Assembly: GCF_003261235.1 (NCBI RefSeq)
Contig: NZ_CP030085.1
Coordinates: 1,779,988 to 1,811,987 of the forward strand
Reading direction: 5' to 3'
DNA from: Polynucleobacter paneuropaeus
GTDB lineage: Bacteria > Pseudomonadota > Gammaproteobacteria > Burkholderiales > Burkholderiaceae
DNA: 32,000 bases
Shown: one piece after another, positions 1 through 32,000 of the stretch
Layout: each line of letters opens with the position of its first letter
Numbering within the stretch: position 1 is the first letter of the stretch
Position numbers and translations under genes: made by a program
The notes under the pieces: generated by a model
The model's input: only the letters and a program-made list of their open reading frames with translations
What the model was told of the DNA's origin: nothing
The model's database searches: none

Positions 1-437
1 CTGGGCTCAAATAAGCCACGACTATTACCAGAACACTGATTAACAGCAACAATGCGTTGGGATGGAAAGTTTTTCTTTAAGGACTCTAGAGAAATCTCTA
101 AAGGTTTTTCTACATTACCACCTACTTTTAGCCGATAAGTATTAGGGTCGATGGATGTTGGAATGCCTGCCATGTGATAACGCACAAAGAATTCATCATT
201 TGGCGTAATGACATGATTGTCATAATACTTAAATGGAGTCTCTAATTGCGGTGGCCTAGAAGTCAGCACAATCATGGGCTTCTTTTCAGGAAAGGACATG
301 AGTTCGCGTTCACCATAGGCTATGGGTAAATTTGTTTTCTCTGCGCCCATTGCCCAAGATGGCAATAATGAACTGGCCCCACCAGCTAAAGCTGCTGTAA
401 TGACTTTACGTCTATTGGTAAAGTTTTCTGAATTCAT
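1..437 (-). CDS. Sulfite-oxidase-family molybdopterin oxidoreductase (SorA-like), N-terminal ~145 codons only; gene runs off the left edge
   Basis: Absent from the ORF track because truncated. nt 1-437 align colinearly (high identity by eye) with 28187-28623, the 5' part of the complete ORF 27403..28626. ATG at 435-437 (minus) gives MNSENFTNRRK, a twin-arginine-type leader. Confidence 0.8.
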   Translation of the reverse strand, partial: MNSENFTNRRKVITAALAGGASSLLPSWAMGAEKTNLPIAYGERELMSFPEKKPMIVLTSRPPQLETPFKYYDNHVITPNDEFFVRYHMAGIPTSIDPNTYRLKVGGNVEKPLEISLESLKKNFPSQRIVAVNQCSGNSRGLFEP

Positions 438-566
438 GGCTGTCTCCTCCACAGTATTGTTTAGCTCATATCAGAATAGCTACTTTTATAGAAGTCTGCG
501 TTAGTGATTACCCTCAGCAATTATTGAAATGATCTTTCAAAACTACATTGCGAGTTAAGGAGAAAA

Positions 567-639
567 ATAGCCCAACAAGTGGGCTATCGTGATTCTTGGT
601 TGCACGGGGCATTATCAACTAAGGCATAGGATGTCTGAC
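567..639 (-). repeat. T-element copy 1 (degenerate): terminator hairpin ATAGCCCAACAAGTGGGCTAT + decayed tRNA-like core
   Basis: Hairpin 567-587 is identical to the other copies. The core TGGTTGCACGGGGCATTATCAACTAAGGCATAGGATG (597-633) aligns with the consensus TGGTGGCCCGGGGCGGAATCGACCAGGGCTGAGGATG with many substitutions. Confidence 0.7.
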
Positions 640-663
640 TATAGCTTTGGACTGATGCCTACT

Positions 664-930
664 TTATTCGTAGTGAGTCCACATTCTTAAGATTCGAACC
701 ATCTTCTCCTTGCGCAAAATTTCATAAACCAAGCGATGTTGAATATTAATTCTGCGTGAGTATGCCCCTTTTAGATCTCCGACTAACTTCTCATAAGGGG
801 GCGGATTTTGGAGAGGATCTACTTCTAAAATATTCAATAAGTCCTGGGCCTTATCTTTAAGGCCTGCGGCAGATAGTTTTTTTGCATCCTTAATGGCATA
901 TTTGGAATAAGCTAAATTCCAAGTCACCAC
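664..930 (-). CDS. yoeB: Txe/YoeB-family toxin (mRNA interferase)
   Basis: 88-aa ORF with YSRRINIQHRLVYEI and a C-terminal HY(E), characteristic of YoeB. Overlaps the upstream antitoxin ORF by 7 nt. Confidence 0.9.
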   Translation of the reverse strand: MVTWNLAYSKYAIKDAKKLSAAGLKDKAQDLLNILEVDPLQNPPPYEKLVGDLKGAYSRRINIQHRLVYEILRKEKMVRILRMWTHYE

Positions 931-1166
931 TTCAATGCCCTTTTACTTTTAGTAATAGGCTCAGCCATTGACTCTTTAATTGACTCACGCATCCCTGGAA
1001 TCGCCAATAGATAAAGCGTTTCCTGAATAGCACTCCAATCTTCTTCAGAAACTAAAACAGCATTTGCTCGCTTGCCAGAAATGACTACTGGCTTGTGTGA
1101 CTCTGCCGCTTGATCAATTAAACGGTAGAAATCTGCTCGAGCTGCACTTGCGGTTAATGTGGTCAT
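924..1166 (-). CDS. yefM: Phd/YefM-family antitoxin
   Basis: ORF 924..1214. I prefer the ATG at 1164-1166 (MTTLTASAARADFYRLID...), preceded by AGGAG. Typical YefM N-terminus and SEEDWxxxxETLYLL motif. Confidence 0.85.
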   Translation of the reverse strand: MTTLTASAARADFYRLIDQAAESHKPVVISGKRANAVLVSEEDWSAIQETLYLLAIPGMRESIKESMAEPITKSKRALKW

Positions 1167-1242
1167 GATTTCACTCCTTTTCAATATGGTACGTAAAAGC
1201 GTACGCTTTGTCAAGCGACCATCTCATCCACCCAACTAATAG

Positions 1243-1315
1243 AAAATGCCCCGCACGAAGCAGAGCATTATTTAAATCTGGTGGCCCGGGGCAGTATCGA
1301 TTAGGGCCGAGAATG
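1243..1315 (-). repeat. T-element copy 2 (variant hairpin CCCCGCACGAAGCAGAG; core TGGTGGCCCGGGGCAGTATCGATTAGGGCCGAGAATG)
   Basis: Core at 1279-1315 ends 1 nt before the stop codon (1317-1319) of the minus-strand lipoprotein gene. Confidence 0.8.
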
Positions 1316-1316
1316 A

Positions 1317-1823
1317 TTAATTAGTGATAAGGCTCATGGTTAGCATCCCATTGTCTATGTCCCCACTATCTTTTTTTAACTCGTCATCCTTAGCGCTATT
1401 AGCTTGTGCACCTGCTGCTGCACCAATAATTAAATCGCCTGGCACAAAAGCCCACAGCGCAGCGCTTACAGCATCACCAGTTGGATTTCTTGGAGAAATC
1501 TGAAATTGATAGCTCTTGCCGGCCTCAAACAGATAGTCATGTGAAAACATGCCTGCTGTATATGAAATATTTACTTTTAAGTTGTGTTTGCCAGCCGTTG
1601 TGTTTAACTGGCATTTATCCCCATTAGGAATAGCGCAGACCTCCAGGCCATCTAACAGAACAATAGCATCTCTAGCGCTCATATCACGACTTCGTTGACG
1701 CTCAAAAATTAAAGTGACGTCCCCACCAGGATTATTAACCGCTGGTTCAAGCTGAGGTGCAGTTTGACAACCCATCAAAATGGCGGTTATGCCGATTATT
1801 AATATCAGCTTTTTCAAGCTCAT
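1317..1823 (-). CDS. Lipoprotein, unknown function
   Basis: ORF 1317..1877. The internal start at 1823 gives MSLKKLILIIGITAILMGC-Q (signal peptide + lipobox). The longer form would run through the terminator hairpin of the next repeat. Confidence 0.75.
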   Translation of the reverse strand: MSLKKLILIIGITAILMGCQTAPQLEPAVNNPGGDVTLIFERQRSRDMSARDAIVLLDGLEVCAIPNGDKCQLNTTAGKHNLKVNISYTAGMFSHDYLFEAGKSYQFQISPRNPTGDAVSAALWAFVPGDLIIGAAAGAQANSAKDDELKKDSGDIDNGMLTMSLITN

Positions 1824-1867
1824 TTGTATCCAGTCATTACTCAACAATATTAATTTGAATATAAATG

Positions 1868-2261
1868 AAAAAACCACCCGAAGGTGGTTTTGGTGTTTCT
1901 TGGTGGCCCGGGGCGGAATCGAACCACCGACACAAGGATTTTCAACTCTGTCCCCCAGACTAAACTCCCGCTAGATCTCAAAAGGTTCACCCCACCCGAG
2001 TCTAACTTTGCGCACAAAACTTTCTTGGGTGTTTGTATGGGGTTGATTTAGTTGAGTTATTTTGACCCACGCAAGGATTAAATGTGAGTTTGGTGGTGTG
2101 ATGGGGATTTGACTGTCACAGGGATGTGATGTCCTTGTCGTGATCGGGATACCCTGCGCATGAAGTGTCCTTTTAAAGGACGTTACTTATTAATGCTGTA
2201 AGTGGATGATAGATTCCTTATATGCGCATATACGTATATATGAGAAGTCCTTTTAAAGGAC
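1868..2261 (-). repeat. Long composite repeat L1: terminator hairpin, tRNA-Phe 3'-half relic, ~220-nt conserved spacer with two TTGAC..CA(A/G)GGATG hairpin modules, two GTCCTTTTAAAGGAC palindromes
   Basis: From about 1893 to 2185 it aligns colinearly with 6752-7040 (L2), with scattered substitutions; the terminator hairpin differs between the two. Hairpin AACCACCCGAAGGTGGTT 1872-1889; palindromes 2167-2181 and 2247-2261. Confidence 0.85.
1901..1945 (-). pseudogene. tRNA-Phe(GAA) 3' half relic (anticodon loop to CCA), no 5' half
   Basis: The reverse complement TTGAAAATCCTTGTGTCGGTGGTTCGATTCCGCCCCGGGCCACCA matches the canonical tRNA-Phe layout: UUGAAAA loop, GUGUC variable loop, T arm, acceptor, ACCA. 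Upstream sequence cannot pair as an anticodon stem, D arm or 5' acceptor strand (no GGCCCGG). Confidence 0.8.
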
Positions 2262-2307
2262 ATCTCAGCGAGCGTCTATTAAAGCAACGGTTACTGCAAT
2301 AAAAGTT

Positions 2308-3117
2308 TTATACCGCCTTATATATTAGGCTCAGCGCAACTAAGAAAGCAAAAATAGCAAAGATTTGTTGCACTCTAGTGCCGCTGATCTTTCTCTCCAT
2401 TAGCTTTCCAAATACAAGCCCCACGAGTGATCCCAAAGCAAATAGGCTGGCAATCTCCACATTTAAATTGCCGGAAGCTAGAGATACAAGAGCCCCACCA
2501 GTAGAAACGATTGCAAGAACACCTAGGGAAGTGGCAACAATGGATTTCATTGGAAGGTCTGTAAATTTCTTTAGTGATGGCACTATGACAAATCCACCGC
2601 CAACTCCCAATAAGCCCGATAAGAAACCAGCAGTTAGGCCTGCATACATTAAAGACCTCGCACATGGCATAGTCCAAATCAATTTACTAATAGACAAATC
2701 AAGCTGACAAGGTGGAGGAGTTGGTGAAGTCGGCAAAGTGCCATGAATAGTCTTATGTGCTTGTATATAGAGCTGTACAGACACAAAAATTAAAATAGCA
2801 CTGAATAGAAGTAGCAATGGCGTATTGGGCACTTTGTTGGCAACCCATAGACCAATAGGGGACATGATTAAGCCAAAGAAAGACATGAAGATTGCCGCTT
2901 TATAGCGCAATACTTTTTCTTTAAGCCCAATAATTGCACCTACAGAAGCTGATAGCGCAATAGCGCATAGTGCAATTGGGCTTGCTTCAGCCACTGGTAA
3001 ATGAACAAAGAACACTAAAAGTGGCACGGAGAGTATGCCGCCGCCCGCCCCTGTAAGTCCCATTAAGATCCCAACAAATACACCTAGAGCTGGAATGATT
3101 AGCGTATGGGAATCCAT
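2308..3117 (-). CDS. TauE/SafE-family (DUF81) sulfite/organosulfonate exporter-type permease, copy 1
   Basis: 269-aa polytopic membrane ORF with the two Gly-rich repeats (GLTGAGGGIL, GLLGVGGGFV) typical of TauE/SafE. About 20 substitutions versus 28844..29653. Confidence 0.9.
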   Translation of the reverse strand: MDSHTLIIPALGVFVGILMGLTGAGGGILSVPLLVFFVHLPVAEASPIALCAIALSASVGAIIGLKEKVLRYKAAIFMSFFGLIMSPIGLWVANKVPNTPLLLLFSAILIFVSVQLYIQAHKTIHGTLPTSPTPPPCQLDLSISKLIWTMPCARSLMYAGLTAGFLSGLLGVGGGFVIVPSLKKFTDLPMKSIVATSLGVLAIVSTGGALVSLASGNLNVEIASLFALGSLVGLVFGKLMERKISGTRVQQIFAIFAFLVALSLIYKAV

Positions 3118-3183
3118 TAGTTGGCCTTCAAGTACAAGTTAATATTCATTGGCATTCGGGGTTTACTGATCCTACAATGAATC

Positions 3184-4059
3184 ATGGAAAATCAATATGC
3201 CCCAATCGTTAAAACCTTTTTTGATGCGCCCACTTGGACTTTTACTCATGTAGTTTATGAAAAGCCAGGTGTTCATTGTGCAGTTATTGACTCGGTGCTC
3301 AATTATGATCCCAAGTCAGGACGAACCAGCACTCATTCAGCAGATGAGGTAATTAAATTTATCCAAGAGCAAAGTCTGAAGGTTGAATGGATTTTAGAAA
3401 CTCATGCCCATGCAGACCATCTAACAGCAGGGTCATATATTAAGGAGCATCTTGGCGGCAAACTGGCAATCGGCAAGCACATTCAAGAGGTCCAGGCTGT
3501 TTTCAAAAACATTTTTCATTTAGAAGATGCATTTCAAGCCAACGGATCTCAATTTGACCATCTGATTGAAGCAAATGAGGAATTGCCTTTAGGTAAGCTA
3601 AAAATTCAATCTTTATTGGTGCCGGGACATACTCCAGCTTGTATGGCCTATGTAATAGGCGATACTATTTTTGTAGGTGACACCATGTTTATGCCTGATG
3701 TTGGTACGGCTAGATGTGATTTTCCTGGTGGTGATGCACATGTTTTATATCAATCAGTGAAGAAGATACTAAGTTTTCCAAATGAAACTAAGCTGTATAT
3801 GTGTCATGACTACCCACCAAACGAGCGGAAAATAGCCTACATGACAACGGTTGGTGAAGAGCGTCAACATAACATTCATATTCATGATGGCGTTTTAGAG
3901 CAAGACTTTGTAGCAATGAGAACAGCAAGAGACTCTACCTTAGAGATGCCCGTATTAATTTTGCCTGCAGTACAAGTAAATATTCGTGCAGGAGAATTTC
4001 CTCCCAAAGAAGCGAATGGCGTTTCTTACCTCAAGATTCCATTAAATTCTCTTGGGTAG
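3184..4059 (+). CDS. MBL-fold metallo-hydrolase (persulfide-dioxygenase/glyoxalase-II-like), copy 1
   Basis: 291-aa ORF with the THAHADH metal motif, then PGHT and CHDY. Paralog of 29720..30586. Divergent from the TauE gene. Confidence 0.85.
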   Translation: MENQYAPIVKTFFDAPTWTFTHVVYEKPGVHCAVIDSVLNYDPKSGRTSTHSADEVIKFIQEQSLKVEWILETHAHADHLTAGSYIKEHLGGKLAIGKHIQEVQAVFKNIFHLEDAFQANGSQFDHLIEANEELPLGKLKIQSLLVPGHTPACMAYVIGDTIFVGDTMFMPDVGTARCDFPGGDAHVLYQSVKKILSFPNETKLYMCHDYPPNERKIAYMTTVGEERQHNIHIHDGVLEQDFVAMRTARDSTLEMPVLILPAVQVNIRAGEFPPKEANGVSYLKIPLNSLG

Positions 4060-4074
4060 TTAATTGATCAAATT

Positions 4075-4308
4075 TTATTTTTGTATTAATAAATTAGCCA
4101 ATTGATCTACTACTTCTGACCACTCTGAGTCTTGGGCCTTAGCTTCAATCAAAAATGCTTTTTGATCTGGTGCCCAGTAAATGGCATCGGGCAGATTAGA
4201 CCCCGGCTTAAGTTGATGTCTTTCTATGTATCTCTCCATATGAATCTTTTGGGATGACAATCCTAACTGCTCAAAAAGCTCTTCCAAAGTTCTATTGTTC
4301 ATGCTCAT
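4075..4308 (-). CDS. DUF2789-like small protein
   Basis: 77-aa ORF. The pattern LEELFEQLGL...FIE..L......EA.FW...QA.FL.E....D.EW.E.VDQL matches my memory of DUF2789. Confidence 0.65.
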   Translation of the reverse strand: MSMNNRTLEELFEQLGLSSQKIHMERYIERHQLKPGSNLPDAIYWAPDQKAFLIEAKAQDSEWSEVVDQLANLLIQK

Positions 4309-4320
4309 CAGAATTCTCCT

Positions 4321-4398
4321 TCACCAGTATTTGAAGCGGGATCTCTCAACATCAACATCCCCACCTATAGCTCGCATCTTCATCTGACAATGTGGGCA
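4321..4398 (-). pseudogene. 3' remnant of a CxxC zinc-ribbon gene, paralog of 24979..25305
   Basis: The minus-strand translation TCPHCQMKMRAIGGDVDVERSRFKYW* aligns with ITCPHCQKPMRAIGADVDAKKPDKDF of the 108-aa protein. The frame is closed by a TAG just upstream, next to a C9 tract (4406-4414). Confidence 0.6.
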
Positions 4399-4458
4399 AG
4401 TCTAGCCCCCCCCCTTGCTAATATCAAAAATGAATGGTGGCGTTGTTTTAGTCCAACT

Positions 4459-4660
4459 TTGACCAACGCAGGGATGACAAAGCCCCAATAGATAAAGCGT
4501 CCTTTTAAAGGACGCTTCTAGTCAATGGGAAAGTTGGAAAACCAAGGGGAAATGGTGCCAGACCGCGGCCTACACTAGAGATTCTATGGACAACTTCTAA
4601 TATTCGGAGAATTCTTGGTGGCCCGGGGCGGAATCGACCAAGGCTAAGGATGCTCGATCC
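4459..4660 (-). repeat. Composite repeat (modules B-C-X-T) including T-element copy 4
   Basis: TTGACCAACGCAGGGATGACAAAGCCCC (4459-4486); 21-nt perfect palindrome AGCGTCCTTTTAAAGGACGCT (4496-4516); ~100-nt X module. The stretch from about 4499 to 4660 aligns with 26917-27079. tRNA-like core at 4616-4653. Confidence 0.85.
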
Positions 4661-4708
4661 TAGTTGGTGATACAGTAAATCTTGATCAAAACACTTTTGG
4701 AGTGAAAG

Positions 4709-5149
4709 ATGCCGACCTATACAGTGACTTACTCAAATACCAAACTAAGTGCCATACAAATGGAAGGTATTGCTCAGGCCATTACCAAAACCCACAATGA
4801 GTGCACTGGAGCGAATACCTACTTTGCTCAAGTGATATTTCAAGAAACTCCAAGTGGCAAACATTTCATGGGAGGTAAGCCCGTTCAAGATAGTCAAATC
4901 TTTCTACATGGACAAATACGAGCAGGGCGACCACCAGAACTCAAAGAAAAACTGATATTAGCAATGCGCGAAGCTTTAATTAAAAGCTCAGGACTCAGTA
5001 AAGATCAAATTTGGATTTATATTGTTGATCTAATTCCCGCCCAGATGATTGAGTATGGAGAAATTCTTCCACTATCAGGTAAAGAGAATGAATGGTTTGC
5101 CAGCTTATCAAGCGATCTTCAAGCAAAACTGAAAGCCTTAGAAAAATAG
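4709..5149 (+). CDS. Tautomerase-superfamily protein (cis-CaaD/Tautomerase_3-like)
   Basis: 146-aa ORF beginning MP (Pro-1 after Met removal is the catalytic residue of the family); size fits the long tautomerases. Its stop codon TAG lies inside the AAAATAGCCC arm region of the next hairpin. Confidence 0.6.
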   Translation: MPTYTVTYSNTKLSAIQMEGIAQAITKTHNECTGANTYFAQVIFQETPSGKHFMGGKPVQDSQIFLHGQIRAGRPPELKEKLILAMREALIKSSGLSKDQIWIYIVDLIPAQMIEYGEILPLSGKENEWFASLSSDLQAKLKALEK

Positions 5150-5214
5150 CCCAACAAGTGGGCTATTGAGATTCTTGGTGGCCCGGGGCGGAATCGACCA
5201 GGGCTGAGGATGCC
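5142..5214 (-). repeat. T-element copy 5
   Basis: Hairpin ATAGCCCAACAAGTGGGCTAT, then core TGGTGGCCCGGGGCGGAATCGACCAGGGCTGAGGATGCC at 5176-5214. It abuts the stop codon (5215-5217) of the minus-strand acyltransferase gene. Confidence 0.9.
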
Positions 5215-6066
5215 TTACTCTGTGGGAGCCAATTCTGCTCCAGCTGGTCTTTTGTAGCGGTTGTAAGACCACATATATTGATATGGCTTAGAAAGTATCA
5301 TCTCTTCAAAATAGTGGTTCATTTCTGTACAGGCATCGACTAGACAATCAGGAAATGCCTCATTCATCAATTGGCTCTTAATGAGCCAGCCCTTTCCTAA
5401 TCCCAGTCTTTCTGCGCTAACAAAAAGGATTGCTACATTTACTTGGCGAGCCAATTTAATTGGAAATGAGGTTGTATAAGCATATTGATTAAAAAATTTA
5501 GCCCACACCCCATCGCCAACGCTAGGCACCTGATCCGCCAATAGGCCAACTACCTCACCCTTTATTAAAGCTCGTTTAATCTGACGAACCCCGCTAATAT
5601 TTGCCTCAACAAAATCAATTTTGGAGTGTTTACGTGATTGAAGCATAAGCTCATTAACCCACCCCTTTCGAGCAGGCCTATACATTACCGTCGCTCTTGT
5701 ATGTTCGGCAAAAATACGAGGCACTATTTCAAAGCCTCCTAAATGTGAAGCAAGAACAATTAAGCCTTTGCCATTTTTGGATAGCTCAATAACTTGATCC
5801 AAGTTTTCAATAGTTACTTTATCAATGGAGGATTTTGGATGCCTCCAAATCCATAATGTGTCAGCAAACATCATTCCAGATTCGGCAGCCGCCCTCCACG
5901 GGGTTGATTTGAATCCCGAATAATGGGCTGCGCTCTGATGATTTTTATATAGGCGTCGTCGGTACCTGGCAGAAAACAAGTAAACCAATACACCCGTGCC
6001 AGCGCCAATAATTTGAATGGCTGCCAATGGAAGTGAGCTAAAGAGCCGCAATATGAAATACAACAT
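5215..6066 (-). CDS. LpxL/HtrB-family lipid A (late) acyltransferase-like protein
   Basis: 283-aa ORF with an N-terminal membrane anchor and the HLGGFE variant of the H(x)4E/D acyltransferase motif. Confidence 0.75.
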   Translation of the reverse strand: MLYFILRLFSSLPLAAIQIIGAGTGVLVYLFSARYRRRLYKNHQSAAHYSGFKSTPWRAAAESGMMFADTLWIWRHPKSSIDKVTIENLDQVIELSKNGKGLIVLASHLGGFEIVPRIFAEHTRATVMYRPARKGWVNELMLQSRKHSKIDFVEANISGVRQIKRALIKGEVVGLLADQVPSVGDGVWAKFFNQYAYTTSFPIKLARQVNVAILFVSAERLGLGKGWLIKSQLMNEAFPDCLVDACTEMNHYFEEMILSKPYQYMWSYNRYKRPAGAELAPTE

Positions 6067-6090
6067 CGGCCATTCTAGACGCTATTAATG

Positions 6091-6169
6091 AAAAAACCAC
6101 CCGAAGGTGGTTTTGGTGTTTCTTGGTGGCCCGGGGCGGAATCGACCAGGACCTAGGATGTCCAATCCT
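6091..6169 (-). repeat. T-element copy 6 (hairpin CCACCCGAAGGTGG variant)
   Basis: Core at 6124-6162. The small distal hairpin AGGATGTCCAATCCT (6155-6169) overlaps the stop codon of 6168..6683. Confidence 0.9.
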
Positions 6170-6683
6170 ATCTTCTATAACTATCTAATTTCTCGCTCAA
6201 AGCCTCAACCGCTTTAGTTAAAGCATAAAGCTCTTTTTCTTTCATCATGTCGATCTTTTGATGAAGTAATTCGATTTCTAGCTCTGCTTTTACATTGACT
6301 TCAAAGTCGTTATTGGCATGTTGCCGATCTATCTCCGAGAGTCTATTCTGACTCATCATGATTGCTGGCGCTGTATAAGCCGCTTGAAATGACAGCATTA
6401 AATTCAAAAGAATGAAAGGGTATGGGTCCCAAACATTGGCATTATTTACAGAGTTATAAGTAATCCAACCCAAAATAGAAACGCTTTGAATAATGATGAA
6501 CTTCCAAGAGCCCACCGTTCTTGCCACCGCATCCGATATTTTTTGCCCAACAGTCAATGGTCCTATGGGTTGCTCGACATGGGCTGTAATTTGGGTCGGC
6601 AGTCCTTGGCGATGCCTTTTTCTGTGGGCACGCAAAGCGTCTAAAACTTGAAGTTCTTGATTGGTAGGTATGGCTGTAGTCAT
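6168..6683 (-). CDS. DUF1003-family membrane protein
   Basis: 171-aa ORF with two TM helices, DPYPFILLNL..S.QAAYTAP.IMMSQNR and a C-terminal coiled coil, as in DUF1003. Confidence 0.75.
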   Translation of the reverse strand: MTTAIPTNQELQVLDALRAHRKRHRQGLPTQITAHVEQPIGPLTVGQKISDAVARTVGSWKFIIIQSVSILGWITYNSVNNANVWDPYPFILLNLMLSFQAAYTAPAIMMSQNRLSEIDRQHANNDFEVNVKAELEIELLHQKIDMMKEKELYALTKAVEALSEKLDSYRR

Positions 6684-6726
6684 GGGGCTCTCCTAGTGTG
6701 CTTTCTGTACTCTACGCCCATAAAAG

Positions 6727-7040
6727 AAAATAGCCCAACAAGTGGGCTATTGAGATTCTTGGTGGCCCGGGGCGGAATCGAACCACCGACACAAGGATTT
6801 TCAACTCTGTCCCCCAGACTAAACTCCCGCTAAATCTCAAAAGGTTCACCCCACCATAGGCTAACTTTGTGCACAAAACTTTCTTGGGTGTTTGTATGGG
6901 GTTGATTTGGTTGAATTATTTTGACCCACGCAAGGAGTGAGAGAAAGTTTGGTGGCGTAGTGGGGATTTGACTGACGCAAGGATGTGATGTCCTTGTCAT
7001 GTTCGGGGTACCCCACGCATGAAGCGTCCTTTAAAAGGAC
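6727..7040 (-). repeat. Long composite repeat L2 (paralog of 1868-2261)
   Basis: Hairpin 6730-6750, tRNA-like part from 6760, conserved spacer, GTCCTTTAAAAGGAC at 7026-7040, 3 nt before the stop of 7044..7406. Confidence 0.85.
6760..6804 (-). pseudogene. tRNA-Phe(GAA) 3' half relic, second copy
   Basis: Identical 45 nt to 1901-1945; the same lack of a 5' half. Confidence 0.8.
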
Positions 7041-7043
7041 GGG

Positions 7044-7406
7044 TTATTTAATTAGCGCCTCTACAAGACGCTCAAACATGTCATCTTCATTCATACCCGC
7101 ATAATCGCCAATTAGATGTTTAGTGATTGAACTTTCTATTTCATCCTTATCAGGCGTATTAAATAACGCTTCAACTTCATCCTCGTCATCAGCTACAACA
7201 TAGTGCCCAAGATTAAAGTCATAGATCTCCCCTTCGAATTCAACTTTTGAAGTAATGATCATTTCATCCCTTCCTTCGCGCAGGCCTGCTTTATTCCAGT
7301 AGAGAATTAAATTCTCATAAAAGTCATCTACTGATTTAACTTCAAATGAACCAAAGTAGCTGTCATTATTAAAATTTCTTGAGGCATGCAAATCAAATTT
7401 TTTCAT
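7044..7406 (-). CDS. Hypothetical acidic protein
   Basis: ORF 7044..7421. The ATG at 7404-7406 (MKKFDLH...) has GGAG about 10 nt upstream. Asp/Glu-rich. No family recognised. Confidence 0.6.
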   Translation of the reverse strand: MKKFDLHASRNFNNDSYFGSFEVKSVDDFYENLILYWNKAGLREGRDEMIITSKVEFEGEIYDFNLGHYVVADDEDEVEALFNTPDKDEIESSITKHLIGDYAGMNEDDMFERLVEALIK

Positions 7407-7644
7407 AGCAATTTTCTCCAAATATTTTTCTTATTCTATCTCCGCTAGATATCAATACTAGCTATACCTCTCATCCCGATAGTCACAAAAATCAATTTAG
7501 TCCAAAAGATTACTAAAAATTCCCTGAATTCATACCAAATCGCCTGATTTTCAAAATAAGAATTATTACGAATACGAGGTGGGGTTAGATTAGATCACCA
7601 GGGGCCGAGATCTCCACTGGCGTTGAAAATTGCGCGGTAAATTT

Positions 7645-8025
7645 TTAGGGCTTGCTACTGATCGGCTTAATAGCCTGTTGGTGATGCTGGCGATCTTTCT
7701 CGAGCTTTAATTGTTGTTTTGCTGAATCTACATTACGCCTAAGAGAGGTAACTCTTGCCTGCTTGAGATTCATTGTCTTAATAGGCTTAATCATTTTGAT
7801 AGCTTCATCTACAGTAAGCGCATCTTCATCCTCAGACAAGCTGGGGGCAGATGCCAAACTATTCATACCAAATTGATATTGCAGAATCAGCCGCGCATGG
7901 ATCTGACTATCGGCAAATACTGCTGTTTTAACTTGATGACCATTGATACGGACAAGGGCTTGATATTTGTTCATACAAATATTTATAGTCTCGGCGCCCC
8001 TCGGGTCTTTTAAATCATGTCGCAT
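7645..8025 (-). CDS. Hypothetical protein
   Basis: 126-aa ORF, co-oriented with its neighbours. No family recognised. Confidence 0.5.
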   Translation of the reverse strand: MRHDLKDPRGAETINICMNKYQALVRINGHQVKTAVFADSQIHARLILQYQFGMNSLASAPSLSEDEDALTVDEAIKMIKPIKTMNLKQARVTSLRRNVDSAKQQLKLEKDRQHHQQAIKPISSKP

Positions 8026-8257
8026 TCGGCTCTTTGCCAGCTGGCTCGCCTCTGCGATGGGGGCTTCAGCCCACCCATCTTTTCCAAAACGTGCACCACG
8101 TGGTGCTGGAAAATGATGGTCTTCTCTGTCCTAAGCGCACCAGCTGGTGCAGGACATTCGTCTTAGGCTTCGCTGGATCGGTGGCGACAGCTATCGCCAC
8201 CTATGGGGCTACCTTGCGGTGCGCCCCATATATAAATGTCCTTTAAAAGGACAAACA
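8026..8257. other. GC-rich, multi-hairpin intergenic element, possible structured RNA or ssDNA element
   Basis: 37 of 60 nt are G/C in 8041-8100 by hand count, against an AT-rich background. Six consecutive palindromes/hairpins (coordinates in findings), ending with GTCCTTTAAAAGGAC at 8238-8252. Confidence 0.5.
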
Positions 8258-8695
8258 TCAACGGCCAAAGCCCGCACGTACAGCGCCGCTTGCGGCTTCA
8301 ATTTGAGTATCAAGCTCACCCGCCTCTACGGCGACCTTAATAATCTCTAGGGCTTTAATCAGCTCCTCTGCTGAATTCACTTCTACAGCAGTTTTACCTT
8401 TAGCAAACTCAATGATCTTGGCACCATAGCGGATGTTTAAGCAAACTTTGCCATCCATAGCAACAAACCACCACTGACGAATACGCTTTTCATGTTCAAT
8501 GGTTTTACGTGCACCAGTGATGTCTTTAACTGTTTTGAATTTCTTAACAGTAAATGTGCCGCCTTCTTTGCTGGCTTTAGCTAACTGGATCTGCTCCCAG
8601 ACTTTGTTGGCTAATTTATTACGACGATGTAGTACTGGCGGTATAGCTGTTGGCTTTTTTGAATTAACCATTTTCAAACTGTTTAATGTGCTCAT
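8258..8695 (-). CDS. Hypothetical protein
   Basis: 145-aa ORF. No confident family assignment. Confidence 0.6.
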   Translation of the reverse strand: MSTLNSLKMVNSKKPTAIPPVLHRRNKLANKVWEQIQLAKASKEGGTFTVKKFKTVKDITGARKTIEHEKRIRQWWFVAMDGKVCLNIRYGAKIIEFAKGKTAVEVNSAEELIKALEIIKVAVEAGELDTQIEAASGAVRAGFGR

Positions 8696-9360
8696 CTTTT
8701 TCTCCTATAAGTTAATGGGCACACTTAATTTATTGTCAGAGTTTTTGGATGGACAACCTCTTTTTGCCAAAAGCCACAGAGATCTAATTATCTGACCCAG
8801 ATCTTGTCTCCTTTTATTAGGTTTCACTAAATAACTACGACGACAAAGCAGAAGAACGTTTTGTATGCCATAACTTATTACTACTGAAACAAGGGCAGTG
8901 ACACCCAGTCGTTATGTCACCCTAAAGCTGGACTTAGAGTCGCAGTCATGGAAATTCTGGGCGGTAGCAGAGACTTGTATTCACCATCCTTTACAGGACG
9001 CCATTAGCCTTGCTGACTAATATGAATCAAGTATATAAATTAGCACAAAGATCGTAAAACCTAGTTTTATGGATCACGAGAAAGCCCTGCTTACACAGCA
9101 ACTTTCAAACAAGACAAAGGTAGCCACTTATTGCTTTTGTCATTGTTGCGTTTCAAGCCGCACGTAAAAGGAGACAGCGAAACCGCCCTTCCCAAACTGG
9201 TTGTGCCCATAAGTGGTGTAGTAAAGAACTCAACAAAAGTCCTTTTCTATTACTGAGCCTGTTGCTTAAGGCTCAGTGTAGGTTGAATCTTCCAAAAGCT
9301 CTTAATAAGAAAAAGAAATGTGATGAGCGACAAGCGAAATCACAGGAGAACGTAGTTCGC

Positions 9361-9999
9361 CTATCTATCTATTTCAATAAATTCAATATTTCTTCCTGAT
9401 ATTGAATTAAATTCTTCAATACAAGTTTCTCTTAAATCCTCAATTCGCTCATCCATTTCTTGGAACGACATGATGTCATCCCTGCTTAAGTCAGTTTCTT
9501 CTTCTAATACATCATCAATATCGTCGATATCACATGACCAGCTATAGCTTAATTCTTCTTCCTCTTTGTGCTCAATGAATCCAAGTAATTTGTCAAAACA
9601 GACAATTCTTGTACCAATTAAATGGGGGTTATTGTCCTTATAATCCATCTGAACTACAACATCGGGATCTATGATTGAAGCGCACTTAGCAATATGATCT
9701 TGTAACTTTTCAGGGGCGATATTTTTACTTTCAAACTCAAGCTTATGGGTTGAACCAAAATACCAGCAACCATGAGCTCCAAGTAATTCACCACCATCAA
9801 ATTCATCCCCTTTACTCATGCCATAAAGTATTCTTGTGACAGCAGAATATCTCTCCGCATTTTTATCAAACGAGTATGTTCCAGAGCTATCTGTATTTTT
9901 ATCGAAATCATTCTTAAATCTTCGGATAATTTCTTTTTCTAATTCACGAATTTTTTCATTGCCATAAAAAGTAAACGTGCTTTCTACAGGTGTAGACAT
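9361..9999 (-). CDS. Hypothetical highly acidic protein
   Basis: 212-aa ORF. The C-terminal third is very Asp/Glu-rich (DIDDIDDVLEEETDLSRDD...). Confidence 0.6.
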   Translation of the reverse strand: MSTPVESTFTFYGNEKIRELEKEIIRRFKNDFDKNTDSSGTYSFDKNAERYSAVTRILYGMSKGDEFDGGELLGAHGCWYFGSTHKLEFESKNIAPEKLQDHIAKCASIIDPDVVVQMDYKDNNPHLIGTRIVCFDKLLGFIEHKEEEELSYSWSCDIDDIDDVLEEETDLSRDDIMSFQEMDERIEDLRETCIEEFNSISGRNIEFIEIDR

Positions 10000-10316
10000 T
10001 TTTCACCTCAAATTAAATTTGTTTAAGTAACTATAGCTAATTTTTATAACAACAGAATAGTTTTAAGCGGAAATCTTTCAAGCTCGCTGGCTTGGGTGGC
10101 TGAGCCAAAATTTAAAACGCTTATAGGTCGTTTTAAAAGGTCATCAAAATATCGTGGCGAAAATGCCACGATAAATATAAGAGAACAGTACTACTCTTAT
10201 ATTTTTGCCTAACTCATTGATAAAAAAGTACTTCTTTTTCAGCCATTTTCGGTTGCCCAAACCGAATCTAAGAAAACATACTGTAGTTCTGTATTTAATA
10301 TATTTGAGGAGAAAGT

Positions 10317-10883
10317 ATGTCACAAGCTAGAGTTTTAAATCCACAGGAACTACGCCGAGTTTTAGACCATGTTGCTACACGTAGGCATTCAGCACGTAAT
10401 CGCGCTATGTTGCTGTTAACGCACTACGCGGGTATGCGAGTCGCTGAAGTAGCCGCACTACGCATAAACGACGTTTTAAACGGCGACAGTACTATTAAGG
10501 GTGAAGTGCGCTTAATGCCCGAACAAACCAAGGGCAAACACCCTCGTACTGTTTACTTAAATGAACGGATGCAAAAGGAGCTGGCGCAGTACATCAAAGT
10601 AATCAAAATCAAAGATGCAACGAAACCCTTGTTTTATACACAGAAACAGGCGGGGTTCTCATCCAACTCTTTGACCCAGTACTTCTTTTACCTTTATCGC
10701 AATGTCGGCCTAGCTGGATGTAGCTCACATTCAGGTAGAAGGTCTTTTTTAACTGGACTTGCCAATAAAGGCACAGCGATTCATATATTGAAATCTCTCG
10801 CTGGGCACCGCAACATCAGCACCACCGCCACCTATCTCTACAGCAGTCCCGATCAACTCAAAGCCGCAGTAGAGCTAATTTAA
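10317..10883 (+). CDS. Small tyrosine recombinase (catalytic domain only, FimB/FimE-size)
   Basis: 188-aa ORF with GGAG upstream. Catalytic signature: AGMRVAEV (Arg), HSGRRSF (His-x-x-Arg), LAGHRNISTTATYLY (His...Tyr). Confidence 0.85.
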   Translation: MSQARVLNPQELRRVLDHVATRRHSARNRAMLLLTHYAGMRVAEVAALRINDVLNGDSTIKGEVRLMPEQTKGKHPRTVYLNERMQKELAQYIKVIKIKDATKPLFYTQKQAGFSSNSLTQYFFYLYRNVGLAGCSSHSGRRSFLTGLANKGTAIHILKSLAGHRNISTTATYLYSSPDQLKAAVELI

Positions 10884-11222
10884 CTATTTGGAGAAGTCGC
10901 TAAACACTTCTCCAGTGTATTTGTCATTAACCCTTGCTGTCTTTAAGTTGACAGTAAAAGCCAATCCTCTTGTGGCAAGTCGATGACCAAACCACTTACA
11001 CAGAACCTCAACTCTAGTTGCATTGTTCTTTCCATCAAGAATAAGTACTTGATCACCAAGCAAGAAAGTGCCACTAAATGTTGAACGCCTATATTTCGCA
11101 TCGGTAACATCAATTACACGAGCATTCTTAACCTTTATAGGCTTTATAGGCTTCGCTAATTTTGTAGTGTGAGGAATATCACTTTCCTCTTCCCACACTG
11201 GTGCTTTGTAATAGAAATCCAT
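10884..11222 (-). CDS. Hypothetical protein
   Basis: 112-aa ORF convergent with the recombinase. No family recognised. Confidence 0.5.
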   Translation of the reverse strand: MDFYYKAPVWEEESDIPHTTKLAKPIKPIKVKNARVIDVTDAKYRRSTFSGTFLLGDQVLILDGKNNATRVEVLCKWFGHRLATRGLAFTVNLKTARVNDKYTGEVFSDFSK

Positions 11223-11285
11223 ATAACCCTCATATTTGCTTACAAGTTGTTATTAGGATATCAAATTTGTCCTTTTAAAGGGCAT

Positions 11286-12050
11286 TTACTGTGCGGGGAA
11301 TTTACCTAGAACCACATTCTCAATTATTAGCTCGGCACCACTTAGATACCTTTTTACGCTTGAGCCCATAGTGTTCCTCCTTGCGGCATTTATAGCTGGA
11401 AAGAGCTTTGGAGAAGTCATTGCTTTGGGGATTAAAGTTAAGCTCTCACCTATCTTCCAATTGGGCACTTTTGGCTTCTTTCCTTTGTGCTTCATGTATT
11501 CATCATATACATCTAAGGTTTTCTCTAAATTTTGTACTGTGTAATTTCTAGCCAATTGATACTTGGCATTACTTTTAGTTGATCCCTTAGTTGGTCTACC
11601 ACGTCCTGCCGTATGGCGCTCTTTTAATAGTTGTGCAAAACGACTTTGTAAATACCTTTTACTAGACGTTAGTGGTACAGCAAGAATCATCACCTCATCT
11701 TTGCTCCAACCATCTTGCCACTGTGACTTATCTTCCAGCTCTGTTAATTTCATTGCCCCATAGTTTTCGGCGAATAAATTCGGTCCTCGCTCGTCCTTAG
11801 TCCACCACTTGTGAAAGTCATCATCTCTCACATCTCCAAAGTCTTTATATAGCTCGGCATGTTTTCCTTTGCCGCCACGCTCACAACACTCTAAATATTC
11901 TTGATTACGGCGTAAGAACTGCCACCACCAGTAATAAGGACTGCGCTTTTGATATCCAAGTGGCAGTCTTTTGTTTTTTGTACCAAATATAGGGTACGGA
12001 GCTAGGAATCTTCTTGGCATTTTCTTGGCATGTAAATTGCAGGAATTCAT
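11286..12050 (-). CDS. Hypothetical regulator-like protein; the WWWQFLRRNxEY motif resembles the proteobacterial transcriptional-regulator-like domain DUF6499 seen in integrative elements
   Basis: 254-aa ORF. The motif YYWWWQFLRRNQEYLE is recalled from DUF6499/DUF2285-type ICE regulators (memory-based, unverified). Confidence 0.6.
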   Translation of the reverse strand: MNSCNLHAKKMPRRFLAPYPIFGTKNKRLPLGYQKRSPYYWWWQFLRRNQEYLECCERGGKGKHAELYKDFGDVRDDDFHKWWTKDERGPNLFAENYGAMKLTELEDKSQWQDGWSKDEVMILAVPLTSSKRYLQSRFAQLLKERHTAGRGRPTKGSTKSNAKYQLARNYTVQNLEKTLDVYDEYMKHKGKKPKVPNWKIGESLTLIPKAMTSPKLFPAINAARRNTMGSSVKRYLSGAELIIENVVLGKFPAQ

Positions 12051-12156
12051 AATCGTATCAGAAATATACCCGTTCTGCGTTCTAATTTAATTATGGCCAA
12101 GCGGTTAAATTTCTTAACAAGCAGTCATATTTCTTAATACAGAAAGAGAGTTAAAA

Positions 12157-12939
12157 ATGAATGCATTATTAAACGCAGTAGATACAACCCCTGTTACAAC
12201 AAACGTCCTTTTAAAGGACACAGCCAAAGTAACTAACGTTGCTGTTGGTACTACCGTTGCCCTTACTAATATGGAAGCAAATCGTATTAACTGGGAACAA
12301 GGTGCCTACAGAACAAGTAATCAAGCCTTATATGCAGTATTAGGCGATTGCTTGGCTTTTTGTGGTGATATGACACTTCCAGAAGCTAAACAACGTAGCG
12401 CATCTTTAGAGTCTTTCTATAAGGATCGCGGCTACACATATAAAAAGGATCTCCCATTAGCGACACGTGTAGTACGTGCAGTTTTTGGATCAAGAGATCG
12501 CCGTCGTATTAGCACCTACTCTTTGGTTATTCGTCAGGCAATGAAAGAGAAAGTTTTGATAGCTGACTTTTCAGCGTGGGTGGAAGAGCGTGGCGGGGTT
12601 CAAGAGATCAGTCTTGGCAAGAGCGCTACTTACATCAAGCCTGCGGACAAAGCTGAGATTGCTAAAAGCAATCTAAAAGGCAAAACACCGATTGGCTATG
12701 CCAAGTCTGAATTGCTCTCACATGTTGCTGATGCTCAGTACCTAGGCGATATGTGCGTACTTTTAGCAGAGCAACAAGCTGATGGCAGTTTTGGTGTCTA
12801 TGCAGTTTTGCGTCAAGACGGACTGGTTAAGTCTGCCTTTACCTCTTTGTATGCGGTTGGCAAAGAGCTTGAAGACAAAGCCAAAGCAGAGATCAAAGCG
12901 GCAAATGATGCTGATGGTGCGGTTGCTAAATCAGCTTAA
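12157..12939 (+). CDS. Hypothetical protein
   Basis: 260-aa ORF with an AAGAGAG-type RBS. It contains an in-frame copy of the GTCCTTTTAAAGGAC palindrome at 12205-12219 (encodes VLLKD). Confidence 0.65.
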   Translation: MNALLNAVDTTPVTTNVLLKDTAKVTNVAVGTTVALTNMEANRINWEQGAYRTSNQALYAVLGDCLAFCGDMTLPEAKQRSASLESFYKDRGYTYKKDLPLATRVVRAVFGSRDRRRISTYSLVIRQAMKEKVLIADFSAWVEERGGVQEISLGKSATYIKPADKAEIAKSNLKGKTPIGYAKSELLSHVADAQYLGDMCVLLAEQQADGSFGVYAVLRQDGLVKSAFTSLYAVGKELEDKAKAEIKAANDADGAVAKSA

Positions 12940-12957
12940 TTAATCAAGGGGAATGTT

Positions 12958-13677
12958 ATGAGCGTTCCCCATTCTTATTTGAAAGGAATACAAATGTTTA
13001 CGAAAGGAAATAATCATGAGCCTAAAACAATTGATGACATCATCTTTGGAAATAATGAATCTAAATTGCGGATTGAAGATATTGTCTCGGGTGCCGAAGA
13101 ATTACCTTACAGCGGCAAATCAGCCATTCTTTTATACGGAGTCTTTGGGACAGGCAAAACCACACTGGCCAAAATGCTACCTAACCACATTGAATATGGC
13201 AAAACTAAAGAAGAGTTAGTTTGGGATCCAGTGTTTATAGGCTGTCAGCAGGGCTTTAATGGGCCACAGCTAATGACTAAGATTGATGCAATCATGACAA
13301 CAATGTCGCTAAACGTCAGCGGCCTTCATTACTTCATCCTTGATGAGGTGGATAACTTAACCAAGCTGGCGCAACAAAGTTTGAAAACGGCCTTGAATAC
13401 GACATTAGGTGTATTTGTGCTCACAACAAACAATGTTTCTCAATTAGATAAGGGCATGTTAGATCGTTGCATCTTAGTTGAGATGAATGCGGCAAATCCG
13501 AATGCTTATTTGGATATTGCCAAATCCATTGCCAATGAAACAGGAGTCACTTTATCTAATGATGAGCTTCTACCAACTATTCAGGCCGCCAATGGATCAT
13601 TTCGTAACTTGTTTCATAACGTGGGGCGCTTGGCTAGACGTAAGGCGGAAAAGGTGCCACCTAATGCTATCTACTAA
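12958..13677 (+). CDS. AAA+ ATPase, clamp-loader/RFC-like
   Basis: 239-aa ORF. Walker A GVFGTGKTT, Walker B ILDEVDNL followed by AQQSLKTALN (RFC box V-like), and LDRCILVEM (SRC-motif-like). Confidence 0.8.
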   Translation: MSVPHSYLKGIQMFTKGNNHEPKTIDDIIFGNNESKLRIEDIVSGAEELPYSGKSAILLYGVFGTGKTTLAKMLPNHIEYGKTKEELVWDPVFIGCQQGFNGPQLMTKIDAIMTTMSLNVSGLHYFILDEVDNLTKLAQQSLKTALNTTLGVFVLTTNNVSQLDKGMLDRCILVEMNAANPNAYLDIAKSIANETGVTLSNDELLPTIQAANGSFRNLFHNVGRLARRKAEKVPPNAIY

Positions 13678-13687
13678 GGAGGGAACT

Positions 13688-13873
13688 ATGGAATCAGCAT
13701 GGATTGTCTTTCTTGCAGACGATGATGAATTTGTTATTGAAGTCTTTGATAACGAAAAGGCGGCCATTGATTGCTTTAAGTACCACATTAGCTCTGCACC
13801 ATCAGCCACCTACATCGTTAGAATAGACCCAACAAACTTTCAGTCTACCTTTACCGTCCCACTTGAAGAGTAA
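13688..13873 (+). CDS. Small hypothetical protein
   Basis: ATG at 13688 preceded by AAGGAGG. It is the 3' part of ORF 13487..13873, whose upstream part overlaps the ATPase gene out of frame. Confidence 0.55.
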   Translation: MESAWIVFLADDDEFVIEVFDNEKAAIDCFKYHISSAPSATYIVRIDPTNFQSTFTVPLEE

Positions 13874-13880
13874 AGTTAAT

Positions 13881-13905
13881 AGCCCACTTCCGAGTGGGCT
13901 TTTTT
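13881..13905 (+). terminator. Rho-independent terminator
   Basis: AGCCCACT-TCCG-AGTGGGCT followed by TTTTT. Lies between the convergent genes 13688..13873 and 13904..15178. Confidence 0.8.
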
Positions 13906-15178
13906 ATGCCAACCTATCCGCCGCCATCGTTGCCGTCAACTTGCTGTAATGACGATCAATCATGGCGGCACTATTTCCCATCTGCTTAGATAGCGTATGT
14001 ATATCAGTCTTGTTCTCTAGTAGCTCCAAAGTAGCGTAGGTATGACGCAAGGAATATAAAGTACGCATCTGTCCGTCGTGACTCAATCCCAAGCCACTAT
14101 CTCGCATCAATCGCTTAAATGCGCCATCAATCCGCATGGGCTGGTGTCCGTTGGCAAAGACAAAGATCCGCTCGGGGCAACGAGTCTCAAACAATCTGTC
14201 AAATGGGATGTCGTACACAGCCTTTTGCCTACTGTGTAATCGCTTGAGAACGTCTACAGCTTTATGTTTGGCAATGAGCCAACGCCCTCCTGTCTTGCCA
14301 TCCACCCAAATACGTAGGTATTTCTTATCTCCCTGCGTGTGCCACTCAATATTATTCCAGCAGATATTCAGTGCTTCAGTGCCATGCCGCATGCCTGTGT
14401 ATAAGAGCATTTCCACATAATCTCGCAGTAGCGGACGAGTCTCATGCTCAATCTCTAATCGGCCTTGTTTAATCCATGGCTCCATAAACTCCAACAAGCG
14501 ATCAATCTCTTCACGAGTGAATGCTGGGCGGGTTTTACCCTTCTGCCCTCTAGCTGTGAGTTTGGGAATAGCTACTCGCTCGCTGATCCAGCCTTTGCTA
14601 ATAGCCACAAGCTGTAACTTAGTCCAAGCACTGGCAAAGTTCATTAGGGTGCTGGCACGAGGGATCTTATTCATCTGCCTATTACGCCAAACCTCAAACT
14701 CATGCACGTCTGTATAAGTTATTTCTTCTAGTCTTTTGTCCTGAAAGTAAGGTAGAAAGTATTTTTCAATACAGGTGATGTAGCTACCGTAGACACTTTT
14801 GCCTATACCCACATCCAAGTCTTGCCGCATTGAGTAGAGAGTGGCGTGTGCAATTTCTGCAAACGTGGGCGACTTTTGTGCAAGCCCCAGTCTTTGGCGA
14901 AATCTGGTTTCATCGTAAAGATCACAAGCCATTCGTACAGCGTGTTCAATGCTGGCTTGGCGCGTGGTCTGGCGATGCCATGAGCCATCTTGCAATCTAA
15001 AACGGCAATGCCAAAGTGGGCTTCCGGGTCTGCGGTGGATAACTACCTCGCCATCACGCAAGTAAAGCTCTGTGGGTTCGGCGTATTTGAGCTGGCTTAG
15101 GGCTGTGGGTTGGGATTCTTGGAGTGGTGAGGAGATTACTTCTAGGTGACTTTCAGGTACTTTGATTACCTTAGTCAC
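13904..15178 (-). CDS. int: Tyrosine integrase (phage-integrase family, P4-like size)
   Basis: 424-aa ORF. LYTGMRHGTE (Arg), LRHTYATLEL (box II His-x-x-Arg region), IDRHYSKL (catalytic Tyr). Confidence 0.9.
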   Translation of the reverse strand: MTKVIKVPESHLEVISSPLQESQPTALSQLKYAEPTELYLRDGEVVIHRRPGSPLWHCRFRLQDGSWHRQTTRQASIEHAVRMACDLYDETRFRQRLGLAQKSPTFAEIAHATLYSMRQDLDVGIGKSVYGSYITCIEKYFLPYFQDKRLEEITYTDVHEFEVWRNRQMNKIPRASTLMNFASAWTKLQLVAISKGWISERVAIPKLTARGQKGKTRPAFTREEIDRLLEFMEPWIKQGRLEIEHETRPLLRDYVEMLLYTGMRHGTEALNICWNNIEWHTQGDKKYLRIWVDGKTGGRWLIAKHKAVDVLKRLHSRQKAVYDIPFDRLFETRCPERIFVFANGHQPMRIDGAFKRLMRDSGLGLSHDGQMRTLYSLRHTYATLELLENKTDIHTLSKQMGNSAAMIDRHYSKLTATMAADRLA

Positions 15179-15318
15179 TTTGTAGGTGGCGTGCTGTTGT
15201 CATACAGCTATTTTATTTTCAGCTTTTGTTTTGAGCAACCTTAAAAAGAAACGCCTTCCTCTTTTATTAATTATGTTTACCTCGTAGTTTTGGCCACATT
15301 GAATGATATTCATTTTGG

Positions 15319-17829
15319 TTAGAGCAACTCCTTATTCTCAAAAGTAGCGGCATAATCTTCTGCACTCAAAACTGTGCTGAATAAACCAACATCCTCTCCA
15401 GCATGCTTATTGATCCCCACATAATTAAGACTAGCATCTTCATAACGCTTGAACTTATAAACAGCATCATTCATTAAGCCGCTATTAAATACACCTAGAC
15501 TAACCAATATTTCAAAATCTTTAACTGTTAATCCAGTTACTTTTTTAAACAAGCCTGGCTCCAGCTGAGTTATCACATCTTGTAAACTTCTCTCCCTATA
15601 GTCTGTTAGATACATAAAAACTGGAATACGAGTTGCAAACTTTATTAACTTCTCCTGTATCTGTTTACGAAGATTCTTATACTCCCTCTCCTCATCAGTC
15701 ATAGTCTTCTTATCTTTAGCTGAAGGTTCTTTTTTATTGGCCTCTTGCTTTATTTTTTTGACACTTTCTGACTTATTGATGATTGTTTCTATTTCTTGGT
15801 TGAGATTACGGAATCCTTCAATGCTCATCAAGGCCTTCATCGCATCCTTATTATTCATAAGTCGCTGAAGCGTTGAATTATCAACGTTTACCAAGAGGGC
15901 GCTTTCCCAGCGCCTAGCCAATAAAGTTGCAGTGGTTCCACTCATAGCCAAATCAAGTATTCCAGCCGCATCAATCTGCTTCATGGAAGAACCGTCATAT
16001 GCTAATACTGGTAAAAACTTAATAAACTCTTCCACCTTTTTTTCTGGATTACTTTCATTTACCTCTAAGCGACAACTGTAATCTGCTATCTGCTTAAGAG
16101 CTCGGTCTGGCGCGAAATCAAAAACATAACACTCCTCTTTAATGATTTGCTCTTTATTTGGGGATGTACTATCTGTATTTTTGATAGTCCAAGGTGTTTG
16201 GACTCTAAAGGCCGCTTGAAAATAAGTTTCGGGTGATGTTGTATTGCGCAACATAAAAATACCTGTCCAAGGCTTTACTGAGACGCCGGTAGTTAGCTTG
16301 CCGCAAGATAAGGTAATTGTTTTTGTTTTAAGTGGATCATCCATAGCCTCAAAAATAGGCGGCAATGCATCAACTCCAATTCCAGCACTGGGGCCTGCGG
16401 CTATGATGACTTCATAGTCGTTATAAAACTTATTTTGCTTCTGCTTAAGCAAGCTCCCCATTGCATAACATGAGGCAACTGTGGGAAGAAACCAGAAGGT
16501 ATGAGAAAGTAAGTTTAAAAGCCGCGCATGAGAAAATGGCATTGGAGGTTTTTTAGCCCCCAACTTTAAATTATCTATAGTAGTTTCGGAAAATGATCCT
16601 CGAATTAAATCAAGCCATTTTTGAACTTCATTTTCATATTTAAATTTTGCATTCTTACCTTCTCCATTTGCCGAAAAAAATACGTTTAAATCAAATTCGT
16701 CAAATTCACCCTCCATTGCTATACGCTTTATAGAATCGGGTAATTGGTATGTCATCAGTACCATTCTTGGTAATGCGGCATACGGGTTATTAGGCTTTAC
16801 CCAAGCCATTTTTGCACGTTGCTCATCGGAATACGTCCAATTGTAAATTTGTTCTTCAATGAACTCACCTGAGCCAATCGCCCTAAAAGGGGTGCCCGAC
16901 AGATAAAGATACGAATTTGTTGTAATTGGCATGACCTCTTCATCAAAATATTCAATTCCTTCACCCTCTGCAAACTTGATCTCTTTTTTATCTTCTGCTT
17001 CAAAAAGTTCTTTTGCACTTTCTCTCCAAGCGCCATAATGATATTCATCAAAAACAACGCAATCCCAATGCGTTGTGTGAACCCATTCATTTTTTGCTTT
17101 GATACCTCCTACAGAGTTTTTACCGAGGTAGTCTTGAAAGGAGCCAAAACATACAAATGGTTTATTCTTTTTTAAATCTTCATAGTGCAAACCATCACGC
17201 GAGAGAAATTGCCAATCAGCAAAATCAATATGATTTTTTAGATCCTCTTCCCATGCATTCTGAACTGCTGGCTTAAAAGTAAGTACGAGAACTTTCTTCC
17301 AGCTCATCTGTTTAGCCAGTTGATACGTAGCAAAAGTTTTACCAAATCGCATCTTCGCATTCCATAAAAAATGCGGCGTTTTACTTTTATTTTCACTAGA
17401 AAAACTTTTGAAATACGTAATAGTCTTGGAGACAGCTTCAGATTGCTCGGGACGCATGCCAAAATCCGCCGTTCTATTATCTTCTGAGAAGACGCCTGAT
17501 TTCACCGTAATAATTGCGGCCTTAACATCAGCTACATTGCATTTAAACCATTCCCCGTTAGGATTTTTAAATCCTTTCTTACGTAACACTCTATGAACAT
17601 CATGATCAGTAAATGAACCACCATCACTTTTCATAGCTGATTCTTCAAGCAAAATTTGGTACGGTAATTTACCTGGTGTTTTTAATGAATATATTTGTTT
17701 TAGCCGCGCCTGAGCGTTAATAGTTGTAAAGCCAACTTTGAGCAATCCATTAAATTGTGGATTGCTATCTTGATATGCATAAATGGTTGGGTTTGTATCA
17801 ACTTTTTTTGGAAAAAACTCATTTGCCAT
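15319..17829 (-). CDS. T5orf172 (GIY-YIG-like) nuclease domain fused to an SF2 helicase (Type III Res-like)
   Basis: 836 aa. N-terminus IYAYQDS..GLLKVGFTT...RLKQ...GEWF (T5orf172/MUG113 pattern). Helicase motifs MRFGKTF (I), VVFDEYH (II), LSGTPF (III), KLTTGVSV (V), QAAFRVQTP (VI-like). Start lies 1 nt after the MTase stop. Confidence 0.85.
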   Translation of the reverse strand: MANEFFPKKVDTNPTIYAYQDSNPQFNGLLKVGFTTINAQARLKQIYSLKTPGKLPYQILLEESAMKSDGGSFTDHDVHRVLRKKGFKNPNGEWFKCNVADVKAAIITVKSGVFSEDNRTADFGMRPEQSEAVSKTITYFKSFSSENKSKTPHFLWNAKMRFGKTFATYQLAKQMSWKKVLVLTFKPAVQNAWEEDLKNHIDFADWQFLSRDGLHYEDLKKNKPFVCFGSFQDYLGKNSVGGIKAKNEWVHTTHWDCVVFDEYHYGAWRESAKELFEAEDKKEIKFAEGEGIEYFDEEVMPITTNSYLYLSGTPFRAIGSGEFIEEQIYNWTYSDEQRAKMAWVKPNNPYAALPRMVLMTYQLPDSIKRIAMEGEFDEFDLNVFFSANGEGKNAKFKYENEVQKWLDLIRGSFSETTIDNLKLGAKKPPMPFSHARLLNLLSHTFWFLPTVASCYAMGSLLKQKQNKFYNDYEVIIAAGPSAGIGVDALPPIFEAMDDPLKTKTITLSCGKLTTGVSVKPWTGIFMLRNTTSPETYFQAAFRVQTPWTIKNTDSTSPNKEQIIKEECYVFDFAPDRALKQIADYSCRLEVNESNPEKKVEEFIKFLPVLAYDGSSMKQIDAAGILDLAMSGTTATLLARRWESALLVNVDNSTLQRLMNNKDAMKALMSIEGFRNLNQEIETIINKSESVKKIKQEANKKEPSAKDKKTMTDEEREYKNLRKQIQEKLIKFATRIPVFMYLTDYRERSLQDVITQLEPGLFKKVTGLTVKDFEILVSLGVFNSGLMNDAVYKFKRYEDASLNYVGINKHAGEDVGLFSTVLSAEDYAATFENKELL

Positions 17830-17830
17830 A

Positions 17831-19342
17831 TCAATCTTCCATTGGCTTTATTTTATTAGAAATATGCGTTATTTCATCTTTCGTTAAGCCGTATCTTTCA
17901 TACAAATCTTTCTCAGACCATTTTTTCTTCATCGACAAACTAGGTGCGAATAAAAATCTATCTTTTGTTATATCTTGTGAAAATGACATTTGAGCCACAA
18001 GGAACCTAACAAATTTCGTTTTTAGATAAGAGGCTAAATTTTCTGCCTCCTCTTTATTGTCAAATGCACCAGCAACTAAATAGGTTTCAGTACATACGTA
18101 ATCAGGTGGTAAAACATCAACAATGGAAAGAACTTTCCGCATCCCTTGTTTGTCAGGCTGTCCAGCATGGTCATATGAAACTTTTGATGTAATTACTTTC
18201 CACTTATTAATTAATTCAAAACCTGTTGTGATTTCACTCTTTTTAAAAGGGCCTTCGCCACCATTCCACCTCAAAATTAGGTCACCAGTTTTAGTTGGCC
18301 TGATATTTGTAGATAGGCCAAATGGTTTTCTACTTGAGACTTGTTTACTTAAGGAAAGGTCTTTCTTTTGATTTACTTTTCGGATGATGGAAATTGCATT
18401 GCTATCTCTAATTAAAGTATTAAATTCATTTAGCGATCTAGTGGATTTTGTGGTCAATCCACTATTAATAGTTGTAACTTCACAGTCTCCAGCATGGTCA
18501 CGAGACCAAAGAAAATAACAAATACCCCCAGCAATATCAACACCTGGAAAACAATCTGAAGCGTTTGGAAAATCAATTAAATGGCTGAGCCTATTATCAT
18601 TCAACATTGAATTTCTAAATTCATCAAGCCCTTTACCACCAGCAAACCATCTTGACGGAACAATCATTGAAATAAATCTAGGATTTAATTTAATGGCCTG
18701 TTCAATAAACTTGTGATACAAAGGTGAGGCACTTTTCCCAAAGCCTCCATCGTTTAACTGGTATGGTGGATTGCCAACTATTACATCAAATTTCATATCA
18801 AAAATTTCCTCTGGCGATTCAGTGTGAATAAATTGATAGGCATGGGTCTCAAGCTCACTACCTCGATTATGAACCTCAATACTTGCTCCGCAGAAGGTGC
18901 ACTTATTGTTTTTCCATACGTGCTCAACTCTATCAAATTTAATATTGCCCTCAACATTTTTAAATCTATTTACTAATGAGTATTTGCCATTTGCATTTTT
19001 TGAACAATAAAGTGATCTTCTAGAAAGTAGTGAGGTTAATTCCGTGATAGCTATTCCAAATACTTGATTGGTCAATATATGGTTAATTCTTTTTTCTTTA
19101 TCAGGTATTACTTTTGCTAAACCAACATCTAGCCTCTTAACTATTTCGCGGAGGAAAACTCCCGTCTTACTCACTGGATCCAAAAAGGTTGTTTCAGTAC
19201 TTTTCCACAGACTTAAGGGCAATAAATCTAAAATTTGATTTGCTAATACTGGGGGAGTGAAGACTTCATCATTGCTTAGATTGGCTATGCATGTCAGCAC
19301 GTCTGGGTTATAGGTTGTGTTAACGCTCATTTGTAACACCAA
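17831..19342 (-). CDS. Eco57I/TaqI-family N6-adenine DNA methyltransferase
   Basis: 503 aa. VFTPPVLANQILDLL (motif X), FLDPVSKTGVFL (motif I variant), DVIVGNPPYQ (motif IV). Confidence 0.85.
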   Translation of the reverse strand: MVLQMSVNTTYNPDVLTCIANLSNDEVFTPPVLANQILDLLPLSLWKSTETTFLDPVSKTGVFLREIVKRLDVGLAKVIPDKEKRINHILTNQVFGIAITELTSLLSRRSLYCSKNANGKYSLVNRFKNVEGNIKFDRVEHVWKNNKCTFCGASIEVHNRGSELETHAYQFIHTESPEEIFDMKFDVIVGNPPYQLNDGGFGKSASPLYHKFIEQAIKLNPRFISMIVPSRWFAGGKGLDEFRNSMLNDNRLSHLIDFPNASDCFPGVDIAGGICYFLWSRDHAGDCEVTTINSGLTTKSTRSLNEFNTLIRDSNAISIIRKVNQKKDLSLSKQVSSRKPFGLSTNIRPTKTGDLILRWNGGEGPFKKSEITTGFELINKWKVITSKVSYDHAGQPDKQGMRKVLSIVDVLPPDYVCTETYLVAGAFDNKEEAENLASYLKTKFVRFLVAQMSFSQDITKDRFLFAPSLSMKKKWSEKDLYERYGLTKDEITHISNKIKPMED

Positions 19343-19997
19343 AATAACTTGTTAAAGGATAGTCCTTTACTGGTGTTGGAATGAAAACTCCATCACCCAT
19401 ATCAGAAAACAATGGCAATGATTCAATTTCTGCATGGATTAGCAATCCTTCAAATGAATAATCGCGTCGCTTTACGAACCCCTCTGTTGCTGGTGACCAC
19501 TCTGAAAATACAATTGGTTTTGGTGGATTCGACGCTGTTTGAAACGTCAATGCATCACCCCAAACAATATTCTTACTCAAAATAAACTCTATTGAGTTAA
19601 TGCATTCTTCTCTTTTATTACTCTTGTATGATTTATCATAAAATTCAATGAATTTATTGAGCAATCTTTTTCTGCAATCAACAACATTATCTTCAAGAAT
19701 GTCTATGCCATAAAGGCTTGAAACGGCAATAATCGAATAGCATTCAAACTCAGTTTGACTCTTTTTGTATCTTGACTCCACTGTCGCCAATTTTCTAGTT
19801 AATATTTCTATCAAAAAGTTACCATGCCCACATGCTGACTCTAAAAATCTTGAGTCAATTCGTTCTGTTTCATGCTTGACTAAATCAAGCATTGCGTTTA
19901 CCTCACGAGGGTTTGTATAAACCTCACCATGGTTAGTGACCCGATTTCTAGAAACAACTTGGGAATCGAGCGGTTCCTGTTTTAACTGGTTACTCAT
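19320..19997 (-). CDS. Methyltransferase-like protein lacking a canonical NPPY (degenerate N-lobe paralog)
   Basis: 225 aa. VYTNPREVNAMLDL (motif X), FLESACGHGNFL (motif I), LYGIDI (II), WGDAL (III), and only SNPPKP where motif IV is expected. Overlaps the next ORF by 23 nt in another frame. Confidence 0.7.
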   Translation of the reverse strand: MSNQLKQEPLDSQVVSRNRVTNHGEVYTNPREVNAMLDLVKHETERIDSRFLESACGHGNFLIEILTRKLATVESRYKKSQTEFECYSIIAVSSLYGIDILEDNVVDCRKRLLNKFIEFYDKSYKSNKREECINSIEFILSKNIVWGDALTFQTASNPPKPIVFSEWSPATEGFVKRRDYSFEGLLIHAEIESLPLFSDMGDGVFIPTPVKDYPLTSYFGVTNER

Positions 19998-20110
19998 TTA
20001 TATTTTTTTATTTCTCTAATTTGCCTTCTACAGCCTTATTGTCTAGTCAGGCTAACCTTGTTTAATGCTTTAACTATCATTTTGCGTTATTTGGCACGTG
20101 TAATCAATTT

Positions 20111-20127
20111 TGTCGTTTTAAACGACA
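20111..20127. repeat. 17-nt perfect palindrome TGTCGTTTTAAACGACA
   Basis: Lies in the divergent intergenic region between 19997 and 20203. The same 17-mer occurs at 21803-21819, 23517-23533 and 26818-26834. Confidence 0.9.
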
Positions 20128-20202
20128 TTATTAGTTAAGGGGCTCATCTAGTGAGCTTCTGGTCTCATATTCTGACTATTCGCCATAACTTAGGGGATAG
20201 TC

Positions 20203-20517
20203 ATGAAATTTCTTATTACCTTGTTCTTGATAGCTCAGCTTGGACTCTTTGTTCGCAACTCTAGCGCACAAGTAGCAAATTTCGATAACTCGCCATACAA
20301 CATGCAAAACAGCCCCTACAACATGGATAACTCGCCGTATAACATGCGTAATAGCCCTTACAACATGGATAACAGCGCGTACAACGCTAACTCAAAAAAT
20401 GGGGTTTATGACAACTCAGGCAATCGTATTGGCTATGAGGTTAAGGCGCCAAGTGGAGTAACAAATTACTTTGACAACTCAGGTAATAGGATTGGCTATA
20501 CGCCATCAAAACGATAA
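20203..20517 (+). CDS. Small secreted repeat protein: five NS(P/A)YN heptad-type repeats (four NSPYNM, one NSAYNA) and DNSGNRIGY x2
   Basis: 104-aa ORF with a signal peptide (...VRNSSA-QV), five tandem 21-nt repeat units and two copies of DNSGNRIGY. Confidence 0.7.
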   Translation: MKFLITLFLIAQLGLFVRNSSAQVANFDNSPYNMQNSPYNMDNSPYNMRNSPYNMDNSAYNANSKNGVYDNSGNRIGYEVKAPSGVTNYFDNSGNRIGYTPSKR

Positions 20518-20831
20518 CGCCATGTTGTTTAGTGCAATCATACTCAGCATTGTTTTGCCAATACAAGTATCGACAACTAGCCCCAGTTTTAAGCCATTCA
20601 TTGTTAAAGCCACAATTGATGCGGCAGTACTTGCAGGCCTTCCTTCCTCAAAAGCGGCAAAAAAATATGCTTTTCAATCTCAAATTCCAGATTTCTTAAT
20701 GGCAGAAGCATATCTTTCCTCTGAGCCTGTTAGCTGGAGGAGACTGTACTTTAGAAAAATATTTTCTTAATGGGCTCATAAAACGAGCCAGTGCATTAGT
20801 ATTTAAATATCAACGCAAATAAAGAGTCATT

Positions 20832-21800
20832 ATGGGTGATATGGAGCGGCTACATAGAATTAAGTACATGATTCAAGCGCGCCATTGCGTTTCGCTTGAC
20901 GAGTTTCTATCTGAGCTAGAAATATCAAAAGCAACCTTTAAGCGCGACTTAGAGTATTTGCGAAGCCGCATGAATGCGTCAATTGTTTACGATAGATTTA
21001 AGGGCGGGTACTGCTTTGATTCTGCCGTAATTGGTGAAAAAATTGAATTGCCTGGGCTTTGGTTTTCTGAAAAAGAGGCTACAGCATTAGTTCTAATGCA
21101 ACACCTCTTATCTGGCCTCGATAAAGGCGGCCTAATAGAGCCACACATTGCCCCATTAACCTCAATCATTGATGGCATTTTAGGTCAAAGCAACACTCCG
21201 ACAAAAGAACTGCGTAAGAGATTAAAAGTATTTGGAATGTCGGCGCGTAAAGGCTCTATCGAAAATTTTGAAGAGGTTGGTAACGCCCTCCTCACTCGCA
21301 AGAGACTTCATATTACTTACTATGCTCGTGGTAAAGATGAAACTACTAAGCGTGAAATTTCCCCACAACGATTAATCTTTTATAGAGATAACTGGTATCT
21401 AGATGCCTTCTGTCATCTACGAAAAGATTTACGTAGCTTTGCTGTCGACTGTATTAGCAAAGCAATCATTACCAACTCAAAGGCAGATGAGATTTCCGAA
21501 AAGCAATTACATGAACACTTTGCAGAGAGCTATGGAATATTCTCTGGCAAAGCTAGTCAACGCGCCAAGCTAAAGTTCTCACCTGAAAAAGCTAGATGGG
21601 TTAGTAGTGAAACATGGCATGGTCAACAAGTTGGAGCTTTCGATAAGGAAGGTAACTACCTTCTAGAATTTGATTACAACCAAGACCCAGAATTGGTAAT
21701 GGATATTTTGAAGTATGGAGCAGGCGTTGAAGTTCTGGCGCCAACAAGTCTTCGTAAACGAGTTAAAGATGAGGCTACAAAAACATTAGCTTTGTATTAA
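20832..21800 (+). CDS. YafY-family HTH + WYL-domain transcriptional regulator (BrxR/CapW-like architecture)
   Basis: 322 aa. N-terminal HTH (ISKATFKRDLEYLR) and central FYRDNWYLDAFC (WYL signature). Confidence 0.85.
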   Translation: MGDMERLHRIKYMIQARHCVSLDEFLSELEISKATFKRDLEYLRSRMNASIVYDRFKGGYCFDSAVIGEKIELPGLWFSEKEATALVLMQHLLSGLDKGGLIEPHIAPLTSIIDGILGQSNTPTKELRKRLKVFGMSARKGSIENFEEVGNALLTRKRLHITYYARGKDETTKREISPQRLIFYRDNWYLDAFCHLRKDLRSFAVDCISKAIITNSKADEISEKQLHEHFAESYGIFSGKASQRAKLKFSPEKARWVSSETWHGQQVGAFDKEGNYLLEFDYNQDPELVMDILKYGAGVEVLAPTSLRKRVKDEATKTLALY

Positions 21801-21802
21801 TT

Positions 21803-21819
21803 TGTCGTTTTAAACGACA
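21803..21819. repeat. 17-nt palindrome TGTCGTTTTAAACGACA
   Basis: Starts 3 nt after the WYL gene stop codon. Confidence 0.9.
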
Positions 21820-21942
21820 CGGCAAGTAACCACCCCGGATGGTTGGCGCGGTTAGGCAGAGTTAGGGAAAATAGACAGCGGTAGGCAAAGTCCAACAGCG
21901 TTGAATACTGTGGGTAACAGTAAACACTAAGACTAGAAACGA

Positions 21943-22023
21943 AAAATGACTGCCTAAGCAGTCATTTTGATGATTCTTGGTGGCCCGGGGCGGAATCGAA
22001 CCAGGGCCGAGGATGTCCAATCC
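21943..22023 (-). repeat. T-element copy 8 (hairpin ATGACTGCCTAAGCAGTCAT variant)
   Basis: Core at 21978-22016. Its first 26 nt are identical to 6760-6785. Confidence 0.9.
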
Positions 22024-22076
22024 GATGGCCAACATATCAAAGCAGGCCCTCTCAGCATGGTTCTCTACTTTTATTA

Positions 22077-22123
22077 AATGAGAGTGATTCTCAATAAGGT
22101 ATACAATGAGAATTATTCTTATT
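22077..22123 (+). promoter_or_regulatory. Two Fur-box-like sites upstream of the cupredoxin-like/OMP operon
   Basis: AATGAGAGTGATTCTCAAT (22077-22095) and AATGAGAATTATTCTTATT (22105-22123). Each matches about 12 of 19 positions of GATAATGATAATCATTATC and has internal dyad symmetry. Confidence 0.4.
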
Positions 22124-22141
22124 TGATAAAGATCTCATTTT

Positions 22142-22474
22142 ATGAAAAACACTATTGCTTACGCCTTATTTTGTCTCTTGATTGGGGTCGCTACCTTGGT
22201 GAGCGCCAACCAGTCAGAAATCACCATCAAGATTCAAAAGGGGCGCTTCTCACCTGCCCAAATTGAAATCCCAGCAGATACCAAAGTAAGACTGGTGATA
22301 CAGAATTTAGATGACACTCCAGAAGAATTTGAAAGTCATGATCTAAATCGAGAAGTGTTTATTAAAGCAAACAGTAGCGCCTCCTTTTATATTGGCCCAC
22401 TCTCACCAGGACGCTACAAGTTTGAGGGTGAATTTAGCCCTGAAACCGCTCAGGGCGTGGTGATCGTTAAATGA
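22142..22474 (+). CDS. Periplasmic cupredoxin-like domain protein
   Basis: 110-aa ORF with a signal peptide. The pattern F.P..I.IPA...V.L.I.N.D....EFES resembles cupredoxin-like domains found with iron-uptake genes. Confidence 0.65.
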   Translation: MKNTIAYALFCLLIGVATLVSANQSEITIKIQKGRFSPAQIEIPADTKVRLVIQNLDDTPEEFESHDLNREVFIKANSSASFYIGPLSPGRYKFEGEFSPETAQGVVIVK

Positions 22475-23238
22475 AAAAGATTATCTTTATACGGATTCGA
22501 TGCTTCACGCTACTGTTCTTTTTGTTAACCACCACATTTACATATGCCGGCGAATATCTCAGTGGGCCAGCTGACTATATCTATAGTCCAAGAGTTGAAG
22601 AAGGCGAGCGAGAGATTGATACGAAATTTGGCACCCAAAAGCCCAGAAGCGGCGAAGACTCTAGGCAATCAGGTGCCTCTATCGGATTGGGCTATGGTGT
22701 CACTTCTTGGTGGTTTACCGAAATATATGGAAAGAATACTTGGGATGGCAATAACTCTCAATTTGATGCTGTTGAGTGGGAAAATAAATTTCAACTGACT
22801 GAGACTGGAAAATATTTTGTAGATGTGGGGTTCTTAATTGAATTAGAACGCCCGCAAAATCGAAATGAAGGGTATGAGGCTAAGTATGGTTTTTTGCTTC
22901 AAAAAGACTGGAATAAGTGGCAGGCAAACTTAAACCTACTGATGCAAGGTCATTACACTGGCACCGAAAATCAAGGCACCTATTTTGGCTATCAGGGACA
23001 AGTGAAGTATCGCCTTCAACCCGAGCTTCAGCTAGGAGCACAACTGTTTTCTTGGCTTGGGCAACTGAATAATTGGAACACTAATCAACAACAGCAAACC
23101 AGTGTCGGACCGGCTATATTTGGAAAAACTAAACTTGGTCGAAAAGAGGCGCTTGTGTATAACGTTGCCTATCTTTGGGGAACAACTACCGCATCCCCAA
23201 AAAACACAATACGTATGCAGGTTGAGTATGAGTTCTAA
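22471..23238 (+). CDS. Putative outer-membrane beta-barrel protein
   Basis: 255-aa ORF with a signal peptide, alternating aromatic/Gly-rich strands and a C-terminal YEF. Overlaps the upstream gene by 4 nt. Confidence 0.65.
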   Translation: MKKIIFIRIRCFTLLFFLLTTTFTYAGEYLSGPADYIYSPRVEEGEREIDTKFGTQKPRSGEDSRQSGASIGLGYGVTSWWFTEIYGKNTWDGNNSQFDAVEWENKFQLTETGKYFVDVGFLIELERPQNRNEGYEAKYGFLLQKDWNKWQANLNLLMQGHYTGTENQGTYFGYQGQVKYRLQPELQLGAQLFSWLGQLNNWNTNQQQQTSVGPAIFGKTKLGRKEALVYNVAYLWGTTTASPKNTIRMQVEYEF

Positions 23239-23240
23239 TG

Positions 23241-23404
23241 AGCGTCGCTTAAATCGACGCTTGACCAACGCAGGGATGACAAATCCCCAATTCATAAACC
23301 GTCCTTTTAAAGGACGGTTCTAGTTAAGGAGGGCATTGGAAGACCTAGGGGAAATAGTGCCAGATCCTGTCAAGCCATAAAAGAAAAACCACCCGAAGGT
23401 GGTT
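23241..23404 (-). repeat. Composite repeat (modules A-B-C-X'-hairpin) lacking the tRNA-like core
   Basis: AGCGTCGCTTAAATCGACGCT (23241-23261), TTGACCAACGCAGGGATGACAAATCCCC (23261-23288), GTCCTTTTAAAGGAC (23301-23315), GGGGAAATAGTGCCAGA, hairpin CCACCCGAAGGTGG (23389-23402). Confidence 0.8.
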
Positions 23405-23515
23405 AGTGTCTCCTCCAACCGATAACGATCTTGAATTGGCTTTTGCTATGACAATTCAATTTTGCTCTAAGTAGAGTGGAATATAGCTAGGACTAACCCT
23501 TGGGCGTAATTAGAA

Positions 23516-23578
23516 ATGTCGTTTTAAACGACATCGACTGACGCAGGGATGAATAATTGACATGTCCTTTAAAAGGAA
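23516..23578. repeat. Palindrome ATGTCGTTTTAAACGACAT + module B variant + imperfect GTCCTTTAAAAGGAA
   Basis: 23516-23534; CGACTGACGCAGGGATGAATAA; 23564-23578. Confidence 0.8.
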
Positions 23579-23630
23579 AGTTCATGATGGGGATATCCGG
23601 CTCTTATGGCGATTAACCCTGCCAAGCCTG

Positions 23631-23714
23631 AAAAGAAAATAGCCCAGCAAGTGGGCTATTGAGATTCTTGGTGGCCCGGGGCGGAATCGAACCAGGGCCG
23701 AGAATGTCTGACTC
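23631..23714 (-). repeat. T-element copy 9
   Basis: Hairpin ATAGCCCAGCAAGTGGGCTAT; core at 23669-23708. Confidence 0.9.
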
Positions 23715-23729
23715 TAGCCCTAGACTACT

Positions 23730-24041
23730 TTACCTATAGCCCAATACATCGTCTTGAGTTCTCTTTTGCCCCTCAAGGAATAGCTTAGTACATATCCCAG
23801 CGCCACTATGAAAACTTTGTTTTTTAGAGTCGACTTGCATTTGATACAAGGTATCAAAGCAATCCCTTCGATTAACGAACTTGAAGCTCTCTGTGTGGGT
23901 TTGCTTACCCTTGTAAAAATGAAAGAAATCTAAAGTCCAATACTTGTCGCCTTGAGCGGTTACAGTGGCTTGCTCTTTTTTAAGGGGTTCAGCACAAGAG
24001 CATAAGGCCATAACTAAAATGAGAATTATTAGTTTTTTCAT
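23730..24041 (-). CDS. Lipoprotein, unknown function
   Basis: 103-aa ORF, LVMALCSC lipobox. Last gene of a tightly packed six-gene minus-strand operon. Confidence 0.65.
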   Translation of the reverse strand: MKKLIILILVMALCSCAEPLKKEQATVTAQGDKYWTLDFFHFYKGKQTHTESFKFVNRRDCFDTLYQMQVDSKKQSFHSGAGICTKLFLEGQKRTQDDVLGYR

Positions 24042-24043
24042 TA

Positions 24044-24979
24044 TTAGTCTTCTAATACTAACCTCATGCCTGCCAAGACATAACGCGACTCTGGCGTATT
24101 CACATTTCTAAAAGAAGATCGACAGTACAAAGGCCATGAGTGCCAAGAACCTCCTCTCCTTACTCTCGCTTCACCAATATTGGGGCCCTGTGGGTCTATG
24201 GTTGGTGCGTATTGATAATAATTTTCAGCATACCAATCAGAGCACCATTCCCATACGTTTCCGATCATGTCATATAAACCAAATGGGTTTGGGAGAAAAC
24301 TACCAACGGGAGCGGCAAATTCATAATGACTCTGATAGTCAAGGGCATAACGTTGCCACTGCGGCCAAATCTTTGCGGTATCTAAATCAAACACTTTGGC
24401 ATATGAGGCAAGTGTATTGGGATTGTCGCCAGTAAAGTATCTGCTATCCGTCCCAGCTCTGCAGGCATATTCCCACTCCGCTTCGGTTGGCAGTCGATAC
24501 CTTTTGCCCTCTTTCTCGCTTAACCATCTGGCCATAGCATTAGCATCATTCCAAGTAATGTTAACTACTGGAAAATCCTCTTCTTGAGTAAATCCTGTTT
24601 TATCCCATGCATACCGATTATTGCGACCCTCAAAGACTTCGTCATCAATAGTCTTTAAGTGAGTATCCAGTGGGTTAAATCCATATCCACCAGTACCATC
24701 TTGGATCGATTCAGGCATATATCCGGAGTTGGTCAAAAATAATTCAAATTGCTTAATAGTGACTGGGTGCCGTCCCATCCAAAATGATCTAGTGATGACC
24801 GCTTTATGCAATGGGCTTTCATCATGAAATTCAGACAGCCGAGTTAATTCATATTGAGGAAAATCTTGTCTTAGAGAGTTTTCCGTTTCATTACTGCCCA
24901 TTAAGAAACTACCAGCAGGAATACAAGCAAATGCCATTCCTAAATGATTTTTAATTTCTTCCACAGAACCCATATTCAT
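24044..24979 (-). CDS. Formylglycine-generating-enzyme (SUMF1/EgtB/PvdO) family protein
   Basis: 311 aa. PVVNITWNDA, YRLPTEAEWEYACRAG, GNVWEWCSDW, RVRRGGSW are all hallmark FGE-sulfatase domain motifs. Confidence 0.9.
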   Translation of the reverse strand: MNMGSVEEIKNHLGMAFACIPAGSFLMGSNETENSLRQDFPQYELTRLSEFHDESPLHKAVITRSFWMGRHPVTIKQFELFLTNSGYMPESIQDGTGGYGFNPLDTHLKTIDDEVFEGRNNRYAWDKTGFTQEEDFPVVNITWNDANAMARWLSEKEGKRYRLPTEAEWEYACRAGTDSRYFTGDNPNTLASYAKVFDLDTAKIWPQWQRYALDYQSHYEFAAPVGSFLPNPFGLYDMIGNVWEWCSDWYAENYYQYAPTIDPQGPNIGEARVRRGGSWHSWPLYCRSSFRNVNTPESRYVLAGMRLVLED

Positions 24980-25305
24980 TAGCGACTCCTGCGCCCATAA
25001 CCAAAGTCTTTATCTGGCTTTTTAGCATCCACATCAGCACCTATGGCGCGCATTGGTTTTTGACAATGCGGGCACGTAATTCCATCCCATTCATCTAAAT
25101 ACTCGCCAGAGTGACAAACCCTACAAGAAAGATCCCCGAGATAAGAGCTTGATAGGCTTAAGGGATCGGTAACCTTATATTCCTCAACATCCTTACATTG
25201 TCGACAAATCATTGGCACGCTCAAATAGCTACCACTTTTTTCTCTACCAATTGAACATATACAGTCAAACTTGCAGGCAGGACAAACAAATTTATATCTA
25301 GCCAT
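24979..25305 (-). CDS. Double zinc-ribbon (4x CxxC) protein
   Basis: 108 aa with CPAC, CRQC, CRVC, CPHC. Its stop overlaps the FGE start by 1 nt. Confidence 0.7.
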   Translation of the reverse strand: MARYKFVCPACKFDCICSIGREKSGSYLSVPMICRQCKDVEEYKVTDPLSLSSSYLGDLSCRVCHSGEYLDEWDGITCPHCQKPMRAIGADVDAKKPDKDFGYGRRSR

Positions 25306-25317
25306 AAATCTATCGCA

Positions 25318-25839
25318 CTAATTCTTTTTAGATTGAATATCTAGACGCTTCATGCGAGCATCTTGAATCAGTAATTGCCTTTCTTGATTAGCAACTCCGA
25401 TAGTGATTTTTTTAGAAATGAGATCTGCATAAACGCCATCGATTTTTTTAAAGAACTCCTGATACACCGAAATCATCTCGGGACTTAATTCCTCTAGCGC
25501 AATAGGACGACAAGAATTAGCTTCAAGCAAGTAATTAGCTAATGCCTTAGCCTGTTGATCAGTTAATTTATCGGCTGAATTAAAGAGGGCTTGTGCATGC
25601 GGATTGTTCCTTGTAACAACGATGATCTGACTATCCACCAACAATGCATCTGCACTTTGATTACTGTTAACAATACAGTCATTAAGACGCTTTGCCACAG
25701 CACCAGTATGAACTGGAGCTATTGCAGTCATTGGTGCCGGCGCCTTAGCAACCTGTACTGGGTTATTGGGGGCAAAGTTTGTCGCACATCCACTTAAGAA
25801 AGCAATGCCTATCAAACTTATTTTGAATATGTTTTTCAT
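25318..25839 (-). CDS. Lipoprotein, unknown function
   Basis: 173 aa, IAFLSGC lipobox. Confidence 0.7.
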   Translation of the reverse strand: MKNIFKISLIGIAFLSGCATNFAPNNPVQVAKAPAPMTAIAPVHTGAVAKRLNDCIVNSNQSADALLVDSQIIVVTRNNPHAQALFNSADKLTDQQAKALANYLLEANSCRPIALEELSPEMISVYQEFFKKIDGVYADLISKKITIGVANQERQLLIQDARMKRLDIQSKKN

Positions 25840-25856
25840 TGAATAGCCTTTGAAGT

Positions 25857-26348
25857 TTAGCGATACACAAAATCAGCGCGGCGGTTTTCTTTAAATGCCG
25901 CTTCAGTTTGCGCTGGGTCAGCTGGCTTTTCTTTGCCAAAGCTCACTGCCTCTAGTTGAGACTCACTAACACCTTGAGAAACAAGCGCTTTCTTAACAGC
26001 TTCGGATCGCTTTTGGCCCAAGGCTAAGTTGTACTCAGCGGTTCCACGATCATCGGTATTACCTTGAATAATGACGGATGCCTTTTGCCTTTGAAATGCT
26101 TTCAAGTACGAAGCATGGGCAGAGATAGTAGAGGCATATTTTGGATCTAATGTATAGCTATCAAACTCAAAATAGATAGAACGCTTGCCATAAACGCTAG
26201 ACTTAGAATCGCTGATTGGATCATACGACATTGAGCCGCCAGCGTTGACAGTAGCAACACTATTAGCATCATCTAACTTAACGCTACTACAGGCGGAAAC
26301 AAATAAAACCAATAATGCCAATGGCAATATTTTTACAAACTTAAACAT
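25857..26348 (-). CDS. OmpA-domain peptidoglycan-associated lipoprotein (Pal-like)
   Basis: ORF 25857..26429. The start at 26348 gives MFKFVKILPLALLVLFVSAC (lipobox). C-terminal NTDDRGTAEYNLALGQKRSEAV is the OmpA-like PG-binding motif. Confidence 0.85.
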   Translation of the reverse strand: MFKFVKILPLALLVLFVSACSSVKLDDANSVATVNAGGSMSYDPISDSKSSVYGKRSIYFEFDSYTLDPKYASTISAHASYLKAFQRQKASVIIQGNTDDRGTAEYNLALGQKRSEAVKKALVSQGVSESQLEAVSFGKEKPADPAQTEAAFKENRRADFVYR

Positions 26349-26434
26349 GATGGAATTTCCCAAATACGGCTGAATAGGCTCAGCCATGCTATCAATAGGA
26401 TTGATCTTATTTAGACCAATCCCAACCAAGTAAA

Positions 26435-26788
26435 TTAGGTGTTAGCTTTGGGTGGTTTAAATGCTGAGTCGGGGAAATTTTGCGAAAACAAAACTTCATT
26501 AACGATAGAGAACGAAGCCACTGCAATCGATGGAGAGAAAACGGTAATTTCAATTTCGCTAATATTAGCTGTTACATGGCTCATGAGGTACATGGTATGA
26601 ACCTGCTCTTTGTCGTCAGCTGAGTCAGAGCTATTATGTGCTTGCTGTGACATTGAAGCATTGCTGTAGCTACCAGCAAGCTCTGCCCGCTCAATTGCGG
26701 ATTGAATAAAAATACTTCCTGCCGCCGCCTTAAACGCAATCAAGAAGAGGCATATAAATAAAACCAGCGTTTTTCTACGGGGCAACAT
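26435..26788 (-). CDS. Secreted/membrane-anchored hypothetical protein
   Basis: 117-aa ORF with an N-terminal hydrophobic signal. First gene of the six-gene operon. Confidence 0.55.
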   Translation of the reverse strand: MLPRRKTLVLFICLFLIAFKAAAGSIFIQSAIERAELAGSYSNASMSQQAHNSSDSADDKEQVHTMYLMSHVTANISEIEITVFSPSIAVASFSIVNEVLFSQNFPDSAFKPPKANT

Positions 26789-26817
26789 GGCTCAAATTCT
26801 ATACCCGATTACTAAAT

Positions 26818-27079
26818 TTGTCGTTTTAAACGACATTACAAGCACCGACCATGGACGAGCGTCTCTTAAATAGACACTGACCAGCACAGGGATGACAAAT
26901 CCCCTCGTTCAACAAACGTCCTTTTAAACGACATTCCGAGTCAAGGGAAGAGCTGGAAAACCAAGGGGAAATGGTGCCAGACCGCGGCTAACACTAGAGA
27001 TTCGATGGACCACTTCTAATGTTCGGAGAATTCTTGGTGGCCCGGGGCGGAATCGAACCAGGGCCGAGGATGCCCAATC
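26818..27079 (-). repeat. Full composite repeat (palindrome P, A', B, C', X, T) including T-element copy 10
   Basis: TGTCGTTTTAAACGACA (26818-26834), GTCTCTTAAATAGAC (26860-26874), CTGACCAGCACAGGGATGACAAATCCCC (26876-26903), GTCCTTTTAAACGAC (26917-26931), X module, core at 27035-27073. Confidence 0.85.
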
Positions 27080-27080
27080 A

Positions 27081-27392
27081 TTATTTCCTATTGGCCCCAT
27101 AAGTCTTATTAAGATAGTCGACTATGACTGGAACTTCCTCATCAGTAATGGGCGCCTTAAATACATTTTTCATCCTTAAAACTTGGGCATTCCAATAGCC
27201 AACTCCCGTATTGGGCGGTTGATATTCTGCATAGTGGGCAGAGTGACAGGTAGAGCATTTCTGTAAAGTCAGCTGATAGCCTGGCAAATCTGATGGCCTC
27301 CATAAAACAGTATCAGCTGGCAACTCAATCGTTTTAGCTTGTGCCATTTGTGCCAAAGCAAGAGCAGATAGAAGGAGGATAATTTTTTTCAT
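27081..27392 (-). CDS. sorB: Monoheme cytochrome c, SorB-like partner of the Mo-oxidoreductase
   Basis: ORF 27081..27434. The start at 27392 (MKKIILLLSALALAQMAQA) has AAGGAG upstream and lies 8 nt after the sorA stop. CSTCH heme-binding motif. Confidence 0.8.
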   Translation of the reverse strand: MKKIILLLSALALAQMAQAKTIELPADTVLWRPSDLPGYQLTLQKCSTCHSAHYAEYQPPNTGVGYWNAQVLRMKNVFKAPITDEEVPVIVDYLNKTYGANRK

Positions 27393-27402
27393 ATTCTTCT
27401 CC

Positions 27403-28626
27403 TTAAACCGCTGTGACTTTAACAGTCTCAACAATATTTCGCATATAGCCAGCCGGCATCCAACTTGCAGTCATCGGCTGAACTTGGCCAGCATGATTGA
27501 ATGCTCTAACCCTCAAGTCCAACATCCCTTTTTGTTTTGGCGTAAATTCAATGCGCCACTCTCTAAATGAGAAGCGACCTAGATCTTGGCCCAATCTTGC
27601 TTCTGTCCAATTTTGTCCATTGTCCTGCGAGAACAACACTTTCTTTATTCCAAAGCCAGCATCAAAGGCAATGCCTCGAGCTTGAACCGGCTTACCAACA
27701 GTGACAACGCTATTGTCTGTGAAGTTCGTAATGAATGAGCGGATAGTGAACTGATTAATAGGAATCGTTTTAGAAGGAGCAGTTCCAGGCGCAACACAGT
27801 TACAGTCATTATCAGGAATACGATAAGCAGGATTCATCCAGTAGCCGTTATAAACATCATCAACTACTTGTATTTCACTCAGGTGCTTAACCCAATAGGT
27901 TCCGTAGTAGCCGGGAACAATTAACTTGATTGGATAACCATTTAAGAAAGGAATATCTGTTCCATTCATTTGATAGGCAACCATGACATTGCCATCCATC
28001 GCGTGATCAATGTCCAAACCTTTTACGAAGTCTGAATCACTTGGCAATACTGGTTGATCTAAGCCATCAAAGGTCACTTGCTTGGCACCTCGACCAGGAT
28101 TGGCCGCCTTCAAAATATCCTTTAAGGCAACACCAACCCAAGCGGCATTACCCATGGCGCCATTACCAAGTTGCCCACCATTAACTCTAGGCTCAAATAA
28201 GCCACGACTATTACCAGAGCATTGATTAACAGCAACAATACGTTGAGCTGGAAAGTTTTTCTTTAAAGACTCCAGAGAAATCTCTAAAGGCTTTTCTACA
28301 TTGCCACCAACTTTTAGCCGATAAGTTTTAGGGTCAATGGATGTTGGAATGCCAGCCATGTGATAACGCACAAAGAATTCATCATTTGGCGTAATGACAT
28401 GATTGTCGTAATACTTAAATGGGGTTTCTAATTGCGGCGGCCGAGAAGTCAACACAATCATGGGCTTCTTTTCAGGAAAGGCCATGAGTTCGCGCTCACC
28501 ATAGGCTATGGGTAAATTCGTTTTCTCTACACCCATTGCCCAGGATGGCAATAATGAACTGGCTCCACCAGCCAAGGCCGCTGTAATGACTTTACGTCTA
28601 TTGGTAAAGTTTTCTGAATTCATCAA
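27403..28626 (-). CDS. sorA: Sulfite dehydrogenase / sulfite-oxidase-family molybdopterin subunit (SorA-like)
   Basis: 407 aa. Tat leader (NRRKVITAALAGGAS), a Mo-ligand cysteine context (NQCSGNSRG) and a C-terminal dimerisation-domain-like region. The start may be TTG 28626 or ATG 28623. Confidence 0.85.
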   Translation of the reverse strand: MMNSENFTNRRKVITAALAGGASSLLPSWAMGVEKTNLPIAYGERELMAFPEKKPMIVLTSRPPQLETPFKYYDNHVITPNDEFFVRYHMAGIPTSIDPKTYRLKVGGNVEKPLEISLESLKKNFPAQRIVAVNQCSGNSRGLFEPRVNGGQLGNGAMGNAAWVGVALKDILKAANPGRGAKQVTFDGLDQPVLPSDSDFVKGLDIDHAMDGNVMVAYQMNGTDIPFLNGYPIKLIVPGYYGTYWVKHLSEIQVVDDVYNGYWMNPAYRIPDNDCNCVAPGTAPSKTIPINQFTIRSFITNFTDNSVVTVGKPVQARGIAFDAGFGIKKVLFSQDNGQNWTEARLGQDLGRFSFREWRIEFTPKQKGMLDLRVRAFNHAGQVQPMTASWMPAGYMRNIVETVKVTAV

Positions 28627-28740
28627 TGTCTCCTCCGCCCATAGCTATCTGGGCATCATGTTGATCTGGATCAATATAGCCCATAAAGATAGTGCGTACG
28701 GGTAGGAGATACCCGCATAGACAGTGCCTTTATCACCAGC

Positions 28741-28812
28741 GTCGCTTAAATCGACACTTGACTGGCACAGGGATGACAAATTCCCCATTCACAAAGCGTC
28801 CTTTTAAAGGAC
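28741..28812 (-). repeat. Modules A-B-C only (no X or T)
   Basis: GTCGCTTAAATCGAC (28741-28755), TTGACTGGCACAGGGATGACAAATTCCCC, GTCCTTTTAAAGGAC (28798-28812). Confidence 0.85.
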
Positions 28813-28843
28813 GCTTTATATTTAAGCCGCTTTAATGTGAGGT

Positions 28844-29653
28844 CTATACCGCTTTATAAATTAGGTTCAGCGCCACCAAGAAAGTAAAAATGGCGAATAT
28901 CTGTTGCACTCTAGTGCCGCTGATCTTTTTCTCCATTAACTTTCCAAATACCAGCCCCATAAGTGATCCCAAAGCAAATAGGATGGCAATCTCTACATTC
29001 AGATTGCCTGAAGCCAATGACACAAGAGCGCCCCCTGAAGACACGATTGCTAGAACACCTAGAGAAGTGGCAACAATGGATTTCATTGGAAGGTCCGTGA
29101 ATTTCTTTAGTGAAGGCACTATGACAAAACCACCGCCAACTCCTAATAAGCCCGACAAGAAACCTGCAGTGAGTCCTGCATACATTAAAGATCTGGCGCA
29201 TGGGACTGTCCAAATCAATTTACTAATTGATAAATCCAACTGGCAAGGCGGCGGGGTTGCTGAAGTTGGTAATGTGCCATTGATAGTCTTATGGGCCTGT
29301 ATATATAGGCGCGCAGACACAAAAATTAAAATAGCACTGAATAGAAGTAACAAGGGAGCATTGGGCATCTTATTGGCAACCCATAGCCCAATAGGCGACA
29401 TGATGAGGCCAAAGATAGACATAAAAATCGCGGCTTTATAACGCAGCACTTTTTCTTTAAGTCCAATAATTGCGCCTACTGTAGCTGATAAGGCAATGGC
29501 ACATAATGCGATTGGACTTGCTTCAGCCATTGGTAAATGAACAAAGAAAACTAAAAGTGGCACTGAGAGTATTCCGCCTCCTGCTCCTGATAGCCCCATT
29601 AAGATCCCAACAAAGGCGCCTAGAGCAGGGATGATTAATATATGTAGGTCCAT
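28844..29653 (-). CDS. TauE/SafE-family permease, copy 2
   Basis: 269-aa paralog of 2308..3117. Confidence 0.9.
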   Translation of the reverse strand: MDLHILIIPALGAFVGILMGLSGAGGGILSVPLLVFFVHLPMAEASPIALCAIALSATVGAIIGLKEKVLRYKAAIFMSIFGLIMSPIGLWVANKMPNAPLLLLFSAILIFVSARLYIQAHKTINGTLPTSATPPPCQLDLSISKLIWTVPCARSLMYAGLTAGFLSGLLGVGGGFVIVPSLKKFTDLPMKSIVATSLGVLAIVSSGGALVSLASGNLNVEIAILFALGSLMGLVFGKLMEKKISGTRVQQIFAIFTFLVALNLIYKAV

Positions 29654-29719
29654 TAGTTGACTTGCAAGTGAAAGTTAATATTAATTGGCATTCGGGGTGT
29701 AGTGATCCTACAATGAATT

Positions 29720-30586
29720 ATGGAAAACGCCCCAATCGTCAAAACCTTTTTTGATGCGCCCACCTGGACCTTTACCCATGTGGTTTATGAAGAGCCAGGG
29801 AGTCAATGTGCAATTATCGATTCTGTGCTTAATTATGATCCTAAGTCAGGGCGAACAAGCACCCAATCAGCAGATGAGGTCATTGAATTTATTCGACATC
29901 AAAACTTGCAAGTTAATTGGATCTTAGAAACTCATGCTCATGCGGATCATCTAACGGCAGGTTCTTATATCAAGAAGCATGTTGGTGGCAAGCTGGCAAT
30001 TGGTAAGCACATCCAAGAAGTTCAAGCAGTTTTCAAAAACATTTTTCATTTAGAAGATGCATTTCAAGCTAACGGATCTCAATTTGACCATTTGATTGAA
30101 GCAGATGAAGAATTGCCTTTGGGTAACCTAAAAATGAAAGCACTATTTGTACCCGGACACACTCCAGCTTGCATGGCTTATGTAATAGGCGATGCTATTT
30201 TTGTGGGTGACACAATGTTTATGGCTGATGTTGGTACAGCTAGATGTGACTTTCCTGGTGGTGATGCACATGCTTTATATAAATCGGTAAAGAGAATATT
30301 AAGTTTTCCTGATGAGACTAGGCTATATATGTGTCATGACTACCCGCCAAATGATCGGGAAGTAGTCTATGTAACAACAGTTGGCGAAGAGCGTCAACAT
30401 AACATTCATATCCACGATGGCATTTCAGAACAAGACTTTGTGGCGATGAGAACAGCAAGAGACTCTACCTTAGAGATGCCCGTATTAATTTTGCCGTCAG
30501 TCCAAGTAAATATTCGTGCAGGTGAGTTTCCTCCCAAAGAGGCGAATGGTGTTTCTTATCTAAAGATTCCATTAAATTATTTATAA
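29720..30586 (+). CDS. MBL-fold metallo-hydrolase, copy 2
   Basis: 288-aa paralog of 3184..4059; THAHADH motif. Confidence 0.85.
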   Translation: MENAPIVKTFFDAPTWTFTHVVYEEPGSQCAIIDSVLNYDPKSGRTSTQSADEVIEFIRHQNLQVNWILETHAHADHLTAGSYIKKHVGGKLAIGKHIQEVQAVFKNIFHLEDAFQANGSQFDHLIEADEELPLGNLKMKALFVPGHTPACMAYVIGDAIFVGDTMFMADVGTARCDFPGGDAHALYKSVKRILSFPDETRLYMCHDYPPNDREVVYVTTVGEERQHNIHIHDGISEQDFVAMRTARDSTLEMPVLILPSVQVNIRAGEFPPKEANGVSYLKIPLNYL

Positions 30587-30603
30587 AGTGGCATTGCAGG
30601 GGC

Positions 30604-30657
30604 TTAATCAGTGCAGGGATGAATCATCCCCCCCACACAACTGTCCTTTTAAAGGAC
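30604..30657 (-). repeat. Modules B'-C
   Basis: TTAATCAGTGCAGGGATGAATCATCCCCCCC, then GTCCTTTTAAAGGAC (30643-30657). Confidence 0.8.
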
Positions 30658-30708
30658 GCTTATTGATGGGGATATCCGAGACTAATTACATCTAACCCCA
30701 CCAAGCCC

Positions 30709-30790
30709 AAAAGAAAATAGCCCAACAAGTGGGCTATTGAGATTCTTGGTGGCCCGGGGCGGAATCGACCAGGGCTGAGGATGTCTGATC
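30709..30790 (-). repeat. T-element copy 11
   Basis: Hairpin 30717-30737, core 30747-30785. GATCAGACATCC follows the TAG stop of 30791..31222 directly (minus-strand reading). Confidence 0.9.
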
Positions 30791-31222
30791 CTAGCTAGCT
30801 TGCTTGTGCCACTTCTGCTTTTCCTCGGGGCTCATATTTTCCCATTTGGCTTTACGGGCCTTCATCTCAGCCTGCTCTTCAGGCGTTAGTCCATCAAAGA
30901 AAGTCTTTCTCTCTGCTTTCATTTTCTCTTTTTGCTCAGGAGTAATTGATTGCCATTGAGCCTTCATTTTCTCGTGAACCAACTTGCGATCTTCAGGGCT
31001 TAAAGCCTTCATTTGATCGCGCATCTTATGCCAGTATTCTTTACGCTCTTCTGGAGTAGCCTTAAGTAATGCGGCATCTGTTTGTTTCATTTGCTCAAGG
31101 CGCTGATCAAATGTTAGGTTGATGTTTGCCAACGGATTTGGTGGTTCAGGTATCGCCGCACCGGCCAAAGAAAATACAGACATACCAAATAGCAGTCCCA
31201 CTACAAATTTCTTAGAACTCAT
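30791..31222 (-). CDS. Periplasmic repeat protein (Spy/CpxP- or DUF3106-like W..(S/T)PE motifs)
   Basis: 143 aa with a signal peptide and four repeats of the type (S/T)PE(D/E/Q)..(K/E)(M/W/L). Confidence 0.65.
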   Translation of the reverse strand: MSSKKFVVGLLFGMSVFSLAGAAIPEPPNPLANINLTFDQRLEQMKQTDAALLKATPEERKEYWHKMRDQMKALSPEDRKLVHEKMKAQWQSITPEQKEKMKAERKTFFDGLTPEEQAEMKARKAKWENMSPEEKQKWHKQAS

Positions 31223-31287
31223 AACTCCCCCTCTTGTTAGTTATTCCTCATTCTAGCCCCGACTAACGAATCCTCATCCCCCCGACC

Positions 31288-31372
31288 AAAAGAAAATAGC
31301 CCAACAAGTGGGCTATTGAGATTCTTGGTGGCCCGGGGCGGAATCGACCAGGGCCTCAGGAGACTCGCATCC
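31288..31372 (-). repeat. T-element copy 12
   Basis: Hairpin ATAGCCCAACAAGTGGGCTAT; core from 31326. The distal part diverges (GGGCCTCAGGAGACTCGCATCC). Confidence 0.9.
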
Positions 31373-31382
31373 TACCTCTAGA

Positions 31383-31601
31383 CTACTTCCAGCTAAGGTT
31401 CAGCTTCTTATGCGAAGCGGCACAATCTCTCAAATAGAGATTAATGAGGCTTTGATAAGGAATTCCAACTTCTTCTGATACAGATTTGAAGTAACTCACT
31501 GAATCCTCATCCAATCTAATGGTAATGGGCTTCTTGAGCACAGAAGCATATGGGTTTTTACGAGCCTTTGAGAAATCATATTCTTTACGCATCTTCATCA
31601 C
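31383..31601 (-). CDS. brnA: BrnA-family antitoxin
   Basis: 72 aa. NPYA...ITIRLDEDSVSYFK...GIPYQSLINLYLR matches the BrnA pattern. Lies 2 nt downstream of brnT. Confidence 0.85.
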   Translation of the reverse strand: MMKMRKEYDFSKARKNPYASVLKKPITIRLDEDSVSYFKSVSEEVGIPYQSLINLYLRDCAASHKKLNLSWK

Positions 31602-31603
31602 CT

Positions 31604-31897
31604 TTAATAAGCTTTTGACTCTTTAGGGGTTGCCTTACGAGCCGAAATAATACGAACGACATTACCCTCGCTTCGATAGCAATGGCAAACCAAAATCACA
31701 CGAAGAGAATGGCTTACTCCCAGCAAGATAAATCTGTCTTCATCCTCCGAATGATCGGGGTCGGAAATTAACTTAGCACTTTCATCATAAAACACAGATT
31801 TCGCCTCTTCAAAAGAAATACCGTGTTTCTTTAGATTGGCCGAAGCTTTTCTGGGCTCCCATTCAAATCGTAACAAAGTCATATGTACATTGTACAT
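31604..31897 (-). CDS. brnT: BrnT-family toxin (DUF497 ribonuclease)
   Basis: 97 aa. FEWEPRKASANLKKHGISFEEA..VF.D, E.RF...G and RIISARKAT..E match DUF497. The true start may be the ATG at 31882. Confidence 0.85.
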   Translation of the reverse strand: MYNVHMTLLRFEWEPRKASANLKKHGISFEEAKSVFYDESAKLISDPDHSEDEDRFILLGVSHSLRVILVCHCYRSEGNVVRIISARKATPKESKAY

Positions 31898-31937
31898 ATA
31901 TTAATTAGAAGGAGCAAGTCCGCCTGACCAAAAGAAA

Positions 31938-32000
31938 ATACCCCGCACGAAGCAGGGCATTATTTAAATCTTGGTGGCCCGGGGCGGAATCCACAAGAGC
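31938..32000 (-). repeat. T-element copy 13 (CCCCGCACGAAGCAGGG hairpin variant), cut by the window edge
   Basis: Core TGGTGGCCCGGGGCGGAATCCAC from 31972. Confidence 0.8.

Follow-up and report, generated by a model that had tools for sequence, protein, structure and literature searches.

The 32,000-nt stretch of Polynucleobacter paneuropaeus DNA analysed here (the window; contig NZ_CP030085.1, positions 1,779,988 to 1,811,987) is probably part of an additive genomic island situated downstream of the Polynucleobacter tRNA-Phe(GAA) gene, and of its two sets of sulfite genes, each with sorA, tauE and an MBL-fold gene, the second set (copy 2) probably represents a different arrangement rather than an empty site. 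The locus of the first set (copy 1) would belong to a known kind, the additive tRNA-anchored variable genomic island. The features of both copies are collected in the table.

Table. Features of the two sulfite gene copies and the segments between them, in window coordinates
Feature	Position	Strand	Details
sorA copy 1, first 145 codons, truncated by the window start	1-437	-	PF00174; 92.7% identity to 28187-28636
sorA1 Shine-Dalgarno sequence (to 450, common to copy 2) and copy-1-specific leader	438-560	-	
T1*, decayed T-element	561-645	-	hairpin 566-588; core 597-618, 6/22 positions changed; gene-side arm 619-645
yoeB	664-930	-	Pfam PF06769, 36.6 bits (cutoff 27)
yefM	924-1166	-	Pfam PF02604, 69 bits (cutoff 29.8)
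Sigma-70-like promoter upstream of yefM	1186-1214	-	TTGACA-17-TACCAT; conserved in L076 and L107
T2	1240-1315	-	hairpin 1245-1269; core 1279-1300, slightly decayed; gene-side arm to 1315
Lipoprotein cassette gene, 168 aa	1317-1823	-	signal peptide with cysteine lipobox LMGC (MSLKKLILIIGITAILMGC)
T3, tRNA-type T-element	1868-1945	-	hairpin 1870-1891; tRNA part 1897-1945
L1-left	1946-2145		with T3, a 330-bp unit paralogous to 6720-7050
Hairpin-module block (C-like, A, B, C), tauE1 3' flank	2146-2307		colinear with 28706-28843
tauE1	2308-3117	-	Pfam PF01925
MBL-fold gene, copy 1	3184-4059	+	Pfam PF00753
T-element directly 3' of sorB2, 3' boundary of the sorBA2 unit	27035-27079	-	
sorB2 (27081-27392), sorA2 (27403-28623) and Shine-Dalgarno sequence	27081-28636	-	Pfam
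Copy 2 spacer	28637-28843		leader 28637-28705 (unique); module block 28706-28843; A-B-C 28738-28816; no T core
tauE2 (28844-29653, -) and MBL2 (29720-30586, +)	28844-30586		Pfam
Second B-C copy (30614-30661), linker, hairpin and T-element (30714-30786)	30614-30786	-	

Comparison of the two copies by blastn revealed one homologous flank covering sorA (1-450 versus 28187-28636; 92.7% identity over 450 bp) and another covering tauE and the MBL-fold gene (2309-4048 versus 28845-30578; 85.7% over 1740 bp), with a spacer between them that measures ~1.86 kb in copy 1 compared to 0.21 kb in copy 2. A preliminary description of this DNA, which gave the spacers as 1870 bp with two cassettes and 217 bp, respectively, was borne out by blastn and Pfam, and the parts that it had listed for copy 1 (a decayed T-element, yefM-yoeB, a further T-element, a lipoprotein gene and a composite segment, L1) were confirmed by T-element, Pfam and lipobox evidence. 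Its statement that homology resumes at the sorA start and the tauE stop was roughly correct, but on the sorA side the homology extends 13 nt past the start codon (ATG at 437 for sorA1, at 28623 for sorA2), across the Shine-Dalgarno sequence and up to 450/28636, and on the tauE side a weak but significant colinear similarity is present from ~160 bp ahead of the stop (2146-2244 versus 28706-28795; z = 7.2, with 0 of 500 dinucleotide shuffles equally good). These revised ends leave about 451-2145 in copy 1 and 28637-28705 in copy 2 as the segments without a counterpart. Aligned in this way, the copies have their breakpoints at 450/28636 and ~2146/28706, outside any tRNA-like core and not clearly within the A-B-C hairpin modules, the two places in which the preliminary description had proposed to look for them. 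Similarity was not significant between the sorA leaders (451-600 versus 28637-28737; p = 0.14) or over the last 30-45 nt ahead of the two tauE stops. The copy 2 spacer does contain the A-B-C modules, but is not composed of them alone as had been described, given its unique leader.

Within the copy 1 spacer, yefM and yoeB are adjacent and overlap at 924-930, encoding an antitoxin (Phd/YefM) and a toxin (YoeB/ParE fold), and the pair is, by its domain content, a YefM-YoeB type II toxin-antitoxin cassette (664-1166). The same unit was found again in two metagenome contigs (L076 and L107) at 88-90% nucleotide identity, with a T-to-T length of 681-684 bp compared to 682 bp here and with unrelated flanks on both sides; the homology of the window with both contigs stops at 1315. 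This recurrence with the same boundaries and different neighbours supports, at the level of sequence, the view that the copy 1 units are discrete, insertable modules and genuine modular additions. Look-ups of the exact protein sequences of TauE1 and of the predicted lipoprotein had no match. Profile searches with the lipoprotein returned no significant family, and neither a homolog nor a second occurrence of its cassette was found among 80 metagenome loci. For both cassettes, the sequences compared held no recombination event, excised circle or clean pair of empty and occupied sites. Of the earlier claim that the units are insertions relative to an ancestral short spacer, the insertable modules stand on the recurrence of yefM-yoeB, while the ancestral spacer is not supported, among other things because copy 2 has no att core.

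Each T-element of copy 1 repeats the last 22-26 nt of tRNA-Phe(GAA), extended to 49 nt in T3, and continues into a terminator hairpin; T1* and T2 also carry a conserved gene-side arm. T1* is 82-87% identical to members of the T family, and the equivalent site is intact in L076 and L107. The tRNA part of T3 reaches from the anticodon loop through CCA, reproducing the 3'-terminal 49 nt of tRNA-Phe(GAA) exactly, and is 100% identical to positions 2725-2773 of the closest genome (L001), inside a real tRNA-Phe gene; ARAGORN did not call T3 as a tRNA. Together with L1-left, T3 displays 87% identity over 300 nt to 6720-7050, the end of a recombinase-bearing 15-kb unit. With up to 3 mismatches allowed, the window contains 10 occurrences of the 24-nt core, compared to 0 expected. 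The T hairpins vary in sequence, keep their pairing and score as terminators, and the arm is able to form a small hairpin. Fold energies of the T-elements were unremarkable (z of -1.3 to -2.9, with one positive), and the idea of a selected tRNA-like mRNA structure was dropped on this ground. An Rfam search at permissive E-values detected no family for the T-elements or for the A/B/C modules.

The array in the window comprises at least 13 T cores, all on one strand. No tRNA gene, tRNA-Phe included, was found within the window, and the array continues past its right end, so its anchoring is deduced from relatives. The T core is the 3' end of a real tRNA-Phe in L001 and L036, arrays of relatives and lake metagenomes terminate at tRNA-Phe(GAA), as in these two loci and in L057 and L093, and in the latter two (5 and 6 units, respectively) the array ends exactly at a complete tRNA-Phe. 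A metagenome scan for the T core yielded at least 120 contigs; the 80 loci examined in detail held 183 cores, co-oriented in 79 of the 80 and with a median spacing of ~1 kb. The main ORF lies on the tRNA-sense strand in 84 of 111 small units (76%), with its stop 16-49 nt from the core in 50 of these 84. Homology blocks common to the window and other contigs are bounded by T cores (589/596-1315, 4609-5199, 6087-6801, 27031, 30743 and 31323). Neither T cores nor C modules were found in 33 other tauE loci and a distant sorA locus (L037), ~370 kb in all from the genus and its relatives, and viral contigs scanned for the T core gave no match. On the chromosome side, the sequences flanking tRNA-Phe in four loci had nothing in common and contained no integrase, indicating that there is no attI/intI-like arrangement. 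Breakpoints between relatives occur in the A/B/C hairpin modules as well, so that much of the mosaic may be accounted for by recombination between homologous sequences or modules, with no need for site-specific movement of cassettes.

The relatives also place the parts of the two copies in other contexts. On the copy 1 side, leader positions 451-519 are 88% identical to sequence upstream of the L046 sorA, where the leader and its T-element stand beside a different cassette; the module block at 2146-2307 is 89-94% identical to L001 6811-6950, and the tauE1 and MBL region (2308-4059) is 94% identical to L001, which has tauE1-MBL1 and no sorA. On the copy 2 side, the sorBA2 region is 95.6% identical to L036 (SorA 99% identical), in which the leader and A-B modules are joined straight to tRNA-Phe without tauE-MBL. 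The equivalent of 30614-30786 in L036 also runs on into tRNA-Phe, and L036 and the window differ by segments gained or lost at 28777-30621 and at 26851-27081. The junction of sorB2 with its T-element recurs in L039 with a different neighbour. In profile searches, tauE scored 148-149 bits on PF01925, and the sorA fragment and the full sorA both matched PF00174.

As we picture it, the island would be built of units placed head to tail, each of which, on the minus strand, closes with a stop codon, a conserved arm of ~25 nt, a copy of the final 22-26 nt of tRNA-Phe (T loop to CCA) and then an intrinsic terminator hairpin. Such junctions are probably the residue of repeated site-specific integration at the tRNA 3' end, with each incoming element restoring the tRNA end and bringing a terminator, and the displaced copy marking the far end. 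The copy 1 spacer would then comprise the sorBA1 leader with a decayed att copy (T1*), the yefM-yoeB cassette, the lipoprotein cassette, a terminal fragment and the tauE1 3' flank, where the terminal fragment, the 330-bp unit of T3 and L1-left, would derive from an element recombining further inside the tRNA, as its 49-nt identity suggests. In copy 2, tauE2-MBL2 would sit within the sorBA2 leader, between two copies of the B-C hairpin modules, and the att site upstream of sorBA2 would have been displaced to 30747.

Synonymous divergence bears on the origin of the two copies. Between them, pS is 0.26 +/- 0.04 for sorA, 0.46 for tauE and 0.42 for MBL, and dS is 0.33, 0.71 and 0.61, respectively, where the sorA values were computed from 145 codons only and the difference in dS could partly reflect gene conversion. 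Moreover, tauE1 is far closer to L001 (dS 0.18) than to tauE2, and L001 has an MBL gene that combines both allele types as a mosaic. The unequal pS and this mosaic imply that the two flanks do not have one common duplication history, and the uniform low synonymous divergence expected of a recent intragenomic segmental duplication was not observed. Copy 2 as an ancestral empty site is not supported. The two "paralogs" most plausibly represent diverged alleles of sulfite genes linked in function, acquired or recombined on separate occasions. The preliminary description instead implied a model in which sorA, a short spacer, tauE and MBL were duplicated within the genome and cassettes were later inserted into the copy 1 spacer. 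This would fit the like order and orientation of functionally linked genes in both copies, the colinear module block beside tauE and the modular nature of the cassettes, and L036 could have arisen by deletion from an arrangement like copy 2, through recombination between B-C repeats. However, we regard such a duplication as unlikely, given that the copy 2 spacer offers no att core to receive a cassette, that the sorA leaders are unrelated, that the copy 1 leader with its T-element adjoins another cassette in L046, that pS differs about two-fold between the flanks, that dS of 0.3-0.7 is at the level of between-lineage divergence and that L001 carries tauE1-MBL1 alone. With leaders unrelated, flank divergence unequal and other contexts in L001, L036 and L046, the copies do not provide the internal control that had been seen in them; where an island recombines, a pair of copies from a single genome makes an unsafe comparison of before and after.

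Derivation of copy 2 from a copy-1-like arrangement by loss of the cassettes appears highly improbable. Recombination between repeated T or hairpin modules demonstrably adds and removes segments here, as the comparison with L036 illustrates, but no T core, arm, hairpin or cassette fragment is left in 28637-28843, and in L036 the sorA2 leader runs without a break across the A-B modules into tRNA-Phe. The preliminary description had named a deletion scar in copy 2 as the observation that would speak against insertion in copy 1, and because copy 2 holds no cassette remnants it is not contradicted on this point. That the T-elements, rather than being recombination sites, represent a MITE/REP-like repeat of tRNA origin that has dispersed, or an RNA element of 3' UTRs, with the cassettes ordinary genes between repeats, would agree with their position directly after stop codons and ahead of terminators and with the small hairpin of the arm, but is scarcely credible for arrays that keep strictly to one orientation and terminate in a real tRNA-Phe, whose cores delimit the homology blocks between contigs, and whose elements have ordinary fold energies and are absent from the ~370 kb of other loci compared from the genus and its relatives.

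An additive genomic island with repeats of the tRNA 3' end is therefore our preferred reading, and it can be set beside several described systems. The fGI-2 of 'Ca. Methylopumilus' is an additive flexible island with repeats of the last 20 nt of tRNA-Lys, and fGI units range from 330 bp to 42 kb (PMC10872708). Like the T array, it occurs in a streamlined freshwater betaproteobacterium and consists of small units of variable content and mostly unknown function, and like the T arrays of relatives it adjoins a tRNA gene whose 3' end is directly repeated. The T array differs in its target, tRNA-Phe, in a longer tRNA repeat (22-26 or 49 nt) set in a conserved site of ~75-85 nt with arm and terminator hairpin, and in the additional A/B/C hairpin modules at breakpoints. 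Island arrays as defined by Islander require an integrase for each member, and arrays of three or more are rare, with 4 in 2168 genomes (PMC4383910). As in those arrays, the target gene of the T array would be regenerated and a displaced 3' fragment would mark the island end, and crossover positions occur both around the T stem and around the anticodon, whereas most units of the T array measure 0.5-3 kb and have no integrase gene. The CIMEs related to ICESt1 and ICESt3 of Streptococcus thermophilus have few units per att site. They appear analogous in being att-flanked units without an integrase gene, in tandem with an integrase-bearing element and presumably mobilised in trans, but the T array would hold a dozen or more units at one site. 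What defines tycheposons is a recombinase clade of their own together with replication modules (bioRxiv 10.1101/2020.12.28.424599). Prochlorococcus islands of that shape adjoin tRNA genes, as T arrays do in relatives, and likewise contain scattered partial tRNAs from successive integrations and degenerate element remnants, but the units of the T array are much smaller. We found no description of a tRNA-Phe array in Polynucleobacter in the literature, and PMC5644125 is silent on tRNA and integrase. The base-level boundaries given here document the storage and shuffling of small accessory genes beside tRNA-Phe in an abundant freshwater bacterium. Its toxin-antitoxin cassettes are placed between decayed att sites, in a manner similar to their placement in chromosomal integrons.

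The likeness to sedentary chromosomal integrons extends to co-oriented cassettes of ~0.5-1 kb with a conserved site after the ORF, to the toxin-antitoxin content and to the biased ORF orientation. Unlike integrons, the cassettes have their own promoters, as upstream of yefM, and a terminator follows every unit. The attC boxes R''/L''-L'/R' were not recognized, with no GTTRRRY or RYYYAAC on either strand of the T-elements, whose conserved part is the tRNA 3' end. An IntI-type integrase is also lacking, the only recombinase scoring 43 bits on TIGR02249 (cutoff 265) and 24 bits on PRK15417 (cutoff 435). This tyrosine recombinase gene (10317-10883, 188 aa; PF00589, E = 6e-26) encodes the catalytic domain only, and no primase or helicase replication module was identified beside it. 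Its link with the T sites is one of co-occurrence only: in metagenome loci L071 and L074, a homolog is enclosed by two T sites 11.6-12.7 kb apart, and the other six loci with a match have one or no flanking T on the contig. We infer that cassettes without an integrase gene are moved in trans by a tyrosine recombinase, for which 10317-10883 is the candidate, and that homologous recombination at repeats contributes to the shuffling. A more speculative possibility, which we hold with considerable doubt, is that the T array is a working cassette-capture platform, analogous to and unrelated to integrons, in which units of 0.5-1 kb with their own promoters and insulating terminators would be excised and inserted in trans by the putative ~188-aa recombinase acting on a ~75-nt tRNA-Phe-derived site. 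If integrase-less cassettes are indeed mobilised in trans, this would constitute a second, independent route to integron-like gene capture. An orphan Polynucleobacter-1 RNA, which might take part in control of such a platform, lies upstream of the recombinase gene in 5 loci.

The preliminary description had claimed that the units between sorA and tauE in copy 1 (sorA1 to tauE1-MBL1) are insertions relative to an ancestral short spacer, with copy 2 (sorA2 to tauE2-MBL2) serving as an internal control. Both copies encode an MBL-fold enzyme along with the sulfite dehydrogenase catalytic subunit (sorA) and the sulfite exporter TauE, and blastn matched 1-450 with 28187-28636 at 92.7% identity and 2309-4048 with 28845-30578 at 85.7%. 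These matches, together with a sorA-tauE spacing of ~1.86 kb in copy 1 versus ~0.21 kb in copy 2, confirmed the short copy 2 spacer and the cassettes in copy 1, subject to three refinements. The copy 1 units are indeed modules that were added, but neither the breakpoints nor the 'ancestral short spacer' is as proposed. The sorA-side homology extends through the Shine-Dalgarno sequence and ends at 450/28636, and copy 2 also carries a unique leader. On the tauE side, a block of hairpin modules is common to both copies and colinear though diverged, with the alignment of 2146-2244 to 28706-28795 yielding z = 7.2 (0 of 500 shuffles equally good). The segment lacking a counterpart is thus ~451-2145 in copy 1 versus 28637-28705, the leader, in copy 2.

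Locations of features in the window and in compared loci
Feature	Location	Context
Decayed T-element	561-645	first in copy 1 order
yoeB + yefM	664-1166	second in copy 1 order
Second T-element	1240-1315	third in copy 1 order
Lipoprotein gene	1317-1823	fourth in copy 1 order
Third T-element	1868-1945	fifth in copy 1 order
Composite L1	1946-2307	last in copy 1 order
T5orf172/ResIII helicase	15319-17829	defence-like block
Eco57I/MmeI-type methylase ORFs	17831-19997	defence-like block
WYL-WCX regulator	20832-21800	defence-like block
Palindrome	2167, 2247, 4499, 7026, 8238, 12205, 20112, 21804, 23301, 23518, 26820, 26918, 28798, 30643	
MBL mosaic stretch	3631-4030	L001 5059-5460
Polynucleobacter-1 RNA	L090 10109-10244; L100 4762-4900; L071 3715-3852; L074 10401-10538	

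The window holds 13 T-elements, all on the same strand. Their junction anatomy, in minus-strand order, consists of a conserved arm (mostly right behind a stop codon), TGG(T)TCGATTCCGCCCCGGGCCACCA, AGAAT, and a hairpin with a T-run; these hairpins score as intrinsic terminators, with pairing kept and sequence varying. The core corresponds to the 3' end of tRNA-Phe(GAA), and a complete gene with exactly that end is present in two relatives' loci, L001 and L036. At 1897-1945 and 6755-6804 the tRNA identity is longer (49-54 nt) and reaches the anticodon loop; integrases that target tRNA genes use two classic crossover positions, the same as those seen in the T cores of the window (PMC4383910). By eye, the minus strand at 1946-2000, 5' of the tRNA-type repeat of 49 nt, looks like the D-arm and anticodon stem of tRNA-Phe in degenerate form. 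The third T-element may therefore be what is left of an entire tRNA copy that has decayed, and not just a 3' fragment; ARAGORN called no tRNA in this region.

A metagenome scan detected the arm-type core in at least 120 contigs. Among the matches listed, 183 cores fell in 80 metagenome loci, co-oriented in 79 of the 80 and with a median spacing of ~1 kb, and the arrays of L093 and L057 (6 and 5 units) terminate exactly at a complete tRNA-Phe. Neither T cores nor C modules (one of the hairpin modules A, B and C) were found in ~370 kb covering other loci of the genus and its relatives, and no T cores were found in viral contigs. Of 111 small units, 84 have their main ORF on the tRNA-sense strand, and in 50 of these 84 the stop codon of that ORF is 16-49 nt away from the core.

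Homology between the metagenome contigs and the window starts and stops at T cores, and cassettes recur. The yefM-yoeB unit also occurs, 88-90% identical, in L076 and L107, with a T-to-T length of 682 bp in the window and 681-684 bp in these two loci, its promoter and hairpin kept and the flanking sequence unrelated on either side. Its left att core is changed at 6 of 22 positions in the window and intact in both L076 and L107; the cassette is probably fixed in place in the window. The DUF1003, tautomerase and BrnTA units showed similar modular behaviour, and only the lipoprotein unit, of those compared, had no second occurrence. The BrnT/BrnA cassette (31383-31897, with T-elements on its two sides at 31326 and 31972), the second toxin-antitoxin unit of the array, is T-flanked in L080 and L057 as well.

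Several lines of evidence speak against copy 2 as the empty site. No T core was found in its spacer, and the leaders of the two sorA genes share no significant similarity (p = 0.14). In L046 the copy 1 leader (to 519) and an intact T-element are followed by an operon matching window 23622-26863. L036, whose SorA is 99% identical to that of copy 2, corresponds to the window up to 28776 fused to 30622-30771, in the order leader, A, half of B, C, linker, hairpin and complete tRNA-Phe; its SorA-to-tRNA-Phe segment lacks tauE-MBL and has a single hybrid B-C module. This junction shows tauE2-MBL2 (~28777-30621) to be flanked by direct B-C module repeats (28768-28816 and 30614-30661; compared region of L036, 9649-10000), and either insertion into an L036-like state or deletion from a copy-2-like state is possible. 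L036 also lacks, at the corresponding place, a 230-bp 'long T-element' (26851-27081; A-B-C modules, linker, core and arm) that lies between sorB2 and a 117-aa gene.

The window belongs to a Polynucleobacter: the Polynucleobacter-1 RNA is encoded in it, and L001, from Polynucleobacter sp. AP-Kaivos-20-H2, is the closest to it among tauE-encoding loci. L001 lacks sorA and carries tauE1-MBL1-DUF2789, 94% identical to window 2166-4408, inside a 9.3-kb island that is bounded by tRNA-Phe on one side and a 49-nt repeat on the other. Synonymous difference between the copies is 0.26 +/- 0.04 for sorA, 0.46 for tauE and 0.42 for MBL, and tauE1 is far closer to L001 (dS 0.18) than to tauE2 (0.71). The L001 MBL gene is a mosaic, mostly copy-1-like but 99-100% copy-2-like over its last ~400 bp, a sequence pattern suggesting that the two types of allele have recombined. 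Given the T-less copy 2 spacer, unrelated leaders, L036 and L001 contexts, unequal divergence and mosaic MBL, the copies do not look like the outcome of duplication followed by insertion; they resemble instead two alleles in circulation, now co-resident in one island, of a set of functionally linked genes.

Cassette entry would involve a tyrosine-recombinase crossover inside the core, the incoming cassette bringing an arm at one end and, at the other, a terminator and a restored tRNA end, and homologous recombination at T-elements and A/B/C modules would account for reshuffling. A candidate for the enzyme acting on cassettes is a 188-aa tyrosine recombinase (10317-10883; PF00589), comprising only an Xer-like catalytic domain and encoded in a 15-kb unit (6760-21978). 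Homologs lie within T-to-T intervals of 11.6-12.7 kb in L071 and L074, while the other 6 metagenome loci with a homolog have one or no flanking T on the contig. Upstream of the small recombinase gene is the orphan Rfam motif Polynucleobacter-1 RNA (RF01718; window 8893-9032). Of the 8 metagenome loci with a homolog, 4 have this motif too, so it appears to be part of a mobile element.

The window array is an additive type of flexible genomic island, its closest published parallel being fGI-2 of 'Ca. Methylopumilus'. Cassette-bearing additive islands have already been reported in Polynucleobacter (10.1101/2022.03.25.485477), scattered partial tRNAs from successive integrations are known from Prochlorococcus islands (10.1101/2020.12.28.424599), and classical tandem arrays with one integrase per member rarely exceed 2 members (PMC4383910). 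The layout is integron-like, but the array fails all 3 defining tests: IntI and attC are both absent, and promoters and terminators belong to the individual cassettes. The array would gain greater significance only if trans-mobilisation of integrase-less cassettes were demonstrated.

The palindrome GTC[CG]TTT[TA]AAA[CG]GAC has 14 exact pattern matches in the window, with a compensatory C/G variant. It often lies just behind a stop codon, whichever the strand, and where homology with relatives breaks off. Among the loci compared it is restricted to island loci of this lineage. It could serve as a terminator in both directions; in a pattern scan the copy at 2164-2184, alone among the copies, scored as terminator-like, on one strand. 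Within the 15-kb unit, 13904-21800 forms a defence-like block. ORF 20203-20517 contains 4-5 tandem 21-bp repeats (20284-20388).

Follow-up and report, generated by a model that had tools for sequence, protein, structure and literature searches.

The 32,000-nt stretch of DNA analyzed here (the window) raises the question of why small gene units should each be punctuated by a copy of the same tRNA-like repeat, and whether the units are exchanged at that repeat. A search with the 22-nt core TGGTGGCCCGGGGCGGAATCGA, allowing up to three mismatches, returned 12 matches, all on the plus strand, and none in 100 shuffles of the window. These lie at exactly the starts given in an earlier sequence-only reading, which had counted 13 plus-strand copies; the 13th, at 597, is decayed and surfaces only in a repeat-family analysis. 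The reverse complement of the core had been taken for a tRNA-Phe end, and it is indeed identical to the 26–29 nt that end the tRNA-Phe(GAA) gene of Polynucleobacter. The copies contain the T-loop, the 3' acceptor strand, and CCA, with a broken T-stem and, in ∼60% of them, a 1-nt deletion in the T-loop. None matched tRNA or Rfam models, and ARAGORN found no complete tRNA in the window. Site orientation tracks the tRNA and not the gene, as seen from the antisense cassettes at 4709–5149 and 22142–23238.

The copies are not of one uniform type. The type-A copies, starting at 1901 and 6760, are longer, with tRNA identity reaching back to the anticodon loop, and have a common arm of ∼235–270 nt. The type-B site is a conserved pseudo-tRNA of ∼46 nt, which reads AGGAT-N5-ATCCT-N-GGCCCTGG-(T)TCGATTCCGCCCCGGGCCACCAAGAA on the tRNA strand, with its last 26–29 nt identical to the tRNA-Phe end and a consensus of its own that is common to 79 unique copies. 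The type-B family is confined to Polynucleobacter-like genomes; other genera have classical type-A repeats only, with one or two per tRNA-Phe locus. What comes next on the tRNA strand (minus in the window) is, for every copy, either a terminator-like hairpin or an R3 module of ∼115 nt, which is also found 3' of the real tRNA-Phe in genome ZE-4. Units have a single site and a single terminator each, laid out as intrinsic-terminator hairpin, one to six genes, and ∼46-nt site. No structural covariation was detected in the sites (74.7% of positions paired, versus 73.2% in shuffles), and they are consequently not attC-like but sequence-conserved sites of the double-strand type.

Read from its distal end, with features on the minus strand unless indicated, the window starts with its most distal site, a decayed type-B copy (566–642; core 597, H1 terminator hairpin 566–588), and a cassette (664–1214) of a YefM antitoxin (924–1214) and a YoeB/ParE-type toxin (664–930). 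The next site, with a partly decayed core (1245–1316; core 1279–1300, H3 terminator hairpin 1245–1269), directly adjoins the stop codon of a cassette (1317–1877) encoding a 186-aa orphan, a putative lipoprotein with no Pfam or NCBIfam match. The type-A site at 1870–1949 combines an H2 hairpin (1870–1891) with genuine tRNA-Phe sequence that extends from anticodon loop to CCA (1901–1945), and its arm (1946–2182; terminal palindrome 2166–2182) is 87% identical to 6805–7041 and of a type that also terminates int424-type islands in other contigs. It is followed by a three-gene unit (2308–4308, unstranded as a whole) of TauE (2308–3117, minus), a metallo-β-lactamase (MBL; 3184–4059, plus), and DUF2789 (4075–4308, minus), with a paralogue at 28844–30586. 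A type-B site (core 4616–4637) and, after it on the tRNA strand, an R3 module with a terminal palindrome (4498–4514) together span 4498–4661 and precede a tautomerase-family cassette antisense to the array (4709–5149, plus). The type-B site with H1 hairpin at 5140–5221 (core 5176–5197) is one breakpoint of a 3.27-kb presence/absence polymorphism, and the lipid-A acyltransferase-like cassette beside it (5215–6066) has differing downstream neighbors in loci L001, L069/L108, and L122. A type-B site with H2 hairpin (6093–6169; core 6124–6145) and a DUF1003 membrane protein cassette (6168–6683) complete this section. The gene families named in the sequence-only reading were all recovered, the lipoprotein alone lacking a family match. 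The repeat had also been placed 0–25 nt past the stop codon, which is true only of units with genes co-directional with the tRNA; the genes for the tautomerase, MBL, and cupredoxin have the opposite orientation.

An integrase-bearing island of ∼15 kb (21978–6760) is located within the array. Its body (7044–21934, minus; a 15.2-kb integrative island) includes defense-type cargo (DUF6641, an AAA ATPase, a T5orf172/ResIII helicase, an Eco57I-type methylase, and a WYL regulator) and the Polynucleobacter-1 RNA motif (RF01718; 8893–9032, plus), a regular part of int424 islands. The earlier statement that no IntI-like gene is visible was wrong in substance, as two tyrosine-recombinase genes are present, neither of them IntI. 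One, int424 (13904–15178, minus), lies on the tRNA strand, encodes a full-length tyrosine integrase that matches PHROG 1 integrase (7e-31), and is the candidate trans-acting recombinase. The other encodes a small, 188-aa tyrosine recombinase with a catalytic domain only (10317–10883, plus), which accompanies int424 in most int424 islands whose sequence includes that region. The right-hand, attR-like attachment site (6725–6808, minus) is a type-A site (tRNA-Phe identity 6760–6804) with an H1 hairpin, adjoined by the island arm (6805–7041, minus; terminal palindrome 7025–7041). At the left junction (21935–22024, minus) the type-B left half of the upstream cassette is joined to the core (21978–21999) and the island hairpin (AAAATGACTGC..). 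Complete islands in L232, L158, L227, and the window are bordered by any left half, core, and island hairpin at one end and by arm and type-A site at the other, the island's own end being a classical tRNA-Phe att site.

Above the island, again on the minus strand unless indicated, the array continues with an array-antisense unit of a cupredoxin gene (22142–22474) and a 255-aa ORF, with palindromes (22078–23579, plus); a type-B site with H1 hairpin (23630–23715; core 23669–23690); a six-gene unit (23730–26788) including FGE-sulfatase-like (24044–24979) and OmpA-like (25857–26429) genes; and a type-B site with R3 module (26917–27081; core 27035–27056). A unit of cytochrome c-like, molybdopterin oxidoreductase (SorA-like), TauE2, and MBL2 genes (27081–30658, unstranded as a whole) is followed by a type-B site with H1 hairpin (30712–30792; core 30747–30768), a DUF3106 cassette (30791–31222), a second such site (31295–31370; core 31326–31347), and a cassette of BrnT toxin and BrnA antitoxin (31383–31897). 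The last site, with an H3 hairpin (31926–32000; core 31972–31993), is truncated by the window end and is part of a DUF6803 cassette present upstream in L129–L135.

Comparable arrays were found in many Polynucleobacter genomes, the densest among the matches listed having at least eight sites in 8 kb, and the same architecture is present on ∼120 lake-metagenome contigs, with all sites on the same strand in 119 of 120. The median site spacing is 867 bp over 79 spacings and 1126 bp on the 120 metagenome contigs. Clustering as opposed to scatter was borne out: among the matches listed, copies are restricted to one-orientation arrays at one locus, downstream of tRNA-Phe. Where the locus includes the real tRNA-Phe gene (L042, L021, L065, L100, and L128) the array begins at it. 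The window is part of a flexible ("additive") genomic island whose anchor is the 3' end of the only tRNA-Phe(GAA) gene in the genome.

Comparison of these loci revealed that exchange within the core adds, removes, and reorders units. The strain-to-strain polymorphism foreseen from the sequence was observed as clean presence or absence of whole units, with breakpoints within the core, in four independent cases (window versus L001/L002, L171 versus L170, L239/L240 versus L196, and L255 versus L242), one of them in five contigs. Cassette order in the window differs from that in L122, other contigs show the BrnTA cassette in no fewer than four different contexts, and at least two different upstream neighbors were found for 47 of the 191 cassette families. 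The same cassettes recur in differing orders and contexts across species, where homology blocks start and stop at the core; between different GTDB species representatives, cassettes are 97–99% identical as compared with 77–82% for the core genes adjoining the tRNA. The T-loop indel segregates with the left flank, the AGAT/AGAA difference with the right, giving an exchange interval from the T-loop to CCA+3. Hairpin family is linked to the downstream cassette (majority fraction 0.82, versus 0.63 for upstream; 397 junctions), and as the hairpin moves with the downstream unit, a free cassette would be hairpin, genes, and left half, closed through the core. The ∼18% of exceptions, such as BrnTA preceded by H3 or H2, indicate that some other exchange also occurs. 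All of the deletions seen could also come from homologous recombination between 26–70-nt direct repeats.

The movement of the units is best read as tandem tRNA-gene accretion in a miniaturized, integrase-less form, integron-like in behavior: an additive tRNA-Phe island of modular units exchanged at the core, probably site-specifically and via int424 in trans, to which we assign a probability of roughly 0.6 on sequence comparison. Catalysis would be by the int424-family tyrosine integrase of co-resident integrative islands, which have the same core as the cassettes but a classical, type-A att site. Type-B sites appear to have acquired an imperfect inverted repeat of 10 bp surrounding (C)GATTCC. 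Tyrosine-recombinase core sites are laid out in this way, and the (C)GATTCC hexamer is consequently the predicted crossover. Dyad symmetry averages 6.9/10 (maximum 8/10) in the T-loop-deletion variant (6-bp spacer) and 6.3/10 in the full variant (7-bp spacer), with 3–4/10 in the tRNA itself. The tRNA gene may be the entry point of new units, attI-like. Such entry would explain why a terminator directly follows the core, since the tRNA transcript must be terminated, and also the decay of the most distal sites, of which the window and L128 are the few examples.

The best-surviving alternative, which we consider unlikely but well short of negligible, is that the array consists of passive scars, the debris of many successive integrations at tRNA-Phe by ordinary, integrase-bearing islands or by prophages, deleted internally to small remnants and shuffled by RecA-type recombination, with cassettes that are not site-specific mobility units. 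The usual account of additive islands that have repeated tRNA ends is of this kind (PMC10872708, PMC3698932, bioRxiv 10.1101/2020.12.28.424599). Classical type-A repeats, complete islands, and a 13-kb phage-like element, circular or excised, with a type-A attP do exist at tRNA-Phe; the type-A arm at 1946–2182 flanks an integrase-less, remnant-like unit; breakpoints in 26–70-nt repeats are the expected product of homologous recombination; and the hairpin swapping suggests conversion-type events. However, type-B is not random tRNA decay, given its 79 unique copies with their own consensus and gained inverted repeat, and the units are uniformly small, with one site and one terminator apiece. Single cassettes shared across species at 97–99% identity, with core-exact boundaries and in differing orders, require insertion and not deletion alone, and outside Polynucleobacter tRNA-Phe loci show only the one or two classical repeats. 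We infer that the cassettes owe their movement to a recombinase and not to homologous recombination.

Whether that recombinase is int424 is a separate matter. A chromosomal enzyme, the 188-aa protein, or host Xer could act site-specifically with the int424 island as a hotspot passenger, which we regard as rather improbable. Consistent with it, int424 islands use type-A and not type-B sites, the 188-aa recombinase is co-inherited with int424 in most islands whose sequence extends to that region, and L100 and L022 have integrase-like genes upstream of the tRNA. An int424 homolog lies immediately 3' of the real tRNA-Phe in L035; no integrase consistently adjoins the tRNA or the arrays, integrases are absent near most array stretches, and none was found in seven 8-kb array blocks. 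Even so, int424-type genes are the sole recombinase family found repeatedly linked to arrays (11 of 120 array contigs, invariably on the tRNA strand), and islands and cassettes have a common core and junction logic. The GC-rich core also appears unlike a dif site, which counts against mobilization by host Xer.

Very improbable is an RNA-level or REP/terminator-type role, in which a tRNA-like 3'-UTR tag and terminator would mark or process cassette mRNAs without any part in recombination. The T-loop, acceptor strand, and CCA, the hairpin after the copies, and their position right after the stop codons of co-oriented genes fit such a role, but the lack of tRNA or Rfam matches and of covariation, the broken T-stem and frequent T-loop deletion, the orientation set by the tRNA even over antisense cassettes, the hairpin's membership of the downstream unit, and the confinement, among the matches listed, to one-orientation arrays at one locus all argue against it. 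A true integron whose attC sites resemble a tRNA end by chance has next to no likelihood, despite small, mostly co-oriented cassettes with many toxin-antitoxin pairs and orphan genes, as both recombinases fall short of the integron-integrase models (43 bits versus a cut-off of 265), conservation is in sequence rather than structure with no R''/L''–L'/R' pairing, and the anchor is a tRNA gene and not attI beside an intI gene.

Rather than a new integron class, this is a case of tandem accretion at tRNA genes, a known class of phenomenon also termed additive flexible genomic islands or integrase-less cis-mobilizable elements. Of the sequence-only reading, the central inference of cassette accretion at a tRNA-derived site is supported, and the absence of an integrase falls away. 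The region behind tRNA-Phe is a gene-swapping hotspot in which one-gene modules each end in a copy of the tRNA tail. As in integrons, small modules are added, lost, and reshuffled among strains and species; in contrast to integrons, each Polynucleobacter cassette supplies its own terminator, so that the logic of expression differs.

The 22-nt core TGGTGGCCCGGGGCGGAATCGA, the reverse complement of which equals the 3′ end of tRNA-Phe(GAA), has 12 matches in the window at up to three mismatches, all on the plus strand, as compared with none in 100 shuffles. These reproduce exactly the core starts listed in the sequence-only reading, which had proposed an integron-like cassette array with a mimic of the tRNA-Phe end in place of attC, and a decayed copy at 597 was seen in the repeat families of the window. 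No complete tRNA was found in the window by ARAGORN. Read on the minus strand, which is the tRNA strand, the array consists of small co-oriented cassettes with one 3′ site each that are gained, lost, and shuffled at that site, as in an integron. The genes first assigned to these units (YoeB/YefM, TauE, metallo-β-lactamase, DUF2789, tautomerase, lipid-A acyltransferase-like, and DUF1003) were confirmed by Pfam, and the supposed lipoprotein is an orphan with 0 family matches; an exact-protein look-up of the DUF3106 protein gave no match. The mini-cassettes encode no recombinase, the integrase being found only in a 15.2-kb island (int424, a full-length tyrosine integrase). Two paralogous modules each occur twice in the window at 83–93% identity, namely the 5′ part of a molybdopterin oxidoreductase (SorA-like) gene (1–437 and 28187–28626) and a TauE plus metallo-β-lactamase pair (2304–4059 and 28840–30586), which suggests sulfite- or sulfur-related cargo that may have been duplicated or acquired twice.

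Every copy, on the minus strand, has the form ..(T)TCGATTCCGCCCCGGGCCACCA followed by AGAA or AGAT, and within ∼12 nt downstream lies a stable hairpin with a T-run belonging to one of a few families (H1–H6); at two copies a 115-nt module (R3) takes the place of the hairpin. Two kinds of site contain the core. In type A (1901 and 6760), genuine tRNA-Phe sequence extends from the anticodon loop through CCA, and a common arm of ∼235–270 nt with a palindrome at its end is attached. Type B, comprising all remaining copies, departs from the tRNA to the left of the T-loop and has its own consensus, which over 79 unique copies reads AGGAT-tAGaC-ATCCT-cGGCCCT-GG-(T)TCGATTCCGCCCCGGGCCACCAAGAA. Its identity to tRNA-Phe is limited to the last 26–29 nt, with the mapped exchange interval inside that stretch; as in additive islands, the repeat would restore the tRNA from the crossover to the 3′ end. 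The T-loop is one T short in ∼60% of type-B copies and the T-stem is not maintained. In type B an imperfect inverted repeat of 10 bp, GGCCCTGGTC / GCCCCGGGCC, has arisen that flanks a 6–7-bp spacer, (C)GATTCC; its arms match at a mean of 6.9/10 positions in copies with the deletion and 6.3/10 in full-length copies, as compared with 3–4/10 in the tRNA. To judge from this arrangement, the inverted repeat and spacer would correspond to the core-site layout of a tyrosine recombinase.

The R3 module (∼115 nt; window 4514–4615 and 26934–27034) was also observed in L042 (4378–4480), L048, and L064, and in genome ZE-4 it stands behind the real tRNA-Phe. Possible readings are that it represents the original downstream flank of the tRNA, a small RNA, or a promoter module. 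A conserved motif, TTTTC(A/T)TTTGG(G/T)C, is found after most terminator hairpins regardless of family (e.g. window 31926–31940 and 30700–30712) and at many loci, and may reflect pairing with CCAAGA, an extension of the terminator, or a −35-like box. A simple σ70 scan for cassette promoters after the terminators yielded fewer sites than shuffles.

When one genome per species was scanned for the core plus AGAA, at least 120 loci were recovered. Among the matches listed, those in Oxalobacteraceae are real tRNA-Phe genes, sometimes with one or two classical type-A repeats, and Polynucleobacter and unclassified freshwater betaproteobacterial MAGs contain dense type-B arrays, with eight sites in 8 kb in L122, six in L069, and five at several loci; the median site spacing in these genome loci is 867 bp (n = 79 spacings). 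The array is headed by the real tRNA-Phe in L042, L021, L065, L100, and metagenome contig L128, with the repeats all co-oriented with it. The sequence directly after the CCA of the real tRNA is H1, H2, or R3 depending on the species, and belongs to whichever cassette comes first. A type-B-specific 33-mer recovered at least 120 metagenome contigs, and among those listed all sites share one strand in 119 of 120 and at least two sites are present in 87 of 120, at a median spacing of 1126 bp. On the question of whether copies are clustered or scattered, the matches listed thus show clustered, one-strand arrays at tRNA-Phe.

Whole units are gained and lost. Two metagenome contigs from separate samples (L001 and L002), 99.8–100% identical to the window, have position 5172 joined directly to 1926 and therefore lack 3.27 kb, corresponding to the tautomerase cassette and the TauE/metallo-β-lactamase/DUF2789 unit; at their junction, the left half of 5176 is fused to the right flank of 1901 in a hybrid site. 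A systematic search (both flanks at least 90% identical) revealed three more clean presence/absence cases, of three cassettes (5.3 kb; L171 versus L170), one cassette of 690 bp (L239 and L240 versus L196), and one cassette of 970 bp (L255 versus L242), with breakpoints inside the shared site in each. The whole-unit polymorphism with breakpoints in the core that the sequence-only reading had called for is therefore seen both in L001/L002 and in the three further cases.

Units are also reordered and shared. Blocks of homology between species are single cassettes that start inside the preceding site and end 1–10 nt past the cassette's own CCA. The order BrnTA, DUF3106, and later LpxL in the window becomes DUF3106, an intervening cassette, LpxL, two more cassettes, and BrnTA in L122. 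At least four contexts were observed for the BrnTA cassette, four different cassettes lie upstream of its own upstream neighbor, and 47 of the 191 cassette families with known neighbors have at least two different upstream partners (up to seven). Between species representatives, cassettes are 97–99% identical (e.g. 99.3% for L042 versus L108 and 97.7% over 3.7 kb for L069 versus L108), as compared with 77–82% for the core genes adjoining the tRNA (L053 versus L065), indicating recent horizontal exchange.

The point of exchange was located from markers on either side of it. The T-loop indel travels with the left flank and the AGAT/AGAA variant with the right flank (H3). Across 397 junctions, the hairpin family tracks the downstream cassette (majority fraction 0.82, with 25 of 47 clusters uniform) more closely than the upstream one (0.63, with 12 of 49 uniform). 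Consequently, the cassette is the unit hairpin–genes–left half of site, with exchange within CGATTCCGCCCCGGGCCACCAAGA. The ∼18% of cases that break the hairpin–downstream rule, such as H3 or H2 before BrnTA, show that some additional exchange around the hairpin occurs.

Homologous recombination between the repeats would account for the deletions. However, it leaves unaccounted for the dedicated type-B consensus and the uniform design of the units, as well as the reordering of cassettes and the sharing of single cassettes across species.

A role of the repeat at the RNA level, or as a REP element, is contradicted by the broken T-arm, by the lack of covariation, by site orientation, which follows the tRNA and not the gene, and by the confinement of copies to one locus among the matches listed. 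REP or terminator-type repeats would be dispersed genome-wide in both orientations with no polymorphism of units, whereas among the matches listed the sites cluster at tRNA-Phe and the units are polymorphic. RNAalifold revealed no conserved secondary structure and no covariation in type B, the anticodon-like stem pairs in 74.7% of sites as compared with 73.2% in shuffles, and Rfam searches of the sites at gathering and permissive thresholds returned only a 17-nt T-arm match to tmRNA and chance matches. The type-B sequence is thus conserved at the level of DNA. Two related candidates were rejected in the same analyses: identity of the sites as tRNA or tRNA-like RNA (no ARAGORN hit, together with the Rfam result), and attC-like or tRNA-like folding as the basis of their conservation (no consensus structure, no covariation).

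The sequence-only reading had found no IntI-like gene in the window. The window in fact encodes two tyrosine recombinases, int424 (13904–15178, minus strand; PHROG 1 integrase, 7e-31) and a small 188-residue protein consisting of the catalytic domain only (10317–10883, plus strand), although neither qualifies as an integron integrase: int424 has no integron-integrase match, and the small recombinase, at 43 bits on TIGR02249, falls short of the cut-off of 265. Neither gene adjoins the tRNA or the start of the array. The int424 family is large, with 2827 matches at E ≤ 1e-20. In L136–L139, int424 forms a conserved module with an AAA ATPase, two unknown genes, the small recombinase, and DUF6641, which ends ∼6.4 kb downstream in an arm and type-A site equal to window 6756–6985. 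Complete islands with common borders were found in L232 (9.8 kb), L158 (12.7 kb), and L227 (9.7 kb), where the left border is any left half plus the core and an island-specific hairpin matching that at window 21978, and the right border is the arm, type-A site, and core. By these shared borders, window 21978..6760 is a 15.2-kb integrative island. The int424 islands carry the integrase, the AAA ATPase, and unknown genes, and the 15.2-kb island adds defense-type cargo (a T5orf172/ResIII helicase, an Eco57I-type methylase, and a WYL regulator).

Among the matches listed, an int424-like gene is present in 11 of 120 array contigs, always on the tRNA strand, and in L035 an int424 homolog lies directly after the real tRNA-Phe. 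A search for an integrase beside the real tRNA-Phe, suggested at the outset, was borne out in L100 and L022 (the only upstream cases) and in L035 (downstream), so that no constant position emerged; a fixed integrase in the manner of integrons was rejected on the ordinary core genes found upstream in L053, L065, and L112. The viral contig L125 (13 kb) has a 51-nt type-A repeat at both ends and is a circular or excised element using tRNA-Phe. Phages or satellites as vehicles for the type-B cassettes were likewise rejected, since the matches in IMG/VR are either real tRNAs or type-A sites, and a search there for an attP-type junction of the int424 island gave no hit. Islands and mini-cassettes share one core and one junction logic, and the most economical inference is that the island integrase may move the cassettes in trans.

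Several minor features accompany the islands. The sole match of the window to Rfam at the gathering score, Polynucleobacter-1 RNA (RF01718; 8893–9032, plus strand), is indicative of a Polynucleobacter genome. It occurs in nine of 10 int424 islands checked (the window, L136, L137, L139, L140, L158, L169, L206, L227, and L232 being listed), either on the strand opposite int424 and shortly upstream of that gene or beyond the small recombinase, and appears to be a mobile-element RNA. In most islands that extend over its region, the 188-residue recombinase is inherited together with int424, a few kilobases away on the opposite strand; possibilities are a second recombinase, an invertase, or a directionality factor. 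A small island open reading frame (20203–20517, plus strand) beside the WYL regulator gene contains four to five tandem copies of a 21-nt (7-codon) repeat at 20284–20388. SAM-I/IV riboswitches are found in the cargo of two tRNA-Phe array or island contigs (L158, 2468–2565, and L214, 6207–6304), and thus regulated metabolic genes also travel at this locus.

A true integron is excluded, as no IntI-type integrase lies beside the array and the sites have strong sequence conservation with no covarying structure, as opposed to attC. The array may nevertheless represent a second, independent kind of integron in Polynucleobacter, a tentative reading to which we assign a probability of about one in three (0.35). 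Here tRNA-Phe would serve as the capture site, a non-IntI tyrosine integrase on a mobile island would act in trans, and hundreds of gene-sized cassettes would move among species. Each cassette would bring its own dedicated 46-nt pseudo-tRNA site, acting as a true recombinase core site that crosses over at GATTCC, and a built-in terminator protecting expression of the tRNA. Under the proposed mechanism, a cassette in free circular form would use the shared core to recombine with tRNA-Phe or with any site of the array, and (C)GATTCC is the predicted overlap. Insertion at the tRNA would leave it intact with the cassette hairpin directly after CCA, which would explain the terminator at the start of nearly every cassette. 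Older cassettes would be pushed distally; decay of the two most distal window sites, 597 and 1279, and of the last site in each of L128 and L053 is weak evidence for this. Recombination between any two sites would excise one or more units.

It is established that elements insert one after another at tRNA genes, with repeated tRNA ends, in additive flexible genomic islands, including those at a single tRNA-Phe in Alteromonas (PMC3698932). In Ca. Methylopumilus fGI-2 the last 20 nt of tRNA-Lys recur (PMC10872708), partial tRNAs lie between tycheposons in Prochlorococcus (bioRxiv 10.1101/2020.12.28.424599), and additive islands are mentioned in general terms for Polynucleobacter (bioRxiv 10.1101/2022.03.25.485477). 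No description of the tRNA-Phe array or type-B site in Polynucleobacter was found in the literature searched, the main island paper of the genus being outside that search. The array resembles additive islands in its anchor at a tRNA 3′ end, its tRNA-end direct repeats at unit borders, its strain-variable content, its tyrosine-integrase islands, and its streamlined planktonic host. It differs in that most units are ∼0.5–3 kb and integrase-less, the 15.2-kb island alone having its own tyrosine integrase, and in that each unit starts with a terminator and ends in a dedicated non-tRNA consensus with a gained inverted repeat; moreover, up to eight sites occur in 8 kb and single cassettes occur in more than one species.

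With chromosomal integrons (IntI, attI, and attC) the array shares one-orientation arrays of small, mostly single-gene cassettes with one 3′ site each, frequent toxin-antitoxin pairs and orphan genes, gain, loss, and shuffling at the site, and a cross-species cassette pool. In contrast, its site is tRNA-derived and conserved in sequence, where attC is conserved in structure; its anchor is a tRNA gene and not attI; its candidate integrase is not IntI and lies on a mobile island inside the array; and common Pc-driven expression is lacking, because each cassette has a terminator in front of it. CIMEs, which take part in accretion-mobilization with ICEs such as ICESt3 of Streptococcus thermophilus, are integrase-less, att-bounded, and presumed to be moved in trans. 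Like them, the cassettes lack recombination genes, are bounded by att sites of a related, co-resident integrative element, and stand in tandem with it at the 3′ end of a tRNA or gene. However, a genome has few CIMEs, which span kilobases and are plainly decayed ICEs, whereas here there are dozens of gene-sized modules with a specialized site and no conjugation genes were seen. The pdif (XerC/D) modules of Acinetobacter plasmids, which have Xer sites in alternating orientation and are reshuffled between replicons, are similarly small, often with one gene or toxin-antitoxin pair, short flanking sites, and no recombinase of their own; unlike them, the sites here are tRNA-derived, in a single orientation, chromosomal, and at one locus.

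In streamlined bacteria of fresh and marine waters, plasmids and conjugative elements are scarce although the accessory genomes are large and fast-changing, and the movement of single genes among these bacteria is only partly explained, for example by tycheposons, which combine a tycheposon-clade tyrosine recombinase with a replication/packaging module and integrate at island-associated tRNAs. If the array is indeed a second kind of integron, it would be the main route of gene flow in streamlined Polynucleobacter plankton. The miniaturization is unusual, with gene-sized integrase-less cassettes, a specialized site, and a built-in terminator. At this tRNA hotspot modularity is gene by gene, the site is defined, the exchange interval has been mapped, and both an integrase candidate and a predicted crossover are at hand. 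Many natural polymorphisms are present in time-series lake metagenomes, several of the contigs analyzed being from Trout Bog sample series; the mechanism is thus directly testable. Should an integrase drive it, the array would represent convergence on integron-like capture by a platform assembled from ordinary tRNA-island parts, and the type-B site would be a simple sequence tag with which the pool of mobile genes in an abundant freshwater genus could be mined.

A further feature of the locus is a family of 17-nt palindromes, TGTC(C/G)TTTWAAA(C/G)GACA, with 16 sites in the window (2166, 2246, 4498, 7025, 8237, 11268, 12204, 20111, 21803, 23300, 23517, 23563, 26819, 26917, 28797, and 30642), as compared with 0.19 expected. 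Their half-sites covary (GTCC..GGAC or GTCG..CGAC), and their density is 1.8 per 10 kb in Polynucleobacter loci versus 0.04 elsewhere, with none in the core genes upstream of the tRNA. Distances from CCA of +80–105 and +125–205 are preferred after it, and of −58 or approximately −236 to −266 before it. From sequence and placement, the palindromes, for which an excisionase, another recombination directionality factor, or a regulator is the candidate binding protein, look like arm-type or accessory-protein sites, or operators.

Follow-up and report, generated by a model that had tools for sequence, protein, structure and literature searches.

It was concluded, with a probability of about 0.75, that the window, i.e. 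the whole stretch of 32,000 nucleotides analyzed here, consists of site-specific insertions stacked in tandem behind a tRNA-Phe gene, with two crossover positions. The window would lie wholly inside the insertion array of the single tRNA-Phe gene of a freshwater Polynucleobacter close to P. paneuropaeus, an array that would comprise roughly twelve small gene cassettes and E1, a 15-kb element that carries an integrase. Since the tRNA is on the minus strand, the intact tRNA-Phe gene is expected beyond coordinate 32000, and the window stops short of it. Related arrays in the loci L115, L145, L008, L011, L052 and L082 (compared loci carry three-digit numbers) begin at an intact tRNA-Phe.

The 3' end of tRNA-Phe was found in the window in 13 co-oriented copies, 2 long and 11 short. 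A tRNA-Phe probe of 22-25 nt gave 10-12 matches, all on the plus strand, when 0 were expected from 100 shuffles; the 13th copy, at about 597-618, is degenerate. All copies were aligned to the reference Polynucleobacter tRNA-Phe, GGCCTGGTAGCTCAGTCGGTAGAGCAGAGGATTGAAAATCCTTGTGTCGGTGGTTCGATTCCGCCCCGGGCCACCA, and block lengths were taken as strict identity runs against it. This reference was identical in 7 of the 8 loci called by ARAGORN, the eighth (a Burkholderiaceae isolate) differing by one anticodon-loop base, and 27 intact tRNA-Phe copies were seen across the loci. The identity edges fell at position 32, 51 or 55. The copies were as follows:

597..618, minus strand, degenerate short copy with 6 mismatches in 22; the type-B hairpin and the arm are still there
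1279..1300, minus strand, degenerate short copy with 2 mismatches in 22
1901..1945, minus strand, long copy L1, 45/45 nt identity, positions 32-76; distal (attR-type) junction of the unit 1946-4615
4616..4637, minus strand, short copy of 22 nt with the arm CCAAGGCTAAGGATG; bounds the tautomerase cassette (4709-5149)
5176..5197, minus strand, short copy of 22 nt; bounds the lipid A acyltransferase cassette (5215-6066)
6124..6145, minus strand, short copy of 22 nt; bounds the DUF1003 cassette (6168-6683)
6760..6804, minus strand, long copy L2, 45-nt identity, positions 32-76; distal junction of E1
21978..22003, minus strand, short copy of 26 nt; tRNA-proximal end of E1; the arm on its 5' side is that of the neighbouring cupredoxin cassette
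23669..23694, minus strand, short copy of 26 nt
27035..27060, minus strand, short copy of 26 nt
30747..30768, minus strand, short copy of 22 nt; bounds the DUF3106 cassette (30791-31222)
31326..31347, minus strand, short copy of 22 nt; bounds the BrnT/BrnA toxin-antitoxin cassette
31972..31993, minus strand, short copy with 1 mismatch at the window edge; the variant site also precedes BrnT in L002 and L003

[quoted passage not shown] That reading had also counted eleven short copies of 24-26 nt; the count held, three of them being degenerate, and the lengths were corrected. At eight sites the identity reaches from the 3' end back into the T-loop or T-stem, over either 26 nt (positions 51-76) or 22 nt (positions 55-76), the latter being a 25/26 match with T54 deleted. 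The same reading had allowed that the long copies might belong to a misread intact tRNA with its 5' half nearby. No intact tRNA was called in the window by ARAGORN, no tRNA-Phe 5' half was found anywhere in it, and no tRNA or group I intron matched Rfam within 1800-2400 even at E<=10. On these three negative results the idea that the long copies belong to a tRNA, be it intact, split or interrupted by an intron, was rejected.

The two classes recurred outside the window. Among 353 copies in 125 loci, a sample fetched by the short-class pattern in 8-kb blocks and therefore biased in its class frequencies, the identity lengths clustered at 22-27 nt and 45-51 nt; besides the intact 76-nt genes, a small number of copies measured 59-64 nt. 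The short-class pattern matched at least 120 genome stretches, almost all from Polynucleobacter or related freshwater MAGs, and gave 0 matches in viral contigs; viral-contig matches to the tRNA block alone were unrelated prophage junctions. In the short copies positions 32-53 are not tRNA sequence and most copies lack T54, so a crossover in the anticodon loop cannot have produced the short junctions and must have occurred 3' of position 54 instead. Two crossover sublocations are well supported, and they imply two recombinase specificities. The proposal made from the letters, that at least two specificities had acted on tRNA-Phe-derived sites, was borne out by the two discrete length classes and by the association of the long class with one integrase lineage described below.

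The conserved arm which had been reported next to the short copies is real (CCAGGGCYGAGGATG), but it is not a different sequence as had been thought: it is a diverged copy of tRNA-Phe positions 27-53. In tRNA orientation its consensus over 268 distinct sites in about 120 loci is aGGaTtAGaCATCCTnGGCCCTGG(T), where AGGATTAGACATCCT matches AGGATTGAAAATCCT of tRNA-Phe and is followed by a shortened variable-loop and T-stem segment. Such a resemblance could mean that the short copies are old long-class junctions in which positions 32-53 have decayed, only one specificity ever having acted, and the degenerate copies at 597 and 1279 show that decay does happen. However, the 268 sites have one derived consensus, all being shortened by the same 2 nt, and T54 is deleted in 193 of them; a convergence of this kind would not be expected from independent decay. 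Moreover, the tRNA identity has no mismatch as far as a sharp edge, where it falls off abruptly, cassettes young enough to be 89-96% identical between genomes already carry the short arm, and graded lengths of 27-44 nt are rare (6 of 353 copies). A single origin by decay was considered very unlikely, and two crossover positions remained the preferred reading.

The long junctions were examined together with the units which they bound:

1868..1900, minus strand, type A terminator-type hairpin and AGAA linker directly 3' of the L1 block; terminator-like on both strands
1946..2184, minus strand, L1 long-class arm of ~237 nt, ending with hairpins H1 (2119-2141) and H2 (2167-2183); 90.9% identical to 6805-7041
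2308..4059, L1-unit cargo by Pfam: TauE sulfite exporter (2308-3117, minus strand) and metallo-beta-lactamase-fold protein (3184-4059, plus strand)
6805..7043, minus strand, E1 long-class arm
6805..21977, minus strand, E1, 15.2 kb (Pfam, PHROGs, NCBIfam)
10317..10883, plus strand, rec188, a 188-aa Xer-like tyrosine recombinase with the catalytic domain only (PF00589, E=6e-26)
13904..15178, minus strand, int424, a 424-aa tyrosine integrase with an N-terminal extension, oriented as the tRNA fragments (phrog_1 integrase, E=7e-31)

The backbone of E1 comprises small ORFs, DUF6641, the Polynucleobacter-1 RNA, rec188, ORFs of 112, 254 and 260 aa, an AAA+ ATPase and int424, and it was also found in L006, L125-129, L135, L145 and L147. 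The ATPase is clamp-loader-like, three backbone ORFs had no family match, and no primase or helicase was recognized by PHROGs or NCBIfam. The defence cargo is variable and consists of a T5orf172/ResIII helicase, an Eco57I-type methylase and a WYL regulator. The search with int424 returned 2830 homologues, many with PF00589 or the source name 'integrase', and no match in viral contigs; in L130-134 its relatives immediately follow an intact tRNA-Phe on the 3' side, and in L147 one follows an intact tRNA-Lys in the same way. For rec188, the NCBIfam Xer and invertase models matched far below their cutoffs, and the best 120 of its 4541 homologues were 86-97% identical and nearly all 188-228 aa long. 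A role of rec188 as an invertase was rejected, as no convincing inverted repeats were found in 6700-15400. Since both recombinases lie inside E1, no simple assignment of one enzyme to each class can be made.

The long class follows the int424/rec188 lineage. In all 8 elements with this backbone and a visible distal end (the window, L135, L125-128, L145, L092, L112, L030 and L147) the distal junction starts at position 32, a boundary also present in 20 of about 37 long copies elsewhere. The element in L147 occupies a tRNA-Lys(UUU); its integrase comes straight after the intact tRNA, and the 45-nt block at its far end begins at the first base of the CUUUUAA anticodon loop. Since this start holds even at tRNA-Lys, the boundary is set by the recombinase rather than by chance conservation. 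A complete array was available on one contig in L145, in the order of core genes, tRNA-Phe, two short cassettes, E1 and a 45-nt block; here E1 is the oldest insertion and both cassettes arrived later. The bases just 5' of position 32 differ between E1 copies with ~90% identical integrases (...GGGGGACAGAG in the window, ...CGGAGAG in L135), and the core-proximal requirement may be loose.

The junction of E1 belongs to an element which carries its integrase, whereas the L1 unit does not: no recombinase was found in its cargo by Pfam. A duplicate of its TauE/MBL cargo, 85.7% identical, lies at 28845-30578, within a unit fused to a sulfite oxidase (27035-30747) which keeps only the distal H1/H2 part of a long-type arm (28735-28826). 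L1 is the junction of a 2.7-kb integrase-less derivative with the same long-class arm as E1, which presumably was moved in trans or arose by deletion.

The sequence-only reading had noted that each long copy is accompanied by a conserved spacer of ~220 nt with a G.U-to-A-U change in one stem. Both observations were reproduced: 1897-2182 and 6756-7041 are 90.9% identical over 286 nt, i.e. 45 nt of tRNA and about 237 nt of spacer, and the stem reads ACAGGGA/TCCTTGT at L1 and carries the A-U version at L2. The spacer is the element-side arm of the junction. Homologous arms adjoin the position-32 junctions in L057, L019, L043, L135 and L125, and the arm is conserved across subfamilies, its first element always being the palindromic hairpin GTC(C/G)TTTnAAA(G/C)GAC. 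We infer that it carries accessory binding sites needed by a large, arm-binding integrase. A functional RNA was weighed as an alternative, either a split, permuted or intron-containing tRNA-Phe or a structured small RNA encoded in the spacer; the conservation between the copies, the G.U to A-U variation of H1 on the plus strand (5 versus 2 sequences) and the terminator-like score of H2 on that strand would suit it. The single G.U/A-U difference is weak evidence for any RNA, and an RNA structure in the spacer is weakly indicated at most. Besides the outcome of the tRNA, 5'-half and intron searches of the window, the RNAalifold covariation term for 7 homologues was only -1.25 kcal/mol with few compensatory pairs, no promoter matched for the spacer, and the position-32 junction at tRNA-Lys has an unrelated arm. 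A structured RNA in the spacer was not supported, and the functional-RNA explanation as a whole was considered highly improbable.

We proposed the following course of events for the array of insertions. Each insertion would rebuild the tRNA, and the displaced 3' part, fused to the arm of the element, would move deeper into the island; each repeat would therefore be an attR-type junction, with the element arm, the tRNA block and the terminator hairpin of the older neighbour in this order. The hairpin at 1868..1900 is accordingly the proximal arm of the next, older unit, and its type A is also present at 6124. For elements of the E1 family with int424, the exchange would fall within the anticodon loop or slightly 3' of it, and a block of 45 nt would be left behind. 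The integrase-less cassettes of ~1 kb would recombine 3' of position 54, leave blocks of 22-26 nt and bring along a terminator hairpin for the tRNA and the arm diverged from positions 27-53. The T-loop half of this model is read from the anatomy of the sites, and a second recombinase acting in trans is postulated for the T-loop/T-stem class.

The short-class units were small (217 complete units, median length 954 bp), their orientation was never mixed within a locus, and each cassette has a conserved arm of ~25 nt and a terminator hairpin. Neither 202 complete short units nor 19 additional metagenome loci contained a recognizable tyrosine recombinase; the sampling of genomes in 8-kb blocks would miss short-class elements longer than 8 kb with their own integrase. 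An integrase beside a short copy in L050 is Xer-like and 38% identical to an Xer-like ORF of L110 (PF00589 and a SAM-like N-terminal domain), which was taken as chromosomal; the L050 gene was therefore regarded as a flanking gene.

Several observations indicated that the cassettes are reshuffled. Copies of the BrnT/BrnA cassette in other places are 89-96% identical, have at least 9 different neighbours on the upstream side and are followed by hairpins of 3 types, and the DUF3106 cassette occurs alone in L155. In L001 and L004 the homology of the BrnT cassette ends at the outer edges of two tRNA blocks (query positions 7 and 676), and in L002 it spans two cassettes and ends with the third block (position 1258). 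The content also varies among close strains: P. paneuropaeus GCA_018704975.1 (L135) is 99.87% identical to the window over 5212-6804, and beyond the equivalent of 6804 it carries one extra long-class unit of 4.8 kb between 45-nt blocks. A search of metagenomes for a circular or tandem BrnT cassette junction gave 19 matches, all of them ordinary array junctions, and neither an excised circle nor an empty site was seen.

It may be asked whether the small units move at all, or are remnants of full-size integrase-bearing islands whose mobility genes were deleted, an origin already suggested for degenerate elements in tycheposon islands. Streamlined genomes delete fast, the L1 unit and the fused unit 27035-30747 show deletions within the array, and fragmented integrases and scattered partial tRNAs were reported by Hackl et al. 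(10.1101/2020.12.28.424599). However, the 202 short units contained no integrase fragment, and in most cases a unit is one intact gene with its two arms. The same small cassettes turn up unchanged in many different contexts, and the breaks fall at the tRNA block, which argues that the small unit itself is exchanged. An origin of the units as remnants was considered unlikely.

It is also conceivable that site-specific recombination served only the first entry and that reshuffling proceeded mainly by RecA-dependent homologous recombination at the tRNA block and hairpin. Five hairpin types are common to non-adjacent sites and, together with the block, give 60-95 nt of near-identity; several homology breaks fall after the hairpin and not at the block (query positions 715-720). 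Against this, the homology in L001, L004, L158, L161, L162 and L163 ends at the 22-nt block or <=10 nt from it, the arms differ on both sides, leaving an identity too short for efficient exchange, and the conserved element-side arm would have no role. RecA as the main route seemed rather doubtful, although homologous recombination over the 70-95-nt shared block and hairpin could contribute to the reshuffling.

Under the site-specific reading, the short units may form an integron-like cassette system on a tRNA gene, captured and excised at the T-loop by an enzyme acting in trans, with the highly conserved rec188 as the best candidate; we regard this only as a tentative possibility. The composite short site of ~60-95 nt would then combine a pseudo-anticodon arm with the T-arm, the acceptor 3' end and the terminator, and E1 would be a mobile platform, with int424 inserting the element at the anticodon loop and rec188 filling the array. 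A layout of the integron type was considered for L115, L103 and L020, where a full tRNA-Phe has an int424 relative (44% identical) 240-320 nt upstream, divergent from it, with the array downstream and the contig ending at the integrase. It was not favoured: the integrase of L103 is part of the same mobile backbone in inverted orientation, which makes a resident platform less likely than an element with a complete tRNA copy in its attachment site. No integrase was found upstream of the tRNA in L008, L011, L052 and L082.

Polynucleobacter ranks with the most abundant bacteria of fresh water, and its ecology at the strain level is ascribed to genomic islands. The array may make the construction of such an island visible at base-pair resolution, with at least two site-specific systems entering one tRNA gene. 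One system is tied to a defined integrase lineage which keeps its anticodon-loop sublocation across tRNAs, and the other would move single-gene cassettes, hundreds of different ones, which lack mobility genes. The site signature makes this cassette pool searchable for toxin-antitoxins, transporters, redox enzymes and envelope genes, and rec188 is a concrete, testable candidate for the missing recombinase. In addition, the orphan Polynucleobacter-1 RNA motif is now placed within a mobile element.

Compared with known systems, the short units resemble integrons in the one-orientation tandem array of ~1-kb cassettes, the conserved end site, the lack of recombinases and the presence of toxin-antitoxin cassettes. 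Unlike in integrons, the sites are tRNA-derived direct repeats and not attC hairpins (only 53-80% of the 268 sites allow the arm hairpin to pair), both strands carry genes, and entry takes place at a functional tRNA gene; no IntI-type integrase was found, the integron-integrase models scoring 43 and 24 bits where their cutoffs are 265 and 435. The dif-like site of Xer-dependent modules (IMEX, pdif) has 28 bp with XerC and XerD arms. No dif-like sequence was seen by inspection of the block and arm.

Williams (2002, NAR) is reported to have found each integrase subfamily to use one of two sublocations of tRNA genes, the anticodon loop or the T-loop. This rule, restated in 10.1101/2020.11.02.365908, had been invoked by the sequence-only reading, and the junction classes agree with it: the blocks run from the symmetric anticodon or T loop to the CCA end, and the int424 lineage keeps the anticodon-loop sublocation at tRNA-Lys as at tRNA-Phe. 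In contrast to those classes, both are interleaved here at one tRNA, and the T-loop units are integrase-less.

The tycheposons of Prochlorococcus (Hackl et al., 10.1101/2020.12.28.424599) share the tRNA-specific tyrosine integrases, the stacked insertions pushing older ones inward, the partial tRNAs and the niche or defence cargo. They are, however, elements of several kb that bring an integrase and, as a rule, a primase/helicase module, whereas the units here are mostly ~1 kb without mobility genes, and E1 has int424 and the clamp-loader-like AAA+ ATPase with no recognized primase or helicase.

The array also resembles additive flexible genomic islands, or tRNA-direct-repeat islands (Lopez-Perez 2013 and 2020, PMC7771536; Layoun 2024, PMC10872708), which were reported in Polynucleobacter by Hoetzinger 2017, as cited in 10.1101/2022.03.25.485477. 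They likewise have a variable number of cassettes beside a tRNA, a partial-tRNA direct repeat ending each, and strain-variable content. The additive-island papers describe the repeats, whereas the conserved element-side arm, the supplied terminator, the two junction classes and the linked integrase lineage are not reported in them. Genomic islands of this tRNA-linked, additive kind are known, and the present one is resolved unusually cleanly.

The minus-strand sequence of positions 1901-1945 was TTGAAAATCCTTGTGTCGGTGGTTCGATTCCGCCCCGGGCCACCA, and a probe of 22-25 nt, taken from the 3' portion, matched 10-12 copies in the window, all in a single orientation, against a chance expectation of 0 from 100 shuffles. 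A 13th, degenerate copy was located at ~597. Intact tRNA-Phe genes from related genomes (27 overall; identical in seven of the eight loci called by ARAGORN) served as the reference and matched the cores. The count of 2 long and 11 short copies proposed by the sequence-only reading agreed with the strict identity runs:

1901 and 6760, minus strand: long copies, 45 nt strictly identical to tRNA-Phe, positions 32-76, from the first anticodon-loop base onward
21978, 23669 and 27035, minus strand: short copies, 26 nt strictly identical
4616, 5176, 6124, 30747 and 31326, minus strand: short copies, 22 nt strictly identical
31972, 1279 and 597, minus strand: copies degenerate in comparison with tRNA-Phe

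The long copies were not a misread intact tRNA, as neither a tRNA-Phe 5' half nor an intron was found near them; no tRNA gene was found in the window. The sole Rfam match at gathering score in the window was the Polynucleobacter-1 RNA (8893-9032), and it indicated the organism.

In the orientation of the tRNA, each copy was arranged as an element arm, the tRNA block, AGAA and a terminator-type hairpin. Five hairpin types were found in the window, and non-adjacent sites had types in common. Such an anatomy is expected if a single tRNA gene repeatedly took up insertions in its 3' part, every one leaving an attR-type junction behind; each incoming element would restore the gene and bring a terminator for it. 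Since all copies were on the minus strand, the intact tRNA-Phe must be to the right of the window. Except for 6805-21977, each interval between copies contained at least one ordinary cargo gene and never more than a few:

TauE exporters and MBL-fold proteins
tautomerase; lipid A acyltransferase
DUF1003 protein; DUF3106 protein
cupredoxin; FGE-sulfatase-type enzyme
OmpA-domain protein
sulfite-oxidase-like molybdoenzyme with cytochrome c
664-1214: YoeB/YefM-type toxin-antitoxin pair, a cassette of its own
31380-31897: BrnT/BrnA toxin-antitoxin pair, a cassette of its own

The TauE and MBL-fold pair was duplicated (2309-4048 versus 28845-30578, 85.7% identical), and so was the start of the sulfite-oxidase-like gene (1-450 versus 28187-28636, 92.7% identical), because of which the array was judged to run on leftward. 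The right-hand copies of both gene sets were fused into one unit; the left-hand copies were separated by three tRNA blocks and two small cassettes.

When one genome per species was scanned for the exact pattern of the short-class junction, at least 120 stretches matched, nearly all of them from Polynucleobacter isolates or related freshwater MAGs. Identity lengths of the 353 tRNA-Phe copies in 125 loci clustered at 22-27 nt (~282 copies) and 45-51 nt (~34 copies), with 4 copies of 59-64 nt and the 27 intact genes; retrieval of the loci with the short-class pattern and as 8-kb blocks biases these frequencies in favour of the short class. All copies within any one locus had the same orientation, and the median length of the 217 complete units was 954 bp (10-90% range 567-2808 bp). 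A further junction class, with 59-64 nt of tRNA identity from the D-arm and the common arm motif GGCCAATAG, was observed in four comparison loci (L076, L081, L118 and L034).

The conserved arm described for the short copies was present, with the consensus aGGaTtAGaCATCCTnGGCCCTGG(T) over 268 distinct sites. It had been called different from the tRNA; it was indeed not identical, yet proved to be a related, diverged copy of tRNA-Phe positions 27-53, in which the AGGAT/ATCCT stem was kept and the variable-loop and T-stem segment was shortened. T54 was absent in 193 of the 268 sites, hence a crossover restoring a working tRNA must be 3' of T54. It is unlikely that the short junctions were decayed long junctions, as hundreds of sites have the same derived arm and intermediate identity lengths occurred in just 6 copies. 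The best-supported model is that of two crossover sublocations and thus two recombinase specificities, in line with the earlier proposal of at least two specificities at tRNA-Phe sites: there are two block classes, and the long one is tied to the lineage of a 424-aa integrase, int424. We proposed that int424 would act at the anticodon loop, while a second, putative enzyme would act in trans at the T-loop or T-stem.

The int424 gene is carried by an integrative element, E1 (6805-21977), composed as follows:

backbone: small ORFs and DUF6641
8893-9032, plus strand, backbone: Polynucleobacter-1 RNA
10317-10883, backbone: rec188, a 188-aa tyrosine recombinase, catalytic domain only
backbone: three ORFs without family match
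backbone: AAA+ clamp-loader-like ATPase
13904-15178, backbone: int424
variable cargo, a defence set: T5orf172/ResIII helicase, Eco57I-type methylase, WYL regulator

No Pfam match was obtained for int424 in the scan. It was assigned as an integrase because it matched PHROG integrase families, had 44% identity with a protein that itself matched PF00589 weakly, and had 2830 database relatives, many with precomputed PF00589 or named 'integrase'. The rec188 protein was more conserved, its best 120 matches being 86-97% identical. The backbone was also found in L006, L125-129, L135 (P. paneuropaeus), L145 and L147. Its Polynucleobacter-1 RNA (RF01718, an orphan Rfam motif) was present wherever the region was visible, in the window and five loci (L135 8568-8706, L092 2703-2838, L030 1229-1366, L125 9552-9692, L126 754-894), mostly in the gap from DUF6641 to rec188; L125 and L126, one element type, instead have it upstream of the integrase, at a distance of ~310 nt. 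The copies also differ in the defence set that fills the cargo slot, which extends from the integrase to the tRNA-proximal end: the window (15319-19997) has T5orf172/ResIII helicase and Eco57I-type methylase, L135 (14745-19214) DUF6339 and cytosine methylase, and L125 (1877-7724) a type I restriction system.

Wherever the distal end of an E1-type element was visible (the window, L135, L125-128, L145, L092, L112 and L030), the junction began at position 32. A single contig, L145, contained core genes, intact tRNA-Phe, two short cassettes, E1 and a 45-nt block, the last copy of the array. In L147 a minimal E1 relative (integrase 64% identical, rec188, DUF6641) occupied tRNA-Lys(UUU), its integrase directly following the intact gene; the far end was a 45-nt tRNA-Lys block from the first base of the CUUUUAA loop. 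Hence the junction boundary goes with the lineage of the enzyme rather than with the sequence of the tRNA. Relatives of int424 were directly 3' of intact tRNA-Phe in L130-134. P. paneuropaeus GCA_018704975.1 was 99.87% identical to window 5212-6804 and then had one extra 4.8-kb unit (sulfatase and amidohydrolase) with 45-nt blocks at its ends, which is a strain-level difference in the long class. The unit of the 1901 copy had an E1-type arm but only a TauE and an MBL-fold gene as cargo, and arose either by deletion or as a derivative mobilised in trans; long-class units lacking an integrase also occurred elsewhere, for instance in L112 and as the extra unit of L135.

L140 (IMGVR_UViG_3300025206_000016, 13,065 nt, virus collection) had the same 45-nt tRNA-Phe block, from position 32, at both ends and an integrase not close to int424. 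A second subtype, 44% identical to int424 (L115 395-1991, L103 1192-2815, L020 3995-5295), was upstream of a full-length tRNA-Phe, at 240-320 nt and in divergent orientation. This tRNA gene had its own TATAAT box and a cassette array downstream; these contigs end nearby. In L103 the integrase was in an E1 backbone, inverted. Additionally, a promoter-bearing tRNA-Phe 5' fragment (positions 1-38; L011 1026-1063), 3.2 kb upstream of the intact gene (4302-4377), indicates an insertion with its body upstream of the restored tRNA.

The spacer reported as common to both long copies was confirmed (~237 nt; 90.9% identity over 286 nt) and is the element-side arm of the junction. Homologous arms, 85-91% identical, adjoined position-32 junctions in L057, L019, L043 and L135, the layout was kept in more distant subfamilies, and the arm always started with a palindromic hairpin, GTC(C/G)TTTnAAA(G/C)GAC. 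A structured RNA in its place finds little support: no promoter match was found in the spacer, the covariation term for seven sequences was just -1.25 kcal/mol, and the stem pointed out earlier varied on one side only (G.U in 5 sequences, A-U in 2). A large integrase whose N-terminal part binds arms may need such a long arm with several conserved segments. A double-hairpin module, TTGACnnnnCAGGGAT..ATCCC and then GTCCTTTTAAAGGAC, recurred in the window:

2119-2183, 6978-7042 and 4459-4562: double-hairpin module
23240-23364, 26855-26981 and 28735-28826: double-hairpin module
2249-2264: H2 alone

It formed the distal part of the long-class arm; further occurrences adjoined the type-E hairpin (at 4616 and 27035), and two others were at sites lacking a tRNA block. 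Its palindrome symmetry was kept across subfamilies (GTCC..GGAC versus GTCG..CGAC).

The short-class cassettes act as separate units of mobility. The BrnT/BrnA cassette recurred at 89-96% identity with at least 9 different upstream neighbours and 3 downstream hairpin types, and in L001 and L004 homology to the window stopped exactly at the outer edges of both its tRNA blocks. Similarity between L002 and the window extended over two consecutive cassettes and was lost where the third block ends. The DUF3106 cassette was alone in L155. Several of the breaks share just 22-26 nt and are thus better accounted for by site-specific exchange than by RecA-dependent recombination, though the latter may contribute where hairpins are common to sites. 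A search for tyrosine recombinases was negative for 202 complete short-class units, for another 19 loci from metagenomes and for the longer contigs that were inspected; in 4 genomes, no integrase was found upstream of the tRNA. Some units are possibly remnants of once-complete islands, since the fused unit 27035-30747 retains just the distal hairpins of a long-type arm; however, this does not account for the presence of identical small cassettes in many contexts. In a more novel but less probable reading, rec188 would be the cassette recombinase and E1 a mobile, integron-like platform; the order of events in L145, a single case, fits this.

The locus itself is not an integron: IntI and attC-type sites were absent, and genes were on both strands. 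Anticodon-loop and T-loop classes of tRNA integration sites were reportedly distinguished by Williams in 2002, and the two block lengths of the window correspond to them; these classes are summarised in 10.1101/2020.11.02.365908. The kind of island is already known. Arrays of cassettes, each with a partial tRNA repeat at its end, were described under the names of additive or tRNA-direct-repeat islands in Ca. Actinomarinales (PMC7771536) and Ca. Methylopumilus (PMC10872708), and additive islands with gene cassettes close to tRNAs are on record for Polynucleobacter itself (Hoetzinger 2017, as cited in 10.1101/2022.03.25.485477). Stacked insertions with partial tRNAs are also central to the tycheposon model (10.1101/2020.12.28.424599). 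New here are the conserved element-side arms, the terminators brought by insertions, the coexistence of two junction classes at one tRNA and the tie of one of them to a defined integrase lineage.

Follow-up and report, generated by a model that had tools for sequence, protein, structure and literature searches.

A widespread restriction-modification-type operon of Polynucleobacter paneuropaeus with a T5orf172 nuclease-motor and a probable split methyltransferase

The locus described here consists of three coupled minus-strand genes of Polynucleobacter paneuropaeus, all intact, that encode a small protein (S), a methyltransferase subunit (N'-C) and a nuclease-motor subunit (H). They lie in a stretch of 32,000 nucleotides, the whole of which is referred to below as the window.

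19320..19997, minus strand: S, 225 aa, the "stub" of the original prediction (ORF and family alignment)
17831..19342, minus strand: N'-C methyltransferase subunit, 503 aa (TTG start, 19342) or 499 aa (ATG start, 19330)
15319..17829, minus strand: H, the nuclease-motor subunit, 836 aa (ORF, Pfam and PADLOC)
19998..20202, no strand assigned: upstream region of S, 205 bp, common to a divergent small ORF
20111-20127: perfect palindrome TGTCGTTTTAAACGACA, between S and the divergent small ORF

The tight coupling of the three genes, as well as their coordinates, had been correctly predicted. So had the single nucleotide that separates the methylase stop codon (TGA, 17831-17833) from the ATG of the helicase gene (17827-17829). 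The predicted 23-nt overlap between the S and methylase genes holds only for the TTG start and shrinks to 11 nt if translation begins at the ATG at 19328-19330, which is the start of a 499-aa NCBI protein (P0241) 100% identical to the methylase. The two genes overlap under either start codon. No strong sigma-70 match was found within the 205-bp region upstream of S; the palindrome TGTCGTTTTAAACGACA is a possible candidate for an operator or a bidirectional terminator.

The features of H are the following.

17509..17784, minus strand: T5orf172 (GIY-YIG superfamily) nuclease domain, aa 16-107 (Pfam, E 2.6e-9)
16030..17460, minus strand: SF2 helicase-like ATPase core, aa 124-600, with motifs GKT, DEYH, SGTP, TTGV and QAAFR
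17335-17343, minus strand: GKT motif
17038-17049, minus strand: DEYH motif
16888-16899, minus strand: SGTP motif
16282-16293, minus strand: TTGV motif
16204-16218, minus strand: QAAFR motif
15322..16029, minus strand: C-terminal region, aa 601-836

A T5orf172/GIY-YIG-type nuclease indeed stands N-terminal to an SF2 motor, as had been proposed, with aa 16-107 ahead of a Pfam ResIII match at aa 124-280 (E 4.2e-8). All the motifs listed in the original prediction were located, QxxFR being QAAFR and the NPPY of the methylase lying at 18761-18772 on the minus strand. Pfam places the nuclease domain in the T5orf172/MUG113 group of the GIY-YIG superfamily, and its residues Y17, K31, G33, R42, D75, E93 and W94 do not vary even in relatives of about 30% identity. 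This domain is the only confident part of the AlphaFold2 model of H (pLDDT about 75-87), the model as a whole being poor (pLDDT 50). The T5orf172 protein Gp88 of phage ICP1 has been described as an origin-directed nuclease (PMC8263062). Distant relatives of H match the SNF2-rel_dom and SWI2_SNF2 families as well, and no close relative of the motor was detectable among solved structures, where a weak motif-level match to the HsdR chain 3h1t was obtained (E 0.023). Given this and the quality of the model, translocation by the motor, as opposed to sliding or switching, is assumed by analogy. The C-terminal region of H is the most conserved segment of the entire system (mean pairwise distance 0.15) and, in fused relatives, runs straight into the N' module; judging from these sequence properties, it is likely to be a docking region for N'.

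The term "stub" turns out to be a misnomer for S, a protein conserved throughout the family and endowed with canonical SAM-binding motifs. Motifs X (HGEVYT), I (LESACGHGNFL, 19812-19844), II (YGIDI) and III (WGDAL) are all canonical and invariant in the family alignment, and a conserved, beta-rich tail follows motif III. The one Pfam match of S, to MmeI_Mtase, falls short of the threshold (E 7e-5). AlphaFold2 predicts a partial Rossmann fold that is compact on its own (mean pLDDT 82, pTM 0.77), whose best Foldseek matches, weak ones with E about 0.1, lie in the N-terminal part of the adenine methyltransferase CamA. Matches to S at E<=1e-30 comprise 795 clusters (50% identity); one homologue bears the PGAP name "type III restriction endonuclease subunit M". 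S is most likely the SAM-binding N-terminal half of a split gamma-class N6-adenine methyltransferase and not a gene fragment.

The methyltransferase subunit is a composite of distinct parts.

19010..19309, minus strand: N', aa 12-111, degenerate paralogue of S
18884..19009, minus strand: Cys/His cluster, aa 112-153, with C113, H141, C148 and C151 invariant
17834..18796, minus strand: C, the catalytic half, aa 183-503, beginning MKFDVIVGNPPY
17918..18745, minus strand: exchangeable specificity cassette, about aa 200-475, comprising the post-NPPY catalytic motifs and the target-recognition region (TRD)

Pfam identifies this subunit by an Eco57I match (aa 92-265, E 1.3e-40) and a weak N6_Mtase match. 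The paralogy between S and N' is evident in a profile alignment of S 11-112 with N' 12-111 (hhalign probability 96.8%, E 2.8e-10). N' keeps motif X (DEVFTPP); its motif I is altered to FLDPVSKTGVFL, in which an invariant Lys replaces the first Gly while the acidic residue, the Pro and the second Gly are retained. Motif II (FGIAI) is devoid of the acidic residue and motif III is missing. The SAM contacts of motifs II and III are absent from N' in every subfamily, and the module is more degenerate in the distant ones. The Cys/His cluster that follows is specific to the present subfamily, being absent from distant subfamilies in the alignment; it is possibly a zinc site. C adds to the catalytic half a target-recognition region that varies and a C-terminal end that is conserved, and PADLOC model PDLC03375 (348 positions) matches aa 183-501 as one unit. 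Conservation falls to 0.43-0.6 in the hypervariable segment at aa 281-460.

Relatives of the trio are found in at least 569 species genomes, including those of archaea and candidate phyla, on plasmids and in a gut phage; integrase-bearing islands are also among the carriers. H is 73-80% identical across bacterial phyla and archaea. Among 62 related loci with 2.3 kb of DNA or more upstream of the helicase, gene order and strand are kept in 58, with genes overlapping or abutting, a recurrence far beyond chance; four of the 62 are visibly decayed. The original description of a restriction-modification-like operon is borne out. No neighbor gene family recurs in three or more of the 58 loci and there is no conserved fourth gene. 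In particular, the suggested control by a WYL protein is at best a local affair, as 2 of 81 loci have a WYL gene close to the trio and a 90%-identical relative lacks one. What does occur, in about 20 of 80 loci, are passenger genes inserted between the methylase gene and H, which belong to the Bro-N, YhcG/DUF1016, RhuM, Fic and AbiEii/AbiEi families. DUF1016, DinD/RhuM and Fic genes have been reported within Type I loci (PMC9881135).

The same four modules are found fused, split and permuted. Fusions of S to C that dispense with N' constitute complete methylases (P0440, P0457, P0467 and P0448), and in one metagenomic contig (L097), the sole known example of this architecture, the S-C fusion directly precedes a T5orf172-helicase 61% identical to H. 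In other relatives, N' sits at the C-terminus of the helicase. Three gut contigs (L103, L106 and L107) have S-C followed by an H-N' fusion; H-N' fusions are also found in Bifidobacterium longum (L095) and in a further locus (L094) in which C is a separate protein of 334 aa starting at motif IV. Plasmids of Lysinibacillus, Lactococcus and Enterococcus encode a single H-N'-C chain along with a separate S gene. These fused single-chain relatives (about 30% identity, 1326-1456 aa) display the order nuclease-helicase-methylase-TRD. From the S-C fusions, the H-N' fusions and the free C, we infer that S and C together form the methylase and that N' couples to H.

The modules also differ in the way in which they evolve. 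The distance matrix of the C cassette shows no correlation with the matrices of S, N' and H. S co-varies with N' and with H, most of all with the nuclease domain (r 0.69), but not with C (r 0.10). One pair of loci (L065 and L079) differs by 44% in C and by 4-5% in S, N' and H; another pair (L025 and L027) presents the reverse pattern. C with its TRD is a recombining specificity cassette, exchanged independently of the other three modules. Together with the defence-type passenger genes, this exchange points to ongoing selection for specificity change.

We consider it probable that the operon encodes an ATP-dependent restriction-modification system that follows the logic of Type I and Type ISP enzymes, with four modules distributed over three polypeptides and a split methylase. 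S and C would assemble in trans into an active methyltransferase that marks host sites, and N' would act as the coupler tying this methyltransferase/recognition module to H. Unmodified foreign sites, such as those of an invading phage, would be found by the TRD of C, whereupon H would hydrolyze ATP, move along the DNA and cut it with its N-terminal nuclease. Recombination would diversify specificity by swapping C/TRD cassettes while the S-N'-H chassis stays conserved. Counting against the split methylase is the fact that, in this window, N' is covalently joined just ahead of C.

The foremost competing explanation takes this arrangement at face value. Motif X and part of motif I are still present in N', and the Eco57I match runs contiguously over aa 92-265, end to end; so N'-C could be a complete and active methyltransferase by itself, S having some other task. 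S might then be a SAM-binding regulatory subunit, whether a SAM sensor, a licensing factor for the nuclease-motor or a dimerization partner that mimics a second protomer. The compactness of the S model in isolation and the co-variation of S with H and N', to the exclusion of C, agree with such a role. However, the S-C fusions form complete methylases without any N', and one of them adjoins a helicase; free C begins at motif IV, with N' joined to the helicase instead in some loci; and N' is devoid of motif II and III SAM contacts in all subfamilies. We therefore regard this explanation as somewhat unlikely, albeit deserving of serious attention. One could also envision S and N' being alternative halves that exchange on C as a switch, the former SAM-competent and free, the latter SAM-incompetent and tethered to H: S·C with SAM would carry out modification, and N'·C with H restriction. 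If so, occupancy of the split site would set the choice between methylating and cutting, possibly in response to a phage-induced depletion of SAM. This idea strikes us as unlikely, and to our knowledge no restriction-modification class works by a half-methylase exchange switch.

The Type III-like nature proposed in the original prediction has fared less well. In this view, the 503-aa protein would play the part of Mod and the 836-aa protein that of Res; ATP would be the switch for one-dimensional sliding between sites in inverse orientation, and S would be incidental. The methylase gene does precede the helicase-nuclease gene, as mod precedes res in a single operon in EcoP15I-like systems; both have an SF2 ATPase in the R subunit, both probably methylate one strand of an asymmetric site, H matches ResIII and the PGAP name of the S homologue mentioned above invokes Type III. 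The ResIII family is, however, a generic SF2 N-lobe that is also found in HsdR-like motors. A Type III Mod is a beta-class methylase of the N6_N4_Mtase type with an internal TRD; it acts as a dimer and its Res partner has a C-terminal PD-(D/E)xK nuclease. Neither component was found here: the methylase is of the gamma-class Eco57I type, with a C-terminal variable region and no N6_N4_Mtase match in Pfam, and the nuclease of H is N-terminal and of another fold. In its succession of nuclease and helicase H resembles Type I HsdR and Type ISP enzymes, the domain order of the fused relatives is that of Type ISP, and S is present throughout the family. We give the Type III-like proposal little credence.

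Less credible still is the notion of the operon as an epigenetic module or a relic that does not restrict, made up of an orphan methylase and a helicase-nuclease with no defence role, as was concluded for DnmA-YeeB-YeeC. This methylase/helicase/T5orf172 cluster of Bacillus subtilis was found to confer neither phage protection nor restriction; in Vibrio crassostreae, on the other hand, deletion of the dnmA and yeeB homologues reportedly raised sensitivity to some phage subclades (PMC9973331). A few loci of the present family are decayed, but the three ORFs in the window are intact with every catalytic motif conserved, H is under very strong constraint across phyla, and cassette exchange and passenger genes indicate selection for specificity change. 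The likeness to the DnmA(YeeA)-YeeB-YeeC clusters is a loose analogy. Both types of operon combine a gamma-class methylase-TRD, an SF2 helicase and a T5orf172/GIY-YIG domain, a combination previously predicted to form a helicase-dependent restriction system (Morgan et al. 2009; PMC2731913). The architectures, as described, set them apart: in the DnmA clusters, T5orf172 lies at the C-terminus of a protein of its own, encoded along with a helicase and a large MmeI-like methylase, whereas here T5orf172 is fused N-terminally to the helicase and a methylase of about 500 aa, of the Eco57I type, has a half-methylase partner. A methylation-marked block of phage replication without classical cleavage, in the manner of BREX or DISARM and with T5orf172 binding DNA instead of cutting it, is scarcely credible: a weak profile-level resemblance between the methylase and PglX and the largely uncharacterized state of T5orf172 domains, with predicted DNA-binding-related functions (PMC9973331), speak for it, while the GIY-YIG-type catalytic Tyr, Arg and Glu are invariant across the superfamily and other BREX or DISARM components, like conserved neighbors of any kind, are absent.

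The Type I/Type ISP reading invites a comparison with established classes. Type ISP enzymes, which cleave by translocation and collision between head-to-head sites, have the same succession of nuclease, SF2 ATPase, coupler, gamma-methylase and TRD, and a single PADLOC model (PDLC03626) spans both proteins in this order, its positions 151-801 aligning with H 118-757 and its positions 864-1359 with methylase 20-501. The exchange of a C-terminal part on a conserved N-terminal chassis is likewise shared with LlaGI and LlaBIII, which have been reported to differ in specificity in just this way (PMC3553950). The differences are equally clear. Type ISP enzymes are single polypeptides with an Mrr/PD-(D/E)xK nuclease; the present system has three polypeptides with the methylase gene first, a T5orf172/GIY-YIG-type nuclease, an additional SAM-binding half-methylase in S, and a "coupler" that is itself a degenerate half-methylase. 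Single-sequence and profile searches against all PDB chains gave no significant match to LlaGI or LlaBIII, the LlaGI structure (5ffj) being present in the PDB fold library.

With Type I systems, whose HsdR subunit combines an N-terminal PD-(D/E)xK nuclease with an SF2 motor, the operon has in common the multi-subunit design, a nuclease N-terminal to an SF2/SNF2-like motor, exchangeable specificity and passengers of the DUF1016/YhcG, DinD/Bro-N, RhuM and Fic types between core genes. It differs in that the TRD is in the methylase chain, which is Eco57I-type and not HsdM, and in the nuclease fold; no Methylase_S-type (HsdS) ORF was found in or adjoining the operon. The Eco57I-family methylase and the C-terminal TRD also recall the Type IIG/IIL enzymes Eco57I and MmeI. 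These work without ATP and consist of a single chain that includes a PD-ExK nuclease, as opposed to the helicase with intact ATPase motifs, the T5orf172 nuclease and the separate subunits found here. PDLC03626, a REBASE-derived model labeled "Type IIG restriction enzyme-methyltransferase", matches the helicase with E 8.7e-33 and the methylase with E 3.5e-40, so the family has already been catalogued. To this extent a named subtype exists, which goes halfway towards refuting the original prediction on its own terms. Its label, however, fits no helicase-containing multi-subunit enzyme and, considering the helicase, the different nuclease and the separate subunits, is best viewed as a cataloguing convenience. 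A precedent for the proposed methylase is provided by M.AquI and M.EcoHK31I, split DNA methyltransferases of two polypeptides. As in these, the motifs are spread over two products, X to III on S and IV onward on C; here, in addition, C or the helicase carries a degenerate N-terminal half, and assembly would be wired to a nuclease-motor.

We conclude that the window harbors a real, intact restriction-modification-type operon that belongs to a very widespread and, it appears, biochemically unstudied family. The novelty attributed to it stands insofar as the searched literature contains no paper characterizing the system and no experimental data on any family member. The cassette is among the most widely spread and most conserved of the restriction type traced in this analysis, and the family amounts to a natural experiment in the assembly of ATP-dependent restriction enzymes. 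Two of its traits are particularly worthy of note: the presence of a non-PD-(D/E)xK nuclease on a translocase-like motor, and a methyltransferase active site apparently split across polypeptides beside a degenerate duplicate that has seemingly turned into a coupler. Should methylation require S, annotation pipelines and methylome-to-gene assignments in which the 500-aa protein counts as the methylase and S as a fragment credit an incomplete enzyme with the activity. Finally, the clean boundaries of the cassette (about aa 200-475) suggest a route for the engineering of specificity.

The three minus-strand ORFs of the trio lie where the original prediction had placed them, and all the motifs quoted for them are present:

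19320-19997, minus strand: S, the "stub" protein, ORF of 225 aa
17831-19342, minus strand: methylase of the Eco57I family, ORF of 503 aa counted from a TTG start
15319-17829, minus strand: H, the T5orf172-SF2 helicase (nuclease-motor) protein, ORF of 836 aa

As had been described, a single base separates the methylase stop codon (TGA) from the H start codon (ATG). The 23-nt overlap claimed for the S and methylase genes holds for the TTG start; with the ATG at 19328-19330, which yields the 499-aa protein of the NCBI database, it comes to 11 nt. Database proteins of P. paneuropaeus are 100% identical to S and to this 499-aa methylase. Pfam places T5orf172 at residues 16-107 of H (E 2.6e-9), confirming the N-terminal position proposed for it, with ResIII at residues 124-280 (E 4.2e-8); the methylase matches Eco57I at residues 92-265 (E 1.3e-40), and S gives a below-threshold match to MmeI_Mtase and nothing else. 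No NCBIfam model covers H, and those matching the methylase and S fall far below threshold.

Around the trio the GC content is 0.36-0.40, against 0.41-0.47 across most of the remaining window. A tyrosine recombinase gene flanks the trio on one side and a WYL gene on the other. Mobile-element genes adjoin the operon at 9361-15178:

13904-15178: tyrosine recombinase, 424 aa, with weak NCBIfam matches only
12958-13677: AAA ATPase
10317-10883: Phage_integrase-domain protein, 188 aa
8258-8695: DUF6641 gene, just outside the 9361-15178 stretch

The 188-aa integrase and DUF6641 genes again adjoin a 90%-identical trio on another metagenome contig (L088). A full-length match to the Rfam Polynucleobacter-1 RNA (RF01718; 8893-9032, plus strand; 83 bits, E 1.8e-16) is found at the edge of this island of integrase-like genes and agrees with a Polynucleobacter source.

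The trio is no local novelty: H has more than 8000 database relatives, and a pattern scan using one genome per species yielded at least 569 confirmed ones. The best 80 of these (73-80% identity) include proteins from Myxococcota, Planctomycetota, Cyanobacteria, Bacteroidota, candidate phyla radiation bacteria, Thermoplasmata and Woesearchaeota. Of the 62 loci whose sequence extends at least 2.3 kb upstream of H, 58 have S as well as the methylase ahead of H on the same strand, the S and methylase genes usually overlapping by 4-23 nt. We considered a different type of methylase in the other four loci and rejected it; they are decayed remnants in which transposase, integrase or housekeeping genes lie upstream beside a methylase fragment. 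No neighbour family is present in three or more of the 58 loci, and hence no conserved fourth gene was found. The trio resides on plasmids of Rhizobium, Sphingopyxis, Deinococcus, Mycolicibacterium and Legionella; a megablast search of plasmids with the 4.7-kb locus itself gave no match. The 64.8-kb genome of a human-gut Caudoviricetes phage, NatCom_35866 (L093), carries a full trio at 1694-6925, with an H protein 63% identical to that of the window. The trio is thus a conserved and very mobile unit.

The trio is real, its locus has the traits of a restriction-modification system, and the broad proposal of a helicase-nuclease restriction system outside the canonical types proved right. Methylase conservation is high over residues 1-280 and drops to 0.43-0.6 at residues 281-460, which is what a target-recognition region (TRD) should show. 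About 20 of the 80 loci have one to three additional genes between methylase and H, which Pfam assigns to Bro-N, YhcG/DUF1016, RhuM, Fic and AbiEii with DUF6088/AbiEi. Genes for DUF1016, DinD/RhuM and Fic proteins have been reported between Type I core genes (PMC9881135), so that Type I systems and trio loci house the same kinds of genes (DUF1016, RhuM, Fic).

Which class the system belongs to is a separate matter. H shares its nuclease-then-motor order with Type I HsdR and Type ISP enzymes. The likeness to Type ISP extends to the order of modules, but the nuclease differs. Single-sequence and profile searches of all PDB chain sequences with H, the methylase, S and a fused Lactococcus protein returned nothing significant, and the LlaGI structure (5ffj) is present in the PDB fold library; as no similarity to any solved chain is detectable, the resemblance to Type ISP is one of design rather than demonstrated membership. 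An AlphaFold2 model of H from a shallow alignment (pLDDT 50), whose Foldseek matches were generic SF2 helicases (TM about 0.15), was set aside. The family is already taken in by a REBASE-derived PADLOC profile, PDLC03626 ("Type IIG restriction enzyme-methyltransferase", 1359 positions). Positions 151-801 of the profile match H residues 118-757 (E 8.7e-33) and positions 864-1359 match methylase residues 20-501 (E 3.5e-40), which implies that single-chain versions exist. Such forms occur on plasmids, with a chain of 1326 aa in Lysinibacillus and chains of 1456 aa in both Lactococcus cremoris (p1196B) and Enterococcus faecium. The latter two loci, L084 (p1196B, 2730-7100) and L085 (pEfmO_03, 3929-8299), combine the 1456-aa chain with an S gene of 230-248 aa annotated "N-6 DNA methylase", and the Lactococcus protein has an additional DUF4145 segment N-terminal to its T5orf172-like domain. 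Across split and single-chain forms, the alignment shows T5orf172 residues Y17, K31, G33, R42, D75, E93 and W94 and the ATPase motifs to be invariant. [quoted passage not shown]

In the literature searched, the only traces of a named system with this architecture were a prediction and a passing remark. Morgan et al. 2009 (PMC2731913) predicted a helicase and GIY-YIG restriction system in the YeeA/YeeB/YeeC cluster, and a passage in a Type ISP paper mentions a GIY-YIG form as unstudied (PMC3553950). No defence was seen with the Bacillus subtilis YeeA/YeeB/YeeC cluster, and deletion of the homologues of dnmA and yeeB is reported to have made Vibrio crassostreae more sensitive to some phage subclades (PMC9973331).

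The S proteins are a uniform group, about 216-232 aa in length, and 795 clusters at 50% identity match with E<=1e-30. Their methyltransferase motifs are invariant or nearly so: X, HGEVyT; I, LE(P/S)ACGxGNFL; II, YGIDI; III, wGDAL. The AlphaFold2 model of S is confident (pLDDT 82) and looks like the N-terminal portion of a class I methyltransferase; the best match is the CamA adenine methylase, with weak E-values. The methylase contains a second version of the same half. Its N-terminal portion, N' (residues 12-111), is homologous to S residues 11-112 (profile comparison 96.8%, E 2.8e-10). Motif I of N' reads DPxxKxGVF, an invariant Lys replacing the first Gly; Ala occupies the acidic position of motif II, and no motif III is visible. 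In the distant subfamilies only KxG remains. The classical SAM contacts are degenerate in N'. The rest of the methylase, here called C, comprises motif IV onward and the TRD. A second PADLOC profile, PDLC03375 (348 positions), matches residues 183-501 exclusively, which fits C as a separate unit.

Six arrangements of S, N', C and H were found (a slash separates genes, a hyphen joins fused modules):

S / N'-C / H: found in the window and by far the commonest form among the loci
S / H-N'-C: single-chain form with separate S
S-like / H-N' / C: Lactiplantibacillus plantarum, where the helicase protein carries N' at residues 958-1051 and C is encoded on its own (334 aa, starting MKFDVVVGNPPYQ)
S-C / H-N': several gut-metagenome contigs; listed here also is Bifidobacterium longum, where an IS256 element separates the S-like and C genes
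S-C / H without N': one contig, whose H can be compared over 237 residues and shows 61% identity there
S-C alone: a methylase of the ordinary kind, without a neighbouring helicase

It follows that S precedes C whenever one contiguous methylase is made and that, in the loci examined, N' occurs only in helicase-linked systems and always at the junction of H and methylase. The most economical reading of sequence and synteny is that the methyltransferase would be made up of S and C, and that N' would be a former half-methylase taken over as a coupler between motor and methylase.

Mirror-tree analysis of pairwise module distances in 59 loci showed the modules to evolve separately. Co-variation (r 0.4-0.7) links S, N', the Cys/His segment and the three parts of H. 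Within C, the catalytic part (residues 183-280) correlates with the TRD (residues 281-460; r 0.54) and hardly with anything else (r 0.0-0.2). Between loci L065 and L079, C differs by 44% and S, N' and H by 4-5%, a pattern repeated between L042 and L055; between L025 and L027, C differs by 9%, S by 33% and H by 20%. Breakpoints fall near NPPY (residues 185-205) and near residue 475 of the methylase. Together, distances and breakpoints indicate that C and its TRD form a cassette which recombination swaps while the chassis stays conserved. The cassette junction coincides with the N'/C module boundary. The mirror-tree result establishes C as a separate evolutionary module only, and does not tell S-C binding apart from S-H or S-N' binding.

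Control by the WYL neighbour had been envisaged. This 322-aa protein (20832-21800, plus strand) has HTH, WYL and WCX domains, the architecture of BrxR/CapW-type regulators. Its gene diverges from S, and the 835 nt that separate it from the S start hold two small ORFs. As a feature of the system, WYL control was not borne out: phmmer found a WYL homologue in one of 80 related loci (L043, directly upstream of the trio on the same strand) and none in the 90%-identical relative. The WYL protein may regulate the trio locally, and a perfect 7+3+7 palindrome upstream of S (20111-20127) is a candidate operator. The divergent 104-aa ORF at 20203-20517 (plus strand) has a hydrophobic N-terminus, judged by eye a likely signal peptide, and contains the repeat NSPYNM(D/Q/R) four times. 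Next on the same strand come a 92-99-aa ORF and the HTH-WYL-WCX gene.

Elsewhere the window contains two families of intergenic repeats:

Repeat of about 73 nt, nine copies: 564-636, 1868-1940, 4583-4655, 5143-5215, 6091-6163, 6727-6799, 23636-23708, 30714-30786, 31293-31365
Repeat of about 79 nt, four copies: 4439-4517, 23241-23319, 26858-26936, 28738-28816

In the first, a hairpin (AAAATAGCCCAACAAGTGGGCTATT) precedes TGGTGGCCCGGGGCGGAATCGAACC, and this second part reads like the 3' end of a tRNA (acceptor stem and T arm) in reverse complement. ARAGORN detected no tRNA gene in the window, and these copies may be att-like remnants or a dispersed repeat that arose from a tRNA. The second ends in the hairpin GCGTCCTTTTAAAGGACGC. 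A segmental duplication (1-4059 and 28187-30586, 83-93% identity) holds paralogous genes for TauE sulfite exporters and metallo-beta-lactamase-fold proteins; a molybdopterin oxidoreductase gene (27403-28626) overlaps the start of the second copy.

Measured against the literature searched, the new elements are an R subunit made of T5orf172 and a motor, apparently a split methyltransferase, a degenerate half-methylase as putative coupler, and a clean specificity cassette. The single-chain members on dairy and clinical Firmicute plasmids may be the easiest to test for phage resistance. That the two half-methylases might act as a switch between modification and restriction is the less probable proposal, but an attractive possibility nonetheless.

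Follow-up and report, generated by a model that had tools for sequence, protein, structure and literature searches.

A fine-grained array of cassettes and islands at the tRNA-Phe gene of Polynucleobacter paneuropaeus

In the 32,000-nucleotide stretch of the Polynucleobacter paneuropaeus chromosome analysed here (the window; contig NZ_CP030085.1, positions 1,779,988 to 1,811,987), two copies of a sulfur-gene block are each followed by small gene units set apart by one recurring repeat, the T-element, and this raises the question of what the T-element is and why the units behind the two blocks differ. The initial annotation treated the T-element as anonymous punctuation, distributed the units over two arrays at homologous positions and suggested a recombination hot spot. 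We found that the T-element is instead a tRNA-Phe fragment, an attachment-site copy made up of the 3' end of the tRNA-Phe(GAA) gene, an intrinsic terminator and a degenerate pseudo-tRNA arm, and that the region therefore reads as one stack of mobile cassettes and islands at tRNA-Phe; the hot spot itself was borne out.

The T-element and its tRNA-Phe anchor

When aligned with the real gene, the reverse complement of the T-element equals the tRNA-Phe 3' end over 22, 26 or 45 nt, depending on the copy, and the arm aligns as a decayed anticodon/D-arm region. The window holds 13 copies, every one on the same strand (core matches on the + strand, elements read on the minus strand); the 20-nt core TGGTGGCCCGGGGCGGAATC gave 12 matches at ≤3 mismatches, all on the + strand, where shuffles expect zero, and the 13th copy, at 594–625, is degenerate. 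Across 319 unique T sites from 113 loci, the lengths of tRNA identity were discrete (22 nt, 145 sites; 26 nt, 31; 45 nt, 22; 76 nt, the intact gene, 24), orientation was uniform in 95/95 loci with at least two T sites, and T-to-T spacing had a minimum of 308 bp, a mode of 500–700 bp and a median of 1041 bp. All combinations of terminator type and arm class occur. A 22-nt variant that is unable to match the real tRNA was present in 97 stretches (nearly all Polynucleobacter species).

The T-element was also considered as a structured RNA and rejected as such, with weak folds beyond the terminator (z-scores −1.2 to −2.6). An arm hairpin, GGAT-N5-ATCC, is exact in 77/264 short-class sites and shows no compensatory pattern; we read it as a decayed anticodon stem, possibly a protein-binding site, and not as an RNA structure. 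Scans of viral contigs with the 22- and 26-nt T variants returned 0 matches, which counts against the main explanation, in which units would pass between cells; the eight viral stretches that did match did so only to the 45-nt or full tRNA sequence.

Extension beyond position 32,000, which the initial annotation had proposed as the way to find the end of the array, did find it: on the source contig the end lies 2.5 kb past the window, where an intact tRNA-Phe adjoins the conserved ycaO. This intact tRNA-Phe(GAA) beside ycaO lies at 14793–14868 of locus L012, equivalent to window coordinates 34512–34587, minus strand. At the other end, a coreless T remnant, ~1.1 kb outside the window start, flanks sorB copy 1 on its left, and from this remnant to the intact tRNA-Phe there is one co-oriented array of ~36 kb in place of the two that had been supposed.

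Units, sulfur blocks and integrases of the array

The last gene of sulfur block 2 encodes MBL-fold hydrolase copy 2 (29720–30586, + strand; Pfam Lactamase_B), and all items listed downstream of it in the initial annotation are where it had put them. First comes a 'B-C' repeat module (~30604–30700, no strand), which holds the palindrome GTCCTTTTAAAGGAC and belongs to the conserved flank, being kept in strains with an empty site (L009). It is followed by a T-element (30714–30790, minus strand), which on its own strand runs from the arm (30769–30790) through the 22-nt core (30747–30768) and a spacer to hairpin A (30716–30738). The core matches the tRNA-Phe 3' end identically; hairpin A is an intrinsic terminator that also stands after the intact tRNA in the empty-site strain L009, and this T-element is the original tRNA 3' end, displaced, with the native tRNA terminator. 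The next unit carries a 143-aa DUF3106 protein (30791–31222, minus strand; Pfam DUF3106, E 5.5e-10) of secreted type, with a signal-like N-terminus and repeated PEE..K..W motifs, and the same cassette was found at other array positions too. A second T-element (31293–31370, minus strand; hairpin A 31295–31317, core 31326–31347, arm to ~31370) separates it from the toxin-antitoxin pair BrnA (31383–31601; Pfam, E 1e-8) and BrnT (31604–31897; Pfam, E 3e-27), both on the minus strand, and a third (~31935–32000, minus strand; hairpin C 31937–31961, variant core from 31972) is cut by the window edge, its full copy lying at 12206–12300 in L012. Like CIMEs, the DUF3106 and BrnTA units hold cargo only between T sites, without integration or transfer genes.

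The contents given for the equivalent slot after MBL copy 1 (3184–4059) were likewise confirmed: DUF2789 (4075–4308), a composite repeat of B-C module and T-element (4440–4655, the T-element part being 4583–4655, minus strand), three single-gene units and a large island. The single genes encode a tautomerase (4709–5149), a lipid-A acyltransferase-like protein (5215–6066) and a DUF1003 protein (6168–6683), and are bounded by the T-elements at 4583–4655, 5143–5215 and 6091–6163 (all minus strand). The island spans 15.2 kb between the T-elements at 6757 and 21975. Its distal T-element (6727–6804, minus strand) is of the 45-nt class, with tRNA-Phe identity that reaches the anticodon loop and then a degenerate 5' half, and has a paralogous copy at 1868–1945; T-elements of the 26-nt class (21945–22022 and 23636–23708, minus strand) bound its proximal end and a cupredoxin unit. 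Another 26-nt-class T-element (27002–27079, minus strand) forms the left boundary of sulfur block 2.

We compared ten genomes that encode a 100% identical MBL2 protein. Sulfur block 2 (sorB-sorA-tauE-MBL, 27081–30586) is conserved in 10/10, and its left-boundary T-element is at the same place in 9/10 (position 7316 in L009, L010, L012 and L014); the tenth, a 12.9-kb metagenome contig, has no core match at the equivalent position. The two block copies have diverged (83–93% nucleotide identity); in amino acids, copy 1 is 87–93% identical to copy 2 (MBL1 vs. MBL2, 87%; tauE1 vs. tauE2, 92.6%) and 86% identical to a P. meluiroseus MAG, and no record matched MBL copy 1 or tauE copy 1 by exact sequence. 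In L001, an array of another organism has the same chromosomal flank without a sulfur block. Homology of the flanks, as initially claimed, is thus upheld, and their standing as fixed flanks is not: because each sulfur block is bounded by T sites or a T remnant, both are, judged by these boundaries, units inside the array. The proposed check of cargo composition against the sorA/tauE/MBL flanks found no difference in codon usage or in GC and GC3 (0.38–0.44 in cargo vs. 0.40–0.46 in flanks; only the restriction-modification genes are lower, at 0.35–0.38). By composition nothing points to a foreign origin, and the cassette pool probably lies within the genus.

Further units stand inside sulfur block 1. 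T-elements at 564–636 (degenerate), 1227–1315 and 1868–1945 (minus strand) delimit two units that interrupt the block between sorA copy 1 and tauE copy 1, a YoeB/Phd unit and one of 186 aa. In all, three units lie there, and the equivalent place in copy 2 is without a T site; these insertions are unexplained by simple integration at T sites and count against the main explanation.

The 15-kb island encodes two tyrosine recombinases and an AAA ATPase. The first, Int424 (13904–15178, minus strand), is a full-length tyrosine integrase of 424 aa (PHROG_1 integrase, E 7e-31) whose homologues adjoin T sites or tRNA-Phe in other species (L018, L077, L028, L086, L091), which makes it a candidate trans-acting recombinase. 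The second, Int188 (10317–10883, + strand; 188 aa; Pfam Phage_integrase, E 6e-26), consists of the catalytic domain only and has XerC-like PDB matches; it has homologues, and its size is conserved across islands. NCBIfam integron-integrase models run against both recombinases scored 43.3 bits (cut-off 265) and 23.9 bits (cut-off 435), so that neither is an IntI.

Slot contents across strains and exchange at the core

Among the ten genomes, the slot between MBL and tRNA is empty in three, holds one cassette in one and four to eight in two, and is filled by large islands in four. The empty slots (L009, L014, L016) read MBL, B-C module, terminator A, tRNA-Phe. In L007, with its single cassette, terminator A has stayed with the displaced fragment and the tRNA is followed by a new one, hairpin B; gene and T-element were gained together at an otherwise intact tRNA. 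An identical BrnT protein stands amid different neighbours in six metagenome contigs (L001–L006). The visible slots of several strains contain only integrase-less cassettes, and neither Int424 nor Int188 could be matched to the 22/26-nt class; both observations count against the main explanation. The hot-spot reading holds because slot cargo differs among ten genomes with identical MBL2, and their comparison supports ongoing turnover; the same cargo in all related genomes, which the initial annotation had named as the sign of the opposite, was clearly not found.

The locus thus has an intact target tRNA at one end, co-oriented 3'-end repeats at unit boundaries, presence/absence polymorphism with an uninterrupted empty site and a recombinase in some units, as accretion arrays do. 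We consider it likely that the region makes up the tRNA-proximal portion of an array built by tandem accretion at the tRNA-Phe 3' end, with units moved by a tyrosine integrase. A tRNA-anchored hot spot of this sort is of a well-known kind, here unusually fine-grained.

We reasoned that the host site would be the 3' end of tRNA-Phe(GAA), a gene present once in the Polynucleobacter chromosome, and that every unit, whether a single-gene cassette, the sorAB-tauE-MBL block or the 15-kb integrase-bearing island, would carry an attP-like site: a degenerate pseudo-tRNA-Phe that agrees fully with the gene in its last 22, 26 or 45 nt, with an intrinsic terminator of its own behind it. Either the tRNA gene or any copy already in the array would serve as the partner of this site in recombination by a tyrosine integrase; the tRNA would be restored with the 3' end and terminator that the unit brings in, and the displaced 3' end would stay behind as a T-element. 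As every T-element would be an att copy in the shared orientation, a series of units flanked by any two of them should be excisable as a circle, able to re-insert at a different T-element or in a different cell. Integrases of co-resident islands would act in trans on cassettes that lack one of their own. From the sequences we infer a site-specific rather than RecA-mediated reaction, the integrase that acts and the circularisation of single cassettes.

For excision to a circle and re-integration the junctions give indirect support. A four-cassette block of 3.97 kb is 99.95% identical between L011 (852–4822) and L015 (11020–14991), on opposite sides of the sulfur block and at different array positions, and at 5/5 of its junctions flank, core and arm are recombined exactly at the 22-nt core. 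Because hairpins and arms differ, the partners share only ~26 bp (core plus TTCT). Copies of the DUF3106 cassette in different contexts show the same limits, with homology that begins 4 nt before one core and stops where the next one ends. The terminator hairpin differs (A or B) among diverged copies of a single cassette; such a swap requires extra gene conversion or a second exchange point and counts against the main explanation.

Could the T-elements be passive scars, relics of old integrations, with the variation produced by RecA-dependent exchange between ~70–100-bp repeats and by segment replacement after DNA uptake, anchored in the homology of the conserved sulfur block and core genes? 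The hairpin swaps would fit this, as would the up to ~100 bp that T-elements have in common with one another and the sulfur block that is 98–100% identical between strains while both its sides vary; Polynucleobacter populations, moreover, recombine often, with high gene flow in this species group (PMC7936036). We nonetheless regard this reading as unlikely, given that the L011/L015 junctions are exact although the partners share so little sequence, that tRNA identity comes in discrete lengths of 22, 26 and 45 nt, that orientation is strictly uniform and that integrases are linked to T sites. Some of the variation may be due to homologous replacement.

That the small units are decay remnants, left over from larger integrase-bearing islands after internal deletions and not themselves mobile, appears quite improbable, although this is the standard proposed origin of cis-mobilizable elements (PMC5704250) and degenerate T sites do exist (594–625; the coreless one to the left of sorB1). 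A given single-gene unit can be found in several contexts and species, bounded exactly at cores, unit sizes peak sharply at 500–700 bp (a uniform ~0.6 kb), and the layout of arm and terminator is conserved in all units, pointing to dedicated cassettes. Finally, an integron with T as attC served by IntI, or a tRNA-derived MITE/SINE in which T itself transposes, is hardly credible and was rejected: the likeness (short, mostly co-oriented single-gene units split by a ~100-bp structured repeat) is superficial, what separates the cassettes is a tRNA 3' end with a terminator and not attC, the recombinase scores fall far below the IntI cut-offs, gene and T are gained jointly at an intact tRNA, one array has a single orientation, and neither terminal inverted repeats nor target-site duplications were seen.

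Known systems and the flexible gene pool

The tandem accretion array that we favour has precedents. Accretion of integrative elements and CIMEs at tRNA or tmRNA genes is known from the Dehalococcoides ssrA genomic islands (PMC3146451) and, for the ICESt1 type, has been reviewed (PMC5704250). As in these arrays, an intact target gene lies at one end, co-oriented 3'-end direct repeats stand at every unit boundary with extra conserved sequence beside the repeat, insertion is in or near the T-loop, units occur with and without integrases, and content varies by strain. Unlike them (islands of ~10 kb), the commonest unit here is a single gene of 0.3–1 kb, each unit brings its own tRNA terminator, and three nested identity classes (22, 26 and 45 nt) exist on one tRNA; the recombinases are tyrosine enzymes, as against a serine recombinase in Dehalococcoides (PMC3146451).

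Closer in ecology are an additive flexible genomic island of 'Ca. Methylopumilus' whose repeats copy the final 20 nt of tRNA-Lys (PMC10872708) and the additive islands with gene cassettes of Polynucleobacter asymbioticus (10.1101/2022.03.25.485477, citing Hoetzinger et al. 2017). In the accessible text of these two sources, the islands resemble ours in belonging to freshwater streamlined betaproteobacteria, in tRNA 3' ends as repeats, in sizes from a few hundred bp to tens of kb and in cargo of mostly small genes of unknown function; the target tRNA differs from the tRNA-Phe used here, and the same text contains no account of att anatomy, terminator, identity classes or cut-and-paste junctions. 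Our literature search found no paper naming both Polynucleobacter and tRNA-Phe (Hoetzinger et al. 2017 lay outside its scope). Prochlorococcus tycheposons share tRNA integration, partial-tRNA flanks, islands that persist through repeated insertion and excision, adaptive cargo and a streamlined planktonic host; their defining features are a lineage-specific integrase, placed at one end, and a replication module (10.1101/2020.12.28.424599), whereas the small cassettes here have neither.

With integrons the locus shares an ordered array of small, mostly co-oriented cassettes that would be excisable, reorderable and capturable at a fixed chromosomal site. It differs in having no IntI and no attC, in sites that are tRNA-derived, double-strand att copies and in some oppositely oriented cassettes; since the cassettes are separated by terminators, they probably need their own promoters, unlike those of integrons. 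The structure is of a known kind (tandem accretion, additive genomic island), and what stands out is its single-gene units and genus-wide occurrence.

Polynucleobacter is among the most abundant freshwater bacterioplankton and serves as a model for microdiversity in streamlined genomes. For that microdiversity the locus offers a concrete mechanism, in that close strains whose MBL protein is identical are set apart by groups of small genes; among the cargo are toxin-antitoxin pairs, periplasmic and membrane proteins, a carbonic anhydrase, a glutathione S-transferase-like protein, a ferritin and sulfite-oxidation genes. There is also a warning for annotation, as the two sulfur blocks are cargo and not fixed chromosome. 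Primers on attC serve for harvesting integron cassettes, and the invariant 22-nt core, especially the variant unlike the real tRNA, is a comparable primer or search handle for the flexible gene pool in metagenomes. We tentatively entertain a stronger possibility, that Polynucleobacter carries a dedicated cassette system, analogous to integrons and mechanistically distinct from them, in which a trans-acting tyrosine recombinase would cut out single cassettes, reshuffle them and capture them at tRNA-Phe, with hundreds of different single-gene cassettes each bearing a ~100-bp att that mimics tRNA-Phe and supplies a replacement tRNA terminator. If true, this system would be a genus-wide common pool of small adaptive genes.

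The array and its anchoring tRNA-Phe

MBL copy 2 (Pfam Lactamase_B) ends at 30586 and is followed by an intergenic B-C repeat module with the palindrome GTCCTTTTAAAGGAC (about 30604-30700), a first T-element (30714-30790), a 143-aa ORF on the minus strand (30791-31222; DUF3106, E 5.5e-10) with a signal-like N-terminus and repeated PEE..K..W motifs, a second T-element (31293-31370), brnA (31383-31601), brnT (31604-31897) and a third T-element truncated at the window edge. Downstream of MBL copy 1 come DUF2789, a composite repeat and three single-gene units, as well as a 15.2-kb island flanked by the T-elements at 6757 and 21975. We thus found every item that the initial annotation had listed for 30604-32000 at its place, and its account of what follows MBL copy 1 was confirmed too.

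The 20-nt core of the T-elements, TGGTGGCCCGGGGCGGAATC, has 12 copies in the window at ≤3 mismatches (vs. 0 in shuffles), all on the plus strand, in addition to a degenerate 13th copy at 594-625. On the minus strand this core reads as a tRNA 3' end terminating in CCA, and the longest copies (1901-1945 and 6760-6804) reach back to the anticodon loop with GAA. ARAGORN found no intact tRNA inside the window. We obtained the source contig, L012, by a look-up of the MBL copy 2 protein, which nine further places encode in exactly the same form (L012 position = window − 19719, sequence identity checked). An intact tRNA-Phe(GAA) lies on its minus strand at 14793-14868 (window 34512-34587). Conserved ycaO, a two-component system, rsmB, fmt and def come immediately after it. 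Two further units, with one T-element between them, separate the window edge from this tRNA; one encodes DUF6803, a 112-aa ORF and a BV97_02767-family protein, and the other a 98-aa ORF and cytochrome c.

A look-up of the 186-aa ORF yielded L122, which adds 8.7 kb of the source contig left of the window. The left terminus of the array falls at about 12985-13030 of L122 (window about −1105), just outside sorB copy 1, where a terminator-B module is fused straight to an arm homologous to that at 27035 and the 22-26-nt core is deleted. Because this coreless remnant lies left of sorB copy 1 and no further T sites were found in the next 7.5 kb of L122 (which holds Cupin_7, Lipoprotein_15, a histidine phosphatase, a TPR protein and an aquaporin), the array is about 36 kb long and comprises 14 cored T sites, one coreless remnant and the intact tRNA, in a single orientation.

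T-elements at 27035 and 30747 flank sulfur block 2 (sorB-sorA-tauE-MBL), whose right boundary in strains with an empty slot is tRNA-Phe itself; the left boundary of block 1 is homologous to that of block 2. A metagenome contig with an identical BrnT (L001) carries a short array that ends beside the same phosphatase-TPR flank, without the sulfur block. Judged from these boundaries and from the array that lacks the block, both sulfur blocks are themselves units of the array. The initial annotation had proposed a recombination hot spot with two homologous slots; the hot spot stands in substance, but the slots are consecutive stretches of one array, and that reading was incomplete and partly mis-framed.

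T-element anatomy, slot occupancy and recombinant junctions

We surveyed 319 unique T sites at 113 loci, drawn from ten conspecific genomes, metagenome contigs and 97 stretches matching the 22-nt variant (one genome per species). Orientation was uniform within the locus in all loci with at least two sites (95/95), and T-to-T distances were never below 308 bp, fell most often at 500-700 bp and had a median of 1041 bp. Alignment of all T-elements to the real gene gave, on the tRNA strand, an arm, a tRNA-identical block, a ~10-nt spacer and an intrinsic terminator. The arm is a degenerate pseudo-tRNA with D-arm remnants and an anticodon-stem remnant (GGAT-N5-ATCC), and the block after it is identical to the tRNA-Phe 3' end over discrete lengths of 22 nt (145 sites), 26 nt (31), 45 nt (22) or 76 nt, the intact gene (24). 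Across sites, terminator types and arm classes occur in free combination.

Another, intergenic repeat family is built on the palindromes GTCCTTTTAAAGGAC and GTCGTTTTAAACGAC, often with CAGGGATGACAAATCCCC before them (2159-2261, 4439-4541, 7015-7068, 11257-11285, 12181-12220, 20100-20128, 21792-21839, 23241-23343, 23506-23578, 26796-26960, 28738-28840 and 30642-30717); a copy is found next to the genuine tRNA-Phe, and another downstream of each MBL gene. These repeats look like REP elements or bidirectional terminators.

Among the genomes with the identical MBL copy 2 protein, the slot is empty in three (L009, L014 and L016), where the MBL stop, B-C module, hairpin A terminator and tRNA-Phe fall within about 160 bp. 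L007 holds exactly one unit, the DUF3106 cassette; its intact tRNA-Phe is followed by hairpin B, unlike the empty-site terminator, and the displaced 22-nt fragment beside MBL retains hairpin A and has gained the cassette's arm. We read this state as the classical attP × attB outcome within the tRNA 3' end, in which the element would supply a new 3' end and terminator. Elsewhere the slot holds 4-5 units (L010), 6 units (L012), a diguanylate-cyclase/glycosyltransferase block (L011) or large islands (L008, L013 and L015), and the identical BrnT protein occurs in metagenome contigs beside different neighbours (bestrophin, Rap1a, ferritin, a glutathione S-transferase-like protein and HigBA). Slot contents and BrnT neighbours therefore vary rather than being the same everywhere, and the cargo turnover first suggested for this slot is upheld.

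Two DUF3106 cassettes that sit in different surroundings (L010 at 1454, L007 at 11030) share homology that begins 4 nt ahead of one core and stops at the final base of the following core, with none beyond. Four units (BV97_02767; carbonic anhydrase; LMWPc + FMN reductase; a 216-aa ORF) form a 3.97-kb block that is 99.95% identical between L011, where it lies left of the OmpA-sulfur block, and L015, where it lies right of MBL; precise flank/core/arm recombinants are seen at the deletion junction and at each of the two insertion junctions, and the recombining partners have only about 26 bp in common. At the level of sequence, this block offers the clearest case for T sites acting as recombination sites.

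Recombinases and other elements at tRNA-Phe

The 15-kb island encodes a 424-aa tyrosine integrase (Int424, 13904-15178; PHROG_1, E 7e-31) and a 188-aa tyrosine recombinase consisting of the catalytic domain only (Int188, 10317-10883; Pfam E 6e-26; XerC-like in PDB). Islands of other strains and species carry homologues of both together, along with DUF6641 and an AAA ATPase, and in L018, L077, L028, L086 and L091 an Int424 homologue is found 0.3-2 kb away from a T site or intact tRNA-Phe. An integron integrase was ruled out for both proteins.

In three other Polynucleobacter species (L028 3995-5259, L086 1192-2812, L091 398-1991), an integrase with 41-47% identity to Int424 is encoded divergently from an intact tRNA-Phe, 300-380 bp from its 5' end, and the cassette array extends on the 3' side of the tRNA; this layout is either integron-like or that of an island that uses a full-length tRNA copy as its att site. 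L117 (IMG/VR UViG_3300025206_000016, 1-13065) is a 13-kb contig between 51-nt direct repeats containing the 45-nt tRNA-Phe 3' part, and encodes Zot, a secretin, a G2P/RepSA-like replication protein, a tyrosine integrase and a CI-like repressor. This contig represents an integrating filamentous phage at the same attachment site, and thus the same tRNA serves several kinds of element.

In the window (8893-9032, plus strand) and in two related islands of other genomes (L015 18811-18946 and L076 2703-2838), the Rfam Polynucleobacter-1 RNA motif (RF01718, 83-92 bits) is situated between the DUF6641 gene and the small integrase; given this placement in three islands, a family of tRNA-Phe-integrating islands appears to carry this orphan motif. 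The 15-kb island also encodes, at 15319-19997, a T5orf172/ResIII helicase-like protein (836 aa), a split Eco57I/MmeI-type methyltransferase and then a WYL-domain regulator, probably a defence module; GC of the first two (0.35-0.38) is below that of the rest of the region. A small ORF of the same island (20203-20517) contains four to five tandem 21-nt units (20284-20388) encoding heptapeptide repeats of the type D/Q-N-S-P-Y-N-M.

Mechanism and relation to known systems

Tandem accretion at tRNA-Phe through tyrosine-integrase recombination best explains the array; cassettes without an integrase would be units mobilizable in cis or in trans, and excision would be possible between any two T sites. 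The sequences directly show the identity of the T sites, empty as well as occupied alleles, recombinant junctions that are exact, and integrase linkage. From them we infer a site-specific reaction, a candidate enzyme for it, circularisation of single cassettes and some route between cells. Diverged copies of one cassette bear different terminators, which falls outside this mechanism's account. Three T-bounded units (YoeB/Phd; the 186-aa ORF; a 215-bp island arm 87% identical to 6804-7019) lie at 564-2300 between sorA copy 1 and tauE copy 1, where copy 2 has only the B-C module. Integration at T sites alone does not explain these insertions. Homologous recombination probably contributes to the variation, especially to whole-segment replacement.

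The pattern matches the Dehalococcoides ssrA tandem islands, which have 20-bp repeats, extra conserved sequence beside the repeat, T-loop insertion and integrase-less units read as cis-mobilizable elements (PMC3146451), as well as the accretion/CIME concept (PMC5704250) and tycheposon-built islands (10.1101/2020.12.28.424599). It also matches the 'Ca. Methylopumilus' additive island, which has repeats of the last 20 nt of tRNA-Lys and sizes of 330 bp to 42 kb (PMC10872708); additive islands with cassettes are mentioned for P. asymbioticus as well (10.1101/2022.03.25.485477). The tRNA-Phe array is particular in that its modal unit is a single gene, the element supplies the tRNA terminator, there are three nested identity classes, it is spread across the genus and a cut-and-paste event is directly visible. 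The array is a well-resolved example of an already known type of structure, and it would be more remarkable if a dedicated recombinase proved to move single cassettes individually.
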